A stretch of 47,961 bases of DNA, taken from positions 1 to 47,961 of the forward strand of contig DATICZ010000026.1 of NCBI GenBank assembly GCA_035456525.1. The letters run 5' to 3'. Below are positions 1 through 47,961 of this stretch, piece after piece. Position 1 is the stretch's first letter; the number at the start of each line of letters is the position of its first letter. The DNA comes from Gemmatimonadales bacterium. GTDB lineage: Bacteria > Gemmatimonadota > Gemmatimonadetes > Gemmatimonadales > GWC2-71-9. The notes beneath the pieces are model-generated. The model worked only from the letters and a program-made list of their open reading frames with translations, made no database searches and was not told the DNA's origin. A program made the position numbers and the translations under genes.

Positions 1-596
1 TCGCGGCCGTCGGGTGAGGGGACGGCGGTCGTCTCGAGCGCCGCAGGATCGGAGCCGACGTCGGCCTCGGTGAGCGCGAACGCCGACACGGCGCCCTTGG
101 CGAGCCGCGGGAAGTACTTCTTCTTCTGCTCCTCGGTTCCGAACATCTTGAGCGGCTGCGGCACGCCGATCGACTGGTGGGCCGAGAGCAGCGCGGTGAT
201 CGAACCGTCCACCGACGACACAAGCTCGATCGCTTTCATGTAGGAGAGCTGCGACAATCCCAGGCCGCCGTATTCGCGCGGGATCTTGATGCCGAACGCG
301 CCGATGTCCTTCAGGCCCTGGACCACGGCGGGCGGGATCTCGCCCTCGCGGTCAATGCGGTCCGAATCCACCTGCGACAGGAGCCGGGTGAGCTGTTCCA
401 GGAACGGCCGGGCCCGCTCGGCCTCCTGGGCGTCCTGCAGCGGGTAGGGATGGATCAGATCCATCCGCAGCTTGCCGAGGAACAGGTCCCGGACGAAGCT
501 CGGCGCCGCCCACTGCTCCTCGCGCGCCGCCTCGGCGACGGCGCGCGCCTCATCGGCGCTGACTTTGGGCTTGGGTTCGGCAGCGGTGGTAGTCAT
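1..596 (-). CDS. acyl-CoA dehydrogenase, N-terminal part (3' end outside window)
   Basis: Not in the ORF track because it runs off the window edge. My reverse-strand translation from the ATG at 596-594 reads MTTTAAEPKPKVSADEARAV...GIKIPREYGGLGLSQLSYMKAIELVSSVDGSITALLSAHQSIGVPQPLKMFGTEEQKKKYFPRLAKGAVSAFALTEADVGSDPAAL. This is the N-terminal/middle-domain pattern of long-chain (FadE/VLCAD-type) acyl-CoA dehydrogenases. Confidence 0.75.
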   Translation of the reverse strand, partial: MTTTAAEPKPKVSADEARAVAEAAREEQWAAPSFVRDLFLGKLRMDLIHPYPLQDAQEAERARPFLEQLTRLLSQVDSDRIDREGEIPPAVVQGLKDIGAFGIKIPREYGGLGLSQLSYMKAIELVSSVDGSITALLSAHQSIGVPQPLKMFGTEEQKKKYFPRLAKGAVSAFALTEADVGSDPAALETTAVPSPDGR

Positions 597-704
597 GCCC
601 GTAATGTAGCCCAGCGAAGCCCGAAAGTCGGGGACGCGCATCACCTTGACACCCCGGCTCGCACGGGGAGATTCGCCTCGCCCACACGCCCTCCGGAGCC
701 ACCC

Positions 705-2000
705 ATGCATCGTTTCGTATTGTGGTTCGGCCTGCTCATCCCCGCCGGCCTCGCCGCCCAGAATCCTCCCGCCGCTCCTCCTGAGCGCGTCTTCATAAAC
801 GCGGGCCGCTTGATCGACGGACGGTCCGACCAGGTCCAGACCAACATGGGGATCCTGATCGAAGGCCAGCGCATCACGGCGGTGGGCCCCCTCGCCCAGA
901 TCCAGGCCCGCGCGGGGAACGCCCGGGTCATCGACCTCTCGCAAATGACGGTGCTCCCCGGTCTGATCGATACGCACACGCACCTGCTGCTCCAGGGCGA
1001 TCCGACGAGCGCGTCCTACGATGAGCAGCTGCTGTATCAGTCCATCCCCTATCGCGCGATCCTCGCCGCGCGCGACGCCCGCTTGTCGCTCGAGCACGGC
1101 TTCACGGCGCTGCGCGACGTGGAAACCGAGGGCGCGATGTTCGCCGACGTGGACGTGAAGCTGGCCGTGAACCGGGGCGAGATTCCGGGCCCGCGCATCT
1201 TCGCTTCGACGCGCGCCATGGCGCCGACCGGGATGTACCCGATCCTCTCCCAGAACTGGGAGCTCGAGCTGCCGCACGGCGTGCAGCCGGTGGACGGCGT
1301 GGACGGGGCGCGCCTTGCGGTGCGCGAGCAGGTGGCGCACGGCGCCGATTGGATCAAGTACTACTCGGACCGGCGCTACTACTTCACGCCCGACTCGACG
1401 CTGCGCAGCTGGGTCAATTTCACTGACGCCGAGGCGAAGGCGATCGTGGACGAGGCGCACCGGCTCGGCCGCCGCGTGGCGGCGCACTGCATCGGCGCGG
1501 ACGGGATCGCCGCCGCGCTGCGCGCCGGGGTGAATTCCATCGAGCATGGCGACGGCATGACCGATTCGCTCATGGACGTCCTGGTGCGCCAGAACGTCTA
1601 CTGGGTCCCGACCGTCACCGTCGCCCATTACGTGGCGGACCCCCGCGGCGGCATCTGGAAGCCGATGGTGGCGTACCAGCGGGCGGCGTTCCAGCGCGCG
1701 GTGAAGAAGGGGGTCAAGATCGTTCTGGGGACCGACGCCGGCGGGTTTCCCTGGACCGAGATCAATCAGGCCAAGGAGTTCGAGTACTACGTCCAGTACG
1801 GCATGACCCCGATGCAGGCGATCAAGTCCGGGACCTCGCTGGCGGCCGAGCTGCTCGGCCAGCAGGAGAACTTCGGGACCATCGCCTCCGGATTGTTCGC
1901 GGACATCGTCGCCGTGGCGGGCGACCCGCTCAAGGACGTCACGGAACTCCAACGGGTCCGGTTCGTTATGAAGGGTGGCACCGTGTACCTTTCTCAATAG
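705..2000 (+). CDS. secreted metal-dependent amidohydrolase (imidazolonepropionase / Xaa-Pro dipeptidase-related family)
   Basis: Part of ORF 177..2000. The first 176 codons are an open-frame artefact over the divergent ACAD gene. The ATG at 705 opens a signal peptide, MHRFVLWFGLLIPAGLAAQ. LPGLIDTHTHLL (HxH metal site), AAHCIG, SIEHGD and LGTDAG motifs are present. Confidence 0.85.
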   Translation: MHRFVLWFGLLIPAGLAAQNPPAAPPERVFINAGRLIDGRSDQVQTNMGILIEGQRITAVGPLAQIQARAGNARVIDLSQMTVLPGLIDTHTHLLLQGDPTSASYDEQLLYQSIPYRAILAARDARLSLEHGFTALRDVETEGAMFADVDVKLAVNRGEIPGPRIFASTRAMAPTGMYPILSQNWELELPHGVQPVDGVDGARLAVREQVAHGADWIKYYSDRRYYFTPDSTLRSWVNFTDAEAKAIVDEAHRLGRRVAAHCIGADGIAAALRAGVNSIEHGDGMTDSLMDVLVRQNVYWVPTVTVAHYVADPRGGIWKPMVAYQRAAFQRAVKKGVKIVLGTDAGGFPWTEINQAKEFEYYVQYGMTPMQAIKSGTSLAAELLGQQENFGTIASGLFADIVAVAGDPLKDVTELQRVRFVMKGGTVYLSQ

Positions 2001-4471
2001 TGCGACGCGTCCTCACCACCCTCGCAGGGCTCGCGCTCGGCGCCGCCGGTTCCGGATGGGCTCAGCAACTCGCCCCCGCCGGAACCGGCGGCGTCGCGGC
2101 GTTGGCGAACGCGCTGGAGCAGCTGGGGAGCACCAAGCGGGTGCTGGTCATCGGGGCCCACCCCGACGACGAGGACACCCAGCTGCTCACCTGGCTGTCG
2201 CGCGGCCTGGGCGCCCAGGCGGCGTACCTCGCGCTGAACCGCGGGGAAGGCGGGCAGAACCTGATCGGTCCGGAGCTCGGGCCGGAACTGGGCATCATCC
2301 GCTCCGAGGAGCTGCTCGGCGCGCGCGCGGTCGACGGGGCGCGGCAGTTCTTCACCCGTGCCTACGACTTCGGCTTTTCCAGGTCCGCCGACGAGACATA
2401 CCGGTTCTGGTCAGGCGATACCCTGTTGCGCGACGTGCTGGACGTGATCCGCCGGTTCCGGCCCCAGGTCATCGTCTCGATCTTCTCAGGCACGCCCCGT
2501 GACGGCCACGGCCACCACCAGGTGGCGGGGATCCTCGCGCGGCAGGCCTTCGATCTGGTGAAGGATTCGAGTTGGGGACCGGTCAAGCTCTATCGCTCCA
2601 CGTTCTTCGACACGGCGTCCACGACGCTGACGATTCCGACCGGTGGCCTCGACCCCATCCTCGGCCAGTCCTATTACCAGATCGCCATGGCGGGCCGCAG
2701 CCGGCACCGGTCCCAGGACATGGGCCAGCTGCAGCGCCCCGGACCCGCCCAGACGCGGCTCGCGCTGATCGAGTCGCGGGTGGGCACTGCGCCGGGCGTC
2801 TTCGCCGGGGTCGATACCGTCTGGCACGGCCGCGAACGGTTCCGCGCGCTGATCGACTCCGCGCGCGCCCGGCTCAATCCGTACGCCCCCGACGGGATCG
2901 CACCGTTCCTCGCGCGCGCGCTCTCACTCCTGGGTCCCGATGACGGTGAGCAGCGGGCGATTCTCGAGCGCGCGCTCGCCAACGCCGCCAACGTCGTGGT
3001 GGACGGCGTCGCCGACGATGGAATCGTGATCCCCGGTGAGCGGGTGCAGCTCGAGGTGTCCATCTGGAACGCCGGCGCCGCGCCCGTCCCGGTGGACGCA
3101 ATCGAGTTCGCGGCGCCCGCGGGCTGGCGGATCGAGCAAGTAGAGCCGGCCGCGGGAACGGTCGCCCCCAACACGTTGTTGACGCGCCGGTTCGCCGTGA
3201 CCGTGGCGCCCGAGGCGCCGCGGTCGCAGCCCTACTACCTGCAGCGGCCGCTGCCGGGCGCGATGTACGACTGGAGCGGCGTGCCCGCGGAGGTCCGCGG
3301 CCTGCCGTTCGAGCCGCCGCCGCTCGTGGCGCGCGTCCGCTGCACCATCGGCGGCGCACCCGTCACGCTCACACGCGAGATCGTGTACCGCTATCGCGAT
3401 CAAGCGAACGGCGAGATCCGCCGCCCGCTGCTCGTGACCGGGCCCTTCGACGTCGCGGTGACGCCGGGTCTCATCGTCTGGCCCGCGAGCGGAACGACCG
3501 TCGCGGAGCGGACCGTGATGGTGTCGGTCACGAACCGCTCGCGCGGCAGCGCCACGGCCTCGGTCCGGCTCACCGTGCCCCCGGGTTGGGCCCCGCCGCC
3601 GCCGGAGACGCTGGCGTTCAGCCAGGAAGACGAGTCCCGCAGCGTGACGTTCAGCGTGCGCCTGCCGCCCAATGCGCAGCCCGGCTCGTTCACGTTCCGG
3701 GCCACGGCGACCGGCGCGGACGGCGTGCCCAGCCGTGACGCGCTCACGATCATCGACTATCCGCACATCCGCCCGCGCCCGTCGGTGCACGCCTCCACGG
3801 TCCAGATCGAGGTGGCGAAGATCCTGCTGCCTGGCCTCGCCCGCGTGGGCTACGTGCGCGGCGCGTCCGATCGCGTGCCCGAGGCACTTGCGGAAGTCGG
3901 CGTGCCGATCGTGATGCTCGATGGCGATTCGCTCGAGCGCGGCGACTTGTCGCGCTACGATGCCATCGTGATCGGCAGCCGGGCTTACGAGACCGACACG
4001 GCCCTCGTGGCCTCGAACGGCCGTCTGCTCGACTACGCGCGCGCCGGCGGACTGCTCATCGTCCAGTACCAGCAGTACCCGTTCATCAGCGGAGGCTATG
4101 CGCCGTTCCGGATGACCATCGCGCGACCGCACGACCGCGTGACCGACGAGACCGCGCCCGCCACGCCGATCGTCCCGGGCAGTCCCGTCTTCCACAGCCC
4201 GAACCAGATCACCGACGACGACTGGCAGGGGTGGGTGCAGGAGCGCGGGCTGTACTTCGCGCACGACTGGGATTCCACCTACGTCCCCGTCCTGGAGATG
4301 CACGACCCGGGCAGTCCGCCGCTCACGGGGGGCCTGCTGATCGCGCCGCTGGGGCGGGGCACCTACGTGTACACCGGGTTGAGCTTCTTCCGGGAACTGC
4401 CGGCGGGAGTCGTCGGGGCGTACCGGTTGTTTGCGAACCTGCTGGGGCTCAAGGTGAAGAATGTTCCGTAG
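2000..4471 (+). CDS. PIG-L/LmbE-family deacetylase fused to a long C-terminal region ending in a class-I glutamine-amidotransferase-like (ThuA/DJ-1 fold) domain
   Basis: 823-aa ORF with a signal-like N-terminus. It carries VLVIGAHPDDEDTQ and DGHGHHQ zinc-site motifs of LmbE/PIG-L. The C-terminus reads YDAIVIGSRAYETD...GGLLIVQYQQ. The GTG start overlaps the upstream TAG by 1 nt. Confidence 0.8.
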   Translation: MRRVLTTLAGLALGAAGSGWAQQLAPAGTGGVAALANALEQLGSTKRVLVIGAHPDDEDTQLLTWLSRGLGAQAAYLALNRGEGGQNLIGPELGPELGIIRSEELLGARAVDGARQFFTRAYDFGFSRSADETYRFWSGDTLLRDVLDVIRRFRPQVIVSIFSGTPRDGHGHHQVAGILARQAFDLVKDSSWGPVKLYRSTFFDTASTTLTIPTGGLDPILGQSYYQIAMAGRSRHRSQDMGQLQRPGPAQTRLALIESRVGTAPGVFAGVDTVWHGRERFRALIDSARARLNPYAPDGIAPFLARALSLLGPDDGEQRAILERALANAANVVVDGVADDGIVIPGERVQLEVSIWNAGAAPVPVDAIEFAAPAGWRIEQVEPAAGTVAPNTLLTRRFAVTVAPEAPRSQPYYLQRPLPGAMYDWSGVPAEVRGLPFEPPPLVARVRCTIGGAPVTLTREIVYRYRDQANGEIRRPLLVTGPFDVAVTPGLIVWPASGTTVAERTVMVSVTNRSRGSATASVRLTVPPGWAPPPPETLAFSQEDESRSVTFSVRLPPNAQPGSFTFRATATGADGVPSRDALTIIDYPHIRPRPSVHASTVQIEVAKILLPGLARVGYVRGASDRVPEALAEVGVPIVMLDGDSLERGDLSRYDAIVIGSRAYETDTALVASNGRLLDYARAGGLLIVQYQQYPFISGGYAPFRMTIARPHDRVTDETAPATPIVPGSPVFHSPNQITDDDWQGWVQERGLYFAHDWDSTYVPVLEMHDPGSPPLTGGLLIAPLGRGTYVYTGLSFFRELPAGVVGAYRLFANLLGLKVKNVP

Positions 4472-5552
4472 CCGGAGCACAAAGCACGGAGCAGGGAGCA
4501 GGGGTGCGCACCGTAGCAGACTGCTCCCTGCTCTGTGCTCGGTGGTCTTGGGGTGCAGTGGGGGGGGCAAGACTCCCCTCGTCATCTACACCCCCCACGG
4601 CCGCGACCTGTTGACGCTCCTCAAGGGGCGCTACGAGCAGTTGCACCCGGACGTGGACATCCGCTGGCTCGATATGGGATCGCAGGAAGTGTACGACCGC
4701 GTCCGCAGCGAGCGCGCCAATCCCCAGGGAGACGTCTGGTTCGGTGGCCCGGCCTCGATCTTCGCCCTCGGCGCCGGCGACTCGCTGCTCGAGCCCTATC
4801 ACCCGACCTGGGCGGACCACATCAGTCCCGAGGGCCGCGGGCCGGCCGATCTGTACTTCTCCGCGTACGAAACACCCGCCGTGATCGTCTATGCCGAGCA
4901 GGCGCTGACGCCGGCGCAGGCGCCACAGGATTGGGACGATCTCCTGGATCCGAAGTGGAAAGGCAAAATCCTGATTCGCGACCCGATCGCCTCGGGGACG
5001 ATGCGCGCCGTGTGGGGGATGATCATCGAGCGCGGCTTGAAGCAGACCGGTGACACGGCCGCCGGCTTCGGCTGGCTGCGGCGTCTCGACGCGCAAACGA
5101 AAGAATACGTGCTCAACGGGCCGCTGCTGGACCAGAAGATCGTCCGCCAGGAAGGTCTGGTGACGATCTGGGACCTCCCCGACATCCAGATCAACAAACG
5201 CGACGGCCTGCCGTTGGGCTACGTCTTCCCGAAGAGCGGTACGCCGGCGATCGAGGACGCGATCGGGGTGATCCGCAATGCGCCGCACCGCGACGCGGCG
5301 CGCGCCTTCGTCGAGTGGGTCGGGAGCACCGAGGCGCAGCTCGTCGCCGCGCGCGAGGCGTATCGGCTGCCGGCGCGGGAAGACCTCCCGGTCGACTCGC
5401 TCCCCGACTGGGTGCGGGAGGTGCGCAGCCGTCTCGTCACCGCCGACATGGACTGGGACCTGCTGGCCCGGCAGGGCGGCGCGTGGATGCGGTACTGGGA
5501 CGAGCACGTCCGGGGGAAGGGAGACGGGGGAAGGGGGAAGGGTGGGCGTTGA
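4461..5552 (+). CDS. ABC transporter substrate-binding lipoprotein, Fe(3+)/thiamine (family 1) type
   Basis: Has a lipobox (VVLGCSGG). PLVIYTPHGRDLL...GDVWFGGPA...LIRDPIASGT is typical of FbpA/AfuA-like SBPs. It is followed by a cognate ATPase and a fused permease. It has a Gly/Lys/Arg tail, RGKGDGGRGKGGR. Confidence 0.85.
   Translation: MFRSRSTKHGAGSRGAHRSRLLPALCSVVLGCSGGGKTPLVIYTPHGRDLLTLLKGRYEQLHPDVDIRWLDMGSQEVYDRVRSERANPQGDVWFGGPASIFALGAGDSLLEPYHPTWADHISPEGRGPADLYFSAYETPAVIVYAEQALTPAQAPQDWDDLLDPKWKGKILIRDPIASGTMRAVWGMIIERGLKQTGDTAAGFGWLRRLDAQTKEYVLNGPLLDQKIVRQEGLVTIWDLPDIQINKRDGLPLGYVFPKSGTPAIEDAIGVIRNAPHRDAARAFVEWVGSTEAQLVAAREAYRLPAREDLPVDSLPDWVREVRSRLVTADMDWDLLARQGGAWMRYWDEHVRGKGDGGRGKGGR
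5512..5546 (+). other. G-quadruplex-type purine tract at the SBP stop / ATPase start junction
   Basis: GGGGG-AA-GGG-AGAC-GGGGG-AA-GGGGG-AA-GGG-T-GGG gives six G3+ runs on the sense strand. It encodes the RGKGDGGRGKGG tail and contains the SD and GTG (5542) of the ATPase gene. Confidence 0.4.
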
Positions 5553-6555
5553 GGAGGCGTTTCTCTCGCTCGACGAGCTTCGCGTCCGCTTCAGCGACAC
5601 CGTCACGATAGGACCGGTTTCCCTCACCATCGCGCGGGGGGAGATCCTCGCGCTACTGGGTCCGTCTGGGAGCGGCAAGACTACCCTGCTGCGGATGCTG
5701 GCGGGGTTCGAGCGGCCCGACGGCGGCACGGTACGGATCGAGGGCGAGGATGTCACGGCGGTGCCGCCCGCGCGACGCCGGGTGGGGATGGTGTTTCAGC
5801 ATTACGCTCTGTTTCCGCATCTCGATGTCGGGGAGAACGTCGCGTTCGGACTCCACGGGAAGGGGAAAGCGGGAAGGGGGAGGGGGGAGATCGTGGCGGA
5901 GGTGCTCTCCCTCGTGGATCTCGCCGGGTTCGAGCGGCGCAAGGTGCAGGAGCTGTCGGGCGGGCAGCAGCAGCGGGTGGCGCTGGCGCGGGCGCTGGCT
6001 CCCGCGCCCCGGGTCCTGGCGCTGGACGAGCCGCTCTCCAATCTCGATCCCTCGTTGCGCGAGCGCACGCGCCGCGAGCTGCGCCAGCTCATCAAGCGCA
6101 TCGGCATCACGGCCGTCTTCGTCACGCACGAGCAGGAAGAGGCGTTCGATCTGGGGGACCGGGTGGCCGTGTTGAGCGCCGGTCGCTTGAACCAGGTCGG
6201 CACGCCGGAGGATCTGTACGAGCGTCCGGCCAACCTGTTCGTGGGGACGTTCGTGGGTCGCGCCAACGTGCTGCGCGGTGCGGCGGCGCGCGCGCTCGGC
6301 GCCACCGACGGCGAAGTGATCCTGGTGCGCCCCGAGCAGCTGCGCTTCGGTGCCGGAGCGGGAGAACGTAGCGGCCTGAACGGCGTGGTGGCCGAGCGCC
6401 GCTACACCGGCGCCGCGGCGTTCTTCCAGGTCGATCTCGAGGCGGGGGAGCGGGTGGAGGTGGAAGCCGAGCCGCGGGCGGCGCGCGTGGGCGATCGCGT
6501 CTGCATCGTGGCGGTGCGCACGCTGCGCCTCGCGGATCGACAGGGGGAAGTGTGA
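5542..6555 (+). CDS. ABC transporter ATP-binding protein (FbpC/PotA-like)
   Basis: Residue 89 (GTG) of ORF 5278..6555. It has Walker A GPSGSGKTT, signature LSGGQQQRVALARAL, Walker B VLALDEPLSNLD and H-loop FVTHEQEEA. The start overlaps the SBP stop by 11 nt. Confidence 0.9.
   Translation: MGVEEAFLSLDELRVRFSDTVTIGPVSLTIARGEILALLGPSGSGKTTLLRMLAGFERPDGGTVRIEGEDVTAVPPARRRVGMVFQHYALFPHLDVGENVAFGLHGKGKAGRGRGEIVAEVLSLVDLAGFERRKVQELSGGQQQRVALARALAPAPRVLALDEPLSNLDPSLRERTRRELRQLIKRIGITAVFVTHEQEEAFDLGDRVAVLSAGRLNQVGTPEDLYERPANLFVGTFVGRANVLRGAAARALGATDGEVILVRPEQLRFGAGAGERSGLNGVVAERRYTGAAAFFQVDLEAGERVEVEAEPRAARVGDRVCIVAVRTLRLADRQGEV
5857..5887 (+). other. second G-quadruplex-type purine tract inside the ABC ATPase gene
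   Basis: GGG-AA-GGGG-AAAGC-GGG-AA-GGGGG-A-GGGGGG encodes GKGKAGRGRG between the Q-loop region and the helical subdomain. Confidence 0.35.
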
Positions 6556-8189
6556 CGCGCAACCGGGGTGGGGGACGGAGCTGGCCGGCCGGTGTGGCGC
6601 TCACGCTGTTGCTGGCCTGGCTCGTGCTCTATCCCATCGTGCTGCTGGTGGTGGACGGCCTGCAAGGCGACGCGCTGCGCACGTTCGTCGCGCGGAGCGG
6701 GGAGTGGCGCGCGTTGTGGGCGAGCGTGTGGATCTCGCTCGCCAGCGTGGTCCTGGCGGCCGGAATCGGCGTGCCGCTGGCGTTCCTGTTCGAGTGGTTC
6801 GAGTTCCCGGGGCGCAAATTGCTGGGGTCGCTGATCGCGCTCCCCGCCGTGCTGCCGCCCTTCGTCGGCGTCATCGCGTTCCTGTTCCTGTACGGCGAGT
6901 CGGGCTTCGCCGCGCGCTTCCTCCAGTTCGTGTTCCGGTTCCAACAGGCGCCGTGGCACCTGCAGGGGGCCGGGGCGATCCTCCTGGTGCACGCGTACTC
7001 GATGTACGTGTACTTCTACCTGTTCGCGCGTGCCGGGCTGGCCCGGCTCGACGCCGCCACACTGGAGGCGGCGCAGGCGCTCGGGGCCGGGCGGTGGCGG
7101 ACCATCGTCCGGGTCGTGCTGCCGCTGATCCGTCCGTCGCTCGCGGGCGCGGCGCTGCTCACCTTCATGACCTCGCTCGGCTCGTTCAGTGCGCCGTACG
7201 TGTTCGGCGGCGGCTTCCGGGTGATGACCACCCAGATCTTCGCCTCGAAGCAGAACGGCGAGCTGGGCGTGGCGATGGTAGAGACCGTGGCGCTGGCGTT
7301 GGTCGCCCTGGCGGGTCTCGTCTTGCTGCGGCGCACCGAGGGGGACGCCATCCTCGCCGGCCTGGGGAAGGGGACGGCTCCGCGGCGGCGCGCCCTGCGC
7401 CGTCCGCTGGTGCGGGCCGCCACGACGCTCGCGGGCTGGGGGCTCGCGGTGCTGCTCCTGCTGCCGCACGCGACGCTGGTGCTCGTGTCCCTCGTTCCCT
7501 ACGCAACCTGGACGACCGAGACGCTGCCGCCGGTCTTAAGCTTGGTGAACTATGGGCGCCTGTTCGCCGAGCCTGAGCGGCTCGAGCCGCTGGTGAATTC
7601 GTTCTGGATGGCCGCGGTGAGCACGAGTCTGGCCGTCGCGGTCGGGCTGGCGGCGGGGTGGCTCGTGGTGCGGCGCCGAGTGGCGCTGCGTCGCTGGATC
7701 GAAGGGTTGCTCGCGTTGCCCTGGGCCCTGCCCGGCACGGTATTCGCCATCGCGTTGGCGACGGCGTTCAGCGTGTCGGCCCCGGCGCAGCTGCGCTGGA
7801 TCCTGGTCGGCACCGTGGTGCTCCTGCCGCTCGCGTATTTCGTGCGGAATCTCCCGGTCACGGGGCGGGCGATCCTCGCCGGGTACCGGCAGCTCGACCC
7901 CGCGCTCGAGGAAGCGGCGGCGAGCCTGGGCGCGGGCGGGTGGCGTACGTTGCGGCGCGTGACGCTGCCGCAGCTCAAACCCGCGCTCGCCGCGGGGGCG
8001 AGTCTCGCGTTCGTGGGGGCACTGGGTGACTTCGTGACCTCGATCCTGCTCTACACGTATCGCAACCGTCCCATCTCGATGGAGATCAATGCGGCGCTGC
8101 GGGTGAACGAGATCGGCGTGGCGGCGGCGTTCGGCGTCGTGCTGATGGCGGTGAGCGCGATCGTTCTGTCGATCGGAGCGCGCCGGTGA
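6552..8189 (+). CDS. ABC transporter permease, two fused permease halves (FbpB/ThiP-like)
   Basis: 545 aa and strongly hydrophobic. It has two EAA loops: LEAAQALGAGRWRTIVRVVLPLIRP and LEEAAASLGAGGWRTLRRVTLPQLKP. It shares a 4-nt stop/start overlap with the ATPase gene. Confidence 0.9.
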   Translation: MTRNRGGGRSWPAGVALTLLLAWLVLYPIVLLVVDGLQGDALRTFVARSGEWRALWASVWISLASVVLAAGIGVPLAFLFEWFEFPGRKLLGSLIALPAVLPPFVGVIAFLFLYGESGFAARFLQFVFRFQQAPWHLQGAGAILLVHAYSMYVYFYLFARAGLARLDAATLEAAQALGAGRWRTIVRVVLPLIRPSLAGAALLTFMTSLGSFSAPYVFGGGFRVMTTQIFASKQNGELGVAMVETVALALVALAGLVLLRRTEGDAILAGLGKGTAPRRRALRRPLVRAATTLAGWGLAVLLLLPHATLVLVSLVPYATWTTETLPPVLSLVNYGRLFAEPERLEPLVNSFWMAAVSTSLAVAVGLAAGWLVVRRRVALRRWIEGLLALPWALPGTVFAIALATAFSVSAPAQLRWILVGTVVLLPLAYFVRNLPVTGRAILAGYRQLDPALEEAAASLGAGGWRTLRRVTLPQLKPALAAGASLAFVGALGDFVTSILLYTYRNRPISMEINAALRVNEIGVAAAFGVVLMAVSAIVLSIGARR

Positions 8190-9418
8190 AGCGACTCTCG
8201 GTGCTGATGGCGGTCTGCTTCGTGGACATGCTGGGGCTGATGCTGGTGGCGCCGCTGATGGCGTTCTACGCCCTGCGGCTCCACGCGCCGGAGTGGCTGG
8301 TGGGCCCGCTGATCGCGGCGTTCGCGGTGGCCCAGCTCGTGTCGTCGCCGGTGTGGGGGAAGTTTTCGGACCGCTATGGCCGGCGGCCCGCGGTGATGAT
8401 CGGGCTCGCCGCCTCGGCCTTCGCCTATCTCATTTTCGGGTTCGCGAACAGCCTGTGGTTGCTGTTTGCGTCGCGCATCGTGCAGGGGTTGGGCGGCGGC
8501 ACGACGGGCGTCGCCCAGGCCTACGTCGCCGACACGATGGAGCCGAACGAGCGCGCCAAGGCCCTCGGCTGGCTCTCCGCCGCGACGAGCGCCGGCGTGG
8601 TCATCGGCCCATTCATCGGTTCGGCAGCCTACAATTTCGGAGTCGCAGCGCCCGGGATCGTCGCCGCGGTACTGTCGCTCGTGAATGTGGTGTTCGCCTG
8701 GAAGTGGTTGCCCGAATCGCGCGTCGGACACGCGCGTACGCCCAGCGGGCATTTCGCCGGGACGCCCGGCGCCCGCACGGTCAAGCAGGCGTTGCTGGAG
8801 ATCGTGTCCCACCCCAACCGGCCGGCCCATCGGGTCATCTGGATCTACGTGGTGGGCATGCTCGCGTTGAACATCGTCATCGGCGTGCTGGCGCTCTACC
8901 TGAAGGATACGTTCGGCGTCACCGAGAAGACGATCGGCTATTTCTTCCCGATCTTCGGCGCGGTGGGCGTGCTGATGCGCGCCTCTCTCGTCGGCTGGAT
9001 CAACCACCGGATCGGAGAAGTCCGCACCATGCAGCTGGGCATCCTCCTGCTCATCATCGGGCTCGTGCTGATGCCGCTGCCGGCCGCCGTGCTGCCGCCG
9101 TCGGCCGCATTGCCGTTGTTCATCGTGTGCCTCGCGCTCCAGCCGGCCGGGACGGCGCTGCTCTTCCCGGCCTCCACCTCGCTCGTCAGCCAGCGCGTCG
9201 AGCGCCAGGAATTCGGGCTCGTGATGGGCGCGCAACAGACCTTTCGCGGGATCATGAGCATCATCGGTCCGATCGGGGCGACGGTGGCGTTCGACGGCCT
9301 GGGCCACGGCGTGCCGTTCCTCATGGCCGCGGCGATCGTGGCGTACGCCGGCGTCCTCGCGGCCCGCGAGCGGCGGGTGGGGCCGGTCGGGTCGGCGGCC
9401 TCCGTGAGCCCCATCTAA
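8186..9418 (+). CDS. MFS transporter (drug/H+ antiporter-like)
   Basis: 410 aa with about 12 hydrophobic segments and MFS motif A, GKFSDRYGRRP. It shares a 4-nt overlap with the upstream permease. Confidence 0.85.
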   Translation: MKRLSVLMAVCFVDMLGLMLVAPLMAFYALRLHAPEWLVGPLIAAFAVAQLVSSPVWGKFSDRYGRRPAVMIGLAASAFAYLIFGFANSLWLLFASRIVQGLGGGTTGVAQAYVADTMEPNERAKALGWLSAATSAGVVIGPFIGSAAYNFGVAAPGIVAAVLSLVNVVFAWKWLPESRVGHARTPSGHFAGTPGARTVKQALLEIVSHPNRPAHRVIWIYVVGMLALNIVIGVLALYLKDTFGVTEKTIGYFFPIFGAVGVLMRASLVGWINHRIGEVRTMQLGILLLIIGLVLMPLPAAVLPPSAALPLFIVCLALQPAGTALLFPASTSLVSQRVERQEFGLVMGAQQTFRGIMSIIGPIGATVAFDGLGHGVPFLMAAAIVAYAGVLAARERRVGPVGSAASVSPI

Positions 9419-9520
9419 AGGGGCCTTCACCCGGTCTTCAGAGTCTTCCTCCTCCCGCCTACCTACAGTCCACCACGTTCATTTCGATTTGCCCAGCCCA
9501 TCCCCTGCTGGAGAATTGGC

Positions 9521-10036
9521 GTGCGCATACATACATCCGCAATCCGACTTGGCGCTGTAGCGCTGGCAATCGCCGCCTGCGGCAACGCGGTAGCCCCCAA
9601 CTCCAGGACCGTCGTGGCGAGTGTCATGCCCACGGGCGGCAGTTCCGGAGTCCCAACCGGTGCCTCGATGACTGTGACGTTCTCGGGACCGATGCAGGGC
9701 GGGATGGAGATGTACGCCGTGCTGCACCAGGGCAGCGTCACCGGACCAGCCGTCCCTGGATCATGGATGTGGTCGGCGGACCGGACGCAGCTCACGTTCA
9801 CGCCAACCATGCCGCTGCAGGCGCACACGGCCTACACGCTTCACATGGGTGGCGGGATGCTCGACGCCAGCGGGGCACCTGTCGACTACCAGCCCTGCGT
9901 GGATCGGATGGGAGGAGCCTGGGTGACGCCGACCATGATGGGTGGCGGCATGATGGGCGACTCCGGCATGATGGGGCCGGGGTGGAAGGGGTCGAACGGG
10001 ATGTACGGCATGACGTTCACGTTCACGACCGCCTGA
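9521..10036 (+). CDS. Met-rich lipoprotein with Ig-like (SbsA/Big_5-like) core; putative Cu(I)/Ag(I)-binding periplasmic protein
   Basis: GTG start and lipobox LAIAACG. It has about 19 Met in 171 aa, clustered as PMQGGMEMY, HMGGGM and TPTMMGGGMMGDSGMMGPGWKGSNGMYGM. It lies next to the cus-like operon. Confidence 0.6.
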   Translation: MRIHTSAIRLGAVALAIAACGNAVAPNSRTVVASVMPTGGSSGVPTGASMTVTFSGPMQGGMEMYAVLHQGSVTGPAVPGSWMWSADRTQLTFTPTMPLQAHTAYTLHMGGGMLDASGAPVDYQPCVDRMGGAWVTPTMMGGGMMGDSGMMGPGWKGSNGMYGMTFTFTTA

Positions 10037-10059
10037 GCCAGGTTCAATCCCCCCTCTCC

Positions 10060-11004
10060 CTACTTCAACGACGGCACCGAGGGGGTCGCCGCCCGCACGA
10101 ACAGTGATCGGTGCCGCTCCAGCACGGCGGCGATATCCCGTATCGTCGCTTCCGCTGCCTGCTCGCCCGCCGCGATCAATCCGGCGGGATCGCTGAAATC
10201 GGCGAAGTGACGGATCGCGACCTCGGGCCGCACCACGAAATCGGCTTCCTTCAGCTGGCTCTCCTCGAGCAGCTGCCGCGCCAGGGCATCCGCCAGCAGC
10301 GCCGTCGAGACGGCGCCCCGTTCCGTCTCGTGTACATGTCGGTCCGCGACATCGACCGCAACGACGTGAATCGCGCCGAGGTGATGACAGGTATTCGCCG
10401 GCACCGGCTCGGCCCAGCCGCCGTCCACCAGCACGTGGTCGCCGATCTGCAACGGCTCGAATAGCCCGGGGATGGCGGAGGAGGCGTAGACGGCGTCGAC
10501 CAGCGACCCCTCGGCGAAGATGACCCGGCGGCCCGTGACCAGATCGAGGGCCGTGGCGGCGAAGGGGATCCGTGCGCCGGCGAACGTGGCTTCACCGAGC
10601 AGGCGGCGCAGCGAAGCCCGCATCGCGTCTCCCCCAATGAGGCTGCCCCCCGGCCGGGCGGCACGGCGCAGGGTTCCCAGCATGCCGAGCAGACCGGCCG
10701 GGCGGCGAGCGTTGGACTCCGCCAGCGCTTCGAACGTCTCCGTGTTGAACCCGATTCCGGTGGTCGCCAGATGCTGGAGAATGCGCTGCTCCGCCTGCTG
10801 CGCTGTCTCCGAAGTCGCGTAGACCGCCCCGATGACGGCCCCGGCACTGGTTCCCGCGACGAAGGAGACGGGGACGCGTGCTCGCTCGAGCACTTTGAGC
10901 ACACCGATCTGGGCCAGTCCCCGAGCGCCCCCGCCCGAGAGTGCGACTCCCAGCTCCCCGCCGGTGACGCAGGCGCAATGGTCAGCAGTGCAAGCCGTGG
11001 TCAT
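10060..11004 (-). CDS. patatin-like phospholipase
   Basis: LSGGGARGLAQ (oxyanion GGxR), GTSAGA (GxSxG nucleophile) and LVDGG (catalytic Asp). It starts 33 nt downstream of the cusA-like stop on the same strand. Confidence 0.85.
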   Translation of the reverse strand: MTTACTADHCACVTGGELGVALSGGGARGLAQIGVLKVLERARVPVSFVAGTSAGAVIGAVYATSETAQQAEQRILQHLATTGIGFNTETFEALAESNARRPAGLLGMLGTLRRAARPGGSLIGGDAMRASLRRLLGEATFAGARIPFAATALDLVTGRRVIFAEGSLVDAVYASSAIPGLFEPLQIGDHVLVDGGWAEPVPANTCHHLGAIHVVAVDVADRHVHETERGAVSTALLADALARQLLEESQLKEADFVVRPEVAIRHFADFSDPAGLIAAGEQAAEATIRDIAAVLERHRSLFVRAATPSVPSLK

Positions 11005-11037
11005 AGGGCACTCCTTTCGCTGCGCGTCGCGAGCCCG

Positions 11038-14000
11038 TCAAGAACCGCGGGGCTCCCGCCCGAGCTGCCACCGGCGCCACAGGTAGTAGATCGCCGGAAT
11101 CACGGCCAGCGTGAGCACGGTGGACGTGATCATGCCGCCCACCATCGGCGCCGCGATTCGCTTCATCACGTCGGCTCCGGCGCCGCCACCCCACAGAATC
11201 GGCGCCAGGCCGGCCATGATCGCGACCACGGTCATCATCTTCGGCCGCAGTCGTTCCACCGCGCCTTCGTGCACCGCCGCCGCGACGCCCGCCGGGTCGT
11301 TCACCTGCCCGTGCGCACGCCGCTGGTGGTACGCCTCGTCCAGGTAGATGAGCATGATCACCCCGGTCTCTGCGGCGACGCCCGCCAGGGCGATGAACCC
11401 CACCCACACCGCCACGCTCGTGTTGTAGCCCAGCAGCCAGATGGACCAGACCCCGCCGACCAGCGCAAAGGGAAGCGCGAGCATCACGATGAGCGAGTGC
11501 GGCACGCTGCGGAAATTCAGATAGAGCAGCAGGAAGATGATCCCCAGCGTCAGGGGCACGACCAGCTTGAGTTTCTCTCGGACCCGCTGCATGAACTCGA
11601 ACTGGCCGCTCCAGGCGAGGCGATAGCCGGCCGGCAGGGTCAACTCCTGCGCGACGACGCGCTGCGCCTCGCGCACGTAGCCGCCCAGGTCGCGCCCGGC
11701 GATGTCCACGGTGACGGTCGTGACCGGAAACGCGTCGTCCGTCTTCACCGCCATGGGACCCTGCACTACCCGCACCGTCGCCACCTGGCCCAGCGGGATT
11801 TGCGGGCCACTCATGGTGGGGATGACGACGGCGCGCAGCCGGTCGAGGTTGTCGCGCAGCTCCCGGGGATAGCGGACGTTCACCTCGTAGCGCTCGCGCC
11901 CTTCGACGGTGATCGCCGCGGTCATGCCGCCGGCGGTGGCCATGATGGCGTCGTGCAGGTCGCCCGCGTTGAGGCCGTAGCGTGCCGCCTCGGTGCGATC
12001 GATGTCCACGTCCACGTAGTAGCCGGACACGTTGCGCTCGGCGAACACGTTCCGCGTCCCGGGTACGCCCTGCAGGATGCGCTCGACCTGCTCCCCCAGC
12101 CGTTGCAGCGTGTCGAGATTCGGGCCGTAGACCTTCACGCCCACCGGGGTCCGCACCCCCGTCGCCAGCATGTCGATACGGTTCTTGATCGGCATCGTCC
12201 AGGCGTTGGTCACCCCCGGCATCTTGACCGCCTCGTCCATCGCGCTCACCAGCCGATCGGTGGTCATTCCCGGACGCCACAATTCCCGCGGTTTGAGCAC
12301 GATGGTGTTCTCGTACATGTCGAGCGGCGCCGGGTCGGTGGCGGTGGCGGCGCGCCCGGCCTTGCCGAGGACCGAGGCTACCTCCGGGAAGGTGGCGATG
12401 ATGCTGTCCTGGCGGCGCATGATCGCCACCGCCTGGGCGATGGAGACGCCGGGGACCGTCGTTGGCATGAAGAGCAGCGACCCTTCGTCAAGCGGCGGCA
12501 TGAACTCGCTCCCCAACCGACTCCAGGGAAGGACCGTCGCGGCGAGCACCAGGACCGCACCGGTCACGACCTGCCACGGGTAGCGCAAGACCCGCTCGAT
12601 GACCGGTCTGTAGACCCGCATCAACCAGCGGTTTACGGGATTGGATTCCTGGGGACGGATCTTCCCGCGCACCAGGTAACCCATCAGGACGGGCACGAGC
12701 GTGATGGACAACAGCGCGGCGCCGGCCATGGCGAAGGTCTTCGTGAAGGCGAGCGGCTTGAACAGCCGGCCCTCCTGCTGCTCCAGCGAGAACACCGGCA
12801 AGAACGAGACGGTGATGATGAGCAGCGAAAAGAACAGCGGCGGCCCCACCTGCTGCGTGGCCTCGAGCACGACCTCCCAGCGCGGTCGGTCTCCCGCGCG
12901 CTCCAGGTGCTTGTGCATGTTCTCGATCATGACGATCGCGGCGTCCACCATCGCCCCGATCGCGATCGCGATCCCGCCCAGGCTCATGATATTGGCGGTC
13001 ACGCCGATGGCGCGCATCACGAGGAACGAAACCAGGATACCGAGCGGCAACGTGACGATCGCCACCAGCGCCGAGCGCAGGTGCAGCAGAAAGAGCACGG
13101 CGATGACCGCGACGATGAGCGACTCCTCGAGCAGCGTGCGTTGCAGGTTGCCGATCGCGCGATGGATCAGGTCAGAGCGGTCGTACACGGGGACGAGGCG
13201 AACTCCGGCCGGCAAGGTGCGCTGGATCTCGGCGATGCGCGTCTTCACCGCCTCGATGGTCTTCAGCGCGTCCGAGCCGAATCGCATGATGACGATCCCC
13301 GCCACGACTTCGCCGCGGCCGTTCAGGTCGGCGGCGCCGCGGCGCGGTGCAGGCCCGATGTGCACGGCGGCCACGTCGGACACGCGGATCGGCGTACCAC
13401 CCATGGTCGAGCCGACGGCGACGTTCCCGATGTCGTCCACCGTCCGCAGATACCCGAGCCCGCGGATCATGTATTCCCGGCCGCCCATCTCGATGACCCG
13501 TGCGCCCACGTCGGCGTTGTGGCTGCCGATCGACTGGACGACGCGCATCACCGGGATGTTGAAGGCGCGCAGCCGCTCGGGGTCCACCTCGACCTGGTAC
13601 TGCCGTACGAATCCGCCGAGGCTCGCCACCTCCGAGACCCCCGGAACGGCGGTCAACTGGTAGCGGACGTACCAGTCCTGCAGCGTCCGCAACTGCGCCA
13701 GGTCGAGCGAGTCGCTCTCGAGCACGTACTCGAACACCCAGCCGACGCCGGTCGCATCTGGCCCGAGGGTCGGCTCGACACCCCCTGGGAGCCGTTGCCG
13801 GAGGCCGTTCATGTACTCGAGCACCCGGGAGCGCGCCCAGTAGAGGTCGGTCCCGTCCTCGAACAGCACGTAGACGAGCGAGAGCCCGAAGAACGAGAAC
13901 CCGCGCACCGCGCGGGTACCGGGCACCTTGAGCAGCTCCGAGGCGATGGGGTAGGTGACCTGATCCTCCACGATCTGCGGTGCCTGCTCGCTGAATTCGG

Positions 14001-14151
14001 TCTGGATTACGACCTGGACGTCGGAGAGATCGGGCAGGGCATCCACGGGAGTCGTCCGGACGGCCCACAGTCCCGCGAGCACGAGGGCGACCGTGCCGAG
14101 CGACACGAGGAACCGGTTCTTGAGCGACCAGGCAATGACGTTGGCGATCAT
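11038..14151 (-). CDS. cusA: heavy-metal efflux RND pump, CusA/CzcA family
   Basis: Met246 of ORF 11038..14886. The N-terminus MIANVIAWSLKNRFLVS...TPVDALPDLSDVQVVIQTEF...FEDGTDLYWARSRVLEY closely resembles my memory of E. coli CusA. It is about 1037 aa with 12 TM-like segments. It has an ATGA overlap with the upstream adaptor gene. Confidence 0.9.
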   Translation of the reverse strand: MIANVIAWSLKNRFLVSLGTVALVLAGLWAVRTTPVDALPDLSDVQVVIQTEFSEQAPQIVEDQVTYPIASELLKVPGTRAVRGFSFFGLSLVYVLFEDGTDLYWARSRVLEYMNGLRQRLPGGVEPTLGPDATGVGWVFEYVLESDSLDLAQLRTLQDWYVRYQLTAVPGVSEVASLGGFVRQYQVEVDPERLRAFNIPVMRVVQSIGSHNADVGARVIEMGGREYMIRGLGYLRTVDDIGNVAVGSTMGGTPIRVSDVAAVHIGPAPRRGAADLNGRGEVVAGIVIMRFGSDALKTIEAVKTRIAEIQRTLPAGVRLVPVYDRSDLIHRAIGNLQRTLLEESLIVAVIAVLFLLHLRSALVAIVTLPLGILVSFLVMRAIGVTANIMSLGGIAIAIGAMVDAAIVMIENMHKHLERAGDRPRWEVVLEATQQVGPPLFFSLLIITVSFLPVFSLEQQEGRLFKPLAFTKTFAMAGAALLSITLVPVLMGYLVRGKIRPQESNPVNRWLMRVYRPVIERVLRYPWQVVTGAVLVLAATVLPWSRLGSEFMPPLDEGSLLFMPTTVPGVSIAQAVAIMRRQDSIIATFPEVASVLGKAGRAATATDPAPLDMYENTIVLKPRELWRPGMTTDRLVSAMDEAVKMPGVTNAWTMPIKNRIDMLATGVRTPVGVKVYGPNLDTLQRLGEQVERILQGVPGTRNVFAERNVSGYYVDVDIDRTEAARYGLNAGDLHDAIMATAGGMTAAITVEGRERYEVNVRYPRELRDNLDRLRAVVIPTMSGPQIPLGQVATVRVVQGPMAVKTDDAFPVTTVTVDIAGRDLGGYVREAQRVVAQELTLPAGYRLAWSGQFEFMQRVREKLKLVVPLTLGIIFLLLYLNFRSVPHSLIVMLALPFALVGGVWSIWLLGYNTSVAVWVGFIALAGVAAETGVIMLIYLDEAYHQRRAHGQVNDPAGVAAAVHEGAVERLRPKMMTVVAIMAGLAPILWGGGAGADVMKRIAAPMVGGMITSTVLTLAVIPAIYYLWRRWQLGREPRGS

Positions 14152-15347
14152 GGCCTGGGCTCCTTCTTGGGCTGTTCCATGTTCATCCCGGGCATCCCCG
14201 CCATCCCGCCGCCGCCCGCGAGGCGCGACTCCGCGTCGATGAGGAAGTTGGCGGACGCGGCCACCCGCTCGCCCTCCACGACGCCGCGCAGGATCTGGAG
14301 GCGGCCGTCGGCGCGGCCGCCGATCGTCACTTCCCGCGGTTCGAGCATCCCGCCGGCGCCCTCGACGAACACCAGATTCCGCTCGCCGGTCTGGACGATC
14401 GCTTCCGCCGGGAGGCTGAGGAGGTCCCGTCCCAGGGTCGCTTCGAACAGCAGGGTGGCGTACATGCCGGGTTTGAGGAGTCCCTGCGGATTGGCGAGCA
14501 CCACGCGGACCCGCCCGGTGCGGCTCTGGGCCTCGACCATCGGCCACACGAAGCTCACCCGTCCCGCGAACGTGCGGCCGGGGTAGGCGGCCATGTCCAC
14601 CTGGACCGGCGCCCCGACCCGGATCAGGCCGAGGTCCTGCTCGAACACTTCGCCCTCGACCCAGACGGTCGAGAGATTGGCCAGGCGATACAGCTTCATC
14701 CCCGGCATGACACCCTGTCCCGCCACCACCATCTTCTCCATCACGACGCCGTCGAACGGCGCGACCAGGGTCAGGTTCTTGGTCACCTCTCCGGTGCGCT
14801 CGAGACGATCGATCTGCTCGGCCGAAATGTCCCAGTACGCCAGGCGCCGGCGCGCCGCGGCCACCAGATCCTGCGCGTTGCGCCACGCCTCCGGCGCGGT
14901 CGAATCGACGGACTGGGCGAGGTGGATGGCGGTAAGCAGCTCCTGCTGCGCCGACACGAGCATCGGGCTGTAGATGGCGAGCAGCGCCTGGCCGCGACGG
15001 ACCGGGACGCCGGTCGCATCCACGAACAGCCGGTCCACGAATCCTTCGATCTTGGGGGTGATGTCGGCCAGATTGGGCTCCGCCGGCACCACCTGCCCGA
15101 CAGTGCGCACCGTGCGGGACAGCGGGCCGCGCGTGACTACTGTGAACCGGACGCCGATGGCCCGGGCCTGGTCGGCGCTCAGGTGCACGGGCTGGCGGGC
15201 CGTCGCGCCGGTGGTGTCCGCCGCGCCCGCCGTCATGCGGGCATGCTCTTCAGCGGTCATGCCCGTTGTCTCCGCCGGTGCCGACTTGCTGCGGCACGCC
15301 GCGGCGATGAGGACGCCGGCGAGGCCGGCGGCGACGATGCGCTTCAT
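14148..15347 (-). CDS. cusB: RND periplasmic adaptor (membrane fusion protein), CusB-like
   Basis: Lipoprotein signal MKRIVAAGLAGVLIAAAC. It has a Met/His-containing N-terminal segment (MTAEEHARMTAG) and a Met-rich tail (GGGGMAGMPGMNMEQP). It is stop/start coupled to both neighbours. Confidence 0.85.
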   Translation of the reverse strand: MKRIVAAGLAGVLIAAACRSKSAPAETTGMTAEEHARMTAGAADTTGATARQPVHLSADQARAIGVRFTVVTRGPLSRTVRTVGQVVPAEPNLADITPKIEGFVDRLFVDATGVPVRRGQALLAIYSPMLVSAQQELLTAIHLAQSVDSTAPEAWRNAQDLVAAARRRLAYWDISAEQIDRLERTGEVTKNLTLVAPFDGVVMEKMVVAGQGVMPGMKLYRLANLSTVWVEGEVFEQDLGLIRVGAPVQVDMAAYPGRTFAGRVSFVWPMVEAQSRTGRVRVVLANPQGLLKPGMYATLLFEATLGRDLLSLPAEAIVQTGERNLVFVEGAGGMLEPREVTIGGRADGRLQILRGVVEGERVAASANFLIDAESRLAGGGGMAGMPGMNMEQPKKEPRP

Positions 15348-16609
15348 GGCTCTCCTCCCGTCAGGGCTATCAGCTCGCCCACGGCCTGCTGGTAGTCGGC
15401 GAGCAGGCGGATGGTCTCGATCTCGTACCGGTTCACGGTCATCTGGTTGTCCACGAGCTGCATGAACGACACTCGACCGACGCGATAGCTGCCGAGCGCG
15501 GCCTGGACCGCCCCGCGCGCCTGCGGCAGGATGCTGCTGCGATAGAGACGAGCGAGGTCGGCATCGCGCACGGCGCGCGCCCGCATTTCGACGATGCGGG
15601 CGATCGTCTCGTTCCGGGCAGACAGCAGCTCGGCCGACGACATGTCGCGCATCGCCGCCATCTGGCGCCGCATCGGCAGCTGGCGGCTGCCGGCGAAGAT
15701 CGGCAGAGTGATGCCCACCATGAGGCTGACCATGTTGTCGTAGGCTGGCCGGGCCTGATAGGCGACCCCGACCTGCAGGTCGGGATAGAGCTCGCGTCGC
15801 GCGCCGGCCAGAACGGCGTCCGCGGCCGAAACGCGCTCGGCGCCGGCGCGGAGTGCGGGCCGATGGGTGAGGGCCAGGGCTATGAGCGTATCAGCCGCCG
15901 GCAGCTCCGCGCCCGGCTCCGGCAATTCGACGGCCGGGATGGGGACGCTGGCTTCGCGGCCGAGCCGCGCGTTGAGTCGCGCGGCCATGGCCACCCGCTC
16001 CTGCTCCATGCGCGTGATCTCTTCCCCCATGCGCGCGACCTCCACCTGCGCGCGGAGCACGTCCTGCTGCACCGCGTCGCCCACGGCGTACATCGTCGTA
16101 CTGACCTGGAGGAAGTCGCGCAGCAGGCCCTGCGTGCGGCGCATCACTTCGAGCGAGCGGTCCGCTGCGGCCACCTCGAAGTAGGCCATGCGGACCTGGG
16201 CGGCGAGCATCAGGGCCTGGTCCTCGGCATCCGCCCGCGCCGCGGCGGCGGCATGCTCTGCCGTGCGGCGCGCGCTCCCGAGCTTTCCGGGCCAGGGGAG
16301 CATCTGCATCAGCTGCACCTGGTTCATCGTCATCGGGTCCATCGTGGACCCGAACTGCCGGATCATCCGGTTCATGAGCCCGAACTGGAGCTGAGGATCG
16401 GGCAGTGTTCCGGCCGGTCCCACGCGCTGCGCGGCGGCGTCCGCGGCGAGGCGCGAAGCTCCGAGCATCGGATTCGCCTTCATGGCCATGTCCGTTGCGT
16501 CGGCCAGGGTGAGCGTATCCGTCGCGCCGCCCTGGGCCCGCACCCGCGTGGGCAGCAGGGCGACGACGAGCAGTGCGATTCGCACGATCGTTCGTGTCTG
16601 CGGGCGCAT
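15344..16609 (-). CDS. cusC: outer-membrane efflux protein (TolC/CusC family)
   Basis: Met98 of ORF 15344..16900. Signal peptide MRPQTRTIVRIALLVVALLPTRVRAQ, then two TolC-like helical/beta repeats. Its ATG overlaps the TGA of the upstream small ORF (TGATG). Confidence 0.8.
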   Translation of the reverse strand: MRPQTRTIVRIALLVVALLPTRVRAQGGATDTLTLADATDMAMKANPMLGASRLAADAAAQRVGPAGTLPDPQLQFGLMNRMIRQFGSTMDPMTMNQVQLMQMLPWPGKLGSARRTAEHAAAAARADAEDQALMLAAQVRMAYFEVAAADRSLEVMRRTQGLLRDFLQVSTTMYAVGDAVQQDVLRAQVEVARMGEEITRMEQERVAMAARLNARLGREASVPIPAVELPEPGAELPAADTLIALALTHRPALRAGAERVSAADAVLAGARRELYPDLQVGVAYQARPAYDNMVSLMVGITLPIFAGSRQLPMRRQMAAMRDMSSAELLSARNETIARIVEMRARAVRDADLARLYRSSILPQARGAVQAALGSYRVGRVSFMQLVDNQMTVNRYEIETIRLLADYQQAVGELIALTGGEP

Positions 16610-16866
16610 CAGCGGACCTGCGCGGCCGGGCGCACCATCCGGTTGTAGGCCGCGCCGAGAATCGCCCCGGCGATGGCGCTCACGGCCGCTCCCTCGCCCA
16701 TGCCGACGATCCAGCCCCAGAGGGTGGGGCCGGATCCGTAGAACAGATCCATCCACGGGTCGGGACGGCCCAGCAGGGCGTACAGACCGAAGCAGAGTGC
16801 GGTGATGACGGCCCCCGCGATCGCGCCGGCAATGGCCAGCGCCCGGATGTCCAGTAGCGCTTTCAT
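16609..16866 (-). CDS. small two-TM membrane protein of unknown function, first cistron coupled to the cusC-like gene
   Basis: 85 aa with two Gly/Ala-rich hydrophobic helices (ALAIAGAIAGAVITALCFGLYALL; GEGAAVSAIAGAILGAA). An AAGGAGGA SD lies 5-6 nt upstream of the ATG. Its stop overlaps the cusC start. Confidence 0.55.
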   Translation of the reverse strand: MKALLDIRALAIAGAIAGAVITALCFGLYALLGRPDPWMDLFYGSGPTLWGWIVGMGEGAAVSAIAGAILGAAYNRMVRPAAQVR

Positions 16867-16874
16867 GGATCCTC

Positions 16875-16901
16875 CTTGTCTCCCAGGGAGGCGGAGACAA
16901 G
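16875..16901 (-). promoter_or_regulatory. 9-bp perfect stem-loop abutting the SD of the 2-TM gene
   Basis: CTTGTCTCC (16875-16883) pairs with GGAGACAAG (16893-16901) around a 9-nt loop. On the minus-strand RNA the 3' arm runs directly into AAGGAGGATCC-ATG. Confidence 0.4.
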
Positions 16902-16963
16902 ACGACGTTCAGGGGCTACAGCCAGTCTGCAGCCCGCACGTGGTCGCCGTCAGGCGACGAGGA

Positions 16964-17320
16964 TCAGCGGTTGGGGGGAGGTGTCGGTGGAGCGGAGTGG
17001 GGACCAGACGGACCGGCGATGCGCACCGGAAGCTCGCGCACGGCCCGCGGCGCCACGCGGCCGGCGATGACCCGTTCCGGTTGCACGGCGATCGTCGCGG
17101 TGCAGGTCCCCGAGGGGCAGCCCAGTTGCTCGGTGTGCTGGCAGGGCGCCCCAGCGTGATGCGCGACCGAGGAGAGAACTCCACCGGCAGCGGGGGGCAT
17201 GGCGCAGCCGTGGGACGAGGGCATGGCGCCAAACGCCGACGACGGCGCGAGCCACAACACCGCGATCGCCAACAATGTGGCGATCGCGCGTTTGCCCGCG
17301 GGGCGTGTCGGTTTCGTCAA
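16964..17320 (-). CDS. secreted Cys/His-rich small protein, putative periplasmic metal-binding accessory
   Basis: Residue 46 (TTG) of ORF 16964..17455, preceded by GGGAGA-N4. Signal peptide KRAIATLLAIAVLWLAPSSAFG. The mature part has HGC, HH, C-x-H and C-x4-C (4 Cys, 5 His) and a Pro-rich tail. GC3 looks gene-like. The start codon is uncertain. Confidence 0.45.
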   Translation of the reverse strand: MTKPTRPAGKRAIATLLAIAVLWLAPSSAFGAMPSSHGCAMPPAAGGVLSSVAHHAGAPCQHTEQLGCPSGTCTATIAVQPERVIAGRVAPRAVRELPVRIAGPSGPHSAPPTPPPNR

Positions 17321-17424
17321 TCGATCTCCCGGTGCGACGTGTCCGGCCGAAGACTGCCGGGCCCGGCATGAAGAAATACGCAAAGACGCGTGAAGAGCGC
17401 TAGATTGGACGCCCCTGCTTCGGA

Positions 17425-19017
17425 GTGACACCCATTCTCGACGTGATAGTTCCATTGTTGCTGGGGCTTGCCGGCGCGGCGCCTCCGGCTGCGCCCCTGA
17501 AGCCGAAGCTGGTCGTGATGATCACGGTGGACCAGTTGCGCGGCGACTACCTGATGCGTTGGCGCCCGCAGTTGAGCGGCGGGCTCGCCCAGCTCCTGAC
17601 GTCCGGCGCGGTCTTCTCCAACGCCTATCAGGATCACGCCATCACGGAAACGGCGCCAGGGCATTCGACCGTGCTCTCGGGACGCTGGCCGGCCCACACC
17701 GGCATCATCGCCAACACTCTCGGCGTCGGCGATTCGACCGCCCCGTTGCTGGAAGTGAGGGGTCCCGGCGCCTCGCCGCGGCGGTTCCGCGGCACCGGAT
17801 TCTACGACTGGCTCGTCGCCGCGCAACCGGCCAGCCGGGCGCTCTCGGTCTCGCGCAAGGATCGCGGGGCGATACTCCCCATCGGCACCGCCCGGCAGGA
17901 AGTGTACTGGTACCAGGACGGCAAGTTCACGACGAGTCGCTACTACCGCGATTCGTTGCCGCCGTGGGTGCGGTCGTTCAACGCCCTGCGGCTGCCGTTC
18001 CGCGCCGCGGGCCGGGAGATCCGCGCGCTGCTGCCCGATTCGGCCTATGCGGAGCCCGACAGCGTTCCCTGGGAGAACGGCGGGCACGATCTGAGCTTTC
18101 CGCATCGCCTGCCGACCGACAGCAACCGCGCAGCCGTCGCCTACATGGCGACGTCGCTCATGGATTCGCTGACGCTCGCATTCGCGCTCGCGGGCGTGGA
18201 GACGCTCCAGCTGGGACGGCGCGGCTCCACCGAGCTCCTCGCGGTCAGCCTCTCGGCCACCGACTACATCGGCCACAGCTTCGGACCCGATTCGCGCGAG
18301 ATTCACGATCAGGTGCTGCGCCTCGACCGCAACCTGGGGTGGTTCCTGAGCCGGCTGGCGGACCGCTACGGCCGCGACAATCTGCTCGTCGTGCTCTCGG
18401 CAGATCACGGCGTCACGCCGTTCCCGGAATTCTCCCAGGCTCACGGCCATCCCGAGGCGCGGTGGGTGAGCGTCGATACGCTGATCACCGCGGTCAATCA
18501 GCAGCTCGACCGCGTGACCGCGACCGCCACTCCGCGGGGCTGGCTCGATTTCGACACGGGATTGCTGTTCGTGAAGGACAACGGGCGCCTTGCGGCGCTC
18601 GGCATCCGCATCGACAGCGTGCTCGCCGACGTGGCGCGTCGTCTCCGGGCCGTGCCGGGGGTGGCACGCGTGGACCGGCCGGATTCGCTCGCCGCGGCCG
18701 ACACGGCGGCCGACCCGGTGGCGCGGCGTTGGCGTCACGTCGTCGCGCCGGACGCGGGAATCGGCCTGGTCGTCACGCTGGACGACTGGAATGCCTGGGG
18801 CTACGCCGGAGGCGTGCGATATGCGGCGCACGGGCAACCGACCGACCGCGACGCCCACGTACCGCTGATCATCTGGGGAAAGGGTGTGCGGGCGGGGACC
18901 TATGGCGCGCGCGCCAACACGGTAGATATCGCGCCGACGCTGGCCCGTCTGCTGGGGCTCGCTCCGCTCTCGATTCCCGACGGACGGGTGCTCGGCGAAG
19001 CGCTCGCGTCACAATGA
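17425..19017 (+). CDS. alkaline phosphatase / nucleotide pyrophosphatase-phosphodiesterase family protein (PafA-like)
   Basis: Signal-like N-terminus. MITVDQLRGDYL, ETAPGHSTVLSGRWPAHTGI (Thr nucleophile region), SATDYIGHSFGP and VLSADHGV are present. Confidence 0.85.
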   Translation: MTPILDVIVPLLLGLAGAAPPAAPLKPKLVVMITVDQLRGDYLMRWRPQLSGGLAQLLTSGAVFSNAYQDHAITETAPGHSTVLSGRWPAHTGIIANTLGVGDSTAPLLEVRGPGASPRRFRGTGFYDWLVAAQPASRALSVSRKDRGAILPIGTARQEVYWYQDGKFTTSRYYRDSLPPWVRSFNALRLPFRAAGREIRALLPDSAYAEPDSVPWENGGHDLSFPHRLPTDSNRAAVAYMATSLMDSLTLAFALAGVETLQLGRRGSTELLAVSLSATDYIGHSFGPDSREIHDQVLRLDRNLGWFLSRLADRYGRDNLLVVLSADHGVTPFPEFSQAHGHPEARWVSVDTLITAVNQQLDRVTATATPRGWLDFDTGLLFVKDNGRLAALGIRIDSVLADVARRLRAVPGVARVDRPDSLAAADTAADPVARRWRHVVAPDAGIGLVVTLDDWNAWGYAGGVRYAAHGQPTDRDAHVPLIIWGKGVRAGTYGARANTVDIAPTLARLLGLAPLSIPDGRVLGEALASQ

Positions 19018-19027
19018 AGAAAACGGC

Positions 19028-19099
19028 GCGTGGGATGTGAAGAGGTAGAATCGCGGAAGGTGACGGCCCTGTCCACGTCCCACCGCCCACATCCCACGC
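19028..19099 (+). promoter_or_regulatory. 12-bp perfect inverted repeat (48-nt spacer) with duplicated GTAGAAT, between the phosphatase gene and the coiled-coil/ABC-2 genes
   Basis: GCGTGGGATGTG (19028-19039) pairs with CACATCCCACGC (19088-19099). GTAGAAT occurs after each arm (about 19045 and about 19104). It could be a terminator-like structure or an operator. No U-tract. Confidence 0.3.
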
Positions 19100-19147
19100 C
19101 TCCGTAGAATATGCTACACGCGCCCCGGGCAGGCAAAAGCTATCTTT

Positions 19148-19522
19148 TTGGCCATGGCCGATCCAAAGCTCACCCCCCTCCAGGCCGAACGGGCCCAGCA
19201 GATCCAGGAGTTCCAGAAGAGCCTCGCCCGTGTCAAGAAGCTCGTCAGCGAGCTCGAGTCCAGCCGCGCCGCCCGGCCCCAGGTGTTGCAGGATCTCGGC
19301 AGTCAGATCGCGCGCGAGCTCTCGCGCCTCCGGGCACGGGCCGTGGGCGCGAGCATCGGGACGGTGGCCGACCTGGCCGGGCAACTCTCGGTCGCGGCCA
19401 ACCGCTCGTCGGGACTCCTCATGAAGCTCCGGACGCTGAACGACGGGGTGGCGAGCCTCACCTTTCAGCTCGACCGCGCGTTGACCGCCGCCACGACGCC
19501 CGAGCCCAACCGCCCGGAGTGA
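19148..19522 (+). CDS. hypothetical coiled-coil protein
   Basis: 124 aa with normal composition and heptad-like Leu/Gln/Glu/Arg pattern (LQAERAQQIQEFQKSLARVKKLVSELESS). Its stop overlaps the GTG of the downstream ABC ATPase (GTGA). Confidence 0.55.
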   Translation: MAMADPKLTPLQAERAQQIQEFQKSLARVKKLVSELESSRAARPQVLQDLGSQIARELSRLRARAVGASIGTVADLAGQLSVAANRSSGLLMKLRTLNDGVASLTFQLDRALTAATTPEPNRPE

Positions 19523-20472
19523 CGGCTCCCGCGGCACAAGGGCCGGCGATTCGCTGTGCCGGCCTCGTGAAACGTTACGGCGACGTCACGGCCGTGGCGG
19601 GTCTCGATCTCACGGTGGCAGCCGGGGAGTGCTTCGGCCTGCTCGGTCCCAACGGTGCCGGCAAGACCACGACCGTAGAAATCCTCGAGGGCCTCACCCT
19701 GGCCGATGCCGGCCTGGTGGAGGTCCTCGGGGCTTCCTGGAGCGGGGGGTCGGCCGACCGGAGCCTGCGCGAGCGGCTGGGGATTCAGCTCCAGGAGACC
19801 AAGCTGCCCGAGAAGCTCTCCGTGGAGGAGACGATCCGGTTGTTCGCCAGCTTCTACTCCCGTGCGCATACGGTGGAGGAGGTACTGGCGCTGGTGGGGT
19901 TGGGCGAGAAGCGGAACGCCTGGTACAGCAAGCTCTCGGGCGGCCAGAAACAGCGGCTCGCGGTGGCGTGCGCGCTGGTCAACCGGCCGGAGCTGCTGTT
20001 CCTCGACGAGCCGACCACGGGTCTCGATCCGCAGTCGCGGCGCCAGCTGTGGGATGTCGTGGCGACGTTCCGCGCCGATGGGCATACCGTGGTGTTGACG
20101 ACGCACTACATGGAGGAAGCGGAGCGGCTGTGCGACCGCGTGGCGATCATGGATCACGGCCGGGTCATCGCCCTGGGCACGCCCCGCGAGCTGATCGCGG
20201 GACTCGGCGCCGAGCATGTGGTGGAGTTCACGCTGGCGGGAGGCGAGGCGGGGGCGTTGGACGGCGAGCTGCGTGTACTGCCGGGCGTGCGCGCCGTGCG
20301 ATCCACCGACGGCGTCGTGTCGCTCACGGTCGCGGAGCTGCACCATACTCTCCCCGCGCTGATGGCGACGCTGGAGCGGAAGGGCCTCTCCCTGGCGTCG
20401 CTCACCACGCATCACGCCACGCTGGAGGACGTCTTCGTGTCCCTCACGGGGCGTCGCATTCGCGATGACTGA
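19519..20472 (+). CDS. ABC-2-type exporter ATP-binding protein
   Basis: Residue 137 (GTG) of ORF 19111..20472. GPNGAGKTT, LSGGQKQRLAVACAL, LLFLDEPTTGLD and LTTHYMEEA. Confidence 0.9.
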   Translation: MTAPAAQGPAIRCAGLVKRYGDVTAVAGLDLTVAAGECFGLLGPNGAGKTTTVEILEGLTLADAGLVEVLGASWSGGSADRSLRERLGIQLQETKLPEKLSVEETIRLFASFYSRAHTVEEVLALVGLGEKRNAWYSKLSGGQKQRLAVACALVNRPELLFLDEPTTGLDPQSRRQLWDVVATFRADGHTVVLTTHYMEEAERLCDRVAIMDHGRVIALGTPRELIAGLGAEHVVEFTLAGGEAGALDGELRVLPGVRAVRSTDGVVSLTVAELHHTLPALMATLERKGLSLASLTTHHATLEDVFVSLTGRRIRDD

Positions 20473-21496
20473 GCGCCCGCTGGCCCAGCTCACCCTCGCC
20501 TGGATGCGGGGCTTCTACCGGGAGCCCGAAGCGCTCTTCTGGGTGTTCGGATTCCCGATCGTGCTCGCGTTCGCGCTCGGCATCGCCTTCAAGAACCGCG
20601 GCCCGGGCGAGCTGCGCGTCGGCGTGGCGCGCGGGGCGGGGGACAGTGCCGCGGCGAGCGTCCTCGAGACCGCGCCCGGTCTCGCCGCCGTCGTGCTGGA
20701 CAGCGCGGCGGCCCGGGCGGCGTTGCGCACCGGCCGGGTCGCGCTCGTCGTAGTGCCCGGCGAGCCGGTGGTGTACCGCTACGATTCGACGCGGACCGAG
20801 AGCCGGCTCGCGCGCCTCGAGGTGGACGAGGCGCTGCAGCGCCAGCGCGGGCGCGCCGACCCCGTCCTGGTGCGCGACGATCGCACCACCGAGCCAGGGT
20901 CGCGCTACATCGATTTTCTGATCCCGGGCTTGCTCGGCATGAATCTGATGGGCAGCGGCCTGTGGGGCGTGGGATTCACGGTCGTGCAGGCGCGGACCAA
21001 GGGATTGTTGAAGCGCTTCCTCGCCACCCCGATGCGCAAGGGTGAGTACCTGCTGTCCTACATGCTGTCGCGTCTCGTTTTTCTGGTGATCGAGGTGGCG
21101 GCCCTGATCGGATTCGGCTGGCTGGTATTCGACGTCGGCGTGCGGGGGTCGGTCGCCGTATTGGGCCTGGTGACGCTGATCGGCGCGTTTTCGTTCGCCG
21201 GGCTGGGACTGCTGGTCGCCAGCCGGGCCAAGACGGTCGAGGCGGTGTCGGGTCTCATGAACCTGGTGATGCTGCCGATGTGGATCCTCTCGGGGACGTT
21301 CTTCTCCTATGCCCGGTTTCCCGAAGCGCTGCAGCCGTTCGTGAAGGCATTGCCGCTCACCGGGTTGAACGACGCTCTGCGAGGGGTGATGATCGACGGA
21401 TCGTCCCTGGCGGGCATCGCGGCACCGGTCGCGGTGGTCGCCGGGTGGGGAGCGCTGAGCTTCATCGTCGCGGTGAAGATCTTCCGCTGGCGCTAG
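20465..21496 (+). CDS. ABC-2-type transporter permease
   Basis: 343 aa. One N-terminal TM, an extracytoplasmic loop, then 5 TM segments (YadH/NatB-like layout). It shares an 8-nt overlap with the ATPase gene. Confidence 0.85.
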   Translation: MTERPLAQLTLAWMRGFYREPEALFWVFGFPIVLAFALGIAFKNRGPGELRVGVARGAGDSAAASVLETAPGLAAVVLDSAAARAALRTGRVALVVVPGEPVVYRYDSTRTESRLARLEVDEALQRQRGRADPVLVRDDRTTEPGSRYIDFLIPGLLGMNLMGSGLWGVGFTVVQARTKGLLKRFLATPMRKGEYLLSYMLSRLVFLVIEVAALIGFGWLVFDVGVRGSVAVLGLVTLIGAFSFAGLGLLVASRAKTVEAVSGLMNLVMLPMWILSGTFFSYARFPEALQPFVKALPLTGLNDALRGVMIDGSSLAGIAAPVAVVAGWGALSFIVAVKIFRWR

Positions 21497-21553
21497 ATTG
21501 GCGGATTGGGGTGATCGGCTGTCCCAGCCCGTGAGGTTCGCGAGGAGGCTCCC

Positions 21554-21976
21554 ATGCCCGATTCCATCACGCTGGCGGACTACTACTACACGATGGTTCC
21601 CGACAAGCCCGGCGAGGGCGTACGCGTGTTGAACGTGCTGCGGGACGCCGGGGTCAATCTCCTGGCGTACTCGGGATTCCCGGCCGCGCGGCGCACCCAG
21701 ATCGACTTCGTTCCGGAGAACGCGCCGGCGTTTCTGGCCGCGGCCAAGGCGGCGAAGATCAAGCTCACCGGTCCCAAGAAGGTATTCCTGATCAACGGCG
21801 AAGATCGGCCGGGCGCGGTGGCGGGGCTCTACGAGAAACTCGCCGCGGCGAAGATCAACGTCACGGCGACTGACGCGGTGTGCGCAGGAATGGGGCGTTA
21901 CGGCGCGATCCTGTGGGTGAAGCCGCGAGACGTGAAGAAGGCGGCGCAGGTGCTGGGGGTCGCTCAGTCCGGCTGA
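21554..21976 (+). CDS. tandem ACT-domain protein
   Basis: 140 aa. Two approximately 65-aa units each begin with a beta-strand plus DxPG loop (YYTMVPDKPGEGVRVL; VFLINGEDRPGAVAGL). AGGAGG lies upstream of the ATG. Confidence 0.7.
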   Translation: MPDSITLADYYYTMVPDKPGEGVRVLNVLRDAGVNLLAYSGFPAARRTQIDFVPENAPAFLAAAKAAKIKLTGPKKVFLINGEDRPGAVAGLYEKLAAAKINVTATDAVCAGMGRYGAILWVKPRDVKKAAQVLGVAQSG

Positions 21977-24900
21977 GCGCCGACCAGTCGATGTCGTTGC
22001 GAACGCCGCTCCACACTTCGAGCGGCCCGACGAGCATCCGGTTCCCGACGGAGTTGCCCTCCAGGACGATCCAGTAGCGCTCCGTCGGAGGCATGCCTTC
22101 GTGCGTGATGGCCAGCGGCTTTCCGTCCACGGCGATGCCACACCGGCCGTCCGGGAAGAGCTGGACCACGAGGGAGTACCACTTTTCCAGGTTCACCCGG
22201 GTGGGAAGTGGCACCGCACGACGGTCGAAGTATGTCCAGGGCCGGGTGAACACGCCGTCACCAGGAGCGTACTGAAAACCGCATTCCCGCGCCTCCAATC
22301 CTGCCGTCGGCAGATTGCCGGTCCGGTGATCCCAGCGCACCAGTCCAGCCGAGTCGATGTTCGTCGTGAAGGCGATGTGCACGTTCTGCTGTCGCGGCCC
22401 GACCACCGGGGTGGACAGCTGCACGGCGATGCCGAGCCCGTGTGCCACCGGGAAGCGGCGGCGGGCGTACGCACCGCTCATGTACCACCCGTCGCCGTGG
22501 TTCCAGAAGGCGGGCGTTCCACCCGGTCCGACCGTGGTCGCGGGCCGTGGGTCGCCGAACGGCACCCATTGCGATTGCAGCGGGCCCGCCCACTCTTCCT
22601 TCAGTAGGACCGCGGATGGAGGTGCCGGCCCGATCACGAGGTTGACTGCGGCCTCCCGCCAGCCGCCGGCCGAGGCGCGCACGGTGACGGTTCCTGGACG
22701 CCGTGTGTACACCAAACCGCTCGGGTGGGCCACTGTCGCGAGTGTCGTATCATCGGAGCGCCAGGACAGCGCTTCCAGCGGAACGGGGGCGCCGGTCGGG
22801 TCAAATCCTCGAGCGACCAACTGGTACTCCGACCCGACCGCCACCGTATCGGAGCCGGCCGGGATCTCGAGGCGGGCCAGATAGCGTGGCCTCGCACCTG
22901 TGGGCAGCCAGCGCAACGTGTAGCGGCTGCCCGCATCGGGTCCGAACAGCACGCGTCGCGCCAGATCCGGCCGCTCGGACGGATACACGTACCAGTCGGC
23001 GCGGGCGAGACCTGCCCGCGTGCACCAGCACGCTTCCCACCGGCCGTCGGGGCTGAAGGACCGCGACCCGTCCCAGACCCCGTCGACGATGACCGTTCCG
23101 CCTGTCCTCAGGCCGAGGCGGACGACGCCTGAGGTACCGGAAGTGTCGATCGACAGGAGGAGCTGATCGGCGTCGTACCATCCCAGCAGGTTGTATGGTC
23201 CCCACACGTGGCAACTCGGCGTCCCGCCGCTGATCGTGAGGATGCAGATGCGCTGGGTCCCGTGACCCTCTTCGAGCGACTGATGACTGTAGGCCACGCG
23301 GGTCCCGTCCGGACTCCAGTAGGGGTTCCAGTCCCCCGGCTCCCCGTGGGTCAGCTCGCTGACTGCGCGCGTCGCCACATCGAGTACAGACAGGCGGGGA
23401 TAGCGATAGGGATTGCCGCCCGTGGAGCTGAAGACCAGCCGGCGACCATCCGGCGACCAGGACGGTGCGGCATCATCGCCCGGTGAGTACGTGAGGCGCC
23501 GCACCGTGCCATCCGGTCGCGTCAGGAACAGGTCGATGTCCCCCGAGTCGCCGCTCATGTCGGCGAACGCCCAGGTGAGACCATCGGGACTGGGGACCCA
23601 CGAAGCGTTGTAGTGTCGGCCGGCCCCGACCAAAGTCCGGTAGGGGCTTCCCAGCCCTCCGACGTCCAGCGGGGGGGGAGCGCCTGTTTCCCAGTCGTCC
23701 CGCCGCAACGCGACGGTGCGTGCCTCGAGCGAATCGCTCCCGGTCCGGATGACCACGAGGGTGATGTCGGGTAGCGGTGAGGCTGGCCGCAGCAGCCACG
23801 CCGTCACGCCTGCGCCGACCGCGATGACACCCAACGCCGTCGCCGCGATGCGTCGCCCGGTCACCAGGCCGAGTCGTACGTACGCCGGCAGAGAGCGCAC
23901 CAGCTGTGAGACTCGCGGAGGAGTGGCGGTCTCGCCGAGCAGATCCACAGCGACCGCCCGGGCCGGGCGCCGCTCCGCGCGGCGCCGCTGTAGCAGCAGG
24001 CGGCGCCGGAAGACGCGGGTCAACTGCTCCTCTTCTCCTGCCGCCGCGAGGTGGCGTCCCGCCCGCTGCAGGATTCCCGGATCGTCCCTGCCGGTCGCGG
24101 CAAGGAGGCGGCCGAGGGTGGCGTTGGCCGCCCGCCGCGCACCCGGTGTGGCGACCTCCAGGACGCGGGCGGCGATTTCGTCATGCGCCGGCTGCCACTC
24201 GCCGCCGTCGCGAGCCACGAGCCCACGCACATCGAGCGCGAGCAGGTCGGCCTGCACCGCCTCGAGGTCCCGGCCCGCCGCTCGAGCCAACACGTCGGTC
24301 GGGAGCGGCGTTCCCGCGGTCGCAAGCAGCGCCAGCAGCCAGGATTCACGACGGGAGAGCGCTGCGAGGCGGCGCCGCAACGGCCAGCCCTGCGCCAGCA
24401 TGGCGTCGAGCTCGGTAGGCTCGCGACACGACCACGCGCCGTCAACGAGTGTCAAGGTGCCCTGTTCCAGCAGCAGGTTGAGCGTTTCCAGCACGAGCAG
24501 CGGCGTGCCCGCGGTGGTCGTGTAGAGCGCGCCGGCGAATCGAGTGGCCCAAGGTTCGGCCGGCAGTCGCCCCAGACTCGCGAGCAGCGCACCGACTCCA
24601 TCCGCCGTCAGCGGCTCCAGTGCGAGCGGCTCCACCGAGACGCGACCCACTGCGCCGGAGATACCGGGTCGGGCGGCCGTGACGACGAGCACCGCGTGCT
24701 TCAAGGCCAGGGAAAGCAGGTGGTTCAGGACCTGACGCGACGGCTCGTCGATCCAGTGCACGTCGTCGATGAGGAGCGCCACCGGGTGCTCCTCGGCGAC
24801 CGCTCGGAGCAGTTCGGCCAGCGCGATCGTCCGGCGTCGCAGCGCCTCGAGGTCGGACGCGCGGTCGGGTGCGGCACCGTAGTAAGACGACAGGGTCGGG

Positions 24901-26018
24901 TTCAGTGCCACGAGCGCCGCCGCCGAGTCGGGAGAGACAGCGGCGGCGCCGGGAAGGTGCGCCAGCGCGAGTCCCACCTCGGACACGAGGGCGTAGGGCA
25001 CCGATCGCTCTCCCGGGTTGGCGCGGGCGACGACGACGCGACTCCCCATGGTGCGCAGCCGGGCGTGTACGTCGGCCAACAGCCGGGTCTTGCCGAGCCC
25101 GGCGGCGCCGGTGATGTGGACGTGCCGCCCCAGGCCGCCGCGCGCCGCACCCCAGGCGGCGAGGATGGCGGCGAATTCGCGCTCGCGTCCGATCAGCTCC
25201 GTGCTGAGCGACTGCTTCGTGGAGACGGCCGGGTTCTCAGGCGCCGCCTGATGCACCAGGGCGAGCAGGCCGACGGTCGCGGGCTCCGGCGGGCGATCGG
25301 CACGTGTGAGGACCTGCTCGAGGCGATGCGCCGCGAGCTCCGCGCCGACGCGGTCGTTGGCGGCGAGCAGTGTTTCGAGCTCGAGCCGCCAGCCGCTCTC
25401 GTCGTCGGGATCGTTCTCGCGCAGCCGGGCCGCGAGGTCCTTGGCCTTGCGCAACCGGCCTCTCGTCATCCAGTCGCGCACGACCGTCTCGCCCGCCCGG
25501 CGGAACATCCGCCGCAGCCGGTAGCGCTCGAGATCGGCCCACTGCTCGAAATCCGCACCTCCCGGGGCCGCGAAGCCGGGGAGGAAGTCGCCGCCGTAAA
25601 GGTCGAGTGCACGCTCGAATTCGACCTGCTCGATCGCCTCGAGGAACGCATCGCGATCCGAGTCTCCGGTGGCGCACAGCGTCACCGTGTCGTCGGTGGC
25701 CGTGATGGCGTGCTCTCCGAGACGCTGGCGCAGGAGCCAGACGGCCTGACGAACGGAGTGACGCGCGGCCTCGGTGTCCTGGTCGGCCCAGAGCAGATCC
25801 ATGAGGTGCTCGCGGCTGGCCGAGTGGCCGGGGGAGCAGGCGAGGTAGACGTAGAGGCCGAGCGGTTTGCTGGAGGACAGCAGCTCGTGGCGCTCGCCCG
25901 ATTCGGTGACGCGCGCGAGGGAGGCTCGTCCGAGAGTAGTGAGGACGAGTCGGCCGGAGGGATTCAGCTGAAGTGCCTGCCCGTTCGACATTTGACGCCC
26001 GATAGACGCTCGGTTCAC
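21861..26018 (-). CDS. membrane-spanning SARP/AfsR-like regulator: wHTH + BTAD + P-loop NTPase (AAA_16/STAND-like) + 1 TM + periplasmic PD40 beta-propeller + Big_2 + LamG/ConA-like domain
   Basis: 1385 aa. Residues about 25-100 are OmpR-type wHTH (REHLMDLLWADQDTEAARHSVRQAVWLLRQRLG). BTAD follows (ALDLYGGDFLPGF...FEQWADLERYRLRR). Walker A is ITGAAGLGKTRLL and Walker B is VALLIDDVHWIDEPS. The TM helix is at about 724-743 (IAATALGVIAVGAGVTAWLL). PD40-type repeats follow (SWSPDGRRLVFSS, YWSPDGTRVAYSH, SFSPDGRW). A Big_2-like stretch is TVAVGSEYQLVARGFDPTGAPVP...GTVTVRASAGG. The alternative start Met10 is at 25991. Confidence 0.85.
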   Translation of the reverse strand: MNRASIGRQMSNGQALQLNPSGRLVLTTLGRASLARVTESGERHELLSSSKPLGLYVYLACSPGHSASREHLMDLLWADQDTEAARHSVRQAVWLLRQRLGEHAITATDDTVTLCATGDSDRDAFLEAIEQVEFERALDLYGGDFLPGFAAPGGADFEQWADLERYRLRRMFRRAGETVVRDWMTRGRLRKAKDLAARLRENDPDDESGWRLELETLLAANDRVGAELAAHRLEQVLTRADRPPEPATVGLLALVHQAAPENPAVSTKQSLSTELIGREREFAAILAAWGAARGGLGRHVHITGAAGLGKTRLLADVHARLRTMGSRVVVARANPGERSVPYALVSEVGLALAHLPGAAAVSPDSAAALVALNPTLSSYYGAAPDRASDLEALRRRTIALAELLRAVAEEHPVALLIDDVHWIDEPSRQVLNHLLSLALKHAVLVVTAARPGISGAVGRVSVEPLALEPLTADGVGALLASLGRLPAEPWATRFAGALYTTTAGTPLLVLETLNLLLEQGTLTLVDGAWSCREPTELDAMLAQGWPLRRRLAALSRRESWLLALLATAGTPLPTDVLARAAGRDLEAVQADLLALDVRGLVARDGGEWQPAHDEIAARVLEVATPGARRAANATLGRLLAATGRDDPGILQRAGRHLAAAGEEEQLTRVFRRRLLLQRRRAERRPARAVAVDLLGETATPPRVSQLVRSLPAYVRLGLVTGRRIAATALGVIAVGAGVTAWLLRPASPLPDITLVVIRTGSDSLEARTVALRRDDWETGAPPPLDVGGLGSPYRTLVGAGRHYNASWVPSPDGLTWAFADMSGDSGDIDLFLTRPDGTVRRLTYSPGDDAAPSWSPDGRRLVFSSTGGNPYRYPRLSVLDVATRAVSELTHGEPGDWNPYWSPDGTRVAYSHQSLEEGHGTQRICILTISGGTPSCHVWGPYNLLGWYDADQLLLSIDTSGTSGVVRLGLRTGGTVIVDGVWDGSRSFSPDGRWEACWCTRAGLARADWYVYPSERPDLARRVLFGPDAGSRYTLRWLPTGARPRYLARLEIPAGSDTVAVGSEYQLVARGFDPTGAPVPLEALSWRSDDTTLATVAHPSGLVYTRRPGTVTVRASAGGWREAAVNLVIGPAPPSAVLLKEEWAGPLQSQWVPFGDPRPATTVGPGGTPAFWNHGDGWYMSGAYARRRFPVAHGLGIAVQLSTPVVGPRQQNVHIAFTTNIDSAGLVRWDHRTGNLPTAGLEARECGFQYAPGDGVFTRPWTYFDRRAVPLPTRVNLEKWYSLVVQLFPDGRCGIAVDGKPLAITHEGMPPTERYWIVLEGNSVGNRMLVGPLEVWSGVRNDIDWSALSRTERPPAPAPPSSRLAASPTGSRRNAPFLRTPRQSP

Positions 26019-26039
26019 AGCCTGTATGCGACCACTGAC

Positions 26040-26058
26040 GTGACCGCCCCTCGGTCAC
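26040..26058. promoter_or_regulatory. 7-bp palindrome in the 5' leader of the regulator gene
   Basis: GTGACCG-ccccT-CGGTCAC lies 22-40 nt upstream of the ATG at 26018. It could be an operator or an RNA hairpin. Confidence 0.25.
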
Positions 26059-26260
26059 CGGTCGTCCGTCGGGATGTGCTTCGCTCCTGCTAGGGAGAAG
26101 CTACGGCGGATGGGCGGGTCAGCAAGGCGCCGTGTGCGTGGCCGGGGGGTTGGGCGATCGAGCCATTTCGGCTTGCCGCCCGAGCGGCTTCATAGGAATT
26201 CCATGGCCGGCTGATAGGGAGTTCTGGGAGATCGCCGGGCCCTCTGCGCGTTCGCTGACG

Positions 26261-28006
26261 TCAACTTACCCTGAGCAGCGCCAGCATCTTCTTCAACACC
26301 CCCCCGGTGGCCAGATCCAATGCCTCCCGGAACGCCCCCGCGTTGGGGAACCGCTGCGCCGGATCGCTGCGCACCGCGCGCCGCAGTACCTCCTCGATCT
26401 CGCGCGACACATCCGGGCGTGCCTCTCGCAGCGCCGGCACGTTGTCCGTGGTCTGCATCGCCAGGATGGCCTCGGGTGTCGGTCCCTCGAACGGCGCTCG
26501 GCCCAGCAGGGCGAAATAGGCGACGGCCCCGAGGGAGTAGAGGTCGGTGCGCGGATCCACGCGCTCCCCCAGCAGCTGCTCTGGCGCGGCGAACTGCGGC
26601 GTGCCGCTGCGCGACGTCGCCCCGCCGAAGCGGTCGCCGCGCAACGCCAGCGCCAGCCCGAAATCGGTGATCCGCAACAGGCCGGTCGGCTCGAGCAGCA
26701 TGTTCTCGGGCTTGATGTCCCGGTGGACGAGGCCCAGGGCGTGCGCGTGCTCGAGCGCGCTCAACGCCTCGAACAGGACCCGGGTCGTCTTCTGGAGCGG
26801 GAACGGTCCATCCTTCTTCACGATCTGGGCGAGGTTCGCTCCCGGCACCAGCTCCATGACGTACCACTGCAGGCCGGCGCGACTCTGAATGTCGTAGATG
26901 CTCACGATGTTGGGATGGCGCAGCCGGGCGGCGAGCATGGCCTCGCGCCGGAACCGCTCCATCACGCCGGGATCGGCCGTCAGCTGGGGGTGCAACACCT
27001 TGATGGCCACTTCCCGCTCGAGCCCCAGGTCGCGCACCCGGTACACGCGGCCGAACCCGCCCGCGCCGATCTCCTCGAGCAGCTCGTAATCGTCGCCGAA
27101 CGCCCGGCGCAGGCGGCGCTCGAACCCCTTCTCGCTCGTGGCCGGGGCCGCCGCCGGCTCGTGGAAGACGCCGGCATCGGACACGAAGTCCTCGAGCATC
27201 TCCGTGGCCGTGAAGTAGCGCTCCCGCGGGGTGGGCCGCAGCGCTCGCAGTACCACGCGCTCCACGGCCGACGGCACCGCGGGACGCAAGGATCGCGGCG
27301 GCACCGGCGGCGTCTCCGGCTCCTTGCCCGTGAGGGCGTAGTACACGATCGCCGCGACGGCGTATACGTCGCTCGCCGGCTCGCCGGCCTCGCGCGCGCA
27401 CACCTCGGGCGCCGAGAACGGCGTCACATGGGCGGGATCGTCCGCGGGAACGTGCGAGAGGCACCAGTTCGAGTAGCGCAGGTCGGTGACGACTCCGCGC
27501 CCCGAGAGCTCGAGGATCAGGGTGGTCGGCACGATGCGGCGGATGATGATGCCGCGCGCGTGCGCGTGCTCGAGCGCGCCCAGCAGGTCGCGCACCAGCG
27601 ACATGACGCTCGGAATCGGCCTGGGGCCCCGCCGCATCGCCTCGGCGAGACTCTCGCCGTCGATCCAGTTGGTGGTGCGGTAGGCGAACGGTCCGACCTC
27701 GCCCGCGGCGTAGACGTGGCGCACCGCCGGGTGGTTGAGCGCCGCCAGGGTCTCGTTCTCGCGCAGGAACCAGGCGCGCCCGGGCGAGTCGGGGATGAGG
27801 TGGACGCGCAGCGCCACGCTGCGCTTCAGCCGGCGGTCCCACGCCCGGTACAACGCGCGCTCGCGCGACAGCTCGACCAGGTGGTCGAGCCGAAAATCGG
27901 GCTCGAGCGCCGGCGTGATGCCGCTGAGAAGATCGACCGGCGGAGTGTCGGAGGACGTCAACGGGATCCGCCCTCGATCGGTAGAGGGACCGTTACCACT
28001 CCCCAC
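26261..28006 (-). CDS. soluble tandem pseudokinase + Hanks-type Ser/Thr protein kinase
   Basis: 581 aa with no TM segment. The C-terminal half (about aa 307-563) is canonical: GAGGFGRVY, VAIK, HRDIKPEN, DFG, APE. The N-terminal half (about aa 38-274) has kinase-like spacing but degenerate motifs: no Gly loop, VALR for VAIK, IRRIVPTT for HRDxKPxN, DLR for DFG. SAPE and DVYAVA are retained. The alternative TTG start at 27961 overlaps the upstream stop (TTGA). Confidence 0.85.
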   Translation of the reverse strand: MGSGNGPSTDRGRIPLTSSDTPPVDLLSGITPALEPDFRLDHLVELSRERALYRAWDRRLKRSVALRVHLIPDSPGRAWFLRENETLAALNHPAVRHVYAAGEVGPFAYRTTNWIDGESLAEAMRRGPRPIPSVMSLVRDLLGALEHAHARGIIIRRIVPTTLILELSGRGVVTDLRYSNWCLSHVPADDPAHVTPFSAPEVCAREAGEPASDVYAVAAIVYYALTGKEPETPPVPPRSLRPAVPSAVERVVLRALRPTPRERYFTATEMLEDFVSDAGVFHEPAAAPATSEKGFERRLRRAFGDDYELLEEIGAGGFGRVYRVRDLGLEREVAIKVLHPQLTADPGVMERFRREAMLAARLRHPNIVSIYDIQSRAGLQWYVMELVPGANLAQIVKKDGPFPLQKTTRVLFEALSALEHAHALGLVHRDIKPENMLLEPTGLLRITDFGLALALRGDRFGGATSRSGTPQFAAPEQLLGERVDPRTDLYSLGAVAYFALLGRAPFEGPTPEAILAMQTTDNVPALREARPDVSREIEEVLRRAVRSDPAQRFPNAGAFREALDLATGGVLKKMLALLRVS

Positions 28007-29025
28007 CCGCTCATCGCGGTGCGGGCGTAGCGCACATCCCGCAACCGCACGACCGGGGAAGGGGTCGAGTCCACCTCACCTGCCAGGAACCGGGCGAAAC
28101 CTTCCATTGCCCGCCCCGCTGCGGTTTGTCGTAACGCCGCCTGCACGTGCACGTCGTCCAGGTGCCGGGGGACGGCCCAGCCGCGCCCGGCCACGCTGTC
28201 GCGAGAGGCGTAGACCGCCTCCCACCGAAACGGACTGCCGACGCTGGTCAGCGCGGCCCACGTCGCGCCCGGGCCAAATCGCGCGACCGCTTCGCGGTGC
28301 ACCCTGGCTTTCGCGGGTCCGCTGGCCACCGCCTGCATCGCCGCGTACCCGGCGAGCACGGCGAGCGACCACGCGGCGGCCGTCCGCCGTCCCGCCACGC
28401 CGAACCAGTGACGCACCCAGCCCACCACCCCGAGTGCGACGAGCGCGACGCTCACCGCGCGCAGCCACGGGGCCGGCACGTTCGGGCGCCAGATGAACTC
28501 CGCCCACAGCACGAAGCCCGCGGCGAGCAGCACCGGGGTGAGGGCCATCCAGTGGCGCGCGGCTCCCCAGGCAAGACCGACCAGTGGGAGGATCCAGAAC
28601 AGGGGATCCACGATCGCCACCCAGTCGGCGTAGTACCACCGGCCGCTCCATGGCAGCCAGGGGCGCAGTCCGTAGGACCCCTGCCAATCCATATAGACGT
28701 GACTCCAGACCGTCAGCGTGACCAGTGCGCCCAGCGTGAGGAGCGAGACCGCTCCGATGCGCCGCCGCAACAGGATGAAGAGTCCCCACAGCACACCGGT
28801 GATCGCCGCCGACTCGACGGCGGCTCCGATGAAGGAGTGGGTGATCCCGCGATGGAGCGTGTAGTACCCGAGCGATCCCCGAAAGGGGCGGAACCCGAGG
28901 AGCGGCTCGGTCCAGTCGGGCGCGTTGGCCGCGACGGCGCCGATCCAGCCGGCGGCCGGTACCTTGCGGCCCGCCACGGCGCGGCCCAGAGCGGCTCCCA
29001 CCACGGCATGGGCGAGGTTGTCCAC
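27958..29025 (-). CDS. membrane-bound metal-dependent hydrolase, DUF457/YdjM family, with C-terminal soluble extension
   Basis: Residue 287 (GTG) of ORF 27958..29883. NLAHAVVGAALG, HRGITHSF, several TM segments, then an approximately 150-aa C-terminal region. The upstream part of the ORF is Arg/Pro-rich shadow. Confidence 0.75.
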   Translation of the reverse strand: MDNLAHAVVGAALGRAVAGRKVPAAGWIGAVAANAPDWTEPLLGFRPFRGSLGYYTLHRGITHSFIGAAVESAAITGVLWGLFILLRRRIGAVSLLTLGALVTLTVWSHVYMDWQGSYGLRPWLPWSGRWYYADWVAIVDPLFWILPLVGLAWGAARHWMALTPVLLAAGFVLWAEFIWRPNVPAPWLRAVSVALVALGVVGWVRHWFGVAGRRTAAAWSLAVLAGYAAMQAVASGPAKARVHREAVARFGPGATWAALTSVGSPFRWEAVYASRDSVAGRGWAVPRHLDDVHVQAALRQTAAGRAMEGFARFLAGEVDSTPSPVVRLRDVRYARTAMSGWGVVTVPLPIEGGSR

Positions 29026-29057
29026 GGGCTGGGAAGATAGCCCCGTCCGCCCTAGCC

Positions 29058-29327
29058 GTGGCGGGGGAGGCGTGTAGGTTAGGCGGCGTGTCAACTTCGG
29101 TTCCCCATACCCGTCGCGAGCGGCGTCGCACACCAGAGCGCCGCGCCCTGATGGACCGGCGCTCCGGAGTTGATCGGCGCGGCCGCGCCGAGCGTCGCCA
29201 GGCGAATCTCGCGGTTGCCGAGGAGCGCCGCGGCGGTGTGGACCGCCGTTCGGGCGTGGATCGGCGCGATGCCGCTCGCCGAATTCCGGGGGAACGCCGG
29301 GAAGAGCCACCCGATCTGCCTTCCTGA
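29058..29327 (+). CDS. Arg-rich micro-protein with duplicated DRRSGVDRR motif (start codon uncertain: GTG 29058, GTG about 29088 or ATG 29151)
   Basis: 89-aa ORF in the divergent spacer. It stops 19 nt before the FHA-protease ATG. Two 30-nt copies sit 87 nt (29 codons) apart, and all five differences fall on the wobble phase (see finding). No clear SD. Confidence 0.4.
   Translation: MAGEACRLGGVSTSVPHTRRERRRTPERRALMDRRSGVDRRGRAERRQANLAVAEERRGGVDRRSGVDRRDAARRIPGERREEPPDLPS
29152..29268 (+). repeat. imperfect 30-nt direct repeat pair (29152-29181 and 29239-29268), 25/30 identical
   Basis: TGGACCGGCGCTCCGGAGTTGATCGGCGCG versus TGGACCGCCGTTCGGGCGTGGATCGGCGCG. The period is 87 nt. Confidence 0.8.
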
Positions 29328-29346
29328 GCGCTGCGCTGTAGACGCA

Positions 29347-31335
29347 ATGCCGTATCTCAAGCTCCAGCTGATGTCGACCGGCCGCATCCTCGAACTGCAC
29401 GACACCGTCGTGCGGCTGGGTCGCGATGCGGCCGCGACAATCCCCTTCATGGGAGACGATGCCCGAGTTGTCTCCACCCGGCACGCCGAGGTACGCCCGG
29501 CGGGGGAGGGGTGGCAGCTGGTGGACCTTGGGAGTCGCAACGGGACCTTCTTGAACGGCCGCCGCATCCAGGGTGAGGCCCCGCTCACCGCCGGAGACGA
29601 GGTGCGCCTGGGGGAAACGGGGCCGCGTGTCAGCGTGCTCGCCGTGAGTCAGGCGCCGCTTCCCGAAGGGACGCTTCCCGAGTTCCAGGCGCCCCAGGTC
29701 GCCCCGCCACCCGAACGGCGCGGGCCGCTGCCGCCGGAGGCCCGTCCCTACGGGGTGACCCTGATCGCGACCGCGACCGGAAAGCGCTTCGAGGCACACG
29801 GCACGCGCATCCGGATCGGCCGCGGCAAGGAGTGCGAGGTCCGCGCGGTCGAGGGCAGCGAGGGAATCGTCTCGCGGGTGCATGCCGAGCTGACCGTGGG
29901 CCCCGGCGGCGGCCTGTCACTGCGGGACGTCGGGAGCAAGAACGGGACGTACCTGAACGGCGACCGCATCGCCGATCCCATGCCGGTGCGGCTGGGCGAC
30001 CGCATTACGCTCGGACCCGGCGGACCCGTCCTGATCGTCGAAGGGATCGGCACCGGGCCCATGAAGGCGGCGGTGCGTCCCCCGGTGGTGCAGGGGATGG
30101 GCCACAACACGGTCATGGGGCTGATCAACAGCGCCCTGGCGCAGGCGCGTGAGGAAAAACGCCGCGGGGGCCGAGGCTCGACCGCCTTCTTCAAGGCGGT
30201 GGCCGAAGAGGTCGGCAAGGACTCCCGGCGCAAATTCCGCTGGCTGACCACGTTGGTCGCGGTGCTCGTGCTGCTGCTCGGCGGAGCCGTGTATGGCGTG
30301 TATTGGCTGCTGTCACAGCAGGTTGAGCAGACTGAGGTCGAACGGCGCAGCGCGGAGGACTCGGCGCGGGCGAGCGCCGAGCGCCTGCGCCACGAGCTGG
30401 AAGCCGCGCGGGCGGCGGCGGCGCCGGCGGCCACGGTGGACAGCCTGCGGGCCCAGCTCGAGTCGGCGCAGGTGCGGACGTCCGAGCTCCGCGCGGCGCT
30501 CGAGCGGGCGCAGGGTGCGCTGGGCCAGCAGTTGGCGCAGGGGGAATCCCAGCGCCTCGCGTCGCAACGCGAGCTCGAGCGTCTGCGCGACCAGCTGAAT
30601 CAGGCCCAACGGACTGCTCCCTCTTCGGGGACGATTGACAGCCTGCGCCGGCAGATGGCCGCGACCGAGGCGCAGGCCGCCAGTCTGGACGCCCGGATGC
30701 GGGCGATTCGTGGCACCGACTTCGCGGCAATCGCGCAGCAGAACCAGGCGGCGGTCGGGCTCATCACGACGCGGTTCGGCAAGAACATCTACAACGGGAC
30801 CGGGTTCGTCATCTCCCCTGATGGATACATGCTCACCAACTGGCACGTCGTAACCGACAGCGGCTACCCCCGGCCGGACACGATGTGGGTGACCATGGCA
30901 GACCAGTCGACCTCCCGCCTGGCCGACGTCATCGCCAGCTCCCAGGAGCGCGACATCGCCCTCATCAGAATGCGCGGCTACCAGGGGCAGTACCTGGCCA
31001 GCGTCGATTGGGGCGGCACCAAGTCGCGACAGGGCGAGCCGGCCGCCCTGATCGGGTATCCGGCCGGATCGGGCTTCGCCCACCTGCGTTCGGCAGTCGT
31101 TCGCACGTCCATGACGGCGGGGATCATCTCCCGCGTGACCGAGGACGTGATCCAGTTCGACGGCATGACGATTGGGGGGTCCTCGGGCAGCCCAGTCTTC
31201 AACGCCAACGGCGAGGTGATCTCGATTCACCGTGCGGGCCTACCCCAGGCGCCCGGGTTTGCGCTGTCGGTGCCGATGCACCATGCCGTCTCGCTCTTGC
31301 CGCCGGAGGTGAAGCAACGGCTCAGTATCCCTTAG
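29347..31335 (+). CDS. FHA-FHA-TM-coiled-coil-trypsin-like (S1) serine protease
   Basis: Met60 of ORF 29170..31335, 662 aa. FHA1 reads VVRLGRD...STRHAEV...LGSRNGTFLNG. FHA2 reads IRIGRGKECEV...VSRVHAEL...VGSKNGTYLNG. The TM helix is at about 299-322 (WLTTLVAVLVLLLGGAVYGVYWLL). An Ala/Gln/Arg-rich coiled coil spans about 325-455. The protease triad candidates are TNWHVV (H500), RDIALIR (D536) and GGSSGSPVF (S613). Confidence 0.85.
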   Translation: MPYLKLQLMSTGRILELHDTVVRLGRDAAATIPFMGDDARVVSTRHAEVRPAGEGWQLVDLGSRNGTFLNGRRIQGEAPLTAGDEVRLGETGPRVSVLAVSQAPLPEGTLPEFQAPQVAPPPERRGPLPPEARPYGVTLIATATGKRFEAHGTRIRIGRGKECEVRAVEGSEGIVSRVHAELTVGPGGGLSLRDVGSKNGTYLNGDRIADPMPVRLGDRITLGPGGPVLIVEGIGTGPMKAAVRPPVVQGMGHNTVMGLINSALAQAREEKRRGGRGSTAFFKAVAEEVGKDSRRKFRWLTTLVAVLVLLLGGAVYGVYWLLSQQVEQTEVERRSAEDSARASAERLRHELEAARAAAAPAATVDSLRAQLESAQVRTSELRAALERAQGALGQQLAQGESQRLASQRELERLRDQLNQAQRTAPSSGTIDSLRRQMAATEAQAASLDARMRAIRGTDFAAIAQQNQAAVGLITTRFGKNIYNGTGFVISPDGYMLTNWHVVTDSGYPRPDTMWVTMADQSTSRLADVIASSQERDIALIRMRGYQGQYLASVDWGGTKSRQGEPAALIGYPAGSGFAHLRSAVVRTSMTAGIISRVTEDVIQFDGMTIGGSSGSPVFNANGEVISIHRAGLPQAPGFALSVPMHHAVSLLPPEVKQRLSIP

Positions 31336-31560
31336 GGCTAGGTGTTGCAGAGTCGGCCAGTTACCTGCATTCCGCCATAATCGCTAAAATCAGCAATAGC
31401 ATCATACCCCGTCTCGTGTGAGGCTTGACCCGGCCCGCTGTGCAGTTCCCACCGCGGCATGCAAGTCATTTTGGTATTGTTGTTTAGGTCCAAGGCTTGT
31501 ATTATGGGCCGTCTGCAAGTGTCAAAAAATAAGACGGTTTGTGAGGAAACGCCTACAAGA

Positions 31561-31575
31561 GGCACGGCGCTTGCT
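31561..31575 (+). promoter_or_regulatory. sigma-54 (-24/-12) promoter candidate
   Basis: aGGCACGgcgcTTGCTt matches TGGCACG-N4-TTGCW at every conserved position except the first T, with GG-N10-GC spacing. It sits in an AT-rich 297-nt spacer, 58 nt upstream of the subunit ATG (31633). AAAGGGAGAG lies 8 nt before that ATG. Confidence 0.5.
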
Positions 31576-31632
31576 TCGGTCCAGCGTCGAAGTCCGGGAA
31601 GTCTCCGCACCCTCAAAGGGAGAGCACTCACG

Positions 31633-32133
31633 ATGAAGCACGGGCTGATGCAACCGTCCTTGGCCTTGGTGGCGCTGCTGGCTGGGTTGGCGCCGCCGGC
31701 CACGGCGCAGGCGAACTCAGGGAGCATCACGGCGACGGCCGTGGTGCTGCAACCGATCAGCGTGACCGGTGCGGTGAACCTGTCGTTCGGCAACGTGTTC
31801 CCGGGTGTCCCTGCGACCGTCGCGCTGGCCGACGCCGGCGCGGGCCGCTTCGATGTCGCCGGTCAGGCGAACGCGCCGGTGACGATGTCGTTCACCGCGC
31901 TGCCGGGGAACTTGACCTTCGGCGCCAACAACATGCCAGTGGTATTCACCGCTGGCTTCAACACGACAAACTCGGCCGCCGGGGCAACGCCGTTCACGCC
32001 GGCGAGCGGGGCGGCTACCAGCCTGTCGGGTACGGGCGCCCTGTTCGTCTTCATGGGCGGCACGGTGACGCCGGCGGTGAACCAGGCGGCGGGCACGTAC
32101 AACGGGACCGTCACCCTGCAGGTGACGTACTGA
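31633..32133 (+). CDS. secreted DUF4402-like (spore-coat-protein-U-like) fimbrial subunit candidate
   Basis: Met59 of ORF 31459..32133, 166 aa. Signal peptide MKHGLMQPSLALVALLAGLAPPATAQA. ITATAVVLQPISVTGAVNLSFGNVFPG and the C-terminal GTYNGTVTLQVTY match my memory of the DUF4402 pattern. Confidence 0.7.
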   Translation: MKHGLMQPSLALVALLAGLAPPATAQANSGSITATAVVLQPISVTGAVNLSFGNVFPGVPATVALADAGAGRFDVAGQANAPVTMSFTALPGNLTFGANNMPVVFTAGFNTTNSAAGATPFTPASGAATSLSGTGALFVFMGGTVTPAVNQAAGTYNGTVTLQVTY

Positions 32134-32154
32134 GCTAGCCGGATTCACGGCCGC

Positions 32155-32697
32155 ATGGTGAGCCGTATCGGCTCGGCGCTGGCAGGGGTCGTTTCGGGCC
32201 CCTGCCGGCGCGTGCGTTGGAGGGGCAGTGTGCCGGCTCTGCTCGCCGTGGCGGCTCTCCCTGCGCCGGCGGCCTCCGTACACGGTCAGGGGCAGCCGGT
32301 TCGGGTCAACGGCGTGCGGTCGGTGAGCTTCGGGACGGTGTTTCCGGGGATCCCCAAATCGGTGCCGCGGACGGATGCCCTGAACAGCGGGCGGTTTGAT
32401 ATCCGCGCCGCAGCCGGGTCTCAACTTCAGTTGAGTTTCGCGCTCCCCTCGGCGATGACCGGGCCAGGGGGAGCGACGATGCCGTTGAGCTTCGGCGGCG
32501 GCGACGCTGGTTACTCCGCAACGCAATCCGTGGCGAGCCAGGTCGGGTTCGATCCGCGCGTCCCCTTTCTGGCGACCATGGGTGGCCCCCCGGGCAGGGC
32601 GGCGGTGTTTCTTGGCGGCACTGTCACGCCACTCGCATCACAGCCCGCCGGGAGCTACACGGGGACGATCACCCTCACCGTCGTGTATTTCCCGTGA
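32155..32697 (+). CDS. second DUF4402-like secreted subunit (start uncertain: 32155, 32212 or 32230)
   Basis: VRSVSFGTVFPGIP...GRFDIRAAAGSQLQLSF...GSYTGTITLTVVYFP parallels the upstream paralog. Signal peptide VPALLAVAALPAPAASVHG. Confidence 0.65.
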   Translation: MVSRIGSALAGVVSGPCRRVRWRGSVPALLAVAALPAPAASVHGQGQPVRVNGVRSVSFGTVFPGIPKSVPRTDALNSGRFDIRAAAGSQLQLSFALPSAMTGPGGATMPLSFGGGDAGYSATQSVASQVGFDPRVPFLATMGGPPGRAAVFLGGTVTPLASQPAGSYTGTITLTVVYFP

Positions 32698-33524
32698 CTA
32701 AAGCCGCGTGGCTCGCCCTGGCGGCGCTGTGCACGACCTCCCGACTGCCGGCTCAGGGAGTCATGGTCGCCCCCAAGGCGGTGTTCATGTCGTCGGGCAG
32801 CGGCAGCGGATCGGTCACCCTGCTCAATCCCGGGACCGATCCGGTCGAAGTGGTGGTCTCCGTCTTCTACGGCTATACGGCAACCGATTCGGCCGGTCAG
32901 CTGAGGCTGATCACGATCGATCACCCCGATTCCACGCAACCTTCGGCGGCAGCCTGGCTCCAGGCATTCCCGCGCCGCCTGACACTGGGGCCGCGGGATC
33001 AACAGGTCGTGCGGTTGCTCGCCACACCGCCGGCGGGTCTTCCCGATGGTGAGTACTGGGCTCGGCTGGCCTTCACCGCCAAAGCGGGCGAGCTGCCGGT
33101 CGCGGGAGTGAGCGACAGCGCCACCATCAAGGTCGGCCTTACGCTGCAGATCCAGCAGGTGATCGGTCTCCACTACCGCAACGGGCAGGTGCGAACGGGG
33201 ATCGCGCTGTCCGGACTGGAGGCGGTGCGGCAGGGGGATTCGGTGATCGTGCACGCGCGCCTCGAGCGACAGGGGAACGCCGCCTATCTCGGCACCGTGC
33301 ACGCCGCCATCGTCGGCTCGAACGGGAAGCCTGCAGGCGAGCTCCGCGTCCCGATCACGGTGTTCTTCGCAAATCGACCCCGTTGGGCGGTGAGCATCGC
33401 CGGTGCACCTGCCGACCAGTATCGGCTGCGACTCGACATCACCCCCCAGCGGGACGACCTGGAGCGGCAGGTTCTGCTGCGGAGCCCGGCGGTGAGTGAT
33501 TCGGTGGCGGTGCAGAGCCCGTGA
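32694..33524 (+). CDS. PapD-like periplasmic fimbrial chaperone candidate
   Basis: Signal peptide MTKAAWLALAALCTTSRLPAQG. VMVAPKAVFMSSGSGSGSVTLLNPGTDPVEVVV and AFPRRLTLGPRDQQVVRL resemble PapD N-domain strands. It shares 4-nt overlaps with both neighbours. Confidence 0.55.
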   Translation: MTKAAWLALAALCTTSRLPAQGVMVAPKAVFMSSGSGSGSVTLLNPGTDPVEVVVSVFYGYTATDSAGQLRLITIDHPDSTQPSAAAWLQAFPRRLTLGPRDQQVVRLLATPPAGLPDGEYWARLAFTAKAGELPVAGVSDSATIKVGLTLQIQQVIGLHYRNGQVRTGIALSGLEAVRQGDSVIVHARLERQGNAAYLGTVHAAIVGSNGKPAGELRVPITVFFANRPRWAVSIAGAPADQYRLRLDITPQRDDLERQVLLRSPAVSDSVAVQSP

Positions 33525-36205
33525 TTTCGCGCGCCGCGGCTCTGGCCCTGCTGGGGCCCTTGCTCGGCCTTTGCGCCGTCGCCGCCCCCACGCTCGTCCG
33601 GGCGCAGGAGCGGGTCGTCTCGCGGCCGGCGGTCCCCGAGCGCAGCCTCCCGGACACCGAGAAGCCGTTCAGTGCGGGCTCCCTGGACTCCGTACCGCAG
33701 GCCGTCCTGATCGAGCTGCGGATCCGGGGCTTGGCCTCGGCGACAGTGCAGGCGTACCGCGTGCGGACCGAGGCCCTGCTGCCGCTCGCCCAGTTCCTGA
33801 GCCTCGCCCAGGTGCGCTACCACCTCTCCCCGGACGGCGCGCTCGAGGCGTCGGTCCCTCCCGGGCCGAGCCGCCTTTTCATCGCGGCTGGGAACGACAC
33901 GATGACGTTCGGAGACCATCGCGTGCGTCTCGAGCCGGAGTTCCGCCTCTTCAAGGACGGCGAGCTGTACGTCGGCGCCGAGCGGCTGGGGAACCTGCTC
34001 GGCGGCACCTTTGTGGTGGACTGGACCGGCCTCACCGTCACTCTCATGGATGCCGGCATGCTGCCGATCGGTCAGCGGGCCCGGCGCGACGCAGCCCGCG
34101 CCGCGCTGGCGCGTCGCCGCGAAGCAGCGCCGGCCGACGTGCGGCTCGATCTCGAACGGCAGCGCTGGGATGGACTCGTGCTCGACTATTCGCTGTTCGC
34201 GCCCGGTGGCCGGCCGGTCGGGGCGGGGTCGTACGCATTCGATCTGGGGGGCGACGCGTTCGGAGGATCGCTCGCGATCGGCGCCCACAGCGTCGGTCCT
34301 GCGGACGCAGGCGTGGCGCGCGGCGATGTCTCGTGGACCGGCGTATGGGAAGAGAGTGCGTGGCTGAAGCAGCTCCGCCTGGGCGACGGCTTCTCCACCG
34401 GACCGCGGCTGCGCGAGCTGCGTGGCGTGGCGCTCACCAACGCGCCGTTCCTGCGGCCCGCGCTTCTGGGCACGAGCCGCTACCTCGGCCGCCTCGAGCC
34501 GGGTTGGTCCGTCGAGGCGTACCAGAACGGCCGACTCGTCGCCGTGGACACGACCGGCGTCACCGGAGAGTACGGCTTTGCGCTCCCGGTTCGGTACGGT
34601 GAAAACCCCGTGGATTTCGTGGCCTACGGACCGCTGGGAGAGGTGCGGGAATTCGATCGCACTTACCGGGTGCTGGCTGACCTGCTGCCCTCGCGCCGGT
34701 TCGAGTACGGCCTGTCGGGCGGCGCCTGCCGTGATCCTCGCTGCCATGCGAGCGGCAACCTCGACCTGCGCTACGGTCTGACGCCGCGGGTGACGCTTCA
34801 GAGCGGCGCCGATCGTTTCTGGCGCAACGGCCTCGCCGACCTGTGGCATCCGTACGCGCGGGTGACCGCGAACCCGACCAACGATTGGGGGCTCGAGCTG
34901 TCGGGCGTCGGCAACGCGCTGGTTCGGGGGGCGGTGCTGTTCGAGCCGTCCATCGATCTGCGGGTGAGCGCCGCGGCGGCCGCGTTCGACACGCGCACGC
35001 AGGCGCCGATCGTGACCGTGTCGGGCCAACGGTCGGCCTGGAGCGTTTCCGCGTTGCTGCGGCCGCTGCCGAGATACGGGCTGTTCTATTTCGAAAGCAA
35101 CATCGACCAGGTGCGCGGCCAGTCGGCGACGACGACCCGCGCCCGCCTCGGCGCTTCGGTGCAGACCGGAGCGACCCGGCTGATGCCGTACGTGCGGGTC
35201 GAGCGCCAGGCGCTCGACGGCGCGGGCAGCAGCACCGAGCCGTTCGTCGGCGTCAGCGCCTTCGTGCTGCCGCAGCCGCGGTGGGGACCGGTGCTGGGGC
35301 CGGCGTTCTTCCGAGGGGCCGTCGAATCGCGGGTGTGGGGCGGGGGAAGCGCGCCGCGCGTCACCCAGGCGTCACTGTTTGCCTCGCGACCGGTCTGGGG
35401 CGGCGTGAGCCTCGAGACGGGGGTCGTGTGGCAGCGCGGCAACCGCGGGCCGCTGATCCAGGTGACGTTGAATACCTATCTGTCGGCGATGCGCTCGTAC
35501 ACGACCATGAGCGCCGGGGCCGGGTCCCCAGCCACGGTGTCGCAGCTGGTGCAGGGGTCGGTGCTGTGGGACCGCACCGGCGGCCGCCTGGCGACGGCCC
35601 CGGGTCCCTCGATCGAGCGTGCGGGCGTCGCGGGCCAAGTCTTCCTCGACCGGAACCAGAACGGCCGGCGCGATCCCGACGAGGCTCCGGTGGCCGGCGT
35701 GCGAGTCGTCATCGGCTCGCGGCTGGCGGTGTCGGATTCCCAGGGATCCTTCCGGGTGTGGGACCTGATGCCATTCGAGCCCGTGGATGTGCTGGTGGAT
35801 TCGCTGAGCATCGACTCGCCGTTGCTCGTCCCTGCCTTCGCGCGGGCCACGCTCGTTCCCAACCCGAACCGGTTCCGCACGCTCGACGTGCCGATCGTCG
35901 CGGCCGGCGTGATCGAAGGGCACGTGTGGCGGGAGATCGGCGGGACGCGTGAGCCGATCGGTGTGGTGGGCCTGGTGCTCACCGATCGGCGGGCCGGCAC
36001 GAGTCGCCGGTTCGCCTCGTTCTCCGACGGCTCTTTCTACCTGATGGGCGTGAAGGCGGGAGACTACGAGCTGACTGTGGACGGCACGGCGGCGGGCATG
36101 GCCGAAACGGGGCTCTCGGCTACGGGGCTGCGATTCATGATCGAGCCCGACGGTGCAGCCTCGGGACGCAGCGGCCTCGAGCTGGTGCTCCGCCCGGCGC
36201 GCTGA
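33521..36205 (+). CDS. large outer-membrane usher-like protein with two C-terminal beta-sandwich (CarboxypepD_reg/SdrD-B-like) segments
   Basis: 894 aa. Signal peptide MISRAAALALLGPLLGLCAVAAPTLVRAQ. The long middle region is rich in alternating beta-strand-like segments. The tail reads GQVFLDRNQNGRRDPDEAPVAGVRVVI...SQGSFRV and GVIEGHVWRE...SDGSFYLMGVKAGDYELTV. Position and size fit an usher. Confidence 0.55.
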   Translation: MISRAAALALLGPLLGLCAVAAPTLVRAQERVVSRPAVPERSLPDTEKPFSAGSLDSVPQAVLIELRIRGLASATVQAYRVRTEALLPLAQFLSLAQVRYHLSPDGALEASVPPGPSRLFIAAGNDTMTFGDHRVRLEPEFRLFKDGELYVGAERLGNLLGGTFVVDWTGLTVTLMDAGMLPIGQRARRDAARAALARRREAAPADVRLDLERQRWDGLVLDYSLFAPGGRPVGAGSYAFDLGGDAFGGSLAIGAHSVGPADAGVARGDVSWTGVWEESAWLKQLRLGDGFSTGPRLRELRGVALTNAPFLRPALLGTSRYLGRLEPGWSVEAYQNGRLVAVDTTGVTGEYGFALPVRYGENPVDFVAYGPLGEVREFDRTYRVLADLLPSRRFEYGLSGGACRDPRCHASGNLDLRYGLTPRVTLQSGADRFWRNGLADLWHPYARVTANPTNDWGLELSGVGNALVRGAVLFEPSIDLRVSAAAAAFDTRTQAPIVTVSGQRSAWSVSALLRPLPRYGLFYFESNIDQVRGQSATTTRARLGASVQTGATRLMPYVRVERQALDGAGSSTEPFVGVSAFVLPQPRWGPVLGPAFFRGAVESRVWGGGSAPRVTQASLFASRPVWGGVSLETGVVWQRGNRGPLIQVTLNTYLSAMRSYTTMSAGAGSPATVSQLVQGSVLWDRTGGRLATAPGPSIERAGVAGQVFLDRNQNGRRDPDEAPVAGVRVVIGSRLAVSDSQGSFRVWDLMPFEPVDVLVDSLSIDSPLLVPAFARATLVPNPNRFRTLDVPIVAAGVIEGHVWREIGGTREPIGVVGLVLTDRRAGTSRRFASFSDGSFYLMGVKAGDYELTVDGTAAGMAETGLSATGLRFMIEPDGAASGRSGLELVLRPAR

Positions 36206-36224
36206 CCCTTCCTGTTTTCGTCGG

Positions 36225-36258
36225 CCCCCGTCCCTCTTCCCTCGTCCCTCTACGTCCC
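36225..36258 (-). other. G-quadruplex-type motif (five G3+ runs) in the 44-nt convergent spacer
   Basis: The minus strand reads GGG-ACGTAGA-GGG-ACGA-GGG-AAGA-GGG-AC-GGGGG, beginning in the last codons of the sensor-kinase gene. No hairpin terminator is visible in this spacer. Confidence 0.4.
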
Positions 36259-38757
36259 TGCTCGCCGCGAGGGCCGCGCTGCGACGTCCCGCACCAGCCG
36301 TTCCAGCGCGTCGAAATCGAACGGCTTCACGAGCGAGGGCGCGCCGGAATCGGCCAGCAGCGCCGCCGTATCGGCATCGAGCGAGTCGCCGGTCGCGAAG
36401 ATGAGGGTGGAGACGAGCTCCGGCGCCTGCTCGCGGAGCCGGATGAGGAAATCACGACCGTTCATTCCCGGCATCCGGACATCGCACAGGATCACGTCGA
36501 AGCTCTGGGCGCGGAGCGCGCGGAGCGCCTCGGCGCCGTCGCTGACGGCACGCACCTGCATGCCGCTGCGGTTCAGGAAGCGGGCGGTGGCCTGACGGAT
36601 CCCCGGCTCGTCGTCCACCACGAGCACGGCCACCGGCTGTTCCGCGGCCGCCGGACCCTGAACCGCCGCACCGCCCGAGGGGCGCTGCATGGTGCGGAGG
36701 TCGAGTGGGAGCACGACCTGGAATGCGGCCCCGTGGCCCGGCTCCGATTCGACGGTGATGCGCCCGCCGTGGCTGCGCACGATGCCGTAGCAGATCGAGA
36801 GCCCCAGGCCTGTGCCCACGCCTTCCGGCTTGGTGGTGAAGAACGGATCGAAGATCCGCGAGCGGATTTCCGCCGCGATCCCGGGACCGGTGTCGCGGCA
36901 CTCGAACCTGACTTCGGGCCCCTCGGCGTGCGTGCGGAGCGTGATGCCACGGTGTCCGGGGAAGCCGTCCAGCGCCTGCTCGGCGTTGATCAGGAAGTTC
37001 AAGAGCATCTGCTGCAGCTCCGACATGTTGGCCCAGACCCGCGGCTCGACCGGATCCAGCTCCAGCCGCACTTCGACGTTCAGCGTGTTCAGGTGATAGG
37101 ACCGCAAGGTGTGCGTCCGGCGCACCAGCTCGTTGACGTCCACCAGCGAGCGCTCGGGCCCACTCATCCGGGCGAAGGCGAGCAGGTTGGTGGTGATCTG
37201 GCCGATGCGCATCGCCTCGTCGCGCACCATTTCGACGATCTCGCGCTGCTCGGGGCGGAGGTCGTCCAGCATCAGCGTCTGGGCGAAGCCGGAGATGATT
37301 GCCGCCGGGTTGTTGATCTCGTGCGCCACGCCGCTCACCAGCTGACCCATGGCCGCGAGCTTGTCGGCCTGCTGCAGCTGGCTCTGGGCGCGACGCAGCT
37401 CCGTGACGTCGCGGGCGATGGCCAGCACCCGGGTGATCTGCCCGTGCTCGCGGATCGGGGCATACACCACCGAGCTGACCACGCGTGCCCCGTCGGGCCG
37501 CCGTTGCGGCACCTCGAAGCGGCGCACCTCCCCGGCGAACGCCGCATCGAGGTGGGCGCGCAGCAGCGCGACGGCGTCCGGGTCCACGAAATCGAACGCC
37601 GTGCGGGTCCCGGCGGCCGCGCCGTGGGCCGGCCGGTCCGGCGCGTAATCCAGGACCTGGCCGTCCCGGTTCAGCAGCACGATCGGATCGGGCGACGCCT
37701 CCATGATCTGGCGGAGGTTGCGCTCCGCGGACGCGGTGGTCGTCAGCGAATCGACGAGCGTCTGCGTCTGTCGCTCGACCTCGCGCTCCAGCGCGGCCTC
37801 GTAGCGCCGGTCGGCCACCAGGGAGTACGCAACGCGGGCGGCGATGATCAACCCGCCGACGGTCGGGACCAGGACGTCCTCCGCACCCATCCGGCCCGAG
37901 GCCATACTCTGGAGGTGGAGGCCCACCAGCCCGGCGAGTCCCAGCAGCACCGCCAGCAGGCGCGGTGCGACGGCGCCGCTTCCCGCGGCTGCCGGCCGCG
38001 GTCCCGCCGGGGCCGCGGCGGCCACGACTCCGGCTGAGGCCAGCACCAGGTTGGCGACGTTCCAGCCGAAGTCGAGCACCGTGCCCGGAGCCTGCGCGCG
38101 CGGCAGGCTCACCGTGCCGAACAGCAGGTCGGCGATGCCGTAGAGCAGGAGCCCGACCACCGCGAGCGCCGCGCCGCCCCGTGGCAAGGGATGCGGCTGC
38201 AACAGCAGCATGCCGATCAGCCAGACGAGGGCGAGCCCGCCGGTGGCATAGGCGACGCTGCCCAGGACCTCCGGCTCGCCGACTCCACCCGTGAGCGGCT
38301 CGACGAACAGCTCGTACGCCCAGGCGACGGCGGTGAGGGTGAGCAGCGCGGAGTCGAGCAGAATCTCCGCGGTGAGCTGCCGGCGCGGCTGGATGGCGAG
38401 CAGGTTCCAGGCGGCGATGAAGAAGCACGGATACACCGCGAGGTATCCGATGTCGACGGCGGTCATGCCCGGCCGGACGATCCCTCGCGCCAGCTGGATG
38501 TCGGCGTAGCCCAGGGTGAGGAAATCGACGACGCTTCCCGCGAGCAGCCACCCCCACCCGCGTCGCTGGACCGGATCGGTAGCCGCGCGCCACGCCAGGG
38601 CGATCCCGGCCGTGCGCGCCAGCGCCGTCAGCGTCCAGCTGCCGGCGGGCAGCAGGCTCCGGGGGACGGGAAGAAAGAGGTAAGCCAGGACCAGAGCAGC
38701 CAACAGGCCGCCGGCTGCCACGAGGACGGTGCGGGTGACGCGGGTGCCTGGGATCAC
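36250..38757 (-). CDS. hybrid sensor histidine kinase / response regulator (multi-TM sensor, PAS, HisKA, HATPase_c, receiver)
   Basis: 835 aa with about 8-9 N-terminal TM segments. A PAS-like region ([20 protein letters not shown]) follows. H-box is [14 protein letters not shown]-binding boxes are [10 protein letters not shown]...[15 protein letters not shown]. The receiver reads [11 protein letters not shown]...[14 protein letters not shown]...LVKPFD. Confidence 0.9.
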
Positions 38758-38840
38758 GCGGATAGCCAGAAAGTAGTGACGGGCGCATCCGCAAGCGAGG
38801 GCGCGCGACGCCGCGGAGCCCGCGTTAGCTTAGCGCCGGC

Positions 38841-40154
38841 ATGGAAGACCGACTCGGTTGGACCAGGGCCGTACCCGACTCCCTCGCGCGATGGCCGGAA
38901 TGGACGCGTTTCGCCGCCGCGGTGCGGCGCGACGGTCTCGACCGGGTCCTCGTGTGCGGCATGGGCGGGTCCGCGCTCGCTCCCGCGGTGCTCGCGCGCA
39001 GTTTCCGGACGGCGGGGCTGGACGTGCTGGACAGCACCGACCCCACGGCCGTCGCCGCGGCGGAGCGGATTCATCCGCTGGACCGGACGCTCTTTCTGAT
39101 CGTCAGCAAGTCGGGGTCGACGGTCGAAACGCTCGCTGCCTTTCACTACTTCGCCGCGCGGGCTCGTTCCGCACAATTCGTGGCGGTCACCGATCCCGGC
39201 AGCCCGCTCGAGCGGCTGGCGCGCGAGCGGGGATTCCGGACGGTGTTTCCACATCCCGCCGATGTCGGCGGCCGCTACGCCGCCCTCACGGTCGTCGGGA
39301 TGTTGCCGGCCGCGCTCGCGGGAATCGACGGAGCGGCGTTGCTCGAGCGCGCCCGGGCGACCGATGTTGCCGCGGCCCAGGAGCTCGGCCGGACGCTGGG
39401 CGCCGCCGCGGCGGCCGGTCGCGACAAGCTGGCCCTCGAGCCGCCGGCCCCCGTCGCGGCGCTGGCGGACTGGATCGAGCAGCTCGTCGCCGAGAGCTCG
39501 GGGAAGAACGGGGCCGGAGTCGTCCCGCTGGTCGGAGGCGTCGATGGCGCCGGCCGCGACGTCCAGGTGGTGCGGGAGTTCTCCGGCGATCCGCTCGATC
39601 TCGGTCGGGAGTTCCTGCGCTGGGAGTACGCCACCTGGGAGCTGTGCCGCGGCCTCGGCGTCAACGCGTTCGATCAGCCGGACGTCGAAGAAGCCAAGGC
39701 GCTGGCCCGCGCTGAGCTGGCCGCGCCGCCGGAGGCGGCCCGCGCCGTGCCGCACACGCTGAGCCTCGCCGAGCTGCGCGGGGCCGCCCGCCAGGGTGAC
39801 TATTTGGCGATTCTCGCCTACCTGCCGCCCCGTGCGGATCTGGAGCAGGCGCTCGCGCGTGTGCGCCGGGCGTGGGGGAATGCCCTCGGCGTCGTGACCA
39901 CACAGGGCTTCGGACCGCGCTACCTCCACTCCACCGGCCAGCTCCATAAGGGCGGTCCGAATACCGGTCTGTTTCTCGTCATCACGTCAGAGCCCGCCCA
40001 GGATCTGGAGATCCCCACGATGAACACGACCTTCGCCCGGCTCGAGCGCGCGCAGGCGATCGGCGACGTCCGCGCCCTGCTCGCACGGGGCCGCCGTGTC
40101 TGCTACCACCATCTGCGCCGGCCGGAAGACGTGGCCGAGCTCGAGCGGGTGTGA
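38841..40154 (+). CDS. pgi: glucose-6-phosphate isomerase (short SIS-type)
   Basis: VLVCGMGGSALAP, LFLIVSKSGSTVETL and ADVGGRYAALTVVGMLPAAL are present. Confidence 0.8.
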   Translation: MEDRLGWTRAVPDSLARWPEWTRFAAAVRRDGLDRVLVCGMGGSALAPAVLARSFRTAGLDVLDSTDPTAVAAAERIHPLDRTLFLIVSKSGSTVETLAAFHYFAARARSAQFVAVTDPGSPLERLARERGFRTVFPHPADVGGRYAALTVVGMLPAALAGIDGAALLERARATDVAAAQELGRTLGAAAAAGRDKLALEPPAPVAALADWIEQLVAESSGKNGAGVVPLVGGVDGAGRDVQVVREFSGDPLDLGREFLRWEYATWELCRGLGVNAFDQPDVEEAKALARAELAAPPEAARAVPHTLSLAELRGAARQGDYLAILAYLPPRADLEQALARVRRAWGNALGVVTTQGFGPRYLHSTGQLHKGGPNTGLFLVITSEPAQDLEIPTMNTTFARLERAQAIGDVRALLARGRRVCYHHLRRPEDVAELERV

Positions 40155-42784
40155 TCACCTTCCACCTGATCCTCCATACCCACTGGGACCGCGAGTGGCA
40201 CCTCCCCCGCGCCACGTATCAGGCGCGGCTCGTGCCCATGATGGATGAGCTACTGCAGCGTCTCGAGGCTGATGCGGGATTCCGCAGCTTCCTGCTGGAC
40301 GGTCAGACGGTGCTGCTCGAGGACTACCTGCGCGCCCGGCCGGAGCGGCGTGAGCTGATTCAGCAGCTGGTGCGTGCGGGACGCCTGCAGGTGGGGCCGT
40401 GGTACGTGCTCGCCGACGAGATCGTGCCCGCGGGAGAGTCGCTCGTGCGCAACCTGCTGCTCGGCGCGGCCGACGCCGCGCGATTCGGCGGGCGGCTCGA
40501 CGTGCTCTATTCGCCGGACGCCTTCGGGCATCCCGCCTGGTGGCCGGAGCTGGCCCGCGGAGCGGGGTGCGCGTCGGGCGTCCTGTGGCGCGGGCTGGGC
40601 GGCGCCCCGGGACAGGAGCGCGACCGCTATCGGTGGCGCGGCCCGAGCGGTGCCGAGGTGCGGCTGTGGCACCTCCCGCCGACTGGCTATGAGATCGGCG
40701 TGGAGCTCGCAGCGGACTCAGAGGCGTTGCCGGAGCTCTGGGCCTGGGTGCGCGGCGAGCTGGTGGGCCGAGCCGGGGGCAGCAGCCACATCCCGGTGTT
40801 CATCGGCGCCGACCATCATGGGGCGCCGACCGAGGTATCGCGCCTCCGCGAGCAGCTCGCCGAGCTCGAGCGGCCCAATGCGGTGCGCGTGTCGCGACTC
40901 GACGAGTTCTTCGCCGCAGCCGCCGCCGAATTCGACGCGGCCCCGGTCCTGACCGGATCGTTGCGCTCCGCTCCTGGATACGCCTGGACCCTGCAGGGCG
41001 CGCAGGGCACTCGCGCCCCGCTCAAGCGACGGGCCGCGATGCTCGAGTTGCGGCTGGCGCGCATGGCCGAGCCGCTCGCGGCGCTGGCGGCCCGGCAGGG
41101 AGCGCACGATCAGCGGCCCGTGCTCGAGCTCGCCTGGCGCGCCCTGGTCCAGTCCCAGTTCCACGACACGATTTGCGGGACGACGAGCGATGCGGTAGCG
41201 CGCGCGGCCGAGCTGCGGCTCGACGCAGCGCACGCGTACGCGGACGAGGTGATCCGGTCCGCCGCGTTCGCGCTCGTGGGTCACGACCCGGACCGCGCCC
41301 GCGAGCGCCCGGAGGGGCAGTCACCCACGCTGGTGCTCTGGAATCCCGCGCCGCACGCGCGGGGGGGCATCATGATCGCCGACTGCACGTTCTTCCGTCG
41401 CGACGTTCCGGTCGGACCACCCGGGCCCCGCAAGCCGCGCTCCGGTCCGGGAGCCCAGGCGTTCTCGTTGCGTGCGGCCCGCGGCCACGCCGTCCCACTC
41501 CAGGTTCTCGATCGCCGCCGCGGTCAGGAGCGGCTCGACGCGAGCCGGCACTACCCGGATCAGGACGAAGTGGACGTGGTGCGCGTTGCCTTCCGGGCGC
41601 CGCTCCTCCCGGGGTTCGGACTGGCCGCGCTCTCCTGCGGGGCGCCGGCTACGGCGGCGCCCGAGGACACGGTTCAGGTCCAGGCGCGCTCGCTGGTCAA
41701 CCGCTTCGTAGTGGCCACGCTCGACCGGGCCGGCAGCCTGCAGCTCTACGATCGTCGCACCGGCGGGCGCTGGCTCGACCTGCTGCGTCTCGAGAGCGAG
41801 GCCGATGCCGGGGACGCCTACAGCTTCTGTGCGGCGGCGCGCGATCGCCTCGTGCGCAGCCAGGGGCCGATCCAGGTACGGCGTGTCGCGGCGGGGCCGC
41901 TCGTCGCGGTCCTCGAGGCTCGGTGGACGCTGCGCGCCGGCGGGGGACGCCGGGGAAAAGTCGGCGTGCGGCTGCTGGTGTCGCTCCACGCCGACAGCCC
42001 GGTCGTGCGGTGTATCCTCGACGTGGACAACGGCGCGCTGCATCACCGGCTGCGCGCCCGGGTGCCAATGGGGTCGGCCGATCCGGCTCTGGTCGGCACG
42101 CAATTCGGACAGGAATCGCGGCCGCTCGCGGCGCCGAGCCCTGCGCGCGGGGCGCTCGAGGCGCCCGTGGCCACGGCGCCGGCGCATCGCTTTCTCGCGG
42201 TCATGGGCAATGGGCGCGGACTGGCACTGCTGGCTCCCGGGTTCTTCGAGTACGAGCACACGCGGTCGGGAGACATCGTCGTGACCCTGTTGCGCGCCAT
42301 CGGCGTGCTCTCGCGGGGCGATCTGCCGGTTCGCCCCGGACATGCGGCATGGCCCACGGCGATTCCCGAGGCCCAATGTCTCGGTGTTTCCCGTATCGAG
42401 TTGGCCCTGGCGCCGCTCGCCCCCGGGGAAACGATTCCATCCGTGTGGGAGGGTGTGTTCACTCCCGTCCGGGGACTCTGGATCCGCGACGCGCTCGGCG
42501 GCGCACCGACGCCGCGTCGCTCCGGTATCACGCTGGACGGCGCGGGGCTCGTGTTCTCCGCGATGAAACCGGGCGAGGAGAATCCACGGGACGTCGTGCT
42601 ACGCTGCTACAACCCCGAAGACCGGCCGGTCGCCGGCGCGTGGCGTTTCGGCGTTCCGGTCAGCGCGGCATTCCGCACGCGGCTCGACGAGCGGGAGCCG
42701 GTCCCGCTCATACTCGAGGACGGTGGCCGTGTGGTGCGCTTCACCGCCGAGCCGCGTGAAATCGTAACCGTGATGGTGCGTTGA
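40151..42784 (+). CDS. glycoside hydrolase family 38 (alpha-mannosidase / mannosylglycerate hydrolase-like)
   Basis: The N-terminus FHLILHTHWDREWH is the GH38 metal-site signature. 877 aa. It shares a GTGA overlap with pgi. Confidence 0.85.
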   Translation: MITFHLILHTHWDREWHLPRATYQARLVPMMDELLQRLEADAGFRSFLLDGQTVLLEDYLRARPERRELIQQLVRAGRLQVGPWYVLADEIVPAGESLVRNLLLGAADAARFGGRLDVLYSPDAFGHPAWWPELARGAGCASGVLWRGLGGAPGQERDRYRWRGPSGAEVRLWHLPPTGYEIGVELAADSEALPELWAWVRGELVGRAGGSSHIPVFIGADHHGAPTEVSRLREQLAELERPNAVRVSRLDEFFAAAAAEFDAAPVLTGSLRSAPGYAWTLQGAQGTRAPLKRRAAMLELRLARMAEPLAALAARQGAHDQRPVLELAWRALVQSQFHDTICGTTSDAVARAAELRLDAAHAYADEVIRSAAFALVGHDPDRARERPEGQSPTLVLWNPAPHARGGIMIADCTFFRRDVPVGPPGPRKPRSGPGAQAFSLRAARGHAVPLQVLDRRRGQERLDASRHYPDQDEVDVVRVAFRAPLLPGFGLAALSCGAPATAAPEDTVQVQARSLVNRFVVATLDRAGSLQLYDRRTGGRWLDLLRLESEADAGDAYSFCAAARDRLVRSQGPIQVRRVAAGPLVAVLEARWTLRAGGGRRGKVGVRLLVSLHADSPVVRCILDVDNGALHHRLRARVPMGSADPALVGTQFGQESRPLAAPSPARGALEAPVATAPAHRFLAVMGNGRGLALLAPGFFEYEHTRSGDIVVTLLRAIGVLSRGDLPVRPGHAAWPTAIPEAQCLGVSRIELALAPLAPGETIPSVWEGVFTPVRGLWIRDALGGAPTPRRSGITLDGAGLVFSAMKPGEENPRDVVLRCYNPEDRPVAGAWRFGVPVSAAFRTRLDEREPVPLILEDGGRVVRFTAEPREIVTVMVR

Positions 42785-43455
42785 CCGTGCAGGAACATCA
42801 CTTCACGGCGTCCCGGACCTCCCGCTACTACACGCTCGGGCCCGCCGCGTCGGCAGCGCGCGAAGTCTGGTTGCTGCTCCACGGCTACGGGCAGCTGGCC
42901 GGGCGGTTCCTGATCGCATTCCAGGCGCTGGACGACGGAAGCCGGTGCCTCATCGCGCCCGAGGCGCTGTCGCGGTTCTATCTCGGCGAGGCGACCGGGC
43001 GGCACGACAAGGTCGGCGCGAGCTGGATGACACGGGAGGACCGCCTCACCGACATCGCCGACTACGTACGCTACCTCGACGCGCTGTACGGCGACCTGGT
43101 GGGCGGGCGGCGGGACGGCGGCGGGGTCACCGTGCTCGGGTTCTCCCAGGGCACGGCGACGGCAGCGCGCTGGCTGGCGCTGGGGACCACGCACGCCGAC
43201 CGGTTGATCCTCTATGGGGGAGAGGTACCGCCCGATCTCAATCTCGCCGCCGCGCGGGAGCGCTGGGCCCGGACGGAAGTGATCCTCGTGGCGGGGAGCC
43301 ACGATGCCTACATCACGCCCAAGATCCTGGCGCGCGACGAGGAGCGGCTACGCTCACACGGTATCGACTTCCGCGTGGAGCGATTCGAGGGTGGACATGA
43401 GATCCGGGATGATGTGCTGCGGCGGCTGGTCGATGATCAGGACCCTGATGGCTGA
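42781..43455 (+). CDS. alpha/beta-hydrolase, phospholipase/carboxylesterase-type
   Basis: 224 aa. Nucleophile elbow GFSQGTA and C-terminal GGHEI (His of the triad). It shares a TTGA overlap with the GH38 gene. Confidence 0.75.
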   Translation: MTVQEHHFTASRTSRYYTLGPAASAAREVWLLLHGYGQLAGRFLIAFQALDDGSRCLIAPEALSRFYLGEATGRHDKVGASWMTREDRLTDIADYVRYLDALYGDLVGGRRDGGGVTVLGFSQGTATAARWLALGTTHADRLILYGGEVPPDLNLAAARERWARTEVILVAGSHDAYITPKILARDEERLRSHGIDFRVERFEGGHEIRDDVLRRLVDDQDPDG

Positions 43456-44303
43456 CGGCTGACAGCTGACGTCTGACGGCTCATGACGTCTCTCAAGGCG
43501 TCTCCCGCCAACGTGCACCCAACCACCACGACCACCAGCATCCCACCCGGCGCGGCCGCGACCCAGGGCGCATTGACCAGGGTATCGCGCCCCGAGGCGA
43601 TCATGTTGCCCCAGGAGGCCGTGGGCGGTTGCACGCCGAGCCCGAGGTAGGAGAGCCCGGCCTCGAGCAGGATCGCGTTGCCGACGCCGAGCGCGGCGGC
43701 GACGATCACGGGCGTCAGAGCGTTGGGGAGCACGTGACGCCACAACACCTGCAGGGGACGCACCCCCAGGCTCCGGGCGCCCTCCACAAAGGGCCGCACC
43801 GCGAGCGCGCGTACCTCGCCGTGCACGAGGCGGGCGACCGGCATCCATCCCGTGGCGGCCAGCAGCAGCACGACGAGCAGCGCGCTGGGTTGCCACAGCG
43901 CCGCCAGGAGCAGCAGCAGGACGACGCGGGGCAACGCCAGGGCGAAATCGGTCACGCCCAGAAGCAGCGTGCTTGGCCAGCCGCGCCACCAGCCGGAGAG
44001 ACCGCCGATCGCCACGCCGACCGCGACCGACAGCAGGACGGACAGGAATCCCACGGCGAGGGAAATGCGGGCGCCGTACACGAGTCGCGTCCACACGTCG
44101 CGGCCGAAGCGGTCGGTGCCGAGCAGGTGCAGGGTGCCGTGCACGTCGCGCGCCAGGGGCCCGAGGAAACGGGTCGCGATGATATCGCCGGGTGCGTTGG
44201 GGTCACCGCTCGTGACGAGGGGCGCCGCCAGGGCCAGAGCGGCCACGCCGGCGAGCAGGGTGAGTCCGACCGTGAGGCGCCGATCCTGCAGGGCGATGTT
44301 CAC
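43437..44303 (-). CDS. peptide/nickel ABC transporter permease (DppC/OppC-like)
   Basis: 288 aa. N-terminal LTVGLTLLAGVAALALAAPLV...DPN, six TM segments, and GRDVWTRLVYGARISL. Confidence 0.85.
   Translation of the reverse strand: MNIALQDRRLTVGLTLLAGVAALALAAPLVTSGDPNAPGDIIATRFLGPLARDVHGTLHLLGTDRFGRDVWTRLVYGARISLAVGFLSVLLSVAVGVAIGGLSGWWRGWPSTLLLGVTDFALALPRVVLLLLLAALWQPSALLVVLLLAATGWMPVARLVHGEVRALAVRPFVEGARSLGVRPLQVLWRHVLPNALTPVIVAAALGVGNAILLEAGLSYLGLGVQPPTASWGNMIASGRDTLVNAPWVAAAPGGMLVVVVVGCTLAGDALRDVMSRQTSAVSRQPSGS
43451..43478. repeat. heptanucleotide tandem repeat (G/T)CTGAC(G/A) x4 plus a degenerate fifth unit
   Basis: GCTGACG GCTGACA GCTGACG TCTGACG (GCTCATG). It spans the esterase stop codon and encodes the tail (MSRQTSAVSRQP) of the convergent permease. 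Confidence 0.8.
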
Positions 44304-45283
44304 TAGGGAAGCGCCGCCTCGGCGGCGCGCAGGCGCGGGTCCACGAGTCCGGCCGCCACATCGGCGAGCAGGTTGCCGGCCACGACGAGCAGGGCGCTGA
44401 TGGCGGTCGCCGCCATTACGACGGGGTAGTCACGCGCCTGCACCGCTTCGACGAGCACGCGTCCGACGCCCGGCCAGGCGAAGACCGCTTCCACGAAGAC
44501 CGCGCCTGAAAACAGCGCCGGCAGGGACAACCCCAGCAGCGTGACCACGGGAATCAACGCGTGCCGCAGCGCGTGGTGTACCATCACGGCCGAGTCCCTG
44601 AGTCCCTTGGCACGTGCGGTGACGACGAATGGCTGCTCCAGCGCGTCGAGCAGAGCGCCGCGCACGAAGCGGGCCGCCGCGCCGATGCCGATCAGCGTCA
44701 GCGTCGCGAGCGGCAAGGCCAGATGACGCGCGCCGTCCGCGAACCGGGCCCAGCCGCTCAAGTAGTCGGCATCGTAGCCCGAGGCGCCGAAGGCGGGGAG
44801 CACCCGCAGCAGATAGGTGAACACCGTCACGAGCATCAGGCCGAGCCAGTAGCCGGGTAGCGCGACGAGCGTGACGCTCACCACCGAGAGCGCGGTGTCC
44901 AGCCGGCGCCGATGCCGCGCCGCCTGGACGGCGCCGACCACGAGTCCCAAGCCATAGCTCAGCAGCAGCGACAGCACCACCAGCCGGACGGTCGCGGGCC
45001 AGGCCGCAGCGATCATCGCGCGCACCGGCCGGCCGGTGGCGAAGCTCGTGCCCCAGTCGCCGCGGACGAAGCGCCCGAGCCACGCGCCGTACTGCACGAA
45101 CAGGGGACGGTCGAGACCCAGTGCATGCCGGCCGGCGGCCAGCTGCTCCTCGGTGGCGGTGGGACCGAGCAGCAGCCCGGTGGGGTCGCCCGGTGCCGCA
45201 TGCAGCAGCAGAAAGGTGAGCGTCACGACCCCCGCCACCACGGCGAATCCGGCCAGTGCACGGCGGGCGAGCATGCGCTGCAT
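44303..45283 (-). CDS. peptide/nickel ABC transporter permease (DppB/OppB-like)
   Basis: Met417 of ORF 44303..46531. MQRMLARRALAGFAVVAGVVTLTFLLLHAAPGDP is a typical DppB N-terminus. 326 aa. Its stop overlaps the next start by 1 nt. Confidence 0.85.
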   Translation of the reverse strand: MQRMLARRALAGFAVVAGVVTLTFLLLHAAPGDPTGLLLGPTATEEQLAAGRHALGLDRPLFVQYGAWLGRFVRGDWGTSFATGRPVRAMIAAAWPATVRLVVLSLLLSYGLGLVVGAVQAARHRRRLDTALSVVSVTLVALPGYWLGLMLVTVFTYLLRVLPAFGASGYDADYLSGWARFADGARHLALPLATLTLIGIGAAARFVRGALLDALEQPFVVTARAKGLRDSAVMVHHALRHALIPVVTLLGLSLPALFSGAVFVEAVFAWPGVGRVLVEAVQARDYPVVMAATAISALLVVAGNLLADVAAGLVDPRLRAAEAALP

Positions 45284-45340
45284 GCCGCAATCTCGCGCGG
45301 CCGGGCGGGCGCCGCTAGAATCCTGCGCGTGACGCGGCGG

Positions 45341-46783
45341 ATGAATCGAACGCTGTGCTGGCTCGGCGTCGTGTGGACGGGGGCGTGCGGGGGCGCCGCC
45401 GGCACCGCGGCGCGCCGTGGGGCGACCGTGCTGTACGCGGCCGGCGCCGACCTGGTGAGCATCAATCCGCTGCTCACGGACCATCCGCTCGCCAGGCAAG
45501 TCCAACGCTACGTGCTGCTCACGACGCTCGTGCGCTACGACTCGACGCTCACGCTGCAGCCCTACCTCGCGCGACGTTGGGATTGGTCGGCCGATCGCAC
45601 GACGCTGACCCTTACGTTGTTCGCGGGGCTCCCCTGGGACGACGGCCGGCCCACGACGGCGCGCGACGTCGCCTGGACGCTCGAGACGGCTCGAGACCCG
45701 GCGACCGGCTATCCGCGTCTCACGGATCTCTTGGCCGTGACCGACGTGCGCGCACCCGATGACACCACCGTCATCGTCCGCTTCCGCACTCCACAGCGGG
45801 GGTTCCCCGACGTCTTCGCCGATCTGGCGATCCTGCCGGCCCATCTGCTCGAGCGCGAGCCGCACGCGCAGCTGCGCCAGGCGGCCTGGAACAAGCGCCC
45901 GGTGGGAAACGGGCCGTTCCGCTTCGTGCTGCACGAGCCGCATCGTCGCTGGGTGTTCACGCGCAACTCCGCGTTCCCCGCCGCGCTCGGTGGCCCGCCC
46001 CGGCTCGAGCGTTTCATCGTGGTGGTCGTGGACGAGCCGATGACCAAGCTCGCCGCTCTGACCGCGGGGGAGCTCGATTTCGCCGGGATCAACCCGGCCC
46101 ACGCGGAGTTCGTGCGGCGCGATCCGGATCTGACCGTTCTCAGCTATCCGCAGATCTTCGTGTACGGCCTGGTCTTCAACACCAGGCGCCCGCCGTTCGA
46201 CGACGAGACCATCCGCCGCGCCGCCGCCCTCGCCATCGACCGGAACGAGATCGTGCAGGGGTTTCTCTTCGGATTCGGCGAGCCCGCCGGGAGCCCCGTG
46301 CCCCCCTTCGTGCCGGGCTACGTCCCGGTGCCGCCCGTGCCGTTCGCGCCCGATTCCGCCCGCCGCCTGCTCTCGGGCCGCCATCCGCAGGTCGTGCTGC
46401 TGACCGTCGGCAGCGGCGAAGCGGCGCTCGAGCAGCTGTTGCAGGCGCGGCTCGCCGCGGTCGGGTTCGACGTGACCATCCGCCAGCTCGAGCTGTCGGC
46501 CTTTCACGCGCGCGTGTACGGCCCGCGCCACGATTTCACGGCGGCCGTGATGGGGATCCCGGGCGATCCGGGTCTCGGCTACCTCGCCCTGATCGGCGAC
46601 ATTTCCGGCGTCGCATCACCGGCGGATCCCGCCGCCGCCCAGCGCGCGCTCGTCGAGCGTCAAGCCGCGGCCTGGCTCTACGTCGCGCGGGGAGGGGCAG
46701 GGATGAACCGGCGGGTGCGCGGCGTCACCATGGACATGCGCGGCGACTTGGTCAGCGTGGCCCGCTGGTGGACGGCGCCGTGA
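45341..46783 (+). CDS. ABC transporter substrate-binding lipoprotein, family 5 (peptide/nickel)
   Basis: Met144 of ORF 44912..46783. Lipobox WTGACGG. DLVSINPLLTDHP...WDDGRPTTARDVAWTLE...GNGPFRF. It is divergent from the two permease genes. Confidence 0.8.
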   Translation: MNRTLCWLGVVWTGACGGAAGTAARRGATVLYAAGADLVSINPLLTDHPLARQVQRYVLLTTLVRYDSTLTLQPYLARRWDWSADRTTLTLTLFAGLPWDDGRPTTARDVAWTLETARDPATGYPRLTDLLAVTDVRAPDDTTVIVRFRTPQRGFPDVFADLAILPAHLLEREPHAQLRQAAWNKRPVGNGPFRFVLHEPHRRWVFTRNSAFPAALGGPPRLERFIVVVVDEPMTKLAALTAGELDFAGINPAHAEFVRRDPDLTVLSYPQIFVYGLVFNTRRPPFDDETIRRAAALAIDRNEIVQGFLFGFGEPAGSPVPPFVPGYVPVPPVPFAPDSARRLLSGRHPQVVLLTVGSGEAALEQLLQARLAAVGFDVTIRQLELSAFHARVYGPRHDFTAAVMGIPGDPGLGYLALIGDISGVASPADPAAAQRALVERQAAAWLYVARGGAGMNRRVRGVTMDMRGDLVSVARWWTAP

Positions 46784-47793
46784 GACGCCGCGATCTCCCC
46801 ACCGCGTTCCGCGCCACCGCCCCGGTGCGCCTCGATTTCGCCGGCGGATGGACCGACGTGCCGCCGTTCTCTTCCCGCGCCGGAGGCGTGGTGGTCAACG
46901 CGGCGCTCGCCCTCCATGTGACGGCCGAGCTGCGGCTCGGCGGGTCTCTCGTACGGCTGGTGTCTCACGATCTCGCCGAGACGGTGGAGTGCACCAACTC
47001 GGGCGGTCTCGTCCTGGACGGCCGGTTGAATCTCCTCAAGGCCGCGTTGCGCATGTTCCCGGTACAGGGAGCCCTGACGCTCGAGACGCGCTCGGAAGTG
47101 CCCCCCGGCTCCGGCCTAGGCAGCTCCGGCGCGCTCGACGTCGCGCTCGTGTCGTGTCTCGTCGCCGCGCGTTCCGAGCGGATCGATGCCCGCGAGCTGG
47201 CCGAGCAGGCCTGGCGGCTGGAGGCGCACGAGGCGGGGATCCCTGGCGGTCGGCAGGACCAGCTGGCGGCCGCGCTGGGCGGATTTCACCGGTTGAGTTT
47301 CCGCGACCCCGACGTCGGCATCGAGCCGATCACGCTCGACGCGGCGTTCGCCGCCGCGCTGGAGCAGCAGCTGGTATTGTGCTACACGGGCCGCTCGCGG
47401 CTCTCGGGCGATACCATCGCACGCGTGATGAGCGCCTACGAGCGCGGCGACCGGACGGTGACCGGCGCGCTCGAGGCCATGAAAGACATCGCCCTGGCGA
47501 TGGCGGAAGCGCTGCGGGAGGCTGACCTTGCCAGGGTGGGGGCGCTGCTCTCGCAGAACTGGACACGACAACAGGAGCTCGATCCGGGGATGCGGACCGA
47601 CGACATGACTCGCCTCGAGGGCGTCATGCGCGACGCGAGGGTGCTGGGGGGCAAGGCGGCGGGTGCGGGCGCCGGCGGCTGCATGTTCTTTCTGGCGCCG
47701 AGTGGGCGGGCGCAGCCGTTCGAAGCGGCGCGGGAGGCGGGCGCGACGGTCCTCCCGGTGCGGTGGGCCTGGGAAGGAGGACGCGCATGGTGA
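46768..47793 (+). CDS. GHMP-family sugar kinase (heptose-phosphate kinase / fucokinase-like)
   Basis: APVRLDFAGGWTDVPPF and the GHMP motif PPGSGLGSSGA. The likely real start is the GTG at 46780, which overlaps the SBP stop (GTGA). Confidence 0.8.
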   Translation: MDGAVRRRDLPTAFRATAPVRLDFAGGWTDVPPFSSRAGGVVVNAALALHVTAELRLGGSLVRLVSHDLAETVECTNSGGLVLDGRLNLLKAALRMFPVQGALTLETRSEVPPGSGLGSSGALDVALVSCLVAARSERIDARELAEQAWRLEAHEAGIPGGRQDQLAAALGGFHRLSFRDPDVGIEPITLDAAFAAALEQQLVLCYTGRSRLSGDTIARVMSAYERGDRTVTGALEAMKDIALAMAEALREADLARVGALLSQNWTRQQELDPGMRTDDMTRLEGVMRDARVLGGKAAGAGAGGCMFFLAPSGRAQPFEAAREAGATVLPVRWAWEGGRAW

Positions 47794-47961
47794 CGGCGGA
47801 GCAGCTCGCGGCGCGCCGTCACGCGATCGTGGCGTCCCCCGACCTCGCCAGGCTGGCCGACCACCTCAGCCGGCGCAACGCGCCCGTACTCGAGCGGATG
47901 CCGCCCGTGCCGGAGGTGAAGGCGTTGCTGTCGGTGGATGGAGGGCGCTGTCCGGCCGATG
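47787..47961 (+). CDS. hypothetical protein, N-terminal fragment (continues beyond window)
   Basis: The ATG overlaps the GHMP kinase stop (ATGGTGA). It is open to the window end: MVTAEQLAARRHAIVASPDLARLADHLSRRNAPVLERMPPVPEVKALLSVDGGRCPAD. Codon usage looks gene-like. Confidence 0.4.
   Translation, partial: MVTAEQLAARRHAIVASPDLARLADHLSRRNAPVLERMPPVPEVKALLSVDGGRCPAD

Follow-up and report, generated by a model that had tools for sequence, protein, structure and literature searches.

Does the locus described here encode a single transmembrane signaling circuit, and if so, which of its genes belong to it? The genes lie in a window of 47,961 nucleotides (GCA_035456525.1, contig DATICZ010000026.1, positions 1 to 47,961 of the plus strand) from a Gemmatimonadales bacterium of lineage GWC2-71-9; the window refers throughout to this whole stretch of DNA. 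A preliminary description of the sequence had set three minus-strand genes, for a SARP-like regulator, a tandem kinase and a YdjM/DUF457 membrane protein, against one facing gene for an FHA-domain protease, and had proposed that all four products form one circuit. An ORF check returned all four reading frames where they had been placed (21861-26018, 26261-28006 and 27958-29025 on the minus strand, and 29347-31335 on the plus strand), together with the 321-nt spacer between the YdjM and FHA-protease genes (29026-29346) and the TTGA overlap between the YdjM and kinase genes. The YdjM ORF sits within a longer open frame, and the frame of the FHA-protease is open from 29170. Most of the proposed domain assignments were also upheld by HMM, PDB and structure searches, including those of the FHA-protease (Pfam, PDB, TM prediction and invariant residues) and of the soluble tandem pseudokinase-kinase (motifs, two Pkinase stretches and no predicted TM helix).

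The FHA-protease (29347..31335, plus strand, 662 aa) is an HtrA-like S1 protease without a PDZ domain, assigned from Pfam, NCBIfam and PDB matches. It consists of two FHA domains (FHA1, 29347-29646; FHA2, 29749-30054), a TM helix (30244-30300, residues 300-318), a helical stalk (30304-30741) and a protease domain (30754-31332). Pfam reported FHA in two stretches (1.2e-32) and Trypsin_2 (2.2e-24), and more than 500 homologues were found. The FHA part matched GarA in the PDB, and the protease matched HtrA (1.7e-13), MucD, DegP and PepD, with values ranging from 1e-13 to 1e-10. The residues that contact phosphothreonine (pThr) in FHA1 (GR25-26, S43..H46, N65G66) and FHA2 (GR158-159, S176..H179, N199G200) are invariant in the relatives aligned; judged from sequence, both domains keep every pThr-binding residue. 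The single TM helix is predicted with its positively charged side N-terminal, which indicates a single-pass protein with its N terminus inside and its C terminus outside. Long helices are predicted over residues 293-465, with a periplasmic stalk of about 145 residues. Ahead of the membrane lies the juxtamembrane motif RRGGRGSTAFFKA (30157-30195), which contains Thr279 (codon 30181-30183); its pattern, RRSFGGKGxT-x-F-hydrophobic, persists at identities as low as 40% and in representatives of 50%-identity clusters.

AF2 modelled the protease domain with low confidence. The domain's chymotrypsin-fold triad of the S1C type (H500/D536/S613) is invariant in the window clade. Some family representatives (P0255 and P0266) have lost catalytic residues, suggesting that the protease domain may also serve as a non-catalytic binding module. 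Neither Pfam nor NCBIfam matched a PDZ domain, the protein ends about 25 residues past the protease domain, and the NCBIfam HtrA and DegS models all scored far below their cut-offs. Membership in the MarP family was rejected: NF033740 gave 66.8 bits against a cut-off of 250, and the protein has one TM helix after two FHA domains and no four-helix anchor.

The tandem kinase gene can start at TTG 27961 (566 aa), which overlaps the YdjM stop TGA (27960-27958) as TTGA and is in frame with the kinase, or at GTG 28006 (581 aa). The shorter form (26261..27961, minus strand) is likelier because alignment of the longer one with homologues begins only at about residue 20. Pfam matched Pkinase in two stretches (1.9e-60), and the closest solved relative in the PDB search was PknB (7e-53). 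The C-terminal domain (~26348-27088) carries the complete motif set of Hanks-type Ser/Thr kinases, from G-loop, Lys and Glu to HRD, DFG and APE, in canonical form (GAGGFG, VAIK, RFRREA with the alphaC Glu, HRDIKPEN, DFG and GTPQFAAPE), and these motifs are conserved in 22 relatives. The N-terminal domain (~27137-27889) has no G-loop and has replaced the catalytic motifs (K to R in VALRV, HRD to IRR in IRRIVP and DFG to DLR in TDLR), which marks it as a pseudokinase by its motifs. Since these substitutions are kept in both clades of relatives compared below, they point to a selected, non-catalytic role of the pseudokinase. No TM helix was predicted in the protein. On these features the kinase is predicted to be cytoplasmic, without a membrane or sensor domain, and to have an active C-terminal domain of the Hanks type.

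The preliminary description had proposed asking whether these genes occur together in related genomes. We counted pairing at 53 species-representative Gemmatimonadota loci with sufficient flank, 39 from a closer and 14 from a distant clade; the relatives were sampled within one phylum, and inherited synteny could therefore explain part of the linkage. At 51 of the 53 informative loci (37/39 closer-clade and 14/14 distant-clade) the tandem kinase gene lies next to the FHA-protease gene in divergent orientation. In the distant clade the protease retains only 40-43% identity and the pair is kept, while all remaining neighbours differ: ABC-2, YdjM and the DRR ORF in the closer clade are replaced by CN-hydrolase, AcrB, ADH and SpoU genes. 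In five distant-clade loci the ADH gene is inserted between kinase and FHA-protease without parting the pair. At the two remaining loci (L048 and L059) no kinase lies within 10 kb of the protease. This comparison of gene neighbourhoods identifies the kinase and the FHA-protease as the conserved unit, a predicted pThr signaling pair that extends across Gemmatimonadota.

Kinases also occur in anti-phage systems of the PD-T4-6, MADS or BREX-PglW type, and the kinase domain scores on the PD-T4-6, mad6 and PglW models. These scores are generic kinase-domain matches in NCBIfam (MAD6, 246 against a cut-off of 460; PglW, 111 against 990), however, and the PADLOC matches likewise span only the generic kinase domain, with no specific PADLOC match to the other proteins. 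Partner defence genes are lacking, and the locus is vertically conserved and syntenic across the phylum rather than being a variable island, so that a role in defence is extremely improbable.

A different gene order links the protease family to kinases again. Distant relatives with a single FHA domain are encoded by the last gene of operons that run from a Zn-ribbon/FHA protein through a receptor STPK and a PP2C to the FHA-TM-protease, and the kinase in these operons is a receptor kinase with its own ectodomain. By gene content, they represent a second, separate link between the protease family and Hanks-kinase signaling. Neither the window nor any of the Gemmatimonadales loci examined contained a PP2C phosphatase gene. 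Both arrangements bear on the possibility that kinase and FHA-protease are adjacent merely through inherited synteny, each acting with other partners. All double-FHA loci come from Gemmatimonadota, two of them stand without a kinase, and bacterial Hanks kinases are often pleiotropic, as such a reading would have it; yet the pair outlasts the replacement of every other neighbour and the insertion of the ADH gene, the single-FHA operons again join the protease family with kinase, PP2C and FHA genes, and pThr is, to our knowledge, the only ligand of FHA domains. We consider an absence of functional coupling improbable.

Two further genes accompany the pair in part of its range. The YdjM/DUF457 protein (27958..29025, minus strand, 355 aa) matched PF04307 over residues 1-175 (79.2 bits against a cut-off of 29, 3.4e-22) and is a polytopic membrane protein with about five to six predicted TM helices and a C-terminal extension of about 150 aa. 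Its gene lies upstream of the kinase gene, with which it shares the translational overlap, and is present in 30/39 closer-clade and 0/14 distant-clade loci, a distribution that marks it as a lineage-specific accessory of one clade. A PDB search found no solved relative, and the term hydrolase, as applied to YdjM, is a family annotation label only. In the spacer, an Arg-rich micro-ORF mentioned in the preliminary description turned out to be a conserved gene for a (D/E)RR-repeat microprotein of about 79 aa (29088..29327, plus strand), recognized by period-3 conservation. Its frame contains no stops and has 73% amino-acid identity over 10 loci, whereas the mirror frame contains stops, and the gene occurs in every closer-clade locus with upstream DNA. 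The start is uncertain, either GTG 29088 or an internal ATG, from which gene callers predict a 58-aa form, and the gene ends 20 nt before the FHA-protease ATG. The sequences align as two paralogue types. There was no Pfam or PADLOC match to the microprotein, and database matches comprised only 10 proteins, all hypothetical and all from Gemmatimonadota. The pattern of conservation identifies it as a real gene and an accessory of one subclade, and its product is probably disordered and cytoplasmic, either modulating the kinase or serving as its substrate. A non-coding block (…CTAGCC…GGTGTAGGTTAGGCGGC; 29050..29087, plus strand) that immediately precedes the microprotein start shows nucleotide conservation without period-3 structure. 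It may represent a promoter or the 5' end of the microprotein/FHA-protease transcript; a scan for the sigma-70 consensus gave no match within it.

How might the pair work? Our favoured reading, which we hold to be somewhat more probable than its negation, is that cytoplasmic threonine phosphorylation is read by the FHA pair and gates periplasmic proteolysis. The kinase would autophosphorylate and phosphorylate threonine sites for the FHA domains. The best candidate site is the invariant juxtamembrane Thr279, since its hydrophobic +3 residue fits the preference of FHA domains; alternatively, the pseudokinase domain or its tail could be phosphorylated, as in MviN-FhaA. The FHA-pThr contact, made in trans between protomers or as a bridge to the kinase, would alter the oligomeric state of the stalk and thereby activate or inactivate the protease domains in the periplasm. 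HtrA-type proteases act as trimers. The relay would run from the inside out, from cytoplasmic phosphorylation to envelope proteolysis, although we infer both this direction and the pThr site. A fuller version would make this a new class of inside-out device, in which a JAK-like soluble kinase acts through the FHA/juxtamembrane pThr contact and stalk oligomerisation to switch on a PDZ-less HtrA-type protease, with the (D/E)RR microprotein as a new kinase modulator and the same effector at work in receptor-kinase/PP2C operons of other phyla. We put this version forward tentatively and regard it as doubtful as a whole.

Information could also flow in the opposite direction, with the FHA-TM-protease as the membrane or sensor arm of the soluble kinase, following the receptor logic of JAK-type JH2-JH1 kinases. 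Events at the periplasmic protease or stalk, for instance envelope damage or the binding of a substrate or peptide, would then change the availability of the FHA domains and so recruit or activate the kinase towards other targets. The kinase has no TM or sensor domain of its own, the FHA-protease is the only membrane protein consistently linked to it, the order of pseudokinase and kinase matches that of regulated tandem kinases, and family members without a triad are still maintained. In the single-FHA operons, however, the receptor kinase has an ectodomain and the protease looks like the output, and the triad is invariant in the window clade. Signaling from the outside in is rather unlikely in our view.

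The fourth gene encodes a membrane-spanning SARP-like AAA_16 regulator (21861..26018, minus strand), characterized by Pfam, TM prediction and an AF2 model. The open frame comprises 1385 aa, and the database version starts nine codons later (1376 aa) at ATG 25991, the likely start. From the N terminus, it contains a wHTH/BTAD-like region (~25239-25961), AAA_16 (24684-25199), one TM helix (23793-23849, residues 724-742) and a periplasmic part (21864-23792) made up of a TolB-like propeller, an Ig-like domain and a beta-sandwich. Pfam reported AAA_16 (1.6e-22), the P-loop NTPase expected of SARP/AfsR-like regulators, and PD40 (3.8e-14). The preliminary description had named wHTH and BTAD domains as well; in the regulator itself Trans_reg_C stayed below its cut-off (23.5 bits against 26.2) and BTAD was not reported, while in a sample of 32 family members AAA_16 was found in 32/32, BTAD in 23/32 and Trans_reg_C in 22/32. 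Pfam gave no FHA domain in the regulator, and neither AfsR nor EmbR appeared at E <= 0.01 when the PDB was searched with the family profile. The proposed TM helix and periplasmic part of about 640 aa with PD40 and Big2 were borne out: the AF2 model of residues 745-1385 is all-beta (pLDDT 84.9), begins with the TolB-like propeller (Foldseek 8e-15), has an Ig/Big_2-like domain at about residues 1031-1119 and ends in the beta-sandwich.

None of the 86 FHA-protease-anchored loci carries the regulator, and these include every one of the informative species-representative loci. Its family has at least 412 members, with several paralogues per genome and unrelated neighbours; beside the paralogues lie Big_2, LamG or MacB genes, or nothing of relevance, and neither a kinase nor an FHA partner. 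In the window, 242 nt separate the regulator from the kinase, which lies upstream on the same strand. In the nearest relatives with the regulator close to the kinase, a gene on the opposite strand comes between them; in L089 (70% identical) this is a 758-aa gene. The junction between the kinase and the ABC-2 transporter is variable and contains cupredoxin, ACT-like and 730-758-aa genes. An ACT-like ORF (21554..21976, plus strand, 140 aa; weak ACT score of 1.1e-5, below cut-off) is part of this junction, which has the ABC-2 permease gene on one side and the kinase on the other. It is convergent with the regulator gene, with an overlap of 116 nt at the 3' end of the latter. In L087-L090 the ORF is 89-94% identical, and in L062 it is present without the regulator. 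These comparisons place the regulator outside the conserved module, as an apparent local insertion with the ACT-like gene in a variable junction; it is an independent one-component transmembrane regulator.

The kinase could nevertheless also control the regulator and, additionally or alternatively, the protease could cleave the regulator's periplasmic part in the fashion of ToxR/RseA and so release or inactivate it. Hanks kinases do control SARP regulators (AfsR/AfsK and EmbR/PknH), the regulator follows the kinase on the same strand and stays near it in L089, and both families are abundant in Gemmatimonadales, so that they might act in trans. Against this stand its occurrence in 0/53 informative loci, its position in a variable junction with the intervening gene of L089, its paralogues without nearby partners and its lack of an FHA domain, and we rate this extended circuit as very improbable. 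Of the single circuit first proposed, the reading of kinase output by the FHA pair is thus upheld by the 51/53 pairing and the single-FHA operons, while the regulator drops out.

Literature searches found no characterised counterpart of the kinase/FHA-protease composition, in agreement with the preliminary description, and the closest parallels each share only part of it. In Mycobacterium tuberculosis, PknB phosphorylates a threonine associated with the MviN pseudokinase, which is read by FhaA and controls an envelope process (PMC12599244). The gene sets of the single-FHA relatives, with a receptor kinase, a TM-anchored PP2C and FHA proteins, follow the same logic as the PknA/PknB-PstP-FhaA/FhaB cluster. 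In the locus studied here, by contrast, the pseudokinase is fused to an active, soluble kinase, a membrane helix links the FHA reader to a periplasmic protease within one polypeptide, and there are no nearby PP2C gene and no MviN- or FhaA-type domains. In the T6SS pathway (PpkA/PppA/Fha1, TssL-Fha), a pThr that a kinase writes and an FHA protein reads is the post-translational switch for an envelope-spanning machine (PMC3953482). Here the kinase is not membrane-bound, and the transmembrane effector carries the FHA domains itself. Assignment to the T6SS threonine-phosphorylation pathway was rejected, as the kinase has no TM helix and the Pfam-annotated window contains no PP2C and no T6SS genes.

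The protease domain resembles those of the HtrA/S1 systems (DegS-RseA, MucD, PepD and MarP-RipA), the closest being HtrA, DegP, MucD and PepD, and like DegS and MarP the FHA-protease is predicted to be tethered to the inner membrane and to face the periplasm. Activation in the HtrA family is, as a rule, regulated and oligomer-dependent. The FHA-protease differs from HtrA and DegS in having no PDZ domain, the defining regulatory module there, and we know of no characterised S1 protease that is regulated by cytoplasmic FHA domains. The order FHA-FHA-Trypsin was catalogued in 2008 as a single, uncharacterised instance, Bacteroides thetaiotaomicron NP_811686.1, with a guessed role in "metabolism and signalling" (PMC2605481). 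It shares its domain order with the Gemmatimonadota family, and the survey entry describes no kinase linkage, TM/stalk topology or conservation. The regulator, for its part, resembles AfsK-AfsR and PknH-EmbR in belonging to a family whose sampled members mostly carry wHTH and BTAD and all carry a P-loop NTPase, and in having a Hanks kinase adjacent in the window, but unlike AfsR and EmbR it spans the membrane with a periplasmic sensor part, and its adjacency to the kinase is not conserved. JAK JH2-JH1 offers an analogy only, a soluble pseudokinase-kinase combined with a single-pass protein that carries a phospho-dependent docking module; homology is limited to the kinase fold, docking would rely on FHA-pThr and not FERM-SH2, and the ectodomain is a protease.

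Bacteria are known to regulate cell-wall synthesis, secretion systems and metabolism through Hanks-kinase/FHA signaling, and we know of no description of a direct link from such signaling to regulated extracytoplasmic proteolysis. HtrA-type proteases are thought to be regulated through their PDZ domains from the periplasmic side. The SARP-ATPase regulator should not be annotated into this circuit; its family of one-component sensors is a separate one, has expanded strongly and merits a study of its own. If the favoured reading is true, a cytoplasmically gated envelope protease would constitute a new outward route for information across the inner membrane. The pair occurs almost universally in an abundant and poorly studied soil phylum, its effector family reaches other lineages, and functional insight would annotate hundreds of proteins that are now labelled "FHA domain-containing".

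The tandem kinase gene and the facing FHA-protease gene were followed through 86 loci around FHA-protease homologues, six from metagenome look-ups and 80 from GTDB species representatives, which we searched with the window proteins. Neighbours were counted only in species-representative loci with at least 3.5 kb of upstream DNA, and the homologues fell into a closer clade (55-96% identity) and a distant clade (40-43% identity). The tandem kinase was the divergent neighbour in 37 of the 39 closer-clade loci and in all 14 of the distant clade. The gene for YdjM, a DUF457 membrane protein, was present in 30/39 and 0/14 loci, respectively, and the large SARP-like regulator in 0/39 and 0/14. The kinase 3' end normally abuts an ABC-2 permease gene in the closer clade, and the distant-clade neighbours are CN-hydrolase, AcrB and SpoU genes, with an alcohol dehydrogenase inserted between kinase and protease in five loci, so that the kinase/FHA-protease pair is the sole feature common to both clades. 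The preliminary description had proposed that YdjM, kinase, regulator and FHA-protease form one circuit. The association of kinase and FHA-protease held, and YdjM and the micro-ORF of the spacer co-occur with them in the closer clade only; the regulator was in none of the 53 loci, and the four-protein circuit is unsupported in that form. What is conserved is the divergent pairing of a soluble pseudokinase-kinase with an FHA-FHA-TM-stalk-protease whose reader and catalytic residues are intact; YdjM and the (D/E)RR microprotein are lineage-specific accessories.

In the window, which has a G+C content of about 70%, the four ORFs lie where they had been placed: regulator at 21861-26018 (-), kinase at 26261-27961 (-), YdjM at 27958-29025 (-) and FHA-protease at 29347-31335 (+), with a 321-nt spacer at 29026-29346. 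Profile searches bore out most of the domains first assigned to them, finding two FHA domains and Trypsin_2 in the facing protein, two kinase-fold stretches in the kinase, PF04307 in YdjM (about 5-6 TM helices by hydropathy), and AAA_16 and PD40/TolB-like domains in the regulator, whose winged helix appeared only below threshold. The YdjM stop codon is overlapped, as TTGA, by a TTG at 27961 that is in frame with the kinase; because of this, and because alignments with the kinases of relatives begin only near residue 20 of the longer form and those kinases are called at 565-572 aa, the 566-aa kinase is the likelier product. Two database gene calls are at odds with homologue alignments or with the preliminary coordinates. 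In the region 29170-29346, P0001, 100% identical to the FHA-protease, is called at 699 aa, an excess of 37 aa, and overlaps the microprotein gene out of frame; P0121 gives the regulator 1376 aa from ATG 25991 rather than GTG 26018. The nearest public locus is L007 (MAG SMAG_U9681), with a 96% identical FHA-protease. Rfam, tRNA and promoter/terminator scans of the spacers gave nothing useful, and a reading of the locus as an anti-phage defence system was rejected after a PADLOC check.

The kinase was aligned with 21 relatives translated from related loci. Its C-terminal domain keeps all catalytic motifs. In the N-terminal domain the Gly-rich loop is missing, and VAIK, HRD and DFG are replaced by VALRV, IRRIVP and TDLR. 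The conservation of the degenerate motifs in either clade points to selection on the pseudokinase domain for a non-catalytic role. Hydropathy revealed no TM helix in the kinase, and its closest solved relatives are PknB, PknA and StkP. We found no description of a soluble tandem pseudokinase-kinase arrangement, and the word "tandem" is absent from a recent bacterial Ser/Thr kinase atlas and a bacterial pseudokinase review.

The FHA-protease has more than 500 homologues, the best 120 of which are full length with 63-100% identity, and the named ones are Gemmatimonadales. Both sets of FHA phosphothreonine-contact residues (R26/S43/N65 and R159/S176/N199) and the protease triad (H500/D536/S613) are invariant in the alignment. 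The FHA domains are nearest to GarA and the protease domain to HtrA, MucD, DegP and PepD; profile searches found no PDZ domain, and the MarP and HtrA NCBIfam models score far under their cut-offs. One TM helix is predicted at 300-318, with the positive side N-terminal. In the AF2 model both FHA domains are confident and long helices span 293-356, 361-423 and 427-465, and the protease domain is of low confidence (pLDDT 59) because the alignment is shallow. About 20 residues ahead of the TM helix lies a motif, RRSFGGKG-x-T-x-F-hydrophobic, which reads RRGGRGSTAFF in the window protein (Thr279). Its Thr and the hydrophobic residue at +3 are kept in both double-FHA clades and in cluster representatives of 50% identity, making it, by inference only, a candidate kinase site and FHA ligand. 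Two double-FHA cluster representatives, P0255 and P0266, have lost catalytic residues (TNRQ versus TNRH, SMTGSP versus GSSGSP) and are probably pseudoproteases that retain the FHA domains and the juxtamembrane motif.

The spacer upstream of the FHA-protease holds a small gene (29088-29327, +) that ends 20 nt ahead of the protease start. An alignment of 12 loci shows GAN-CGN-CGN units with invariant first and second codon positions, and the plus frame has no stops in 10 loci, at 73% amino-acid identity. The mirror frame holds stops, which rules out the opposite strand. A leader peptide is argued against by copies that lie between kinase and YdjM with no co-directional gene downstream, and the micro-ORF is therefore a gene in its own right. 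Such an ORF occurs in all closer-clade loci with upstream DNA, before the FHA-protease, between kinase and YdjM, or in both places; none was found in the distant clade. The product, about 79 aa long (…ERRRTPERRALMDRRSGVDRRGRAERR…DRRSGVDRRDAARRIPGERREEPPDLPS), consists of (D/E)RR repeats and is without a Pfam or PADLOC match. It has only 10 database matches, all hypothetical and most called from an internal ATG. In the conserved block GGTGTAGGTTAGGCGGCGTG (29050-29090), the candidate GTG start follows 7 nt after the end of a TAnnnT-like hexamer, TAGGTT, a geometry that, speculatively, would fit a leaderless transcript; a sigma-70 scan of the block found nothing.

The family of the regulator has at least 412 detected members, full length at 38-80% identity, the named ones from Gemmatimonadales or Gemmatimonadaceae and annotated by JGI as SARP family. 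Among 32 members, Pfam finds AAA_16 and PD40 in all, BTAD in 23, Trans_reg_C in 22 and Big_2 in 7. The family profile matches TolB (2.8e-29) and, at about 1e-8, the Ig-like domains of LigA/LigB, and recovered neither AfsR nor EmbR from the PDB. The single TM helix lies at 724-742, with the positive side N-terminal, and AF2 confidently models the periplasmic part as an all-beta structure that opens with a TolB-like propeller. Nothing relevant emerged from the literature on transmembrane SARP and TolB.

The contexts of regulator homologues differ. In L087, from the same MAG as L007, an 80% identical regulator is followed by ACT-like, cupredoxin and ABC-2 genes and preceded by divergent Big_2 and 730-aa genes; L089 (70%) has the same three genes after the regulator, and a 758-aa gene on the opposite strand between YdjM-kinase and regulator. 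The L091 homologue (54%) has no kinase within 10 kb, and more distant homologues of lower identity lie near LamG/CARDB, MacB or mobile-element genes, one locus having two paralogues 7 kb apart. We found no traces of the 730/758-aa gene between kinase and regulator in the window, and their direct co-directional adjacency is peculiar to it. A 140-aa ACT-like ORF (21554-21976, +) runs towards the regulator gene and shares the final 116 nt of that gene. With 89-94% identity across L087-L090, it is more conserved than the regulator (70-80%), and it also occurs in L062, which has no regulator. Since the homologue contexts differ and the ABC-2/kinase junction variably carries cupredoxin and ACT-like genes even without a regulator, the regulator is a lineage-specific occupant of a variable junction, and its membership in the module was rejected on its absence from 53 loci and the contexts of five homologues.

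Several regulator homologues have as their divergent neighbour a gene for a large protein of secreted or surface type (L087 2900-5092, L089 2592-4868, L091 4233-9221 and L092 5998-7809, all -). Among these proteins are 730-758-aa ones without a Pfam match, Big_2/Metallophos proteins and a LamG/CARDB protein, and they may be the regulators' targets. At 1-1676 (-) and 18893-20017 (+), L092 also carries a Ser/Thr kinase, beside an ECF sigma factor, with the same Tricorn_N/PD40 periplasmic sensor module fused to it, and a second regulator paralogue 7 kb from the first. This suggests that the sensor domain is strongly expanded in the phylum and common to kinases and one-component regulators.

The flanking genes at 11038-16900 (-) and 17425-21496 (+) are ordinary and syntenic with L087 and L089: an operon for RND efflux (OEP, membrane-fusion protein, AcrB), a phosphodiesterase/sulfatase-like gene, a small ORF and a pair of ABC-2 transporter genes (permease at 20465-21496). 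Directly 3' of the FHA-protease, a four-gene cluster (31459-36205, +) encodes two DUF4402 proteins, a 276-aa protein that matches no Pfam family and an 894-aa protein in which CarboxypepD_reg/SdrD_B signals are weak, and looks like a surface-fibre or secretion-type cassette. The cluster is found in L002-L005 and missing in L001 and L006, and is therefore a variable insertion between the protease and a hybrid histidine kinase.

Searching 1.8 billion cluster representatives with a profile gave 345 clusters at E <= 1e-30. Roughly a dozen of them are full-length double-FHA clusters; many more, of 430-490 aa, combine a single FHA domain with a TM helix, a helical region and Trypsin_2. Metagenome contigs were scanned with a 12-sequence alignment of this single-FHA type. 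Among the full-length loci, the protease gene is immediately preceded by a PP2C gene in L096-L100, L102 and L105. Upstream of this PP2C, L096, L098, L100 and L102 carry a receptor-type kinase (kinase-TM-ectodomain), which in L096, L098 and L100 is itself preceded by a Zn-ribbon/double-FHA protein. The conserved operon of L096, L098, L100 and L102 runs from Zn-ribbon/double-FHA protein through receptor Ser/Thr kinase and PP2C with a C-terminal TM helix to single-FHA-TM-protease, and gene ends overlap or almost touch. A PP2C gene was found neither in the window nor in the Gemmatimonadales loci. As this is another gene order, in other organisms, with kinase, PP2C and FHA genes, the protease family is again tied to Hanks-kinase signalling. 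An Amidase_3 (N-acetylmuramoyl-L-alanine amidase) gene neighbours the operon in L100, a hint of a cell-wall context.

We infer that the kinase would write phosphothreonine marks and the FHA pair would read them, at candidate sites that are Thr279 of the juxtamembrane motif and the pseudokinase or tail of the kinase itself, the latter by analogy with MviN-FhaA (PMC12599244). Reading of these marks would alter oligomerisation of the stalk and thereby change periplasmic protease activity. Signalling might alternatively run outside-in, from the periplasm to the kinase; however, the kinase of the single-FHA operons has its own ectodomain, which makes the protease look like the output there, and the inside-out direction is therefore favoured. 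An FHA-FHA-trypsin architecture was listed for a single Bacteroides protein in a 2008 survey, with no later study (PMC2605481). Literature searches on FHA with trypsin-like or serine protease, kinase and PP2C found no characterised example, in agreement with the earlier remark that no characterised system of such composition was known. Each of the parts is known (Hanks kinase, FHA domains, S1C-type protease); their combination, and the logic it implies, is uncharacterised.

Follow-up and report, generated by a model that had tools for sequence, protein, structure and literature searches.

The window analysed here (47,961 nt of contig DATICZ010000026.1, from a Gemmatimonadales bacterium) carries, at 26261..27961 on the reverse strand, a gene encoding two kinase folds in one soluble, presumably cytoplasmic chain. 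The open reading frame 26261..28006(−) is confirmed and gives 581 aa if read from GTG 28006, the extent adopted by a first-pass annotation of this DNA; gene callers and the lengths of ~250 homologues (564–572 aa in clade 1, about 590 aa in clade 2) instead favor initiation at TTG 27961, yielding the 566-aa form to which all residue numbers below refer. This TTG shares nucleotides with the stop codon (TGA) of the gene before it (cgTTGAcg), and the gene has a GC3 of 0.90; a scan of 25900..29400 for promoters and terminators found none, as expected for 70% G+C DNA of a non-model phylum. The degenerate fold (residues 20–263) sits directly N-terminal to the intact one (residues 292–552), with a 28-residue linker between them, and Pfam Pkinase matches both halves (42.7 and 166 bits, respectively, against a gathering score of 31.7 bits). 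The motifs quoted in the first-pass annotation are all present in the translation where it placed them, and its picture of a single soluble pseudokinase–kinase tandem, lacking transmembrane segments and other domains, is borne out (maximum 19-residue Kyte–Doolittle score of 1.17; Pfam matches to kinase families only). AlphaFold2 modeling of the full-length protein gave a pLDDT of 89.2 and a pTM of 0.84, with low confidence only in the linker and the activation loop of the C-terminal domain; a pTM so high for two equal-sized domains suggests a defined mutual orientation.

The C-terminal domain (26306..27088(−)) contains the motifs GAGGFG, VAIK (K321), E340, HRDIKPEN, DFG, SRSGTPQFAAPE, and AAPE, and its catalytic residues are all invariant across the 128 sequences (identity about 50–100%) from which column counts were taken for both domains. 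In fold, it is matched best by PknB and PknA (TMt 0.79–0.87). On its sequence, this half is a complete PknB-like Hanks-type Ser/Thr kinase, which we predict to be active.

The assignment of the N-terminal domain (27173..27904(−)) draws on the Pkinase match, an alignment to PknB, and an AlphaFold2 model. This half aligns end-to-end with residues 14–278 of M. tuberculosis PknB (E = 3e-22); when modeled alone (pLDDT 93.9, pTM 0.90), it finds its best PDB matches in PknB (TM 0.75–0.81, rmsd 2.7–3.9 Å), such that the structural comparison with PknB proposed at first pass returns a kinase fold for this half also.

We counted as a pseudokinase any kinase fold without at least one of the β3 Lys, the HRD Asp, and the DFG Asp. 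The N-terminal domain, being a kinase fold without Gly loop, β3 Lys, catalytic Asp, and Asn, is by its residues a pseudokinase under this usual definition. The three Gly positions of the loop are taken by E/S/R in the window protein and by A/S/R in most family members. Arg52 (motif VALR, 27806..27808(−), aligned to PknB K40) stands in place of the ATP-anchoring Lys and is Arg in 126 of 128 sequences. The catalytic loop, canonically HRDxKxxN, reads I140-R141-R142-I-V-P-T-T147 (27521..27544(−)): the HRD Arg is kept (R141, 127/128 homologues), position 142 is Arg in 102 sequences and Lys, His, Gln, or Tyr in 10, 9, 5, and 2, respectively (Asp never, Glu never), the Lys has become Val in the window protein, P145 is invariant (128/128), and the Asn position is mostly Thr (100) or Ser (14). 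At the DFG site, D160-L161-R162 (27476..27484(−); D 128/128, L 116/128, R 128/128) retains the Asp and exchanges Gly for Arg. Full or near-full conservation extends to R35 and R47 (both 128/128), the αC Glu E68 (127/128), and the APE motif (128/128/127). The outcome is an Arg-rich pseudo-active site (R35, R52, E68, R141, R/K142, D160, and R162) that is almost invariant in the 128 homologues. The first-pass list of lost motifs thus stands for the Gly loop, the β3 Lys, and the catalytic Asp, Lys, and Asn, but E68, R141, and D160 must be added as retained. No Lys or Asp was found at a shifted catalytic position (142 is non-Asp in 128/128), and a search of the same 128 sequences for a substitute conserved Lys or Asp close to the pseudokinase catalytic positions found none; the pseudokinase call therefore holds.

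A near-invariant remodeled site, together with a dN/dS as low in the pseudokinase half (0.09–0.25) as in the kinase half (0.06–0.22), indicates that the N-terminal half is a selected pseudokinase and not a relic. The search for homologues of the same two-domain layout, likewise suggested at first pass, located the fusion in two clades of the Gemmatimonadota, a phylum of soil and sediment. Relatives amount to 407 + 68 genome matches (several hundred species genomes), essentially all Gemmatimonadota and including three closed chromosomes, with seemingly one copy per genome; the loci listed are the best 80, all of them MAGs. The fusion is retained in every clade-1 locus long enough to show it and in 65 of 66 clade-2 loci, and the same fusion recurs on well over 100 independent contigs from different studies, closed chromosomes among them. 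The two halves share 30% identity (E = 1e-26); since the N-terminal half is no closer to the C-terminal half than to PknB, internal duplication and fusion are indistinguishable as origins.

The connection between the domains comprises a flexible segment (residues 264–276, 27134..27172(−)), with poorly conserved columns and a pLDDT below 50 at 264–273, followed by an invariant helix that precedes the kinase domain (residues 277–291, 27089..27133(−), E281..L284-R285-R286-A-L-G289-D290-D; modeled as helical over 277–288), in which E281, R285, R286, G289, and D290 are each present in 128/128 sequences. Both folds have a Leu at the position corresponding to PknB L33 (L45 in the N-terminal domain and L314 in the C-terminal domain, Leu in 128/128 for both); PknB L33D/E mutants are crystallized forms among the matched structures. 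The chain terminates in a basic amphipathic tail, GGVLKKMLALLRVS (26264..26305(−); helix 555–565 in the model), with a median hydrophobic moment of 0.62, at about the 92nd percentile within each protein; this feature, present in many members though not all, is a weak hint of peripheral membrane binding.

Divergent from the tandem kinase lies a gene (29347..31335(+), start taken as Met60 of the open reading frame 29170..31335) for a protein of layout FHA–FHA–TM–coiled coil–trypsin-like serine protease (Pfam FHA ×2 and Trypsin_2). Both FHA domains bear GR/SxxH/NGT, the canonical phospho-threonine-binding residues, and the His/Asp/Ser triad of the protease is present. This neighbor is recurrent, being found divergently upstream of the tandem kinase at 41 of 57 clade-2 and 30 of 53 clade-1 informative loci (those with enough upstream sequence); in clade 2, the median distance between starts is 155 nt, and the protease is only 34–52% identical to that of the window. 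It is missing at about 30–45% of informative loci, the closed chromosome CP070792 among them, and as the adjacency is conserved inside one phylum, shared ancestry may be a partial cause. Inspection of the tandem protein for a conserved exposed Thr that could serve as an FHA docking site gave no convincing candidate except T328 (98%, family-specific); the activation loop of the kinase presents mostly Ser (S450, S452).

Immediately upstream of the kinase (27958..29025(−), start codon approximate) is a gene whose stop overlaps the kinase start codon, the two genes being translationally coupled in the window; it encodes a YdjM-family polytopic membrane protein (Pfam YdjM, 74.8 bits) extended at its C terminus by a further domain of roughly 130 aa. 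We considered this protein as a universal anchor and rejected it as a lineage-specific addition: the gene is upstream of the tandem kinase at 45 of 53 clade-1 loci versus 0 of 57 in clade 2. Downstream, a SARP/AfsR-like gene (21861..26018; 1385 aa, Trans_reg_C + AAA_16 + TM + PD40) was rejected as an AfsK/AfsR-style substrate because none of the 147 related loci carries it; set against a related locus, 21496..26252 proves to be an insertion right behind the kinase stop codon, seen only in the window. The neighbors at the locus are not defense genes; they encode the protease, the YdjM-family protein, and an ABC transporter.

Among characterized proteins, PknB of M. tuberculosis has the catalytic domain closest to both tandem domains in sequence and in fold, and the counterpart of PknB L33 is common to both tandem domains. 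Unlike PknB, the tandem protein lacks a TM helix and any sensor domain, PASTA or otherwise, and it carries two kinase folds per chain, the first of them degenerate; its score against the NCBIfam model PknB_PASTA_kin (375.8) falls under the cut-off of 450. The order of domains, with a pseudokinase directly N-terminal to an active kinase, is that of JAK JH2–JH1 and of GCN2, and by analogy the shared logic is likely to be cis-regulation of the kinase by the pseudokinase. Specific homology is lacking, however: the tandem domains are PknB-like and are not accompanied by FERM/SH2 or tRNA synthetase-like domains, and neither JAK JH2–JH1 nor any other solved tandem was among the top 50 Foldseek matches, which were single-domain kinases only. 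JAK JH2 binds ATP and keeps its Gly loop and β3 Lys, whereas the N-terminal domain of the tandem protein has neither of these elements. The layout is of independent, convergent origin relative to JAK and GCN2.

Plant tandem kinase proteins (TKPs; WTK1/Yr15, Sr62, WTK3) also combine an active kinase with a pseudokinase in a single soluble chain that has no receptor domain; their order is kinase–pseudokinase (according to the first-pass annotation and the title of the Yr15 report), the reverse of that seen here. They act in immunity with NLR helpers, in contrast to the purifying selection, housekeeping-like distribution, and non-defense context of the tandem protein.

The bacterial pseudokinase families ActPs1–3, GLW, CP1, DYD, and DLHK likewise have PknB-related folds with degraded motifs (O'Boyle et al, 2025, PMC12599244). 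Like DYD, the N-terminal domain shows a β3 Lys-to-Arg exchange, and like DLHK and CP1, it has an Arg-rich site and lacks a TM segment (PMC12599244). Going by the family descriptions, in which GLW replaces HRD, DYD replaces DFG, DLHK keeps the HRD Asp alongside helicase/DNA2 domains, CP1 is linked to a COG3899 ATPase, and ActPs occur in Actinobacteria (PMC12599244), our domain fits none of these (GLW, DYD, DLHK, CP1, or ActPs1–3), being set apart by its xRR, DLR, and VALR motifs; in contrast to the actinobacterial ActPs1–3, it belongs to Gemmatimonadota, and its sole accompanying domain is a second kinase. MviN (Rv3910) provides an informative precedent, in that its ActPs3 pseudokinase forms back-to-back dimers and has a tail, phosphorylated by PknB, that recruits the FHA domain of FhaA (PMC12599244)—a PknB-like bacterial pseudokinase scaffold in a kinase/FHA pathway, in parallel with the FHA domains of the conserved genomic partner of the tandem protein. 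In MviN, by contrast, the pseudokinase forms part of a membrane protein resembling a lipid II flippase, the kinase (PknB) is a separate protein, and the phylum is another; the motifs differ as well, being VALT/LSIDHPSR/Y-- with an aromatic-filled pocket in MviN (PMC12599244) and VALR/IRRIVPTT/DLR here.

We give somewhat better than even odds (roughly 0.55) to a model in which the N-terminal pseudokinase acts non-catalytically, as a regulator or scaffold, to control the fused kinase, with phospho-threonine signaling to the FHA-protease. The pseudokinase would here constitute a rigid, non-phosphotransferring module, controlling the kinase either in cis or, within a dimer, in trans via contacts to the N-lobe and αC; N-lobe control of this kind is the mechanism of PknB back-to-back dimers and would find a functional parallel in JAK JH2–JH1. 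Such an interface is supported by the invariant L45/L314 pair and the invariant pre-kinase helix. The active kinase would then make phospho-threonine sites on itself or on its partner, to be read by the two FHA domains of the membrane-anchored protease, and the soluble kinase and FHA–TM–protease together may form a two-gene transmembrane signaling unit. The recurrence of the divergent FHA-protease and the canonical binding residues in both of its FHA domains support this link, which is weakened by the need of FHA domains for phospho-Thr, conserved and exposed Thr being few in the tandem protein. Of the "regulatory or decoy" function suggested at first pass, we infer that the regulatory half is the best reading; a decoy fits poorly with purifying selection, phylum-wide conservation, and a non-defense context.

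A possible, though clearly less probable, variant is that the N-terminal domain is a ligand sensor, the Arg-lined pocket of which would bind metal-free ATP or some other anionic/phosphorylated ligand, with occupancy switching the kinase; this is compatible with the regulatory model, differing in that sensing would take the place of a purely structural role. Such a pocket would be consistent with the retained E68 and D160 and with five invariant or near-invariant Arg at the positions of the Gly loop, β3 Lys, catalytic loop, and DFG, and there is precedent both in the Arg-rich sites of DLHK pseudokinases and ULK4, for which metal-free ATP binding is modeled or known, and in the DYD family, where the β3 Lys-to-Arg exchange is modeled as keeping ATP binding (PMC12599244). 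The same Arg residues might just as well pair with E68 and D160 in internal salt bridges and so fill the pocket, the domain is without any Gly-rich loop, and pseudokinases with every motif degraded "nearly always lack ATP-binding" (PMC12599244). Retention of E68, R141, and D160, together with an intact APE and substrate-binding lobe, could alternatively be taken to mean that the domain is active by a non-canonical mechanism (as an atypical kinase, or as a SelO/SidJ-like transferase), which would make the protein a dual enzyme; SelO, SidJ, and SdjA are indeed kinase-fold "pseudokinases" with other acquired chemistries (PMC12599244). We regard this as improbable in view of a catalytic base position occupied by R/K/H/Q/Y and never by Asp or Glu, the change of the metal-binding Asn to Thr/Ser and of the β3 Lys to Arg, the missing Gly loop, and the failure to find a substitute conserved Lys or Asp nearby.

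Readings that place the protein in immunity are more improbable still. The degenerate kinase might bait a phage or competitor effector in the manner of plant TKPs (which show that a kinase–pseudokinase pair can serve immunity), or the gene might be a single-gene anti-phage kinase like PD-T4-6; the PADLOC models PD-T4-6, MAD6, MkoA, and PglW do match strongly, with E down to 3.5e-113. These matches are nevertheless confined to the generic kinase domain, and no NCBIfam defense model reaches its cut-off (MAD6, 231.6 versus 460; PglW, 111.5 versus 990). Baits and defense genes are typically patchy and fast-evolving, as opposed to the phylum-wide conservation seen here, the dN/dS of 0.09–0.25 for the supposed bait, and neighbors that are not defense genes. 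The evidence refutes the notion of a functionless N-terminal half, whether left over from a kinase duplication and decaying or joined to the kinase only by an error of assembly or annotation: the identity between halves fits an old internal duplication, but the fusion stands on well over 100 independent contigs, including closed chromosomes, dN/dS equals that of the kinase half, the degenerate motifs are invariant, and the fold is predicted with very high confidence.

To our knowledge, the regulation of kinases by pseudokinases has been worked out almost wholly in eukaryotes (JAK, GCN2, HER3, and STRAD). In the family described here, a bacterial pseudokinase–kinase is available as one small (566 aa), soluble chain, with an intact kinase as read-out, an invariant remodeled site that is easy to mutate, a confident model, and a candidate partner in the two-FHA membrane protease; it could therefore be a tractable system for the control of a live kinase by a dead domain. 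It could also reveal how, in an abundant and poorly studied soil phylum, proteolysis on the far side of a membrane is tied to Ser/Thr phosphorylation.

In the searchable literature, we found no description of this family or layout in bacteria, searches instead giving plant TKP and eukaryotic work. A published account of the myxobacterial kinome may mention multi-kinase proteins. Neither "tandem" nor "Gemmatimon" was found in the two 2025 surveys of bacterial Ser/Thr kinases and pseudokinases (PMC12599244; kinase Atlas preprint), which are also silent on multi-kinase proteins having degenerate domains. The first-pass remark that the layout is little described in bacteria accordingly agrees with the literature searched, but the layout itself is not rare among cluster representatives: with A denoting a domain with intact catalytic residues and p a degenerate one, the 150 closest representatives at 50% identity include 56 AA, 17 Ap, 11 App, 7 pA, and 5 ppA architectures. 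A broader synthesis, which we advance only tentatively, would be that a JAK-like, cis-regulated pseudokinase–kinase arose independently in Gemmatimonadota, that its Arg-lined site reads an anionic or phospho-ligand, and that phospho-threonine docking on the two-FHA membrane protease makes of the pair a split transmembrane receptor that links Ser/Thr phosphorylation with regulated proteolysis outside the cytoplasm; in the same synthesis, arrays with between two and six kinase/pseudokinase domains (pA, Ap, App, ppA, ppppAA) would be a signaling architecture widespread in bacteria and overlooked by kinome surveys. Proteins that combine several kinase domains, degenerate ones included, are common in metagenomes, and the many mixed arrays of active and degenerate domains among them suggest that domain-by-domain surveys have missed a class of architecture.

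The tandem kinase is encoded on the minus strand by an open reading frame at 26261..28006 (581 residues from a GTG codon), whose GC3 of 0.90, in a window of ~70% G+C, follows the codon-position pattern typical for a genuine gene. Gene callers and homologue lengths favor a TTG start at 27961, which is preceded at suitable spacing by GAGGG and shares bases with the TGA stop of the gene before it (cgTTGAcg), giving the 566-residue form used for numbering hereafter. Every kinase motif quoted in the first-pass annotation was recovered in the translation where it had been placed, and the division into two kinase halves is borne out by Pfam, whose protein kinase domain matches both halves above its gathering score (31.7 bits), reaching 166 bits in the C-terminal and 42.7 bits in the N-terminal half.

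The degenerate N-terminal half models confidently as a kinase fold. Against PDB sequences it aligns over its full length with the Mycobacterium tuberculosis PknB catalytic domain (query 38–276 versus PknB 14–278, E = 3e-22). An AlphaFold2 model of the whole protein (input alignment of 128 sequences; pLDDT 89.2, pTM 0.84) is of low confidence only at the linker (264–273) and the C-domain activation loop (437–450); the N-domain alone reaches pLDDT 93.9 and pTM 0.90, and its top PDB fold matches are PknB structures (TM 0.75–0.81, rmsd 2.7–3.9 Å, 27–28% identity), such that the pseudokinase reading does not founder on the fold. The two halves share 30% identity and are no closer to each other than either is to PknB, so internal duplication and fusion are indistinguishable.

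Catalytic positions were read after aligning all kinase-like domains to a single profile. The C-domain sequence is that of a Hanks-type, PknB-like kinase with intact catalytic motifs: all three Gly-loop glycines, the β3 Lys, the αC Glu, the H, R, D, K, and N of HRDxKxxN, DFG, and APE. The N-domain instead presents Glu, Ser, and Arg at the Gly-loop positions, Arg52 for the β3 Lys, Ile, Arg141, Arg142, Val, and Thr147 across HRDxKxxN, and Asp160-Leu-Arg162 for DFG, while keeping the αC Glu (Glu68) and APE. The catalytic losses first ascribed to this half thus hold for the Gly loop, β3 Lys, HRD Asp, and Asn, but the description was slightly too sweeping, as the αC Glu, HRD Arg, and DFG Asp survive. 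The profile alignment places no conserved Lys or Asp at shifted catalytic positions of the N-domain, hence the reading as an active dual kinase with displaced catalytic residues fails, and the domain satisfies the sequence definition of a pseudokinase.

This remodeled site is under selection. Among 128 full-length homologues (~50–100% identity), Arg35, Arg47, Pro145, Asp160, and Arg162 are invariant (128/128), Glu68 and Arg141 are each present in 127 and Arg52 in 126, and Ala-Pro-Glu is retained in 128, 128, and 127, respectively; position 142 is Arg in 102, otherwise Lys (10), His (9), Gln (5), or Tyr (2). In pairwise comparisons with 11 orthologous loci, dN/dS is 0.09–0.25 for the pseudokinase half versus 0.06–0.22 for the kinase half, values that point to strong constraint on both domains and to an N-domain that is not decaying. 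Together, the column counts and low dN/dS show that the Arg-rich site is itself conserved. Also invariant are a pre-kinase segment that is helical in the model (E281, L284-R285-R286-A-L-G289-D290-D-Y-E-L-L) and, in both domains, the leucine matching PknB L33 (L45 and L314), the residue altered in the L33D/E PknB crystal forms (PDB entries).

The nearest proteins (all ~566 residues, 72–100% identical) come from Gemmatimonadales metagenome-assembled genomes and are annotated only as "serine/threonine-protein kinase". With the N-half as query, 1.84 billion cluster representatives were searched exhaustively, which recovered family members down to ~40% identity; through one match (P0125), a second clade of ~590-residue proteins came to light, all from Gemmatimonadota. 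A scan of GTDB, at one genome for each species and with N-domain alignments as queries, returned 407 relatives in the window's own clade (clade 1) and 68 in clade 2; closed chromosomes (CP070716, CP070792, and CP070666) are among the latter. The best 80 of the 407 are all Gemmatimonadota except for one 3-kb contig binned as Steroidobacteraceae; this record (L049, DATBIF010000413.1, 2996 nt), the sole non-Gemmatimonadota entry among 147 related loci, carries YdjM and tandem-kinase genes 67–81% identical to those of the window and is most likely a case of misbinning, not of horizontal transfer. Wherever a clade-1 locus is long enough to tell, the two domains are fused, as they also are in 65/66 clade-2 loci. 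No isolate is common to the two lists among the matches listed (for clade 1, the best 80 of 407), which fits one orthologue per genome, the clade-1 side resting on those 80.

Homologues with the fused layout recur across Gemmatimonadota, as does one neighbor: a divergently transcribed protease gene, which in the window lies at 29347–31335 on the plus strand. Its product has two FHA domains with canonical GR/SxxH/NGT residues, one transmembrane segment, a coiled coil of ~140 residues, and a protease domain with an intact His/Asp/Ser triad. The FHA domains are cytoplasmic and the protease trypsin-like (HtrA/MarP-like), an architecture unusual in itself for joining phosphothreonine reading to an extracytoplasmic protease. 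Among loci whose upstream sequence extends far enough for a call, this gene lies divergently upstream in 30 of 53 clade-1 and 41 of 57 clade-2 loci, making it a phylum-wide conserved partner; the clade-2 proteases are only 34–52% identical to the window's, and the median start-to-start distance there is 155 nt. CP070792 and the P0125 contig are exceptions with unrelated neighbors. Directly upstream of the tandem kinase on the same strand is a gene for a YdjM-family polytopic membrane protein (27958–29025, minus), found at 45 of the 53 clade-1 and none of the 57 clade-2 loci; from these arrangements, it was inserted between the protease and kinase genes in clade 1 only. The YdjM stop and kinase start overlap as TTGA, and the YdjM protein bears an extra soluble C-terminal domain (~130 residues) without a family match.

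We infer that the pseudokinase is a non-catalytic regulatory or scaffold module acting on the fused kinase, probably through N-lobe/αC contacts like those of PknB-type back-to-back dimers; such dimer contacts are reported for the MviN pseudokinase (PMC12599244). The kinase would make phosphothreonine marks for both FHA domains of the protease to read, an arrangement that would supply a soluble kinase with a transmembrane partner. Conserved exposed threonines in the tandem kinase itself are few (candidate T328, 98%), and the activation loop is mostly Ser. A basic amphipathic C-terminal tail and the YdjM coupling, neither universal, hint at membrane proximity.

The main alternative is that the N-domain senses a ligand, its Arg-lined pocket binding ATP without metal, as DLHK pseudokinases and ULK4 are proposed to do, or another anion; such sensing is compatible with a regulatory role. 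Catalysis by a non-canonical mechanism is unlikely, as the residues at the N-domain catalytic positions argue against it. The "regulatory or decoy" function first proposed for this half stands as to regulation, which is plausible, but a decoy or immune role is not supported given purifying selection on the N-domain, phylum-wide conservation of the gene, and no defense context. The PADLOC hits (PD-T4-6, MAD6, and PglW) are confined to the generic kinase domain, and the protein scores below the cut-off of every NCBIfam model. The best PglW (BREX kinase; protein 119–437, profile 314–660) and MAD6 (121–394, profile 303–595) alignments span the pseudokinase C-lobe into the active kinase N-lobe; PglW and MAD6 could also carry a partial or degenerate kinase-like region beside their kinase domain, or this could equally be an alignment artefact.

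Downstream, a SARP-like gene (21861..26018, minus; 1385 residues; Trans_reg_C, AAA_16, TM, PD40) is present in 0/147 related loci and, by this comparison, is specific to the window's strain. Aligning the window with the 89% identical locus L002 delimits an insertion of ~4.8 kb (21496..26252) directly after the kinase stop, which also contains an ACT-domain ORF (21515..21976, plus). The SARP-like protein combines an OmpR-type winged helix, an AAA_16 ATPase, a TM segment, TolB-like PD40 repeats, and a large C-terminal region. A further locus, L008, is 94% identical in DNA (98–99% in protein) across the kinase gene, its homology ending exactly at the kinase stop. This site looks like a variable hotspot. 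The rest of the window, including 36250–38829 (minus), looks ordinary: a hybrid PAS-HisKA-HATPase-receiver histidine kinase, a GH38 α-mannosidase, ABC and MFS transporters, a patatin-like phospholipase, an outer-membrane efflux protein, a phosphodiesterase/sulfatase-like enzyme, and an amidohydrolase.

The closest functional analogues are JAK JH2-JH1 and GCN2, which have the domain order and likely cis-regulation in common with the tandem kinase; it is not homologous to JAKs. MviN-PknB-FhaA, in which a bacterial pseudokinase is the scaffold and an FHA protein the reader, is also close, and the plant TKP definition does not fit. Compared by description, the seven bacterial pseudokinase families of a 2025 review (ActPs1-3, GLW, CP1, DYD, DLHK) have no defining motif or domain linkage found in the tandem kinase. 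Neither "tandem" nor "Gemmatimon" occurs in that review (PMC12599244) or in the 2025 preprint "Atlas of the Bacterial Serine-Threonine Kinases" (42 families), and other literature searches for tandem kinases returned only plant and eukaryotic examples. Pseudokinases in bacteria and pseudokinase–kinase tandems have each been described before; in the literature searched, we came across no account of the two combined in this way, of this family, or of its partner.

The layout is nonetheless less unusual in bacteria than first assumed. Multi-kinase proteins form the majority of the 150 best 50%-identity representatives of the exhaustive N-half search, a ranking that favors them because domain scores add up. 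With A for an intact and p for a degenerate domain, the architectures are AA (56), Ap (17), App (11), pA (7), ppA (5), pAAA, ApA, and pp (2 each), and ppp, AAAA, and ppppAA (1 each). This census, with named examples from Acidobacteriota and Anaerolineae metagenome-assembled genomes, shows that pseudokinase–kinase tandems arose repeatedly in bacteria; what is specific to the window's family is phylum-wide orthology, a fixed Arg-rich pseudo-active site, and the conserved FHA-protease partner. To kinase specialists, the protein would come not as a shock but as a neat, tractable example of convergence. In some metagenomic proteins, the number of kinase-like domains reaches six: P0215 (2573 residues) has four degenerate then two intact, P0132 and P0149 each one degenerate then three intact, and P0240 (963 residues) three pseudokinase domains with identical degenerate motifs (β3 Arg, HTLGR, GFG).
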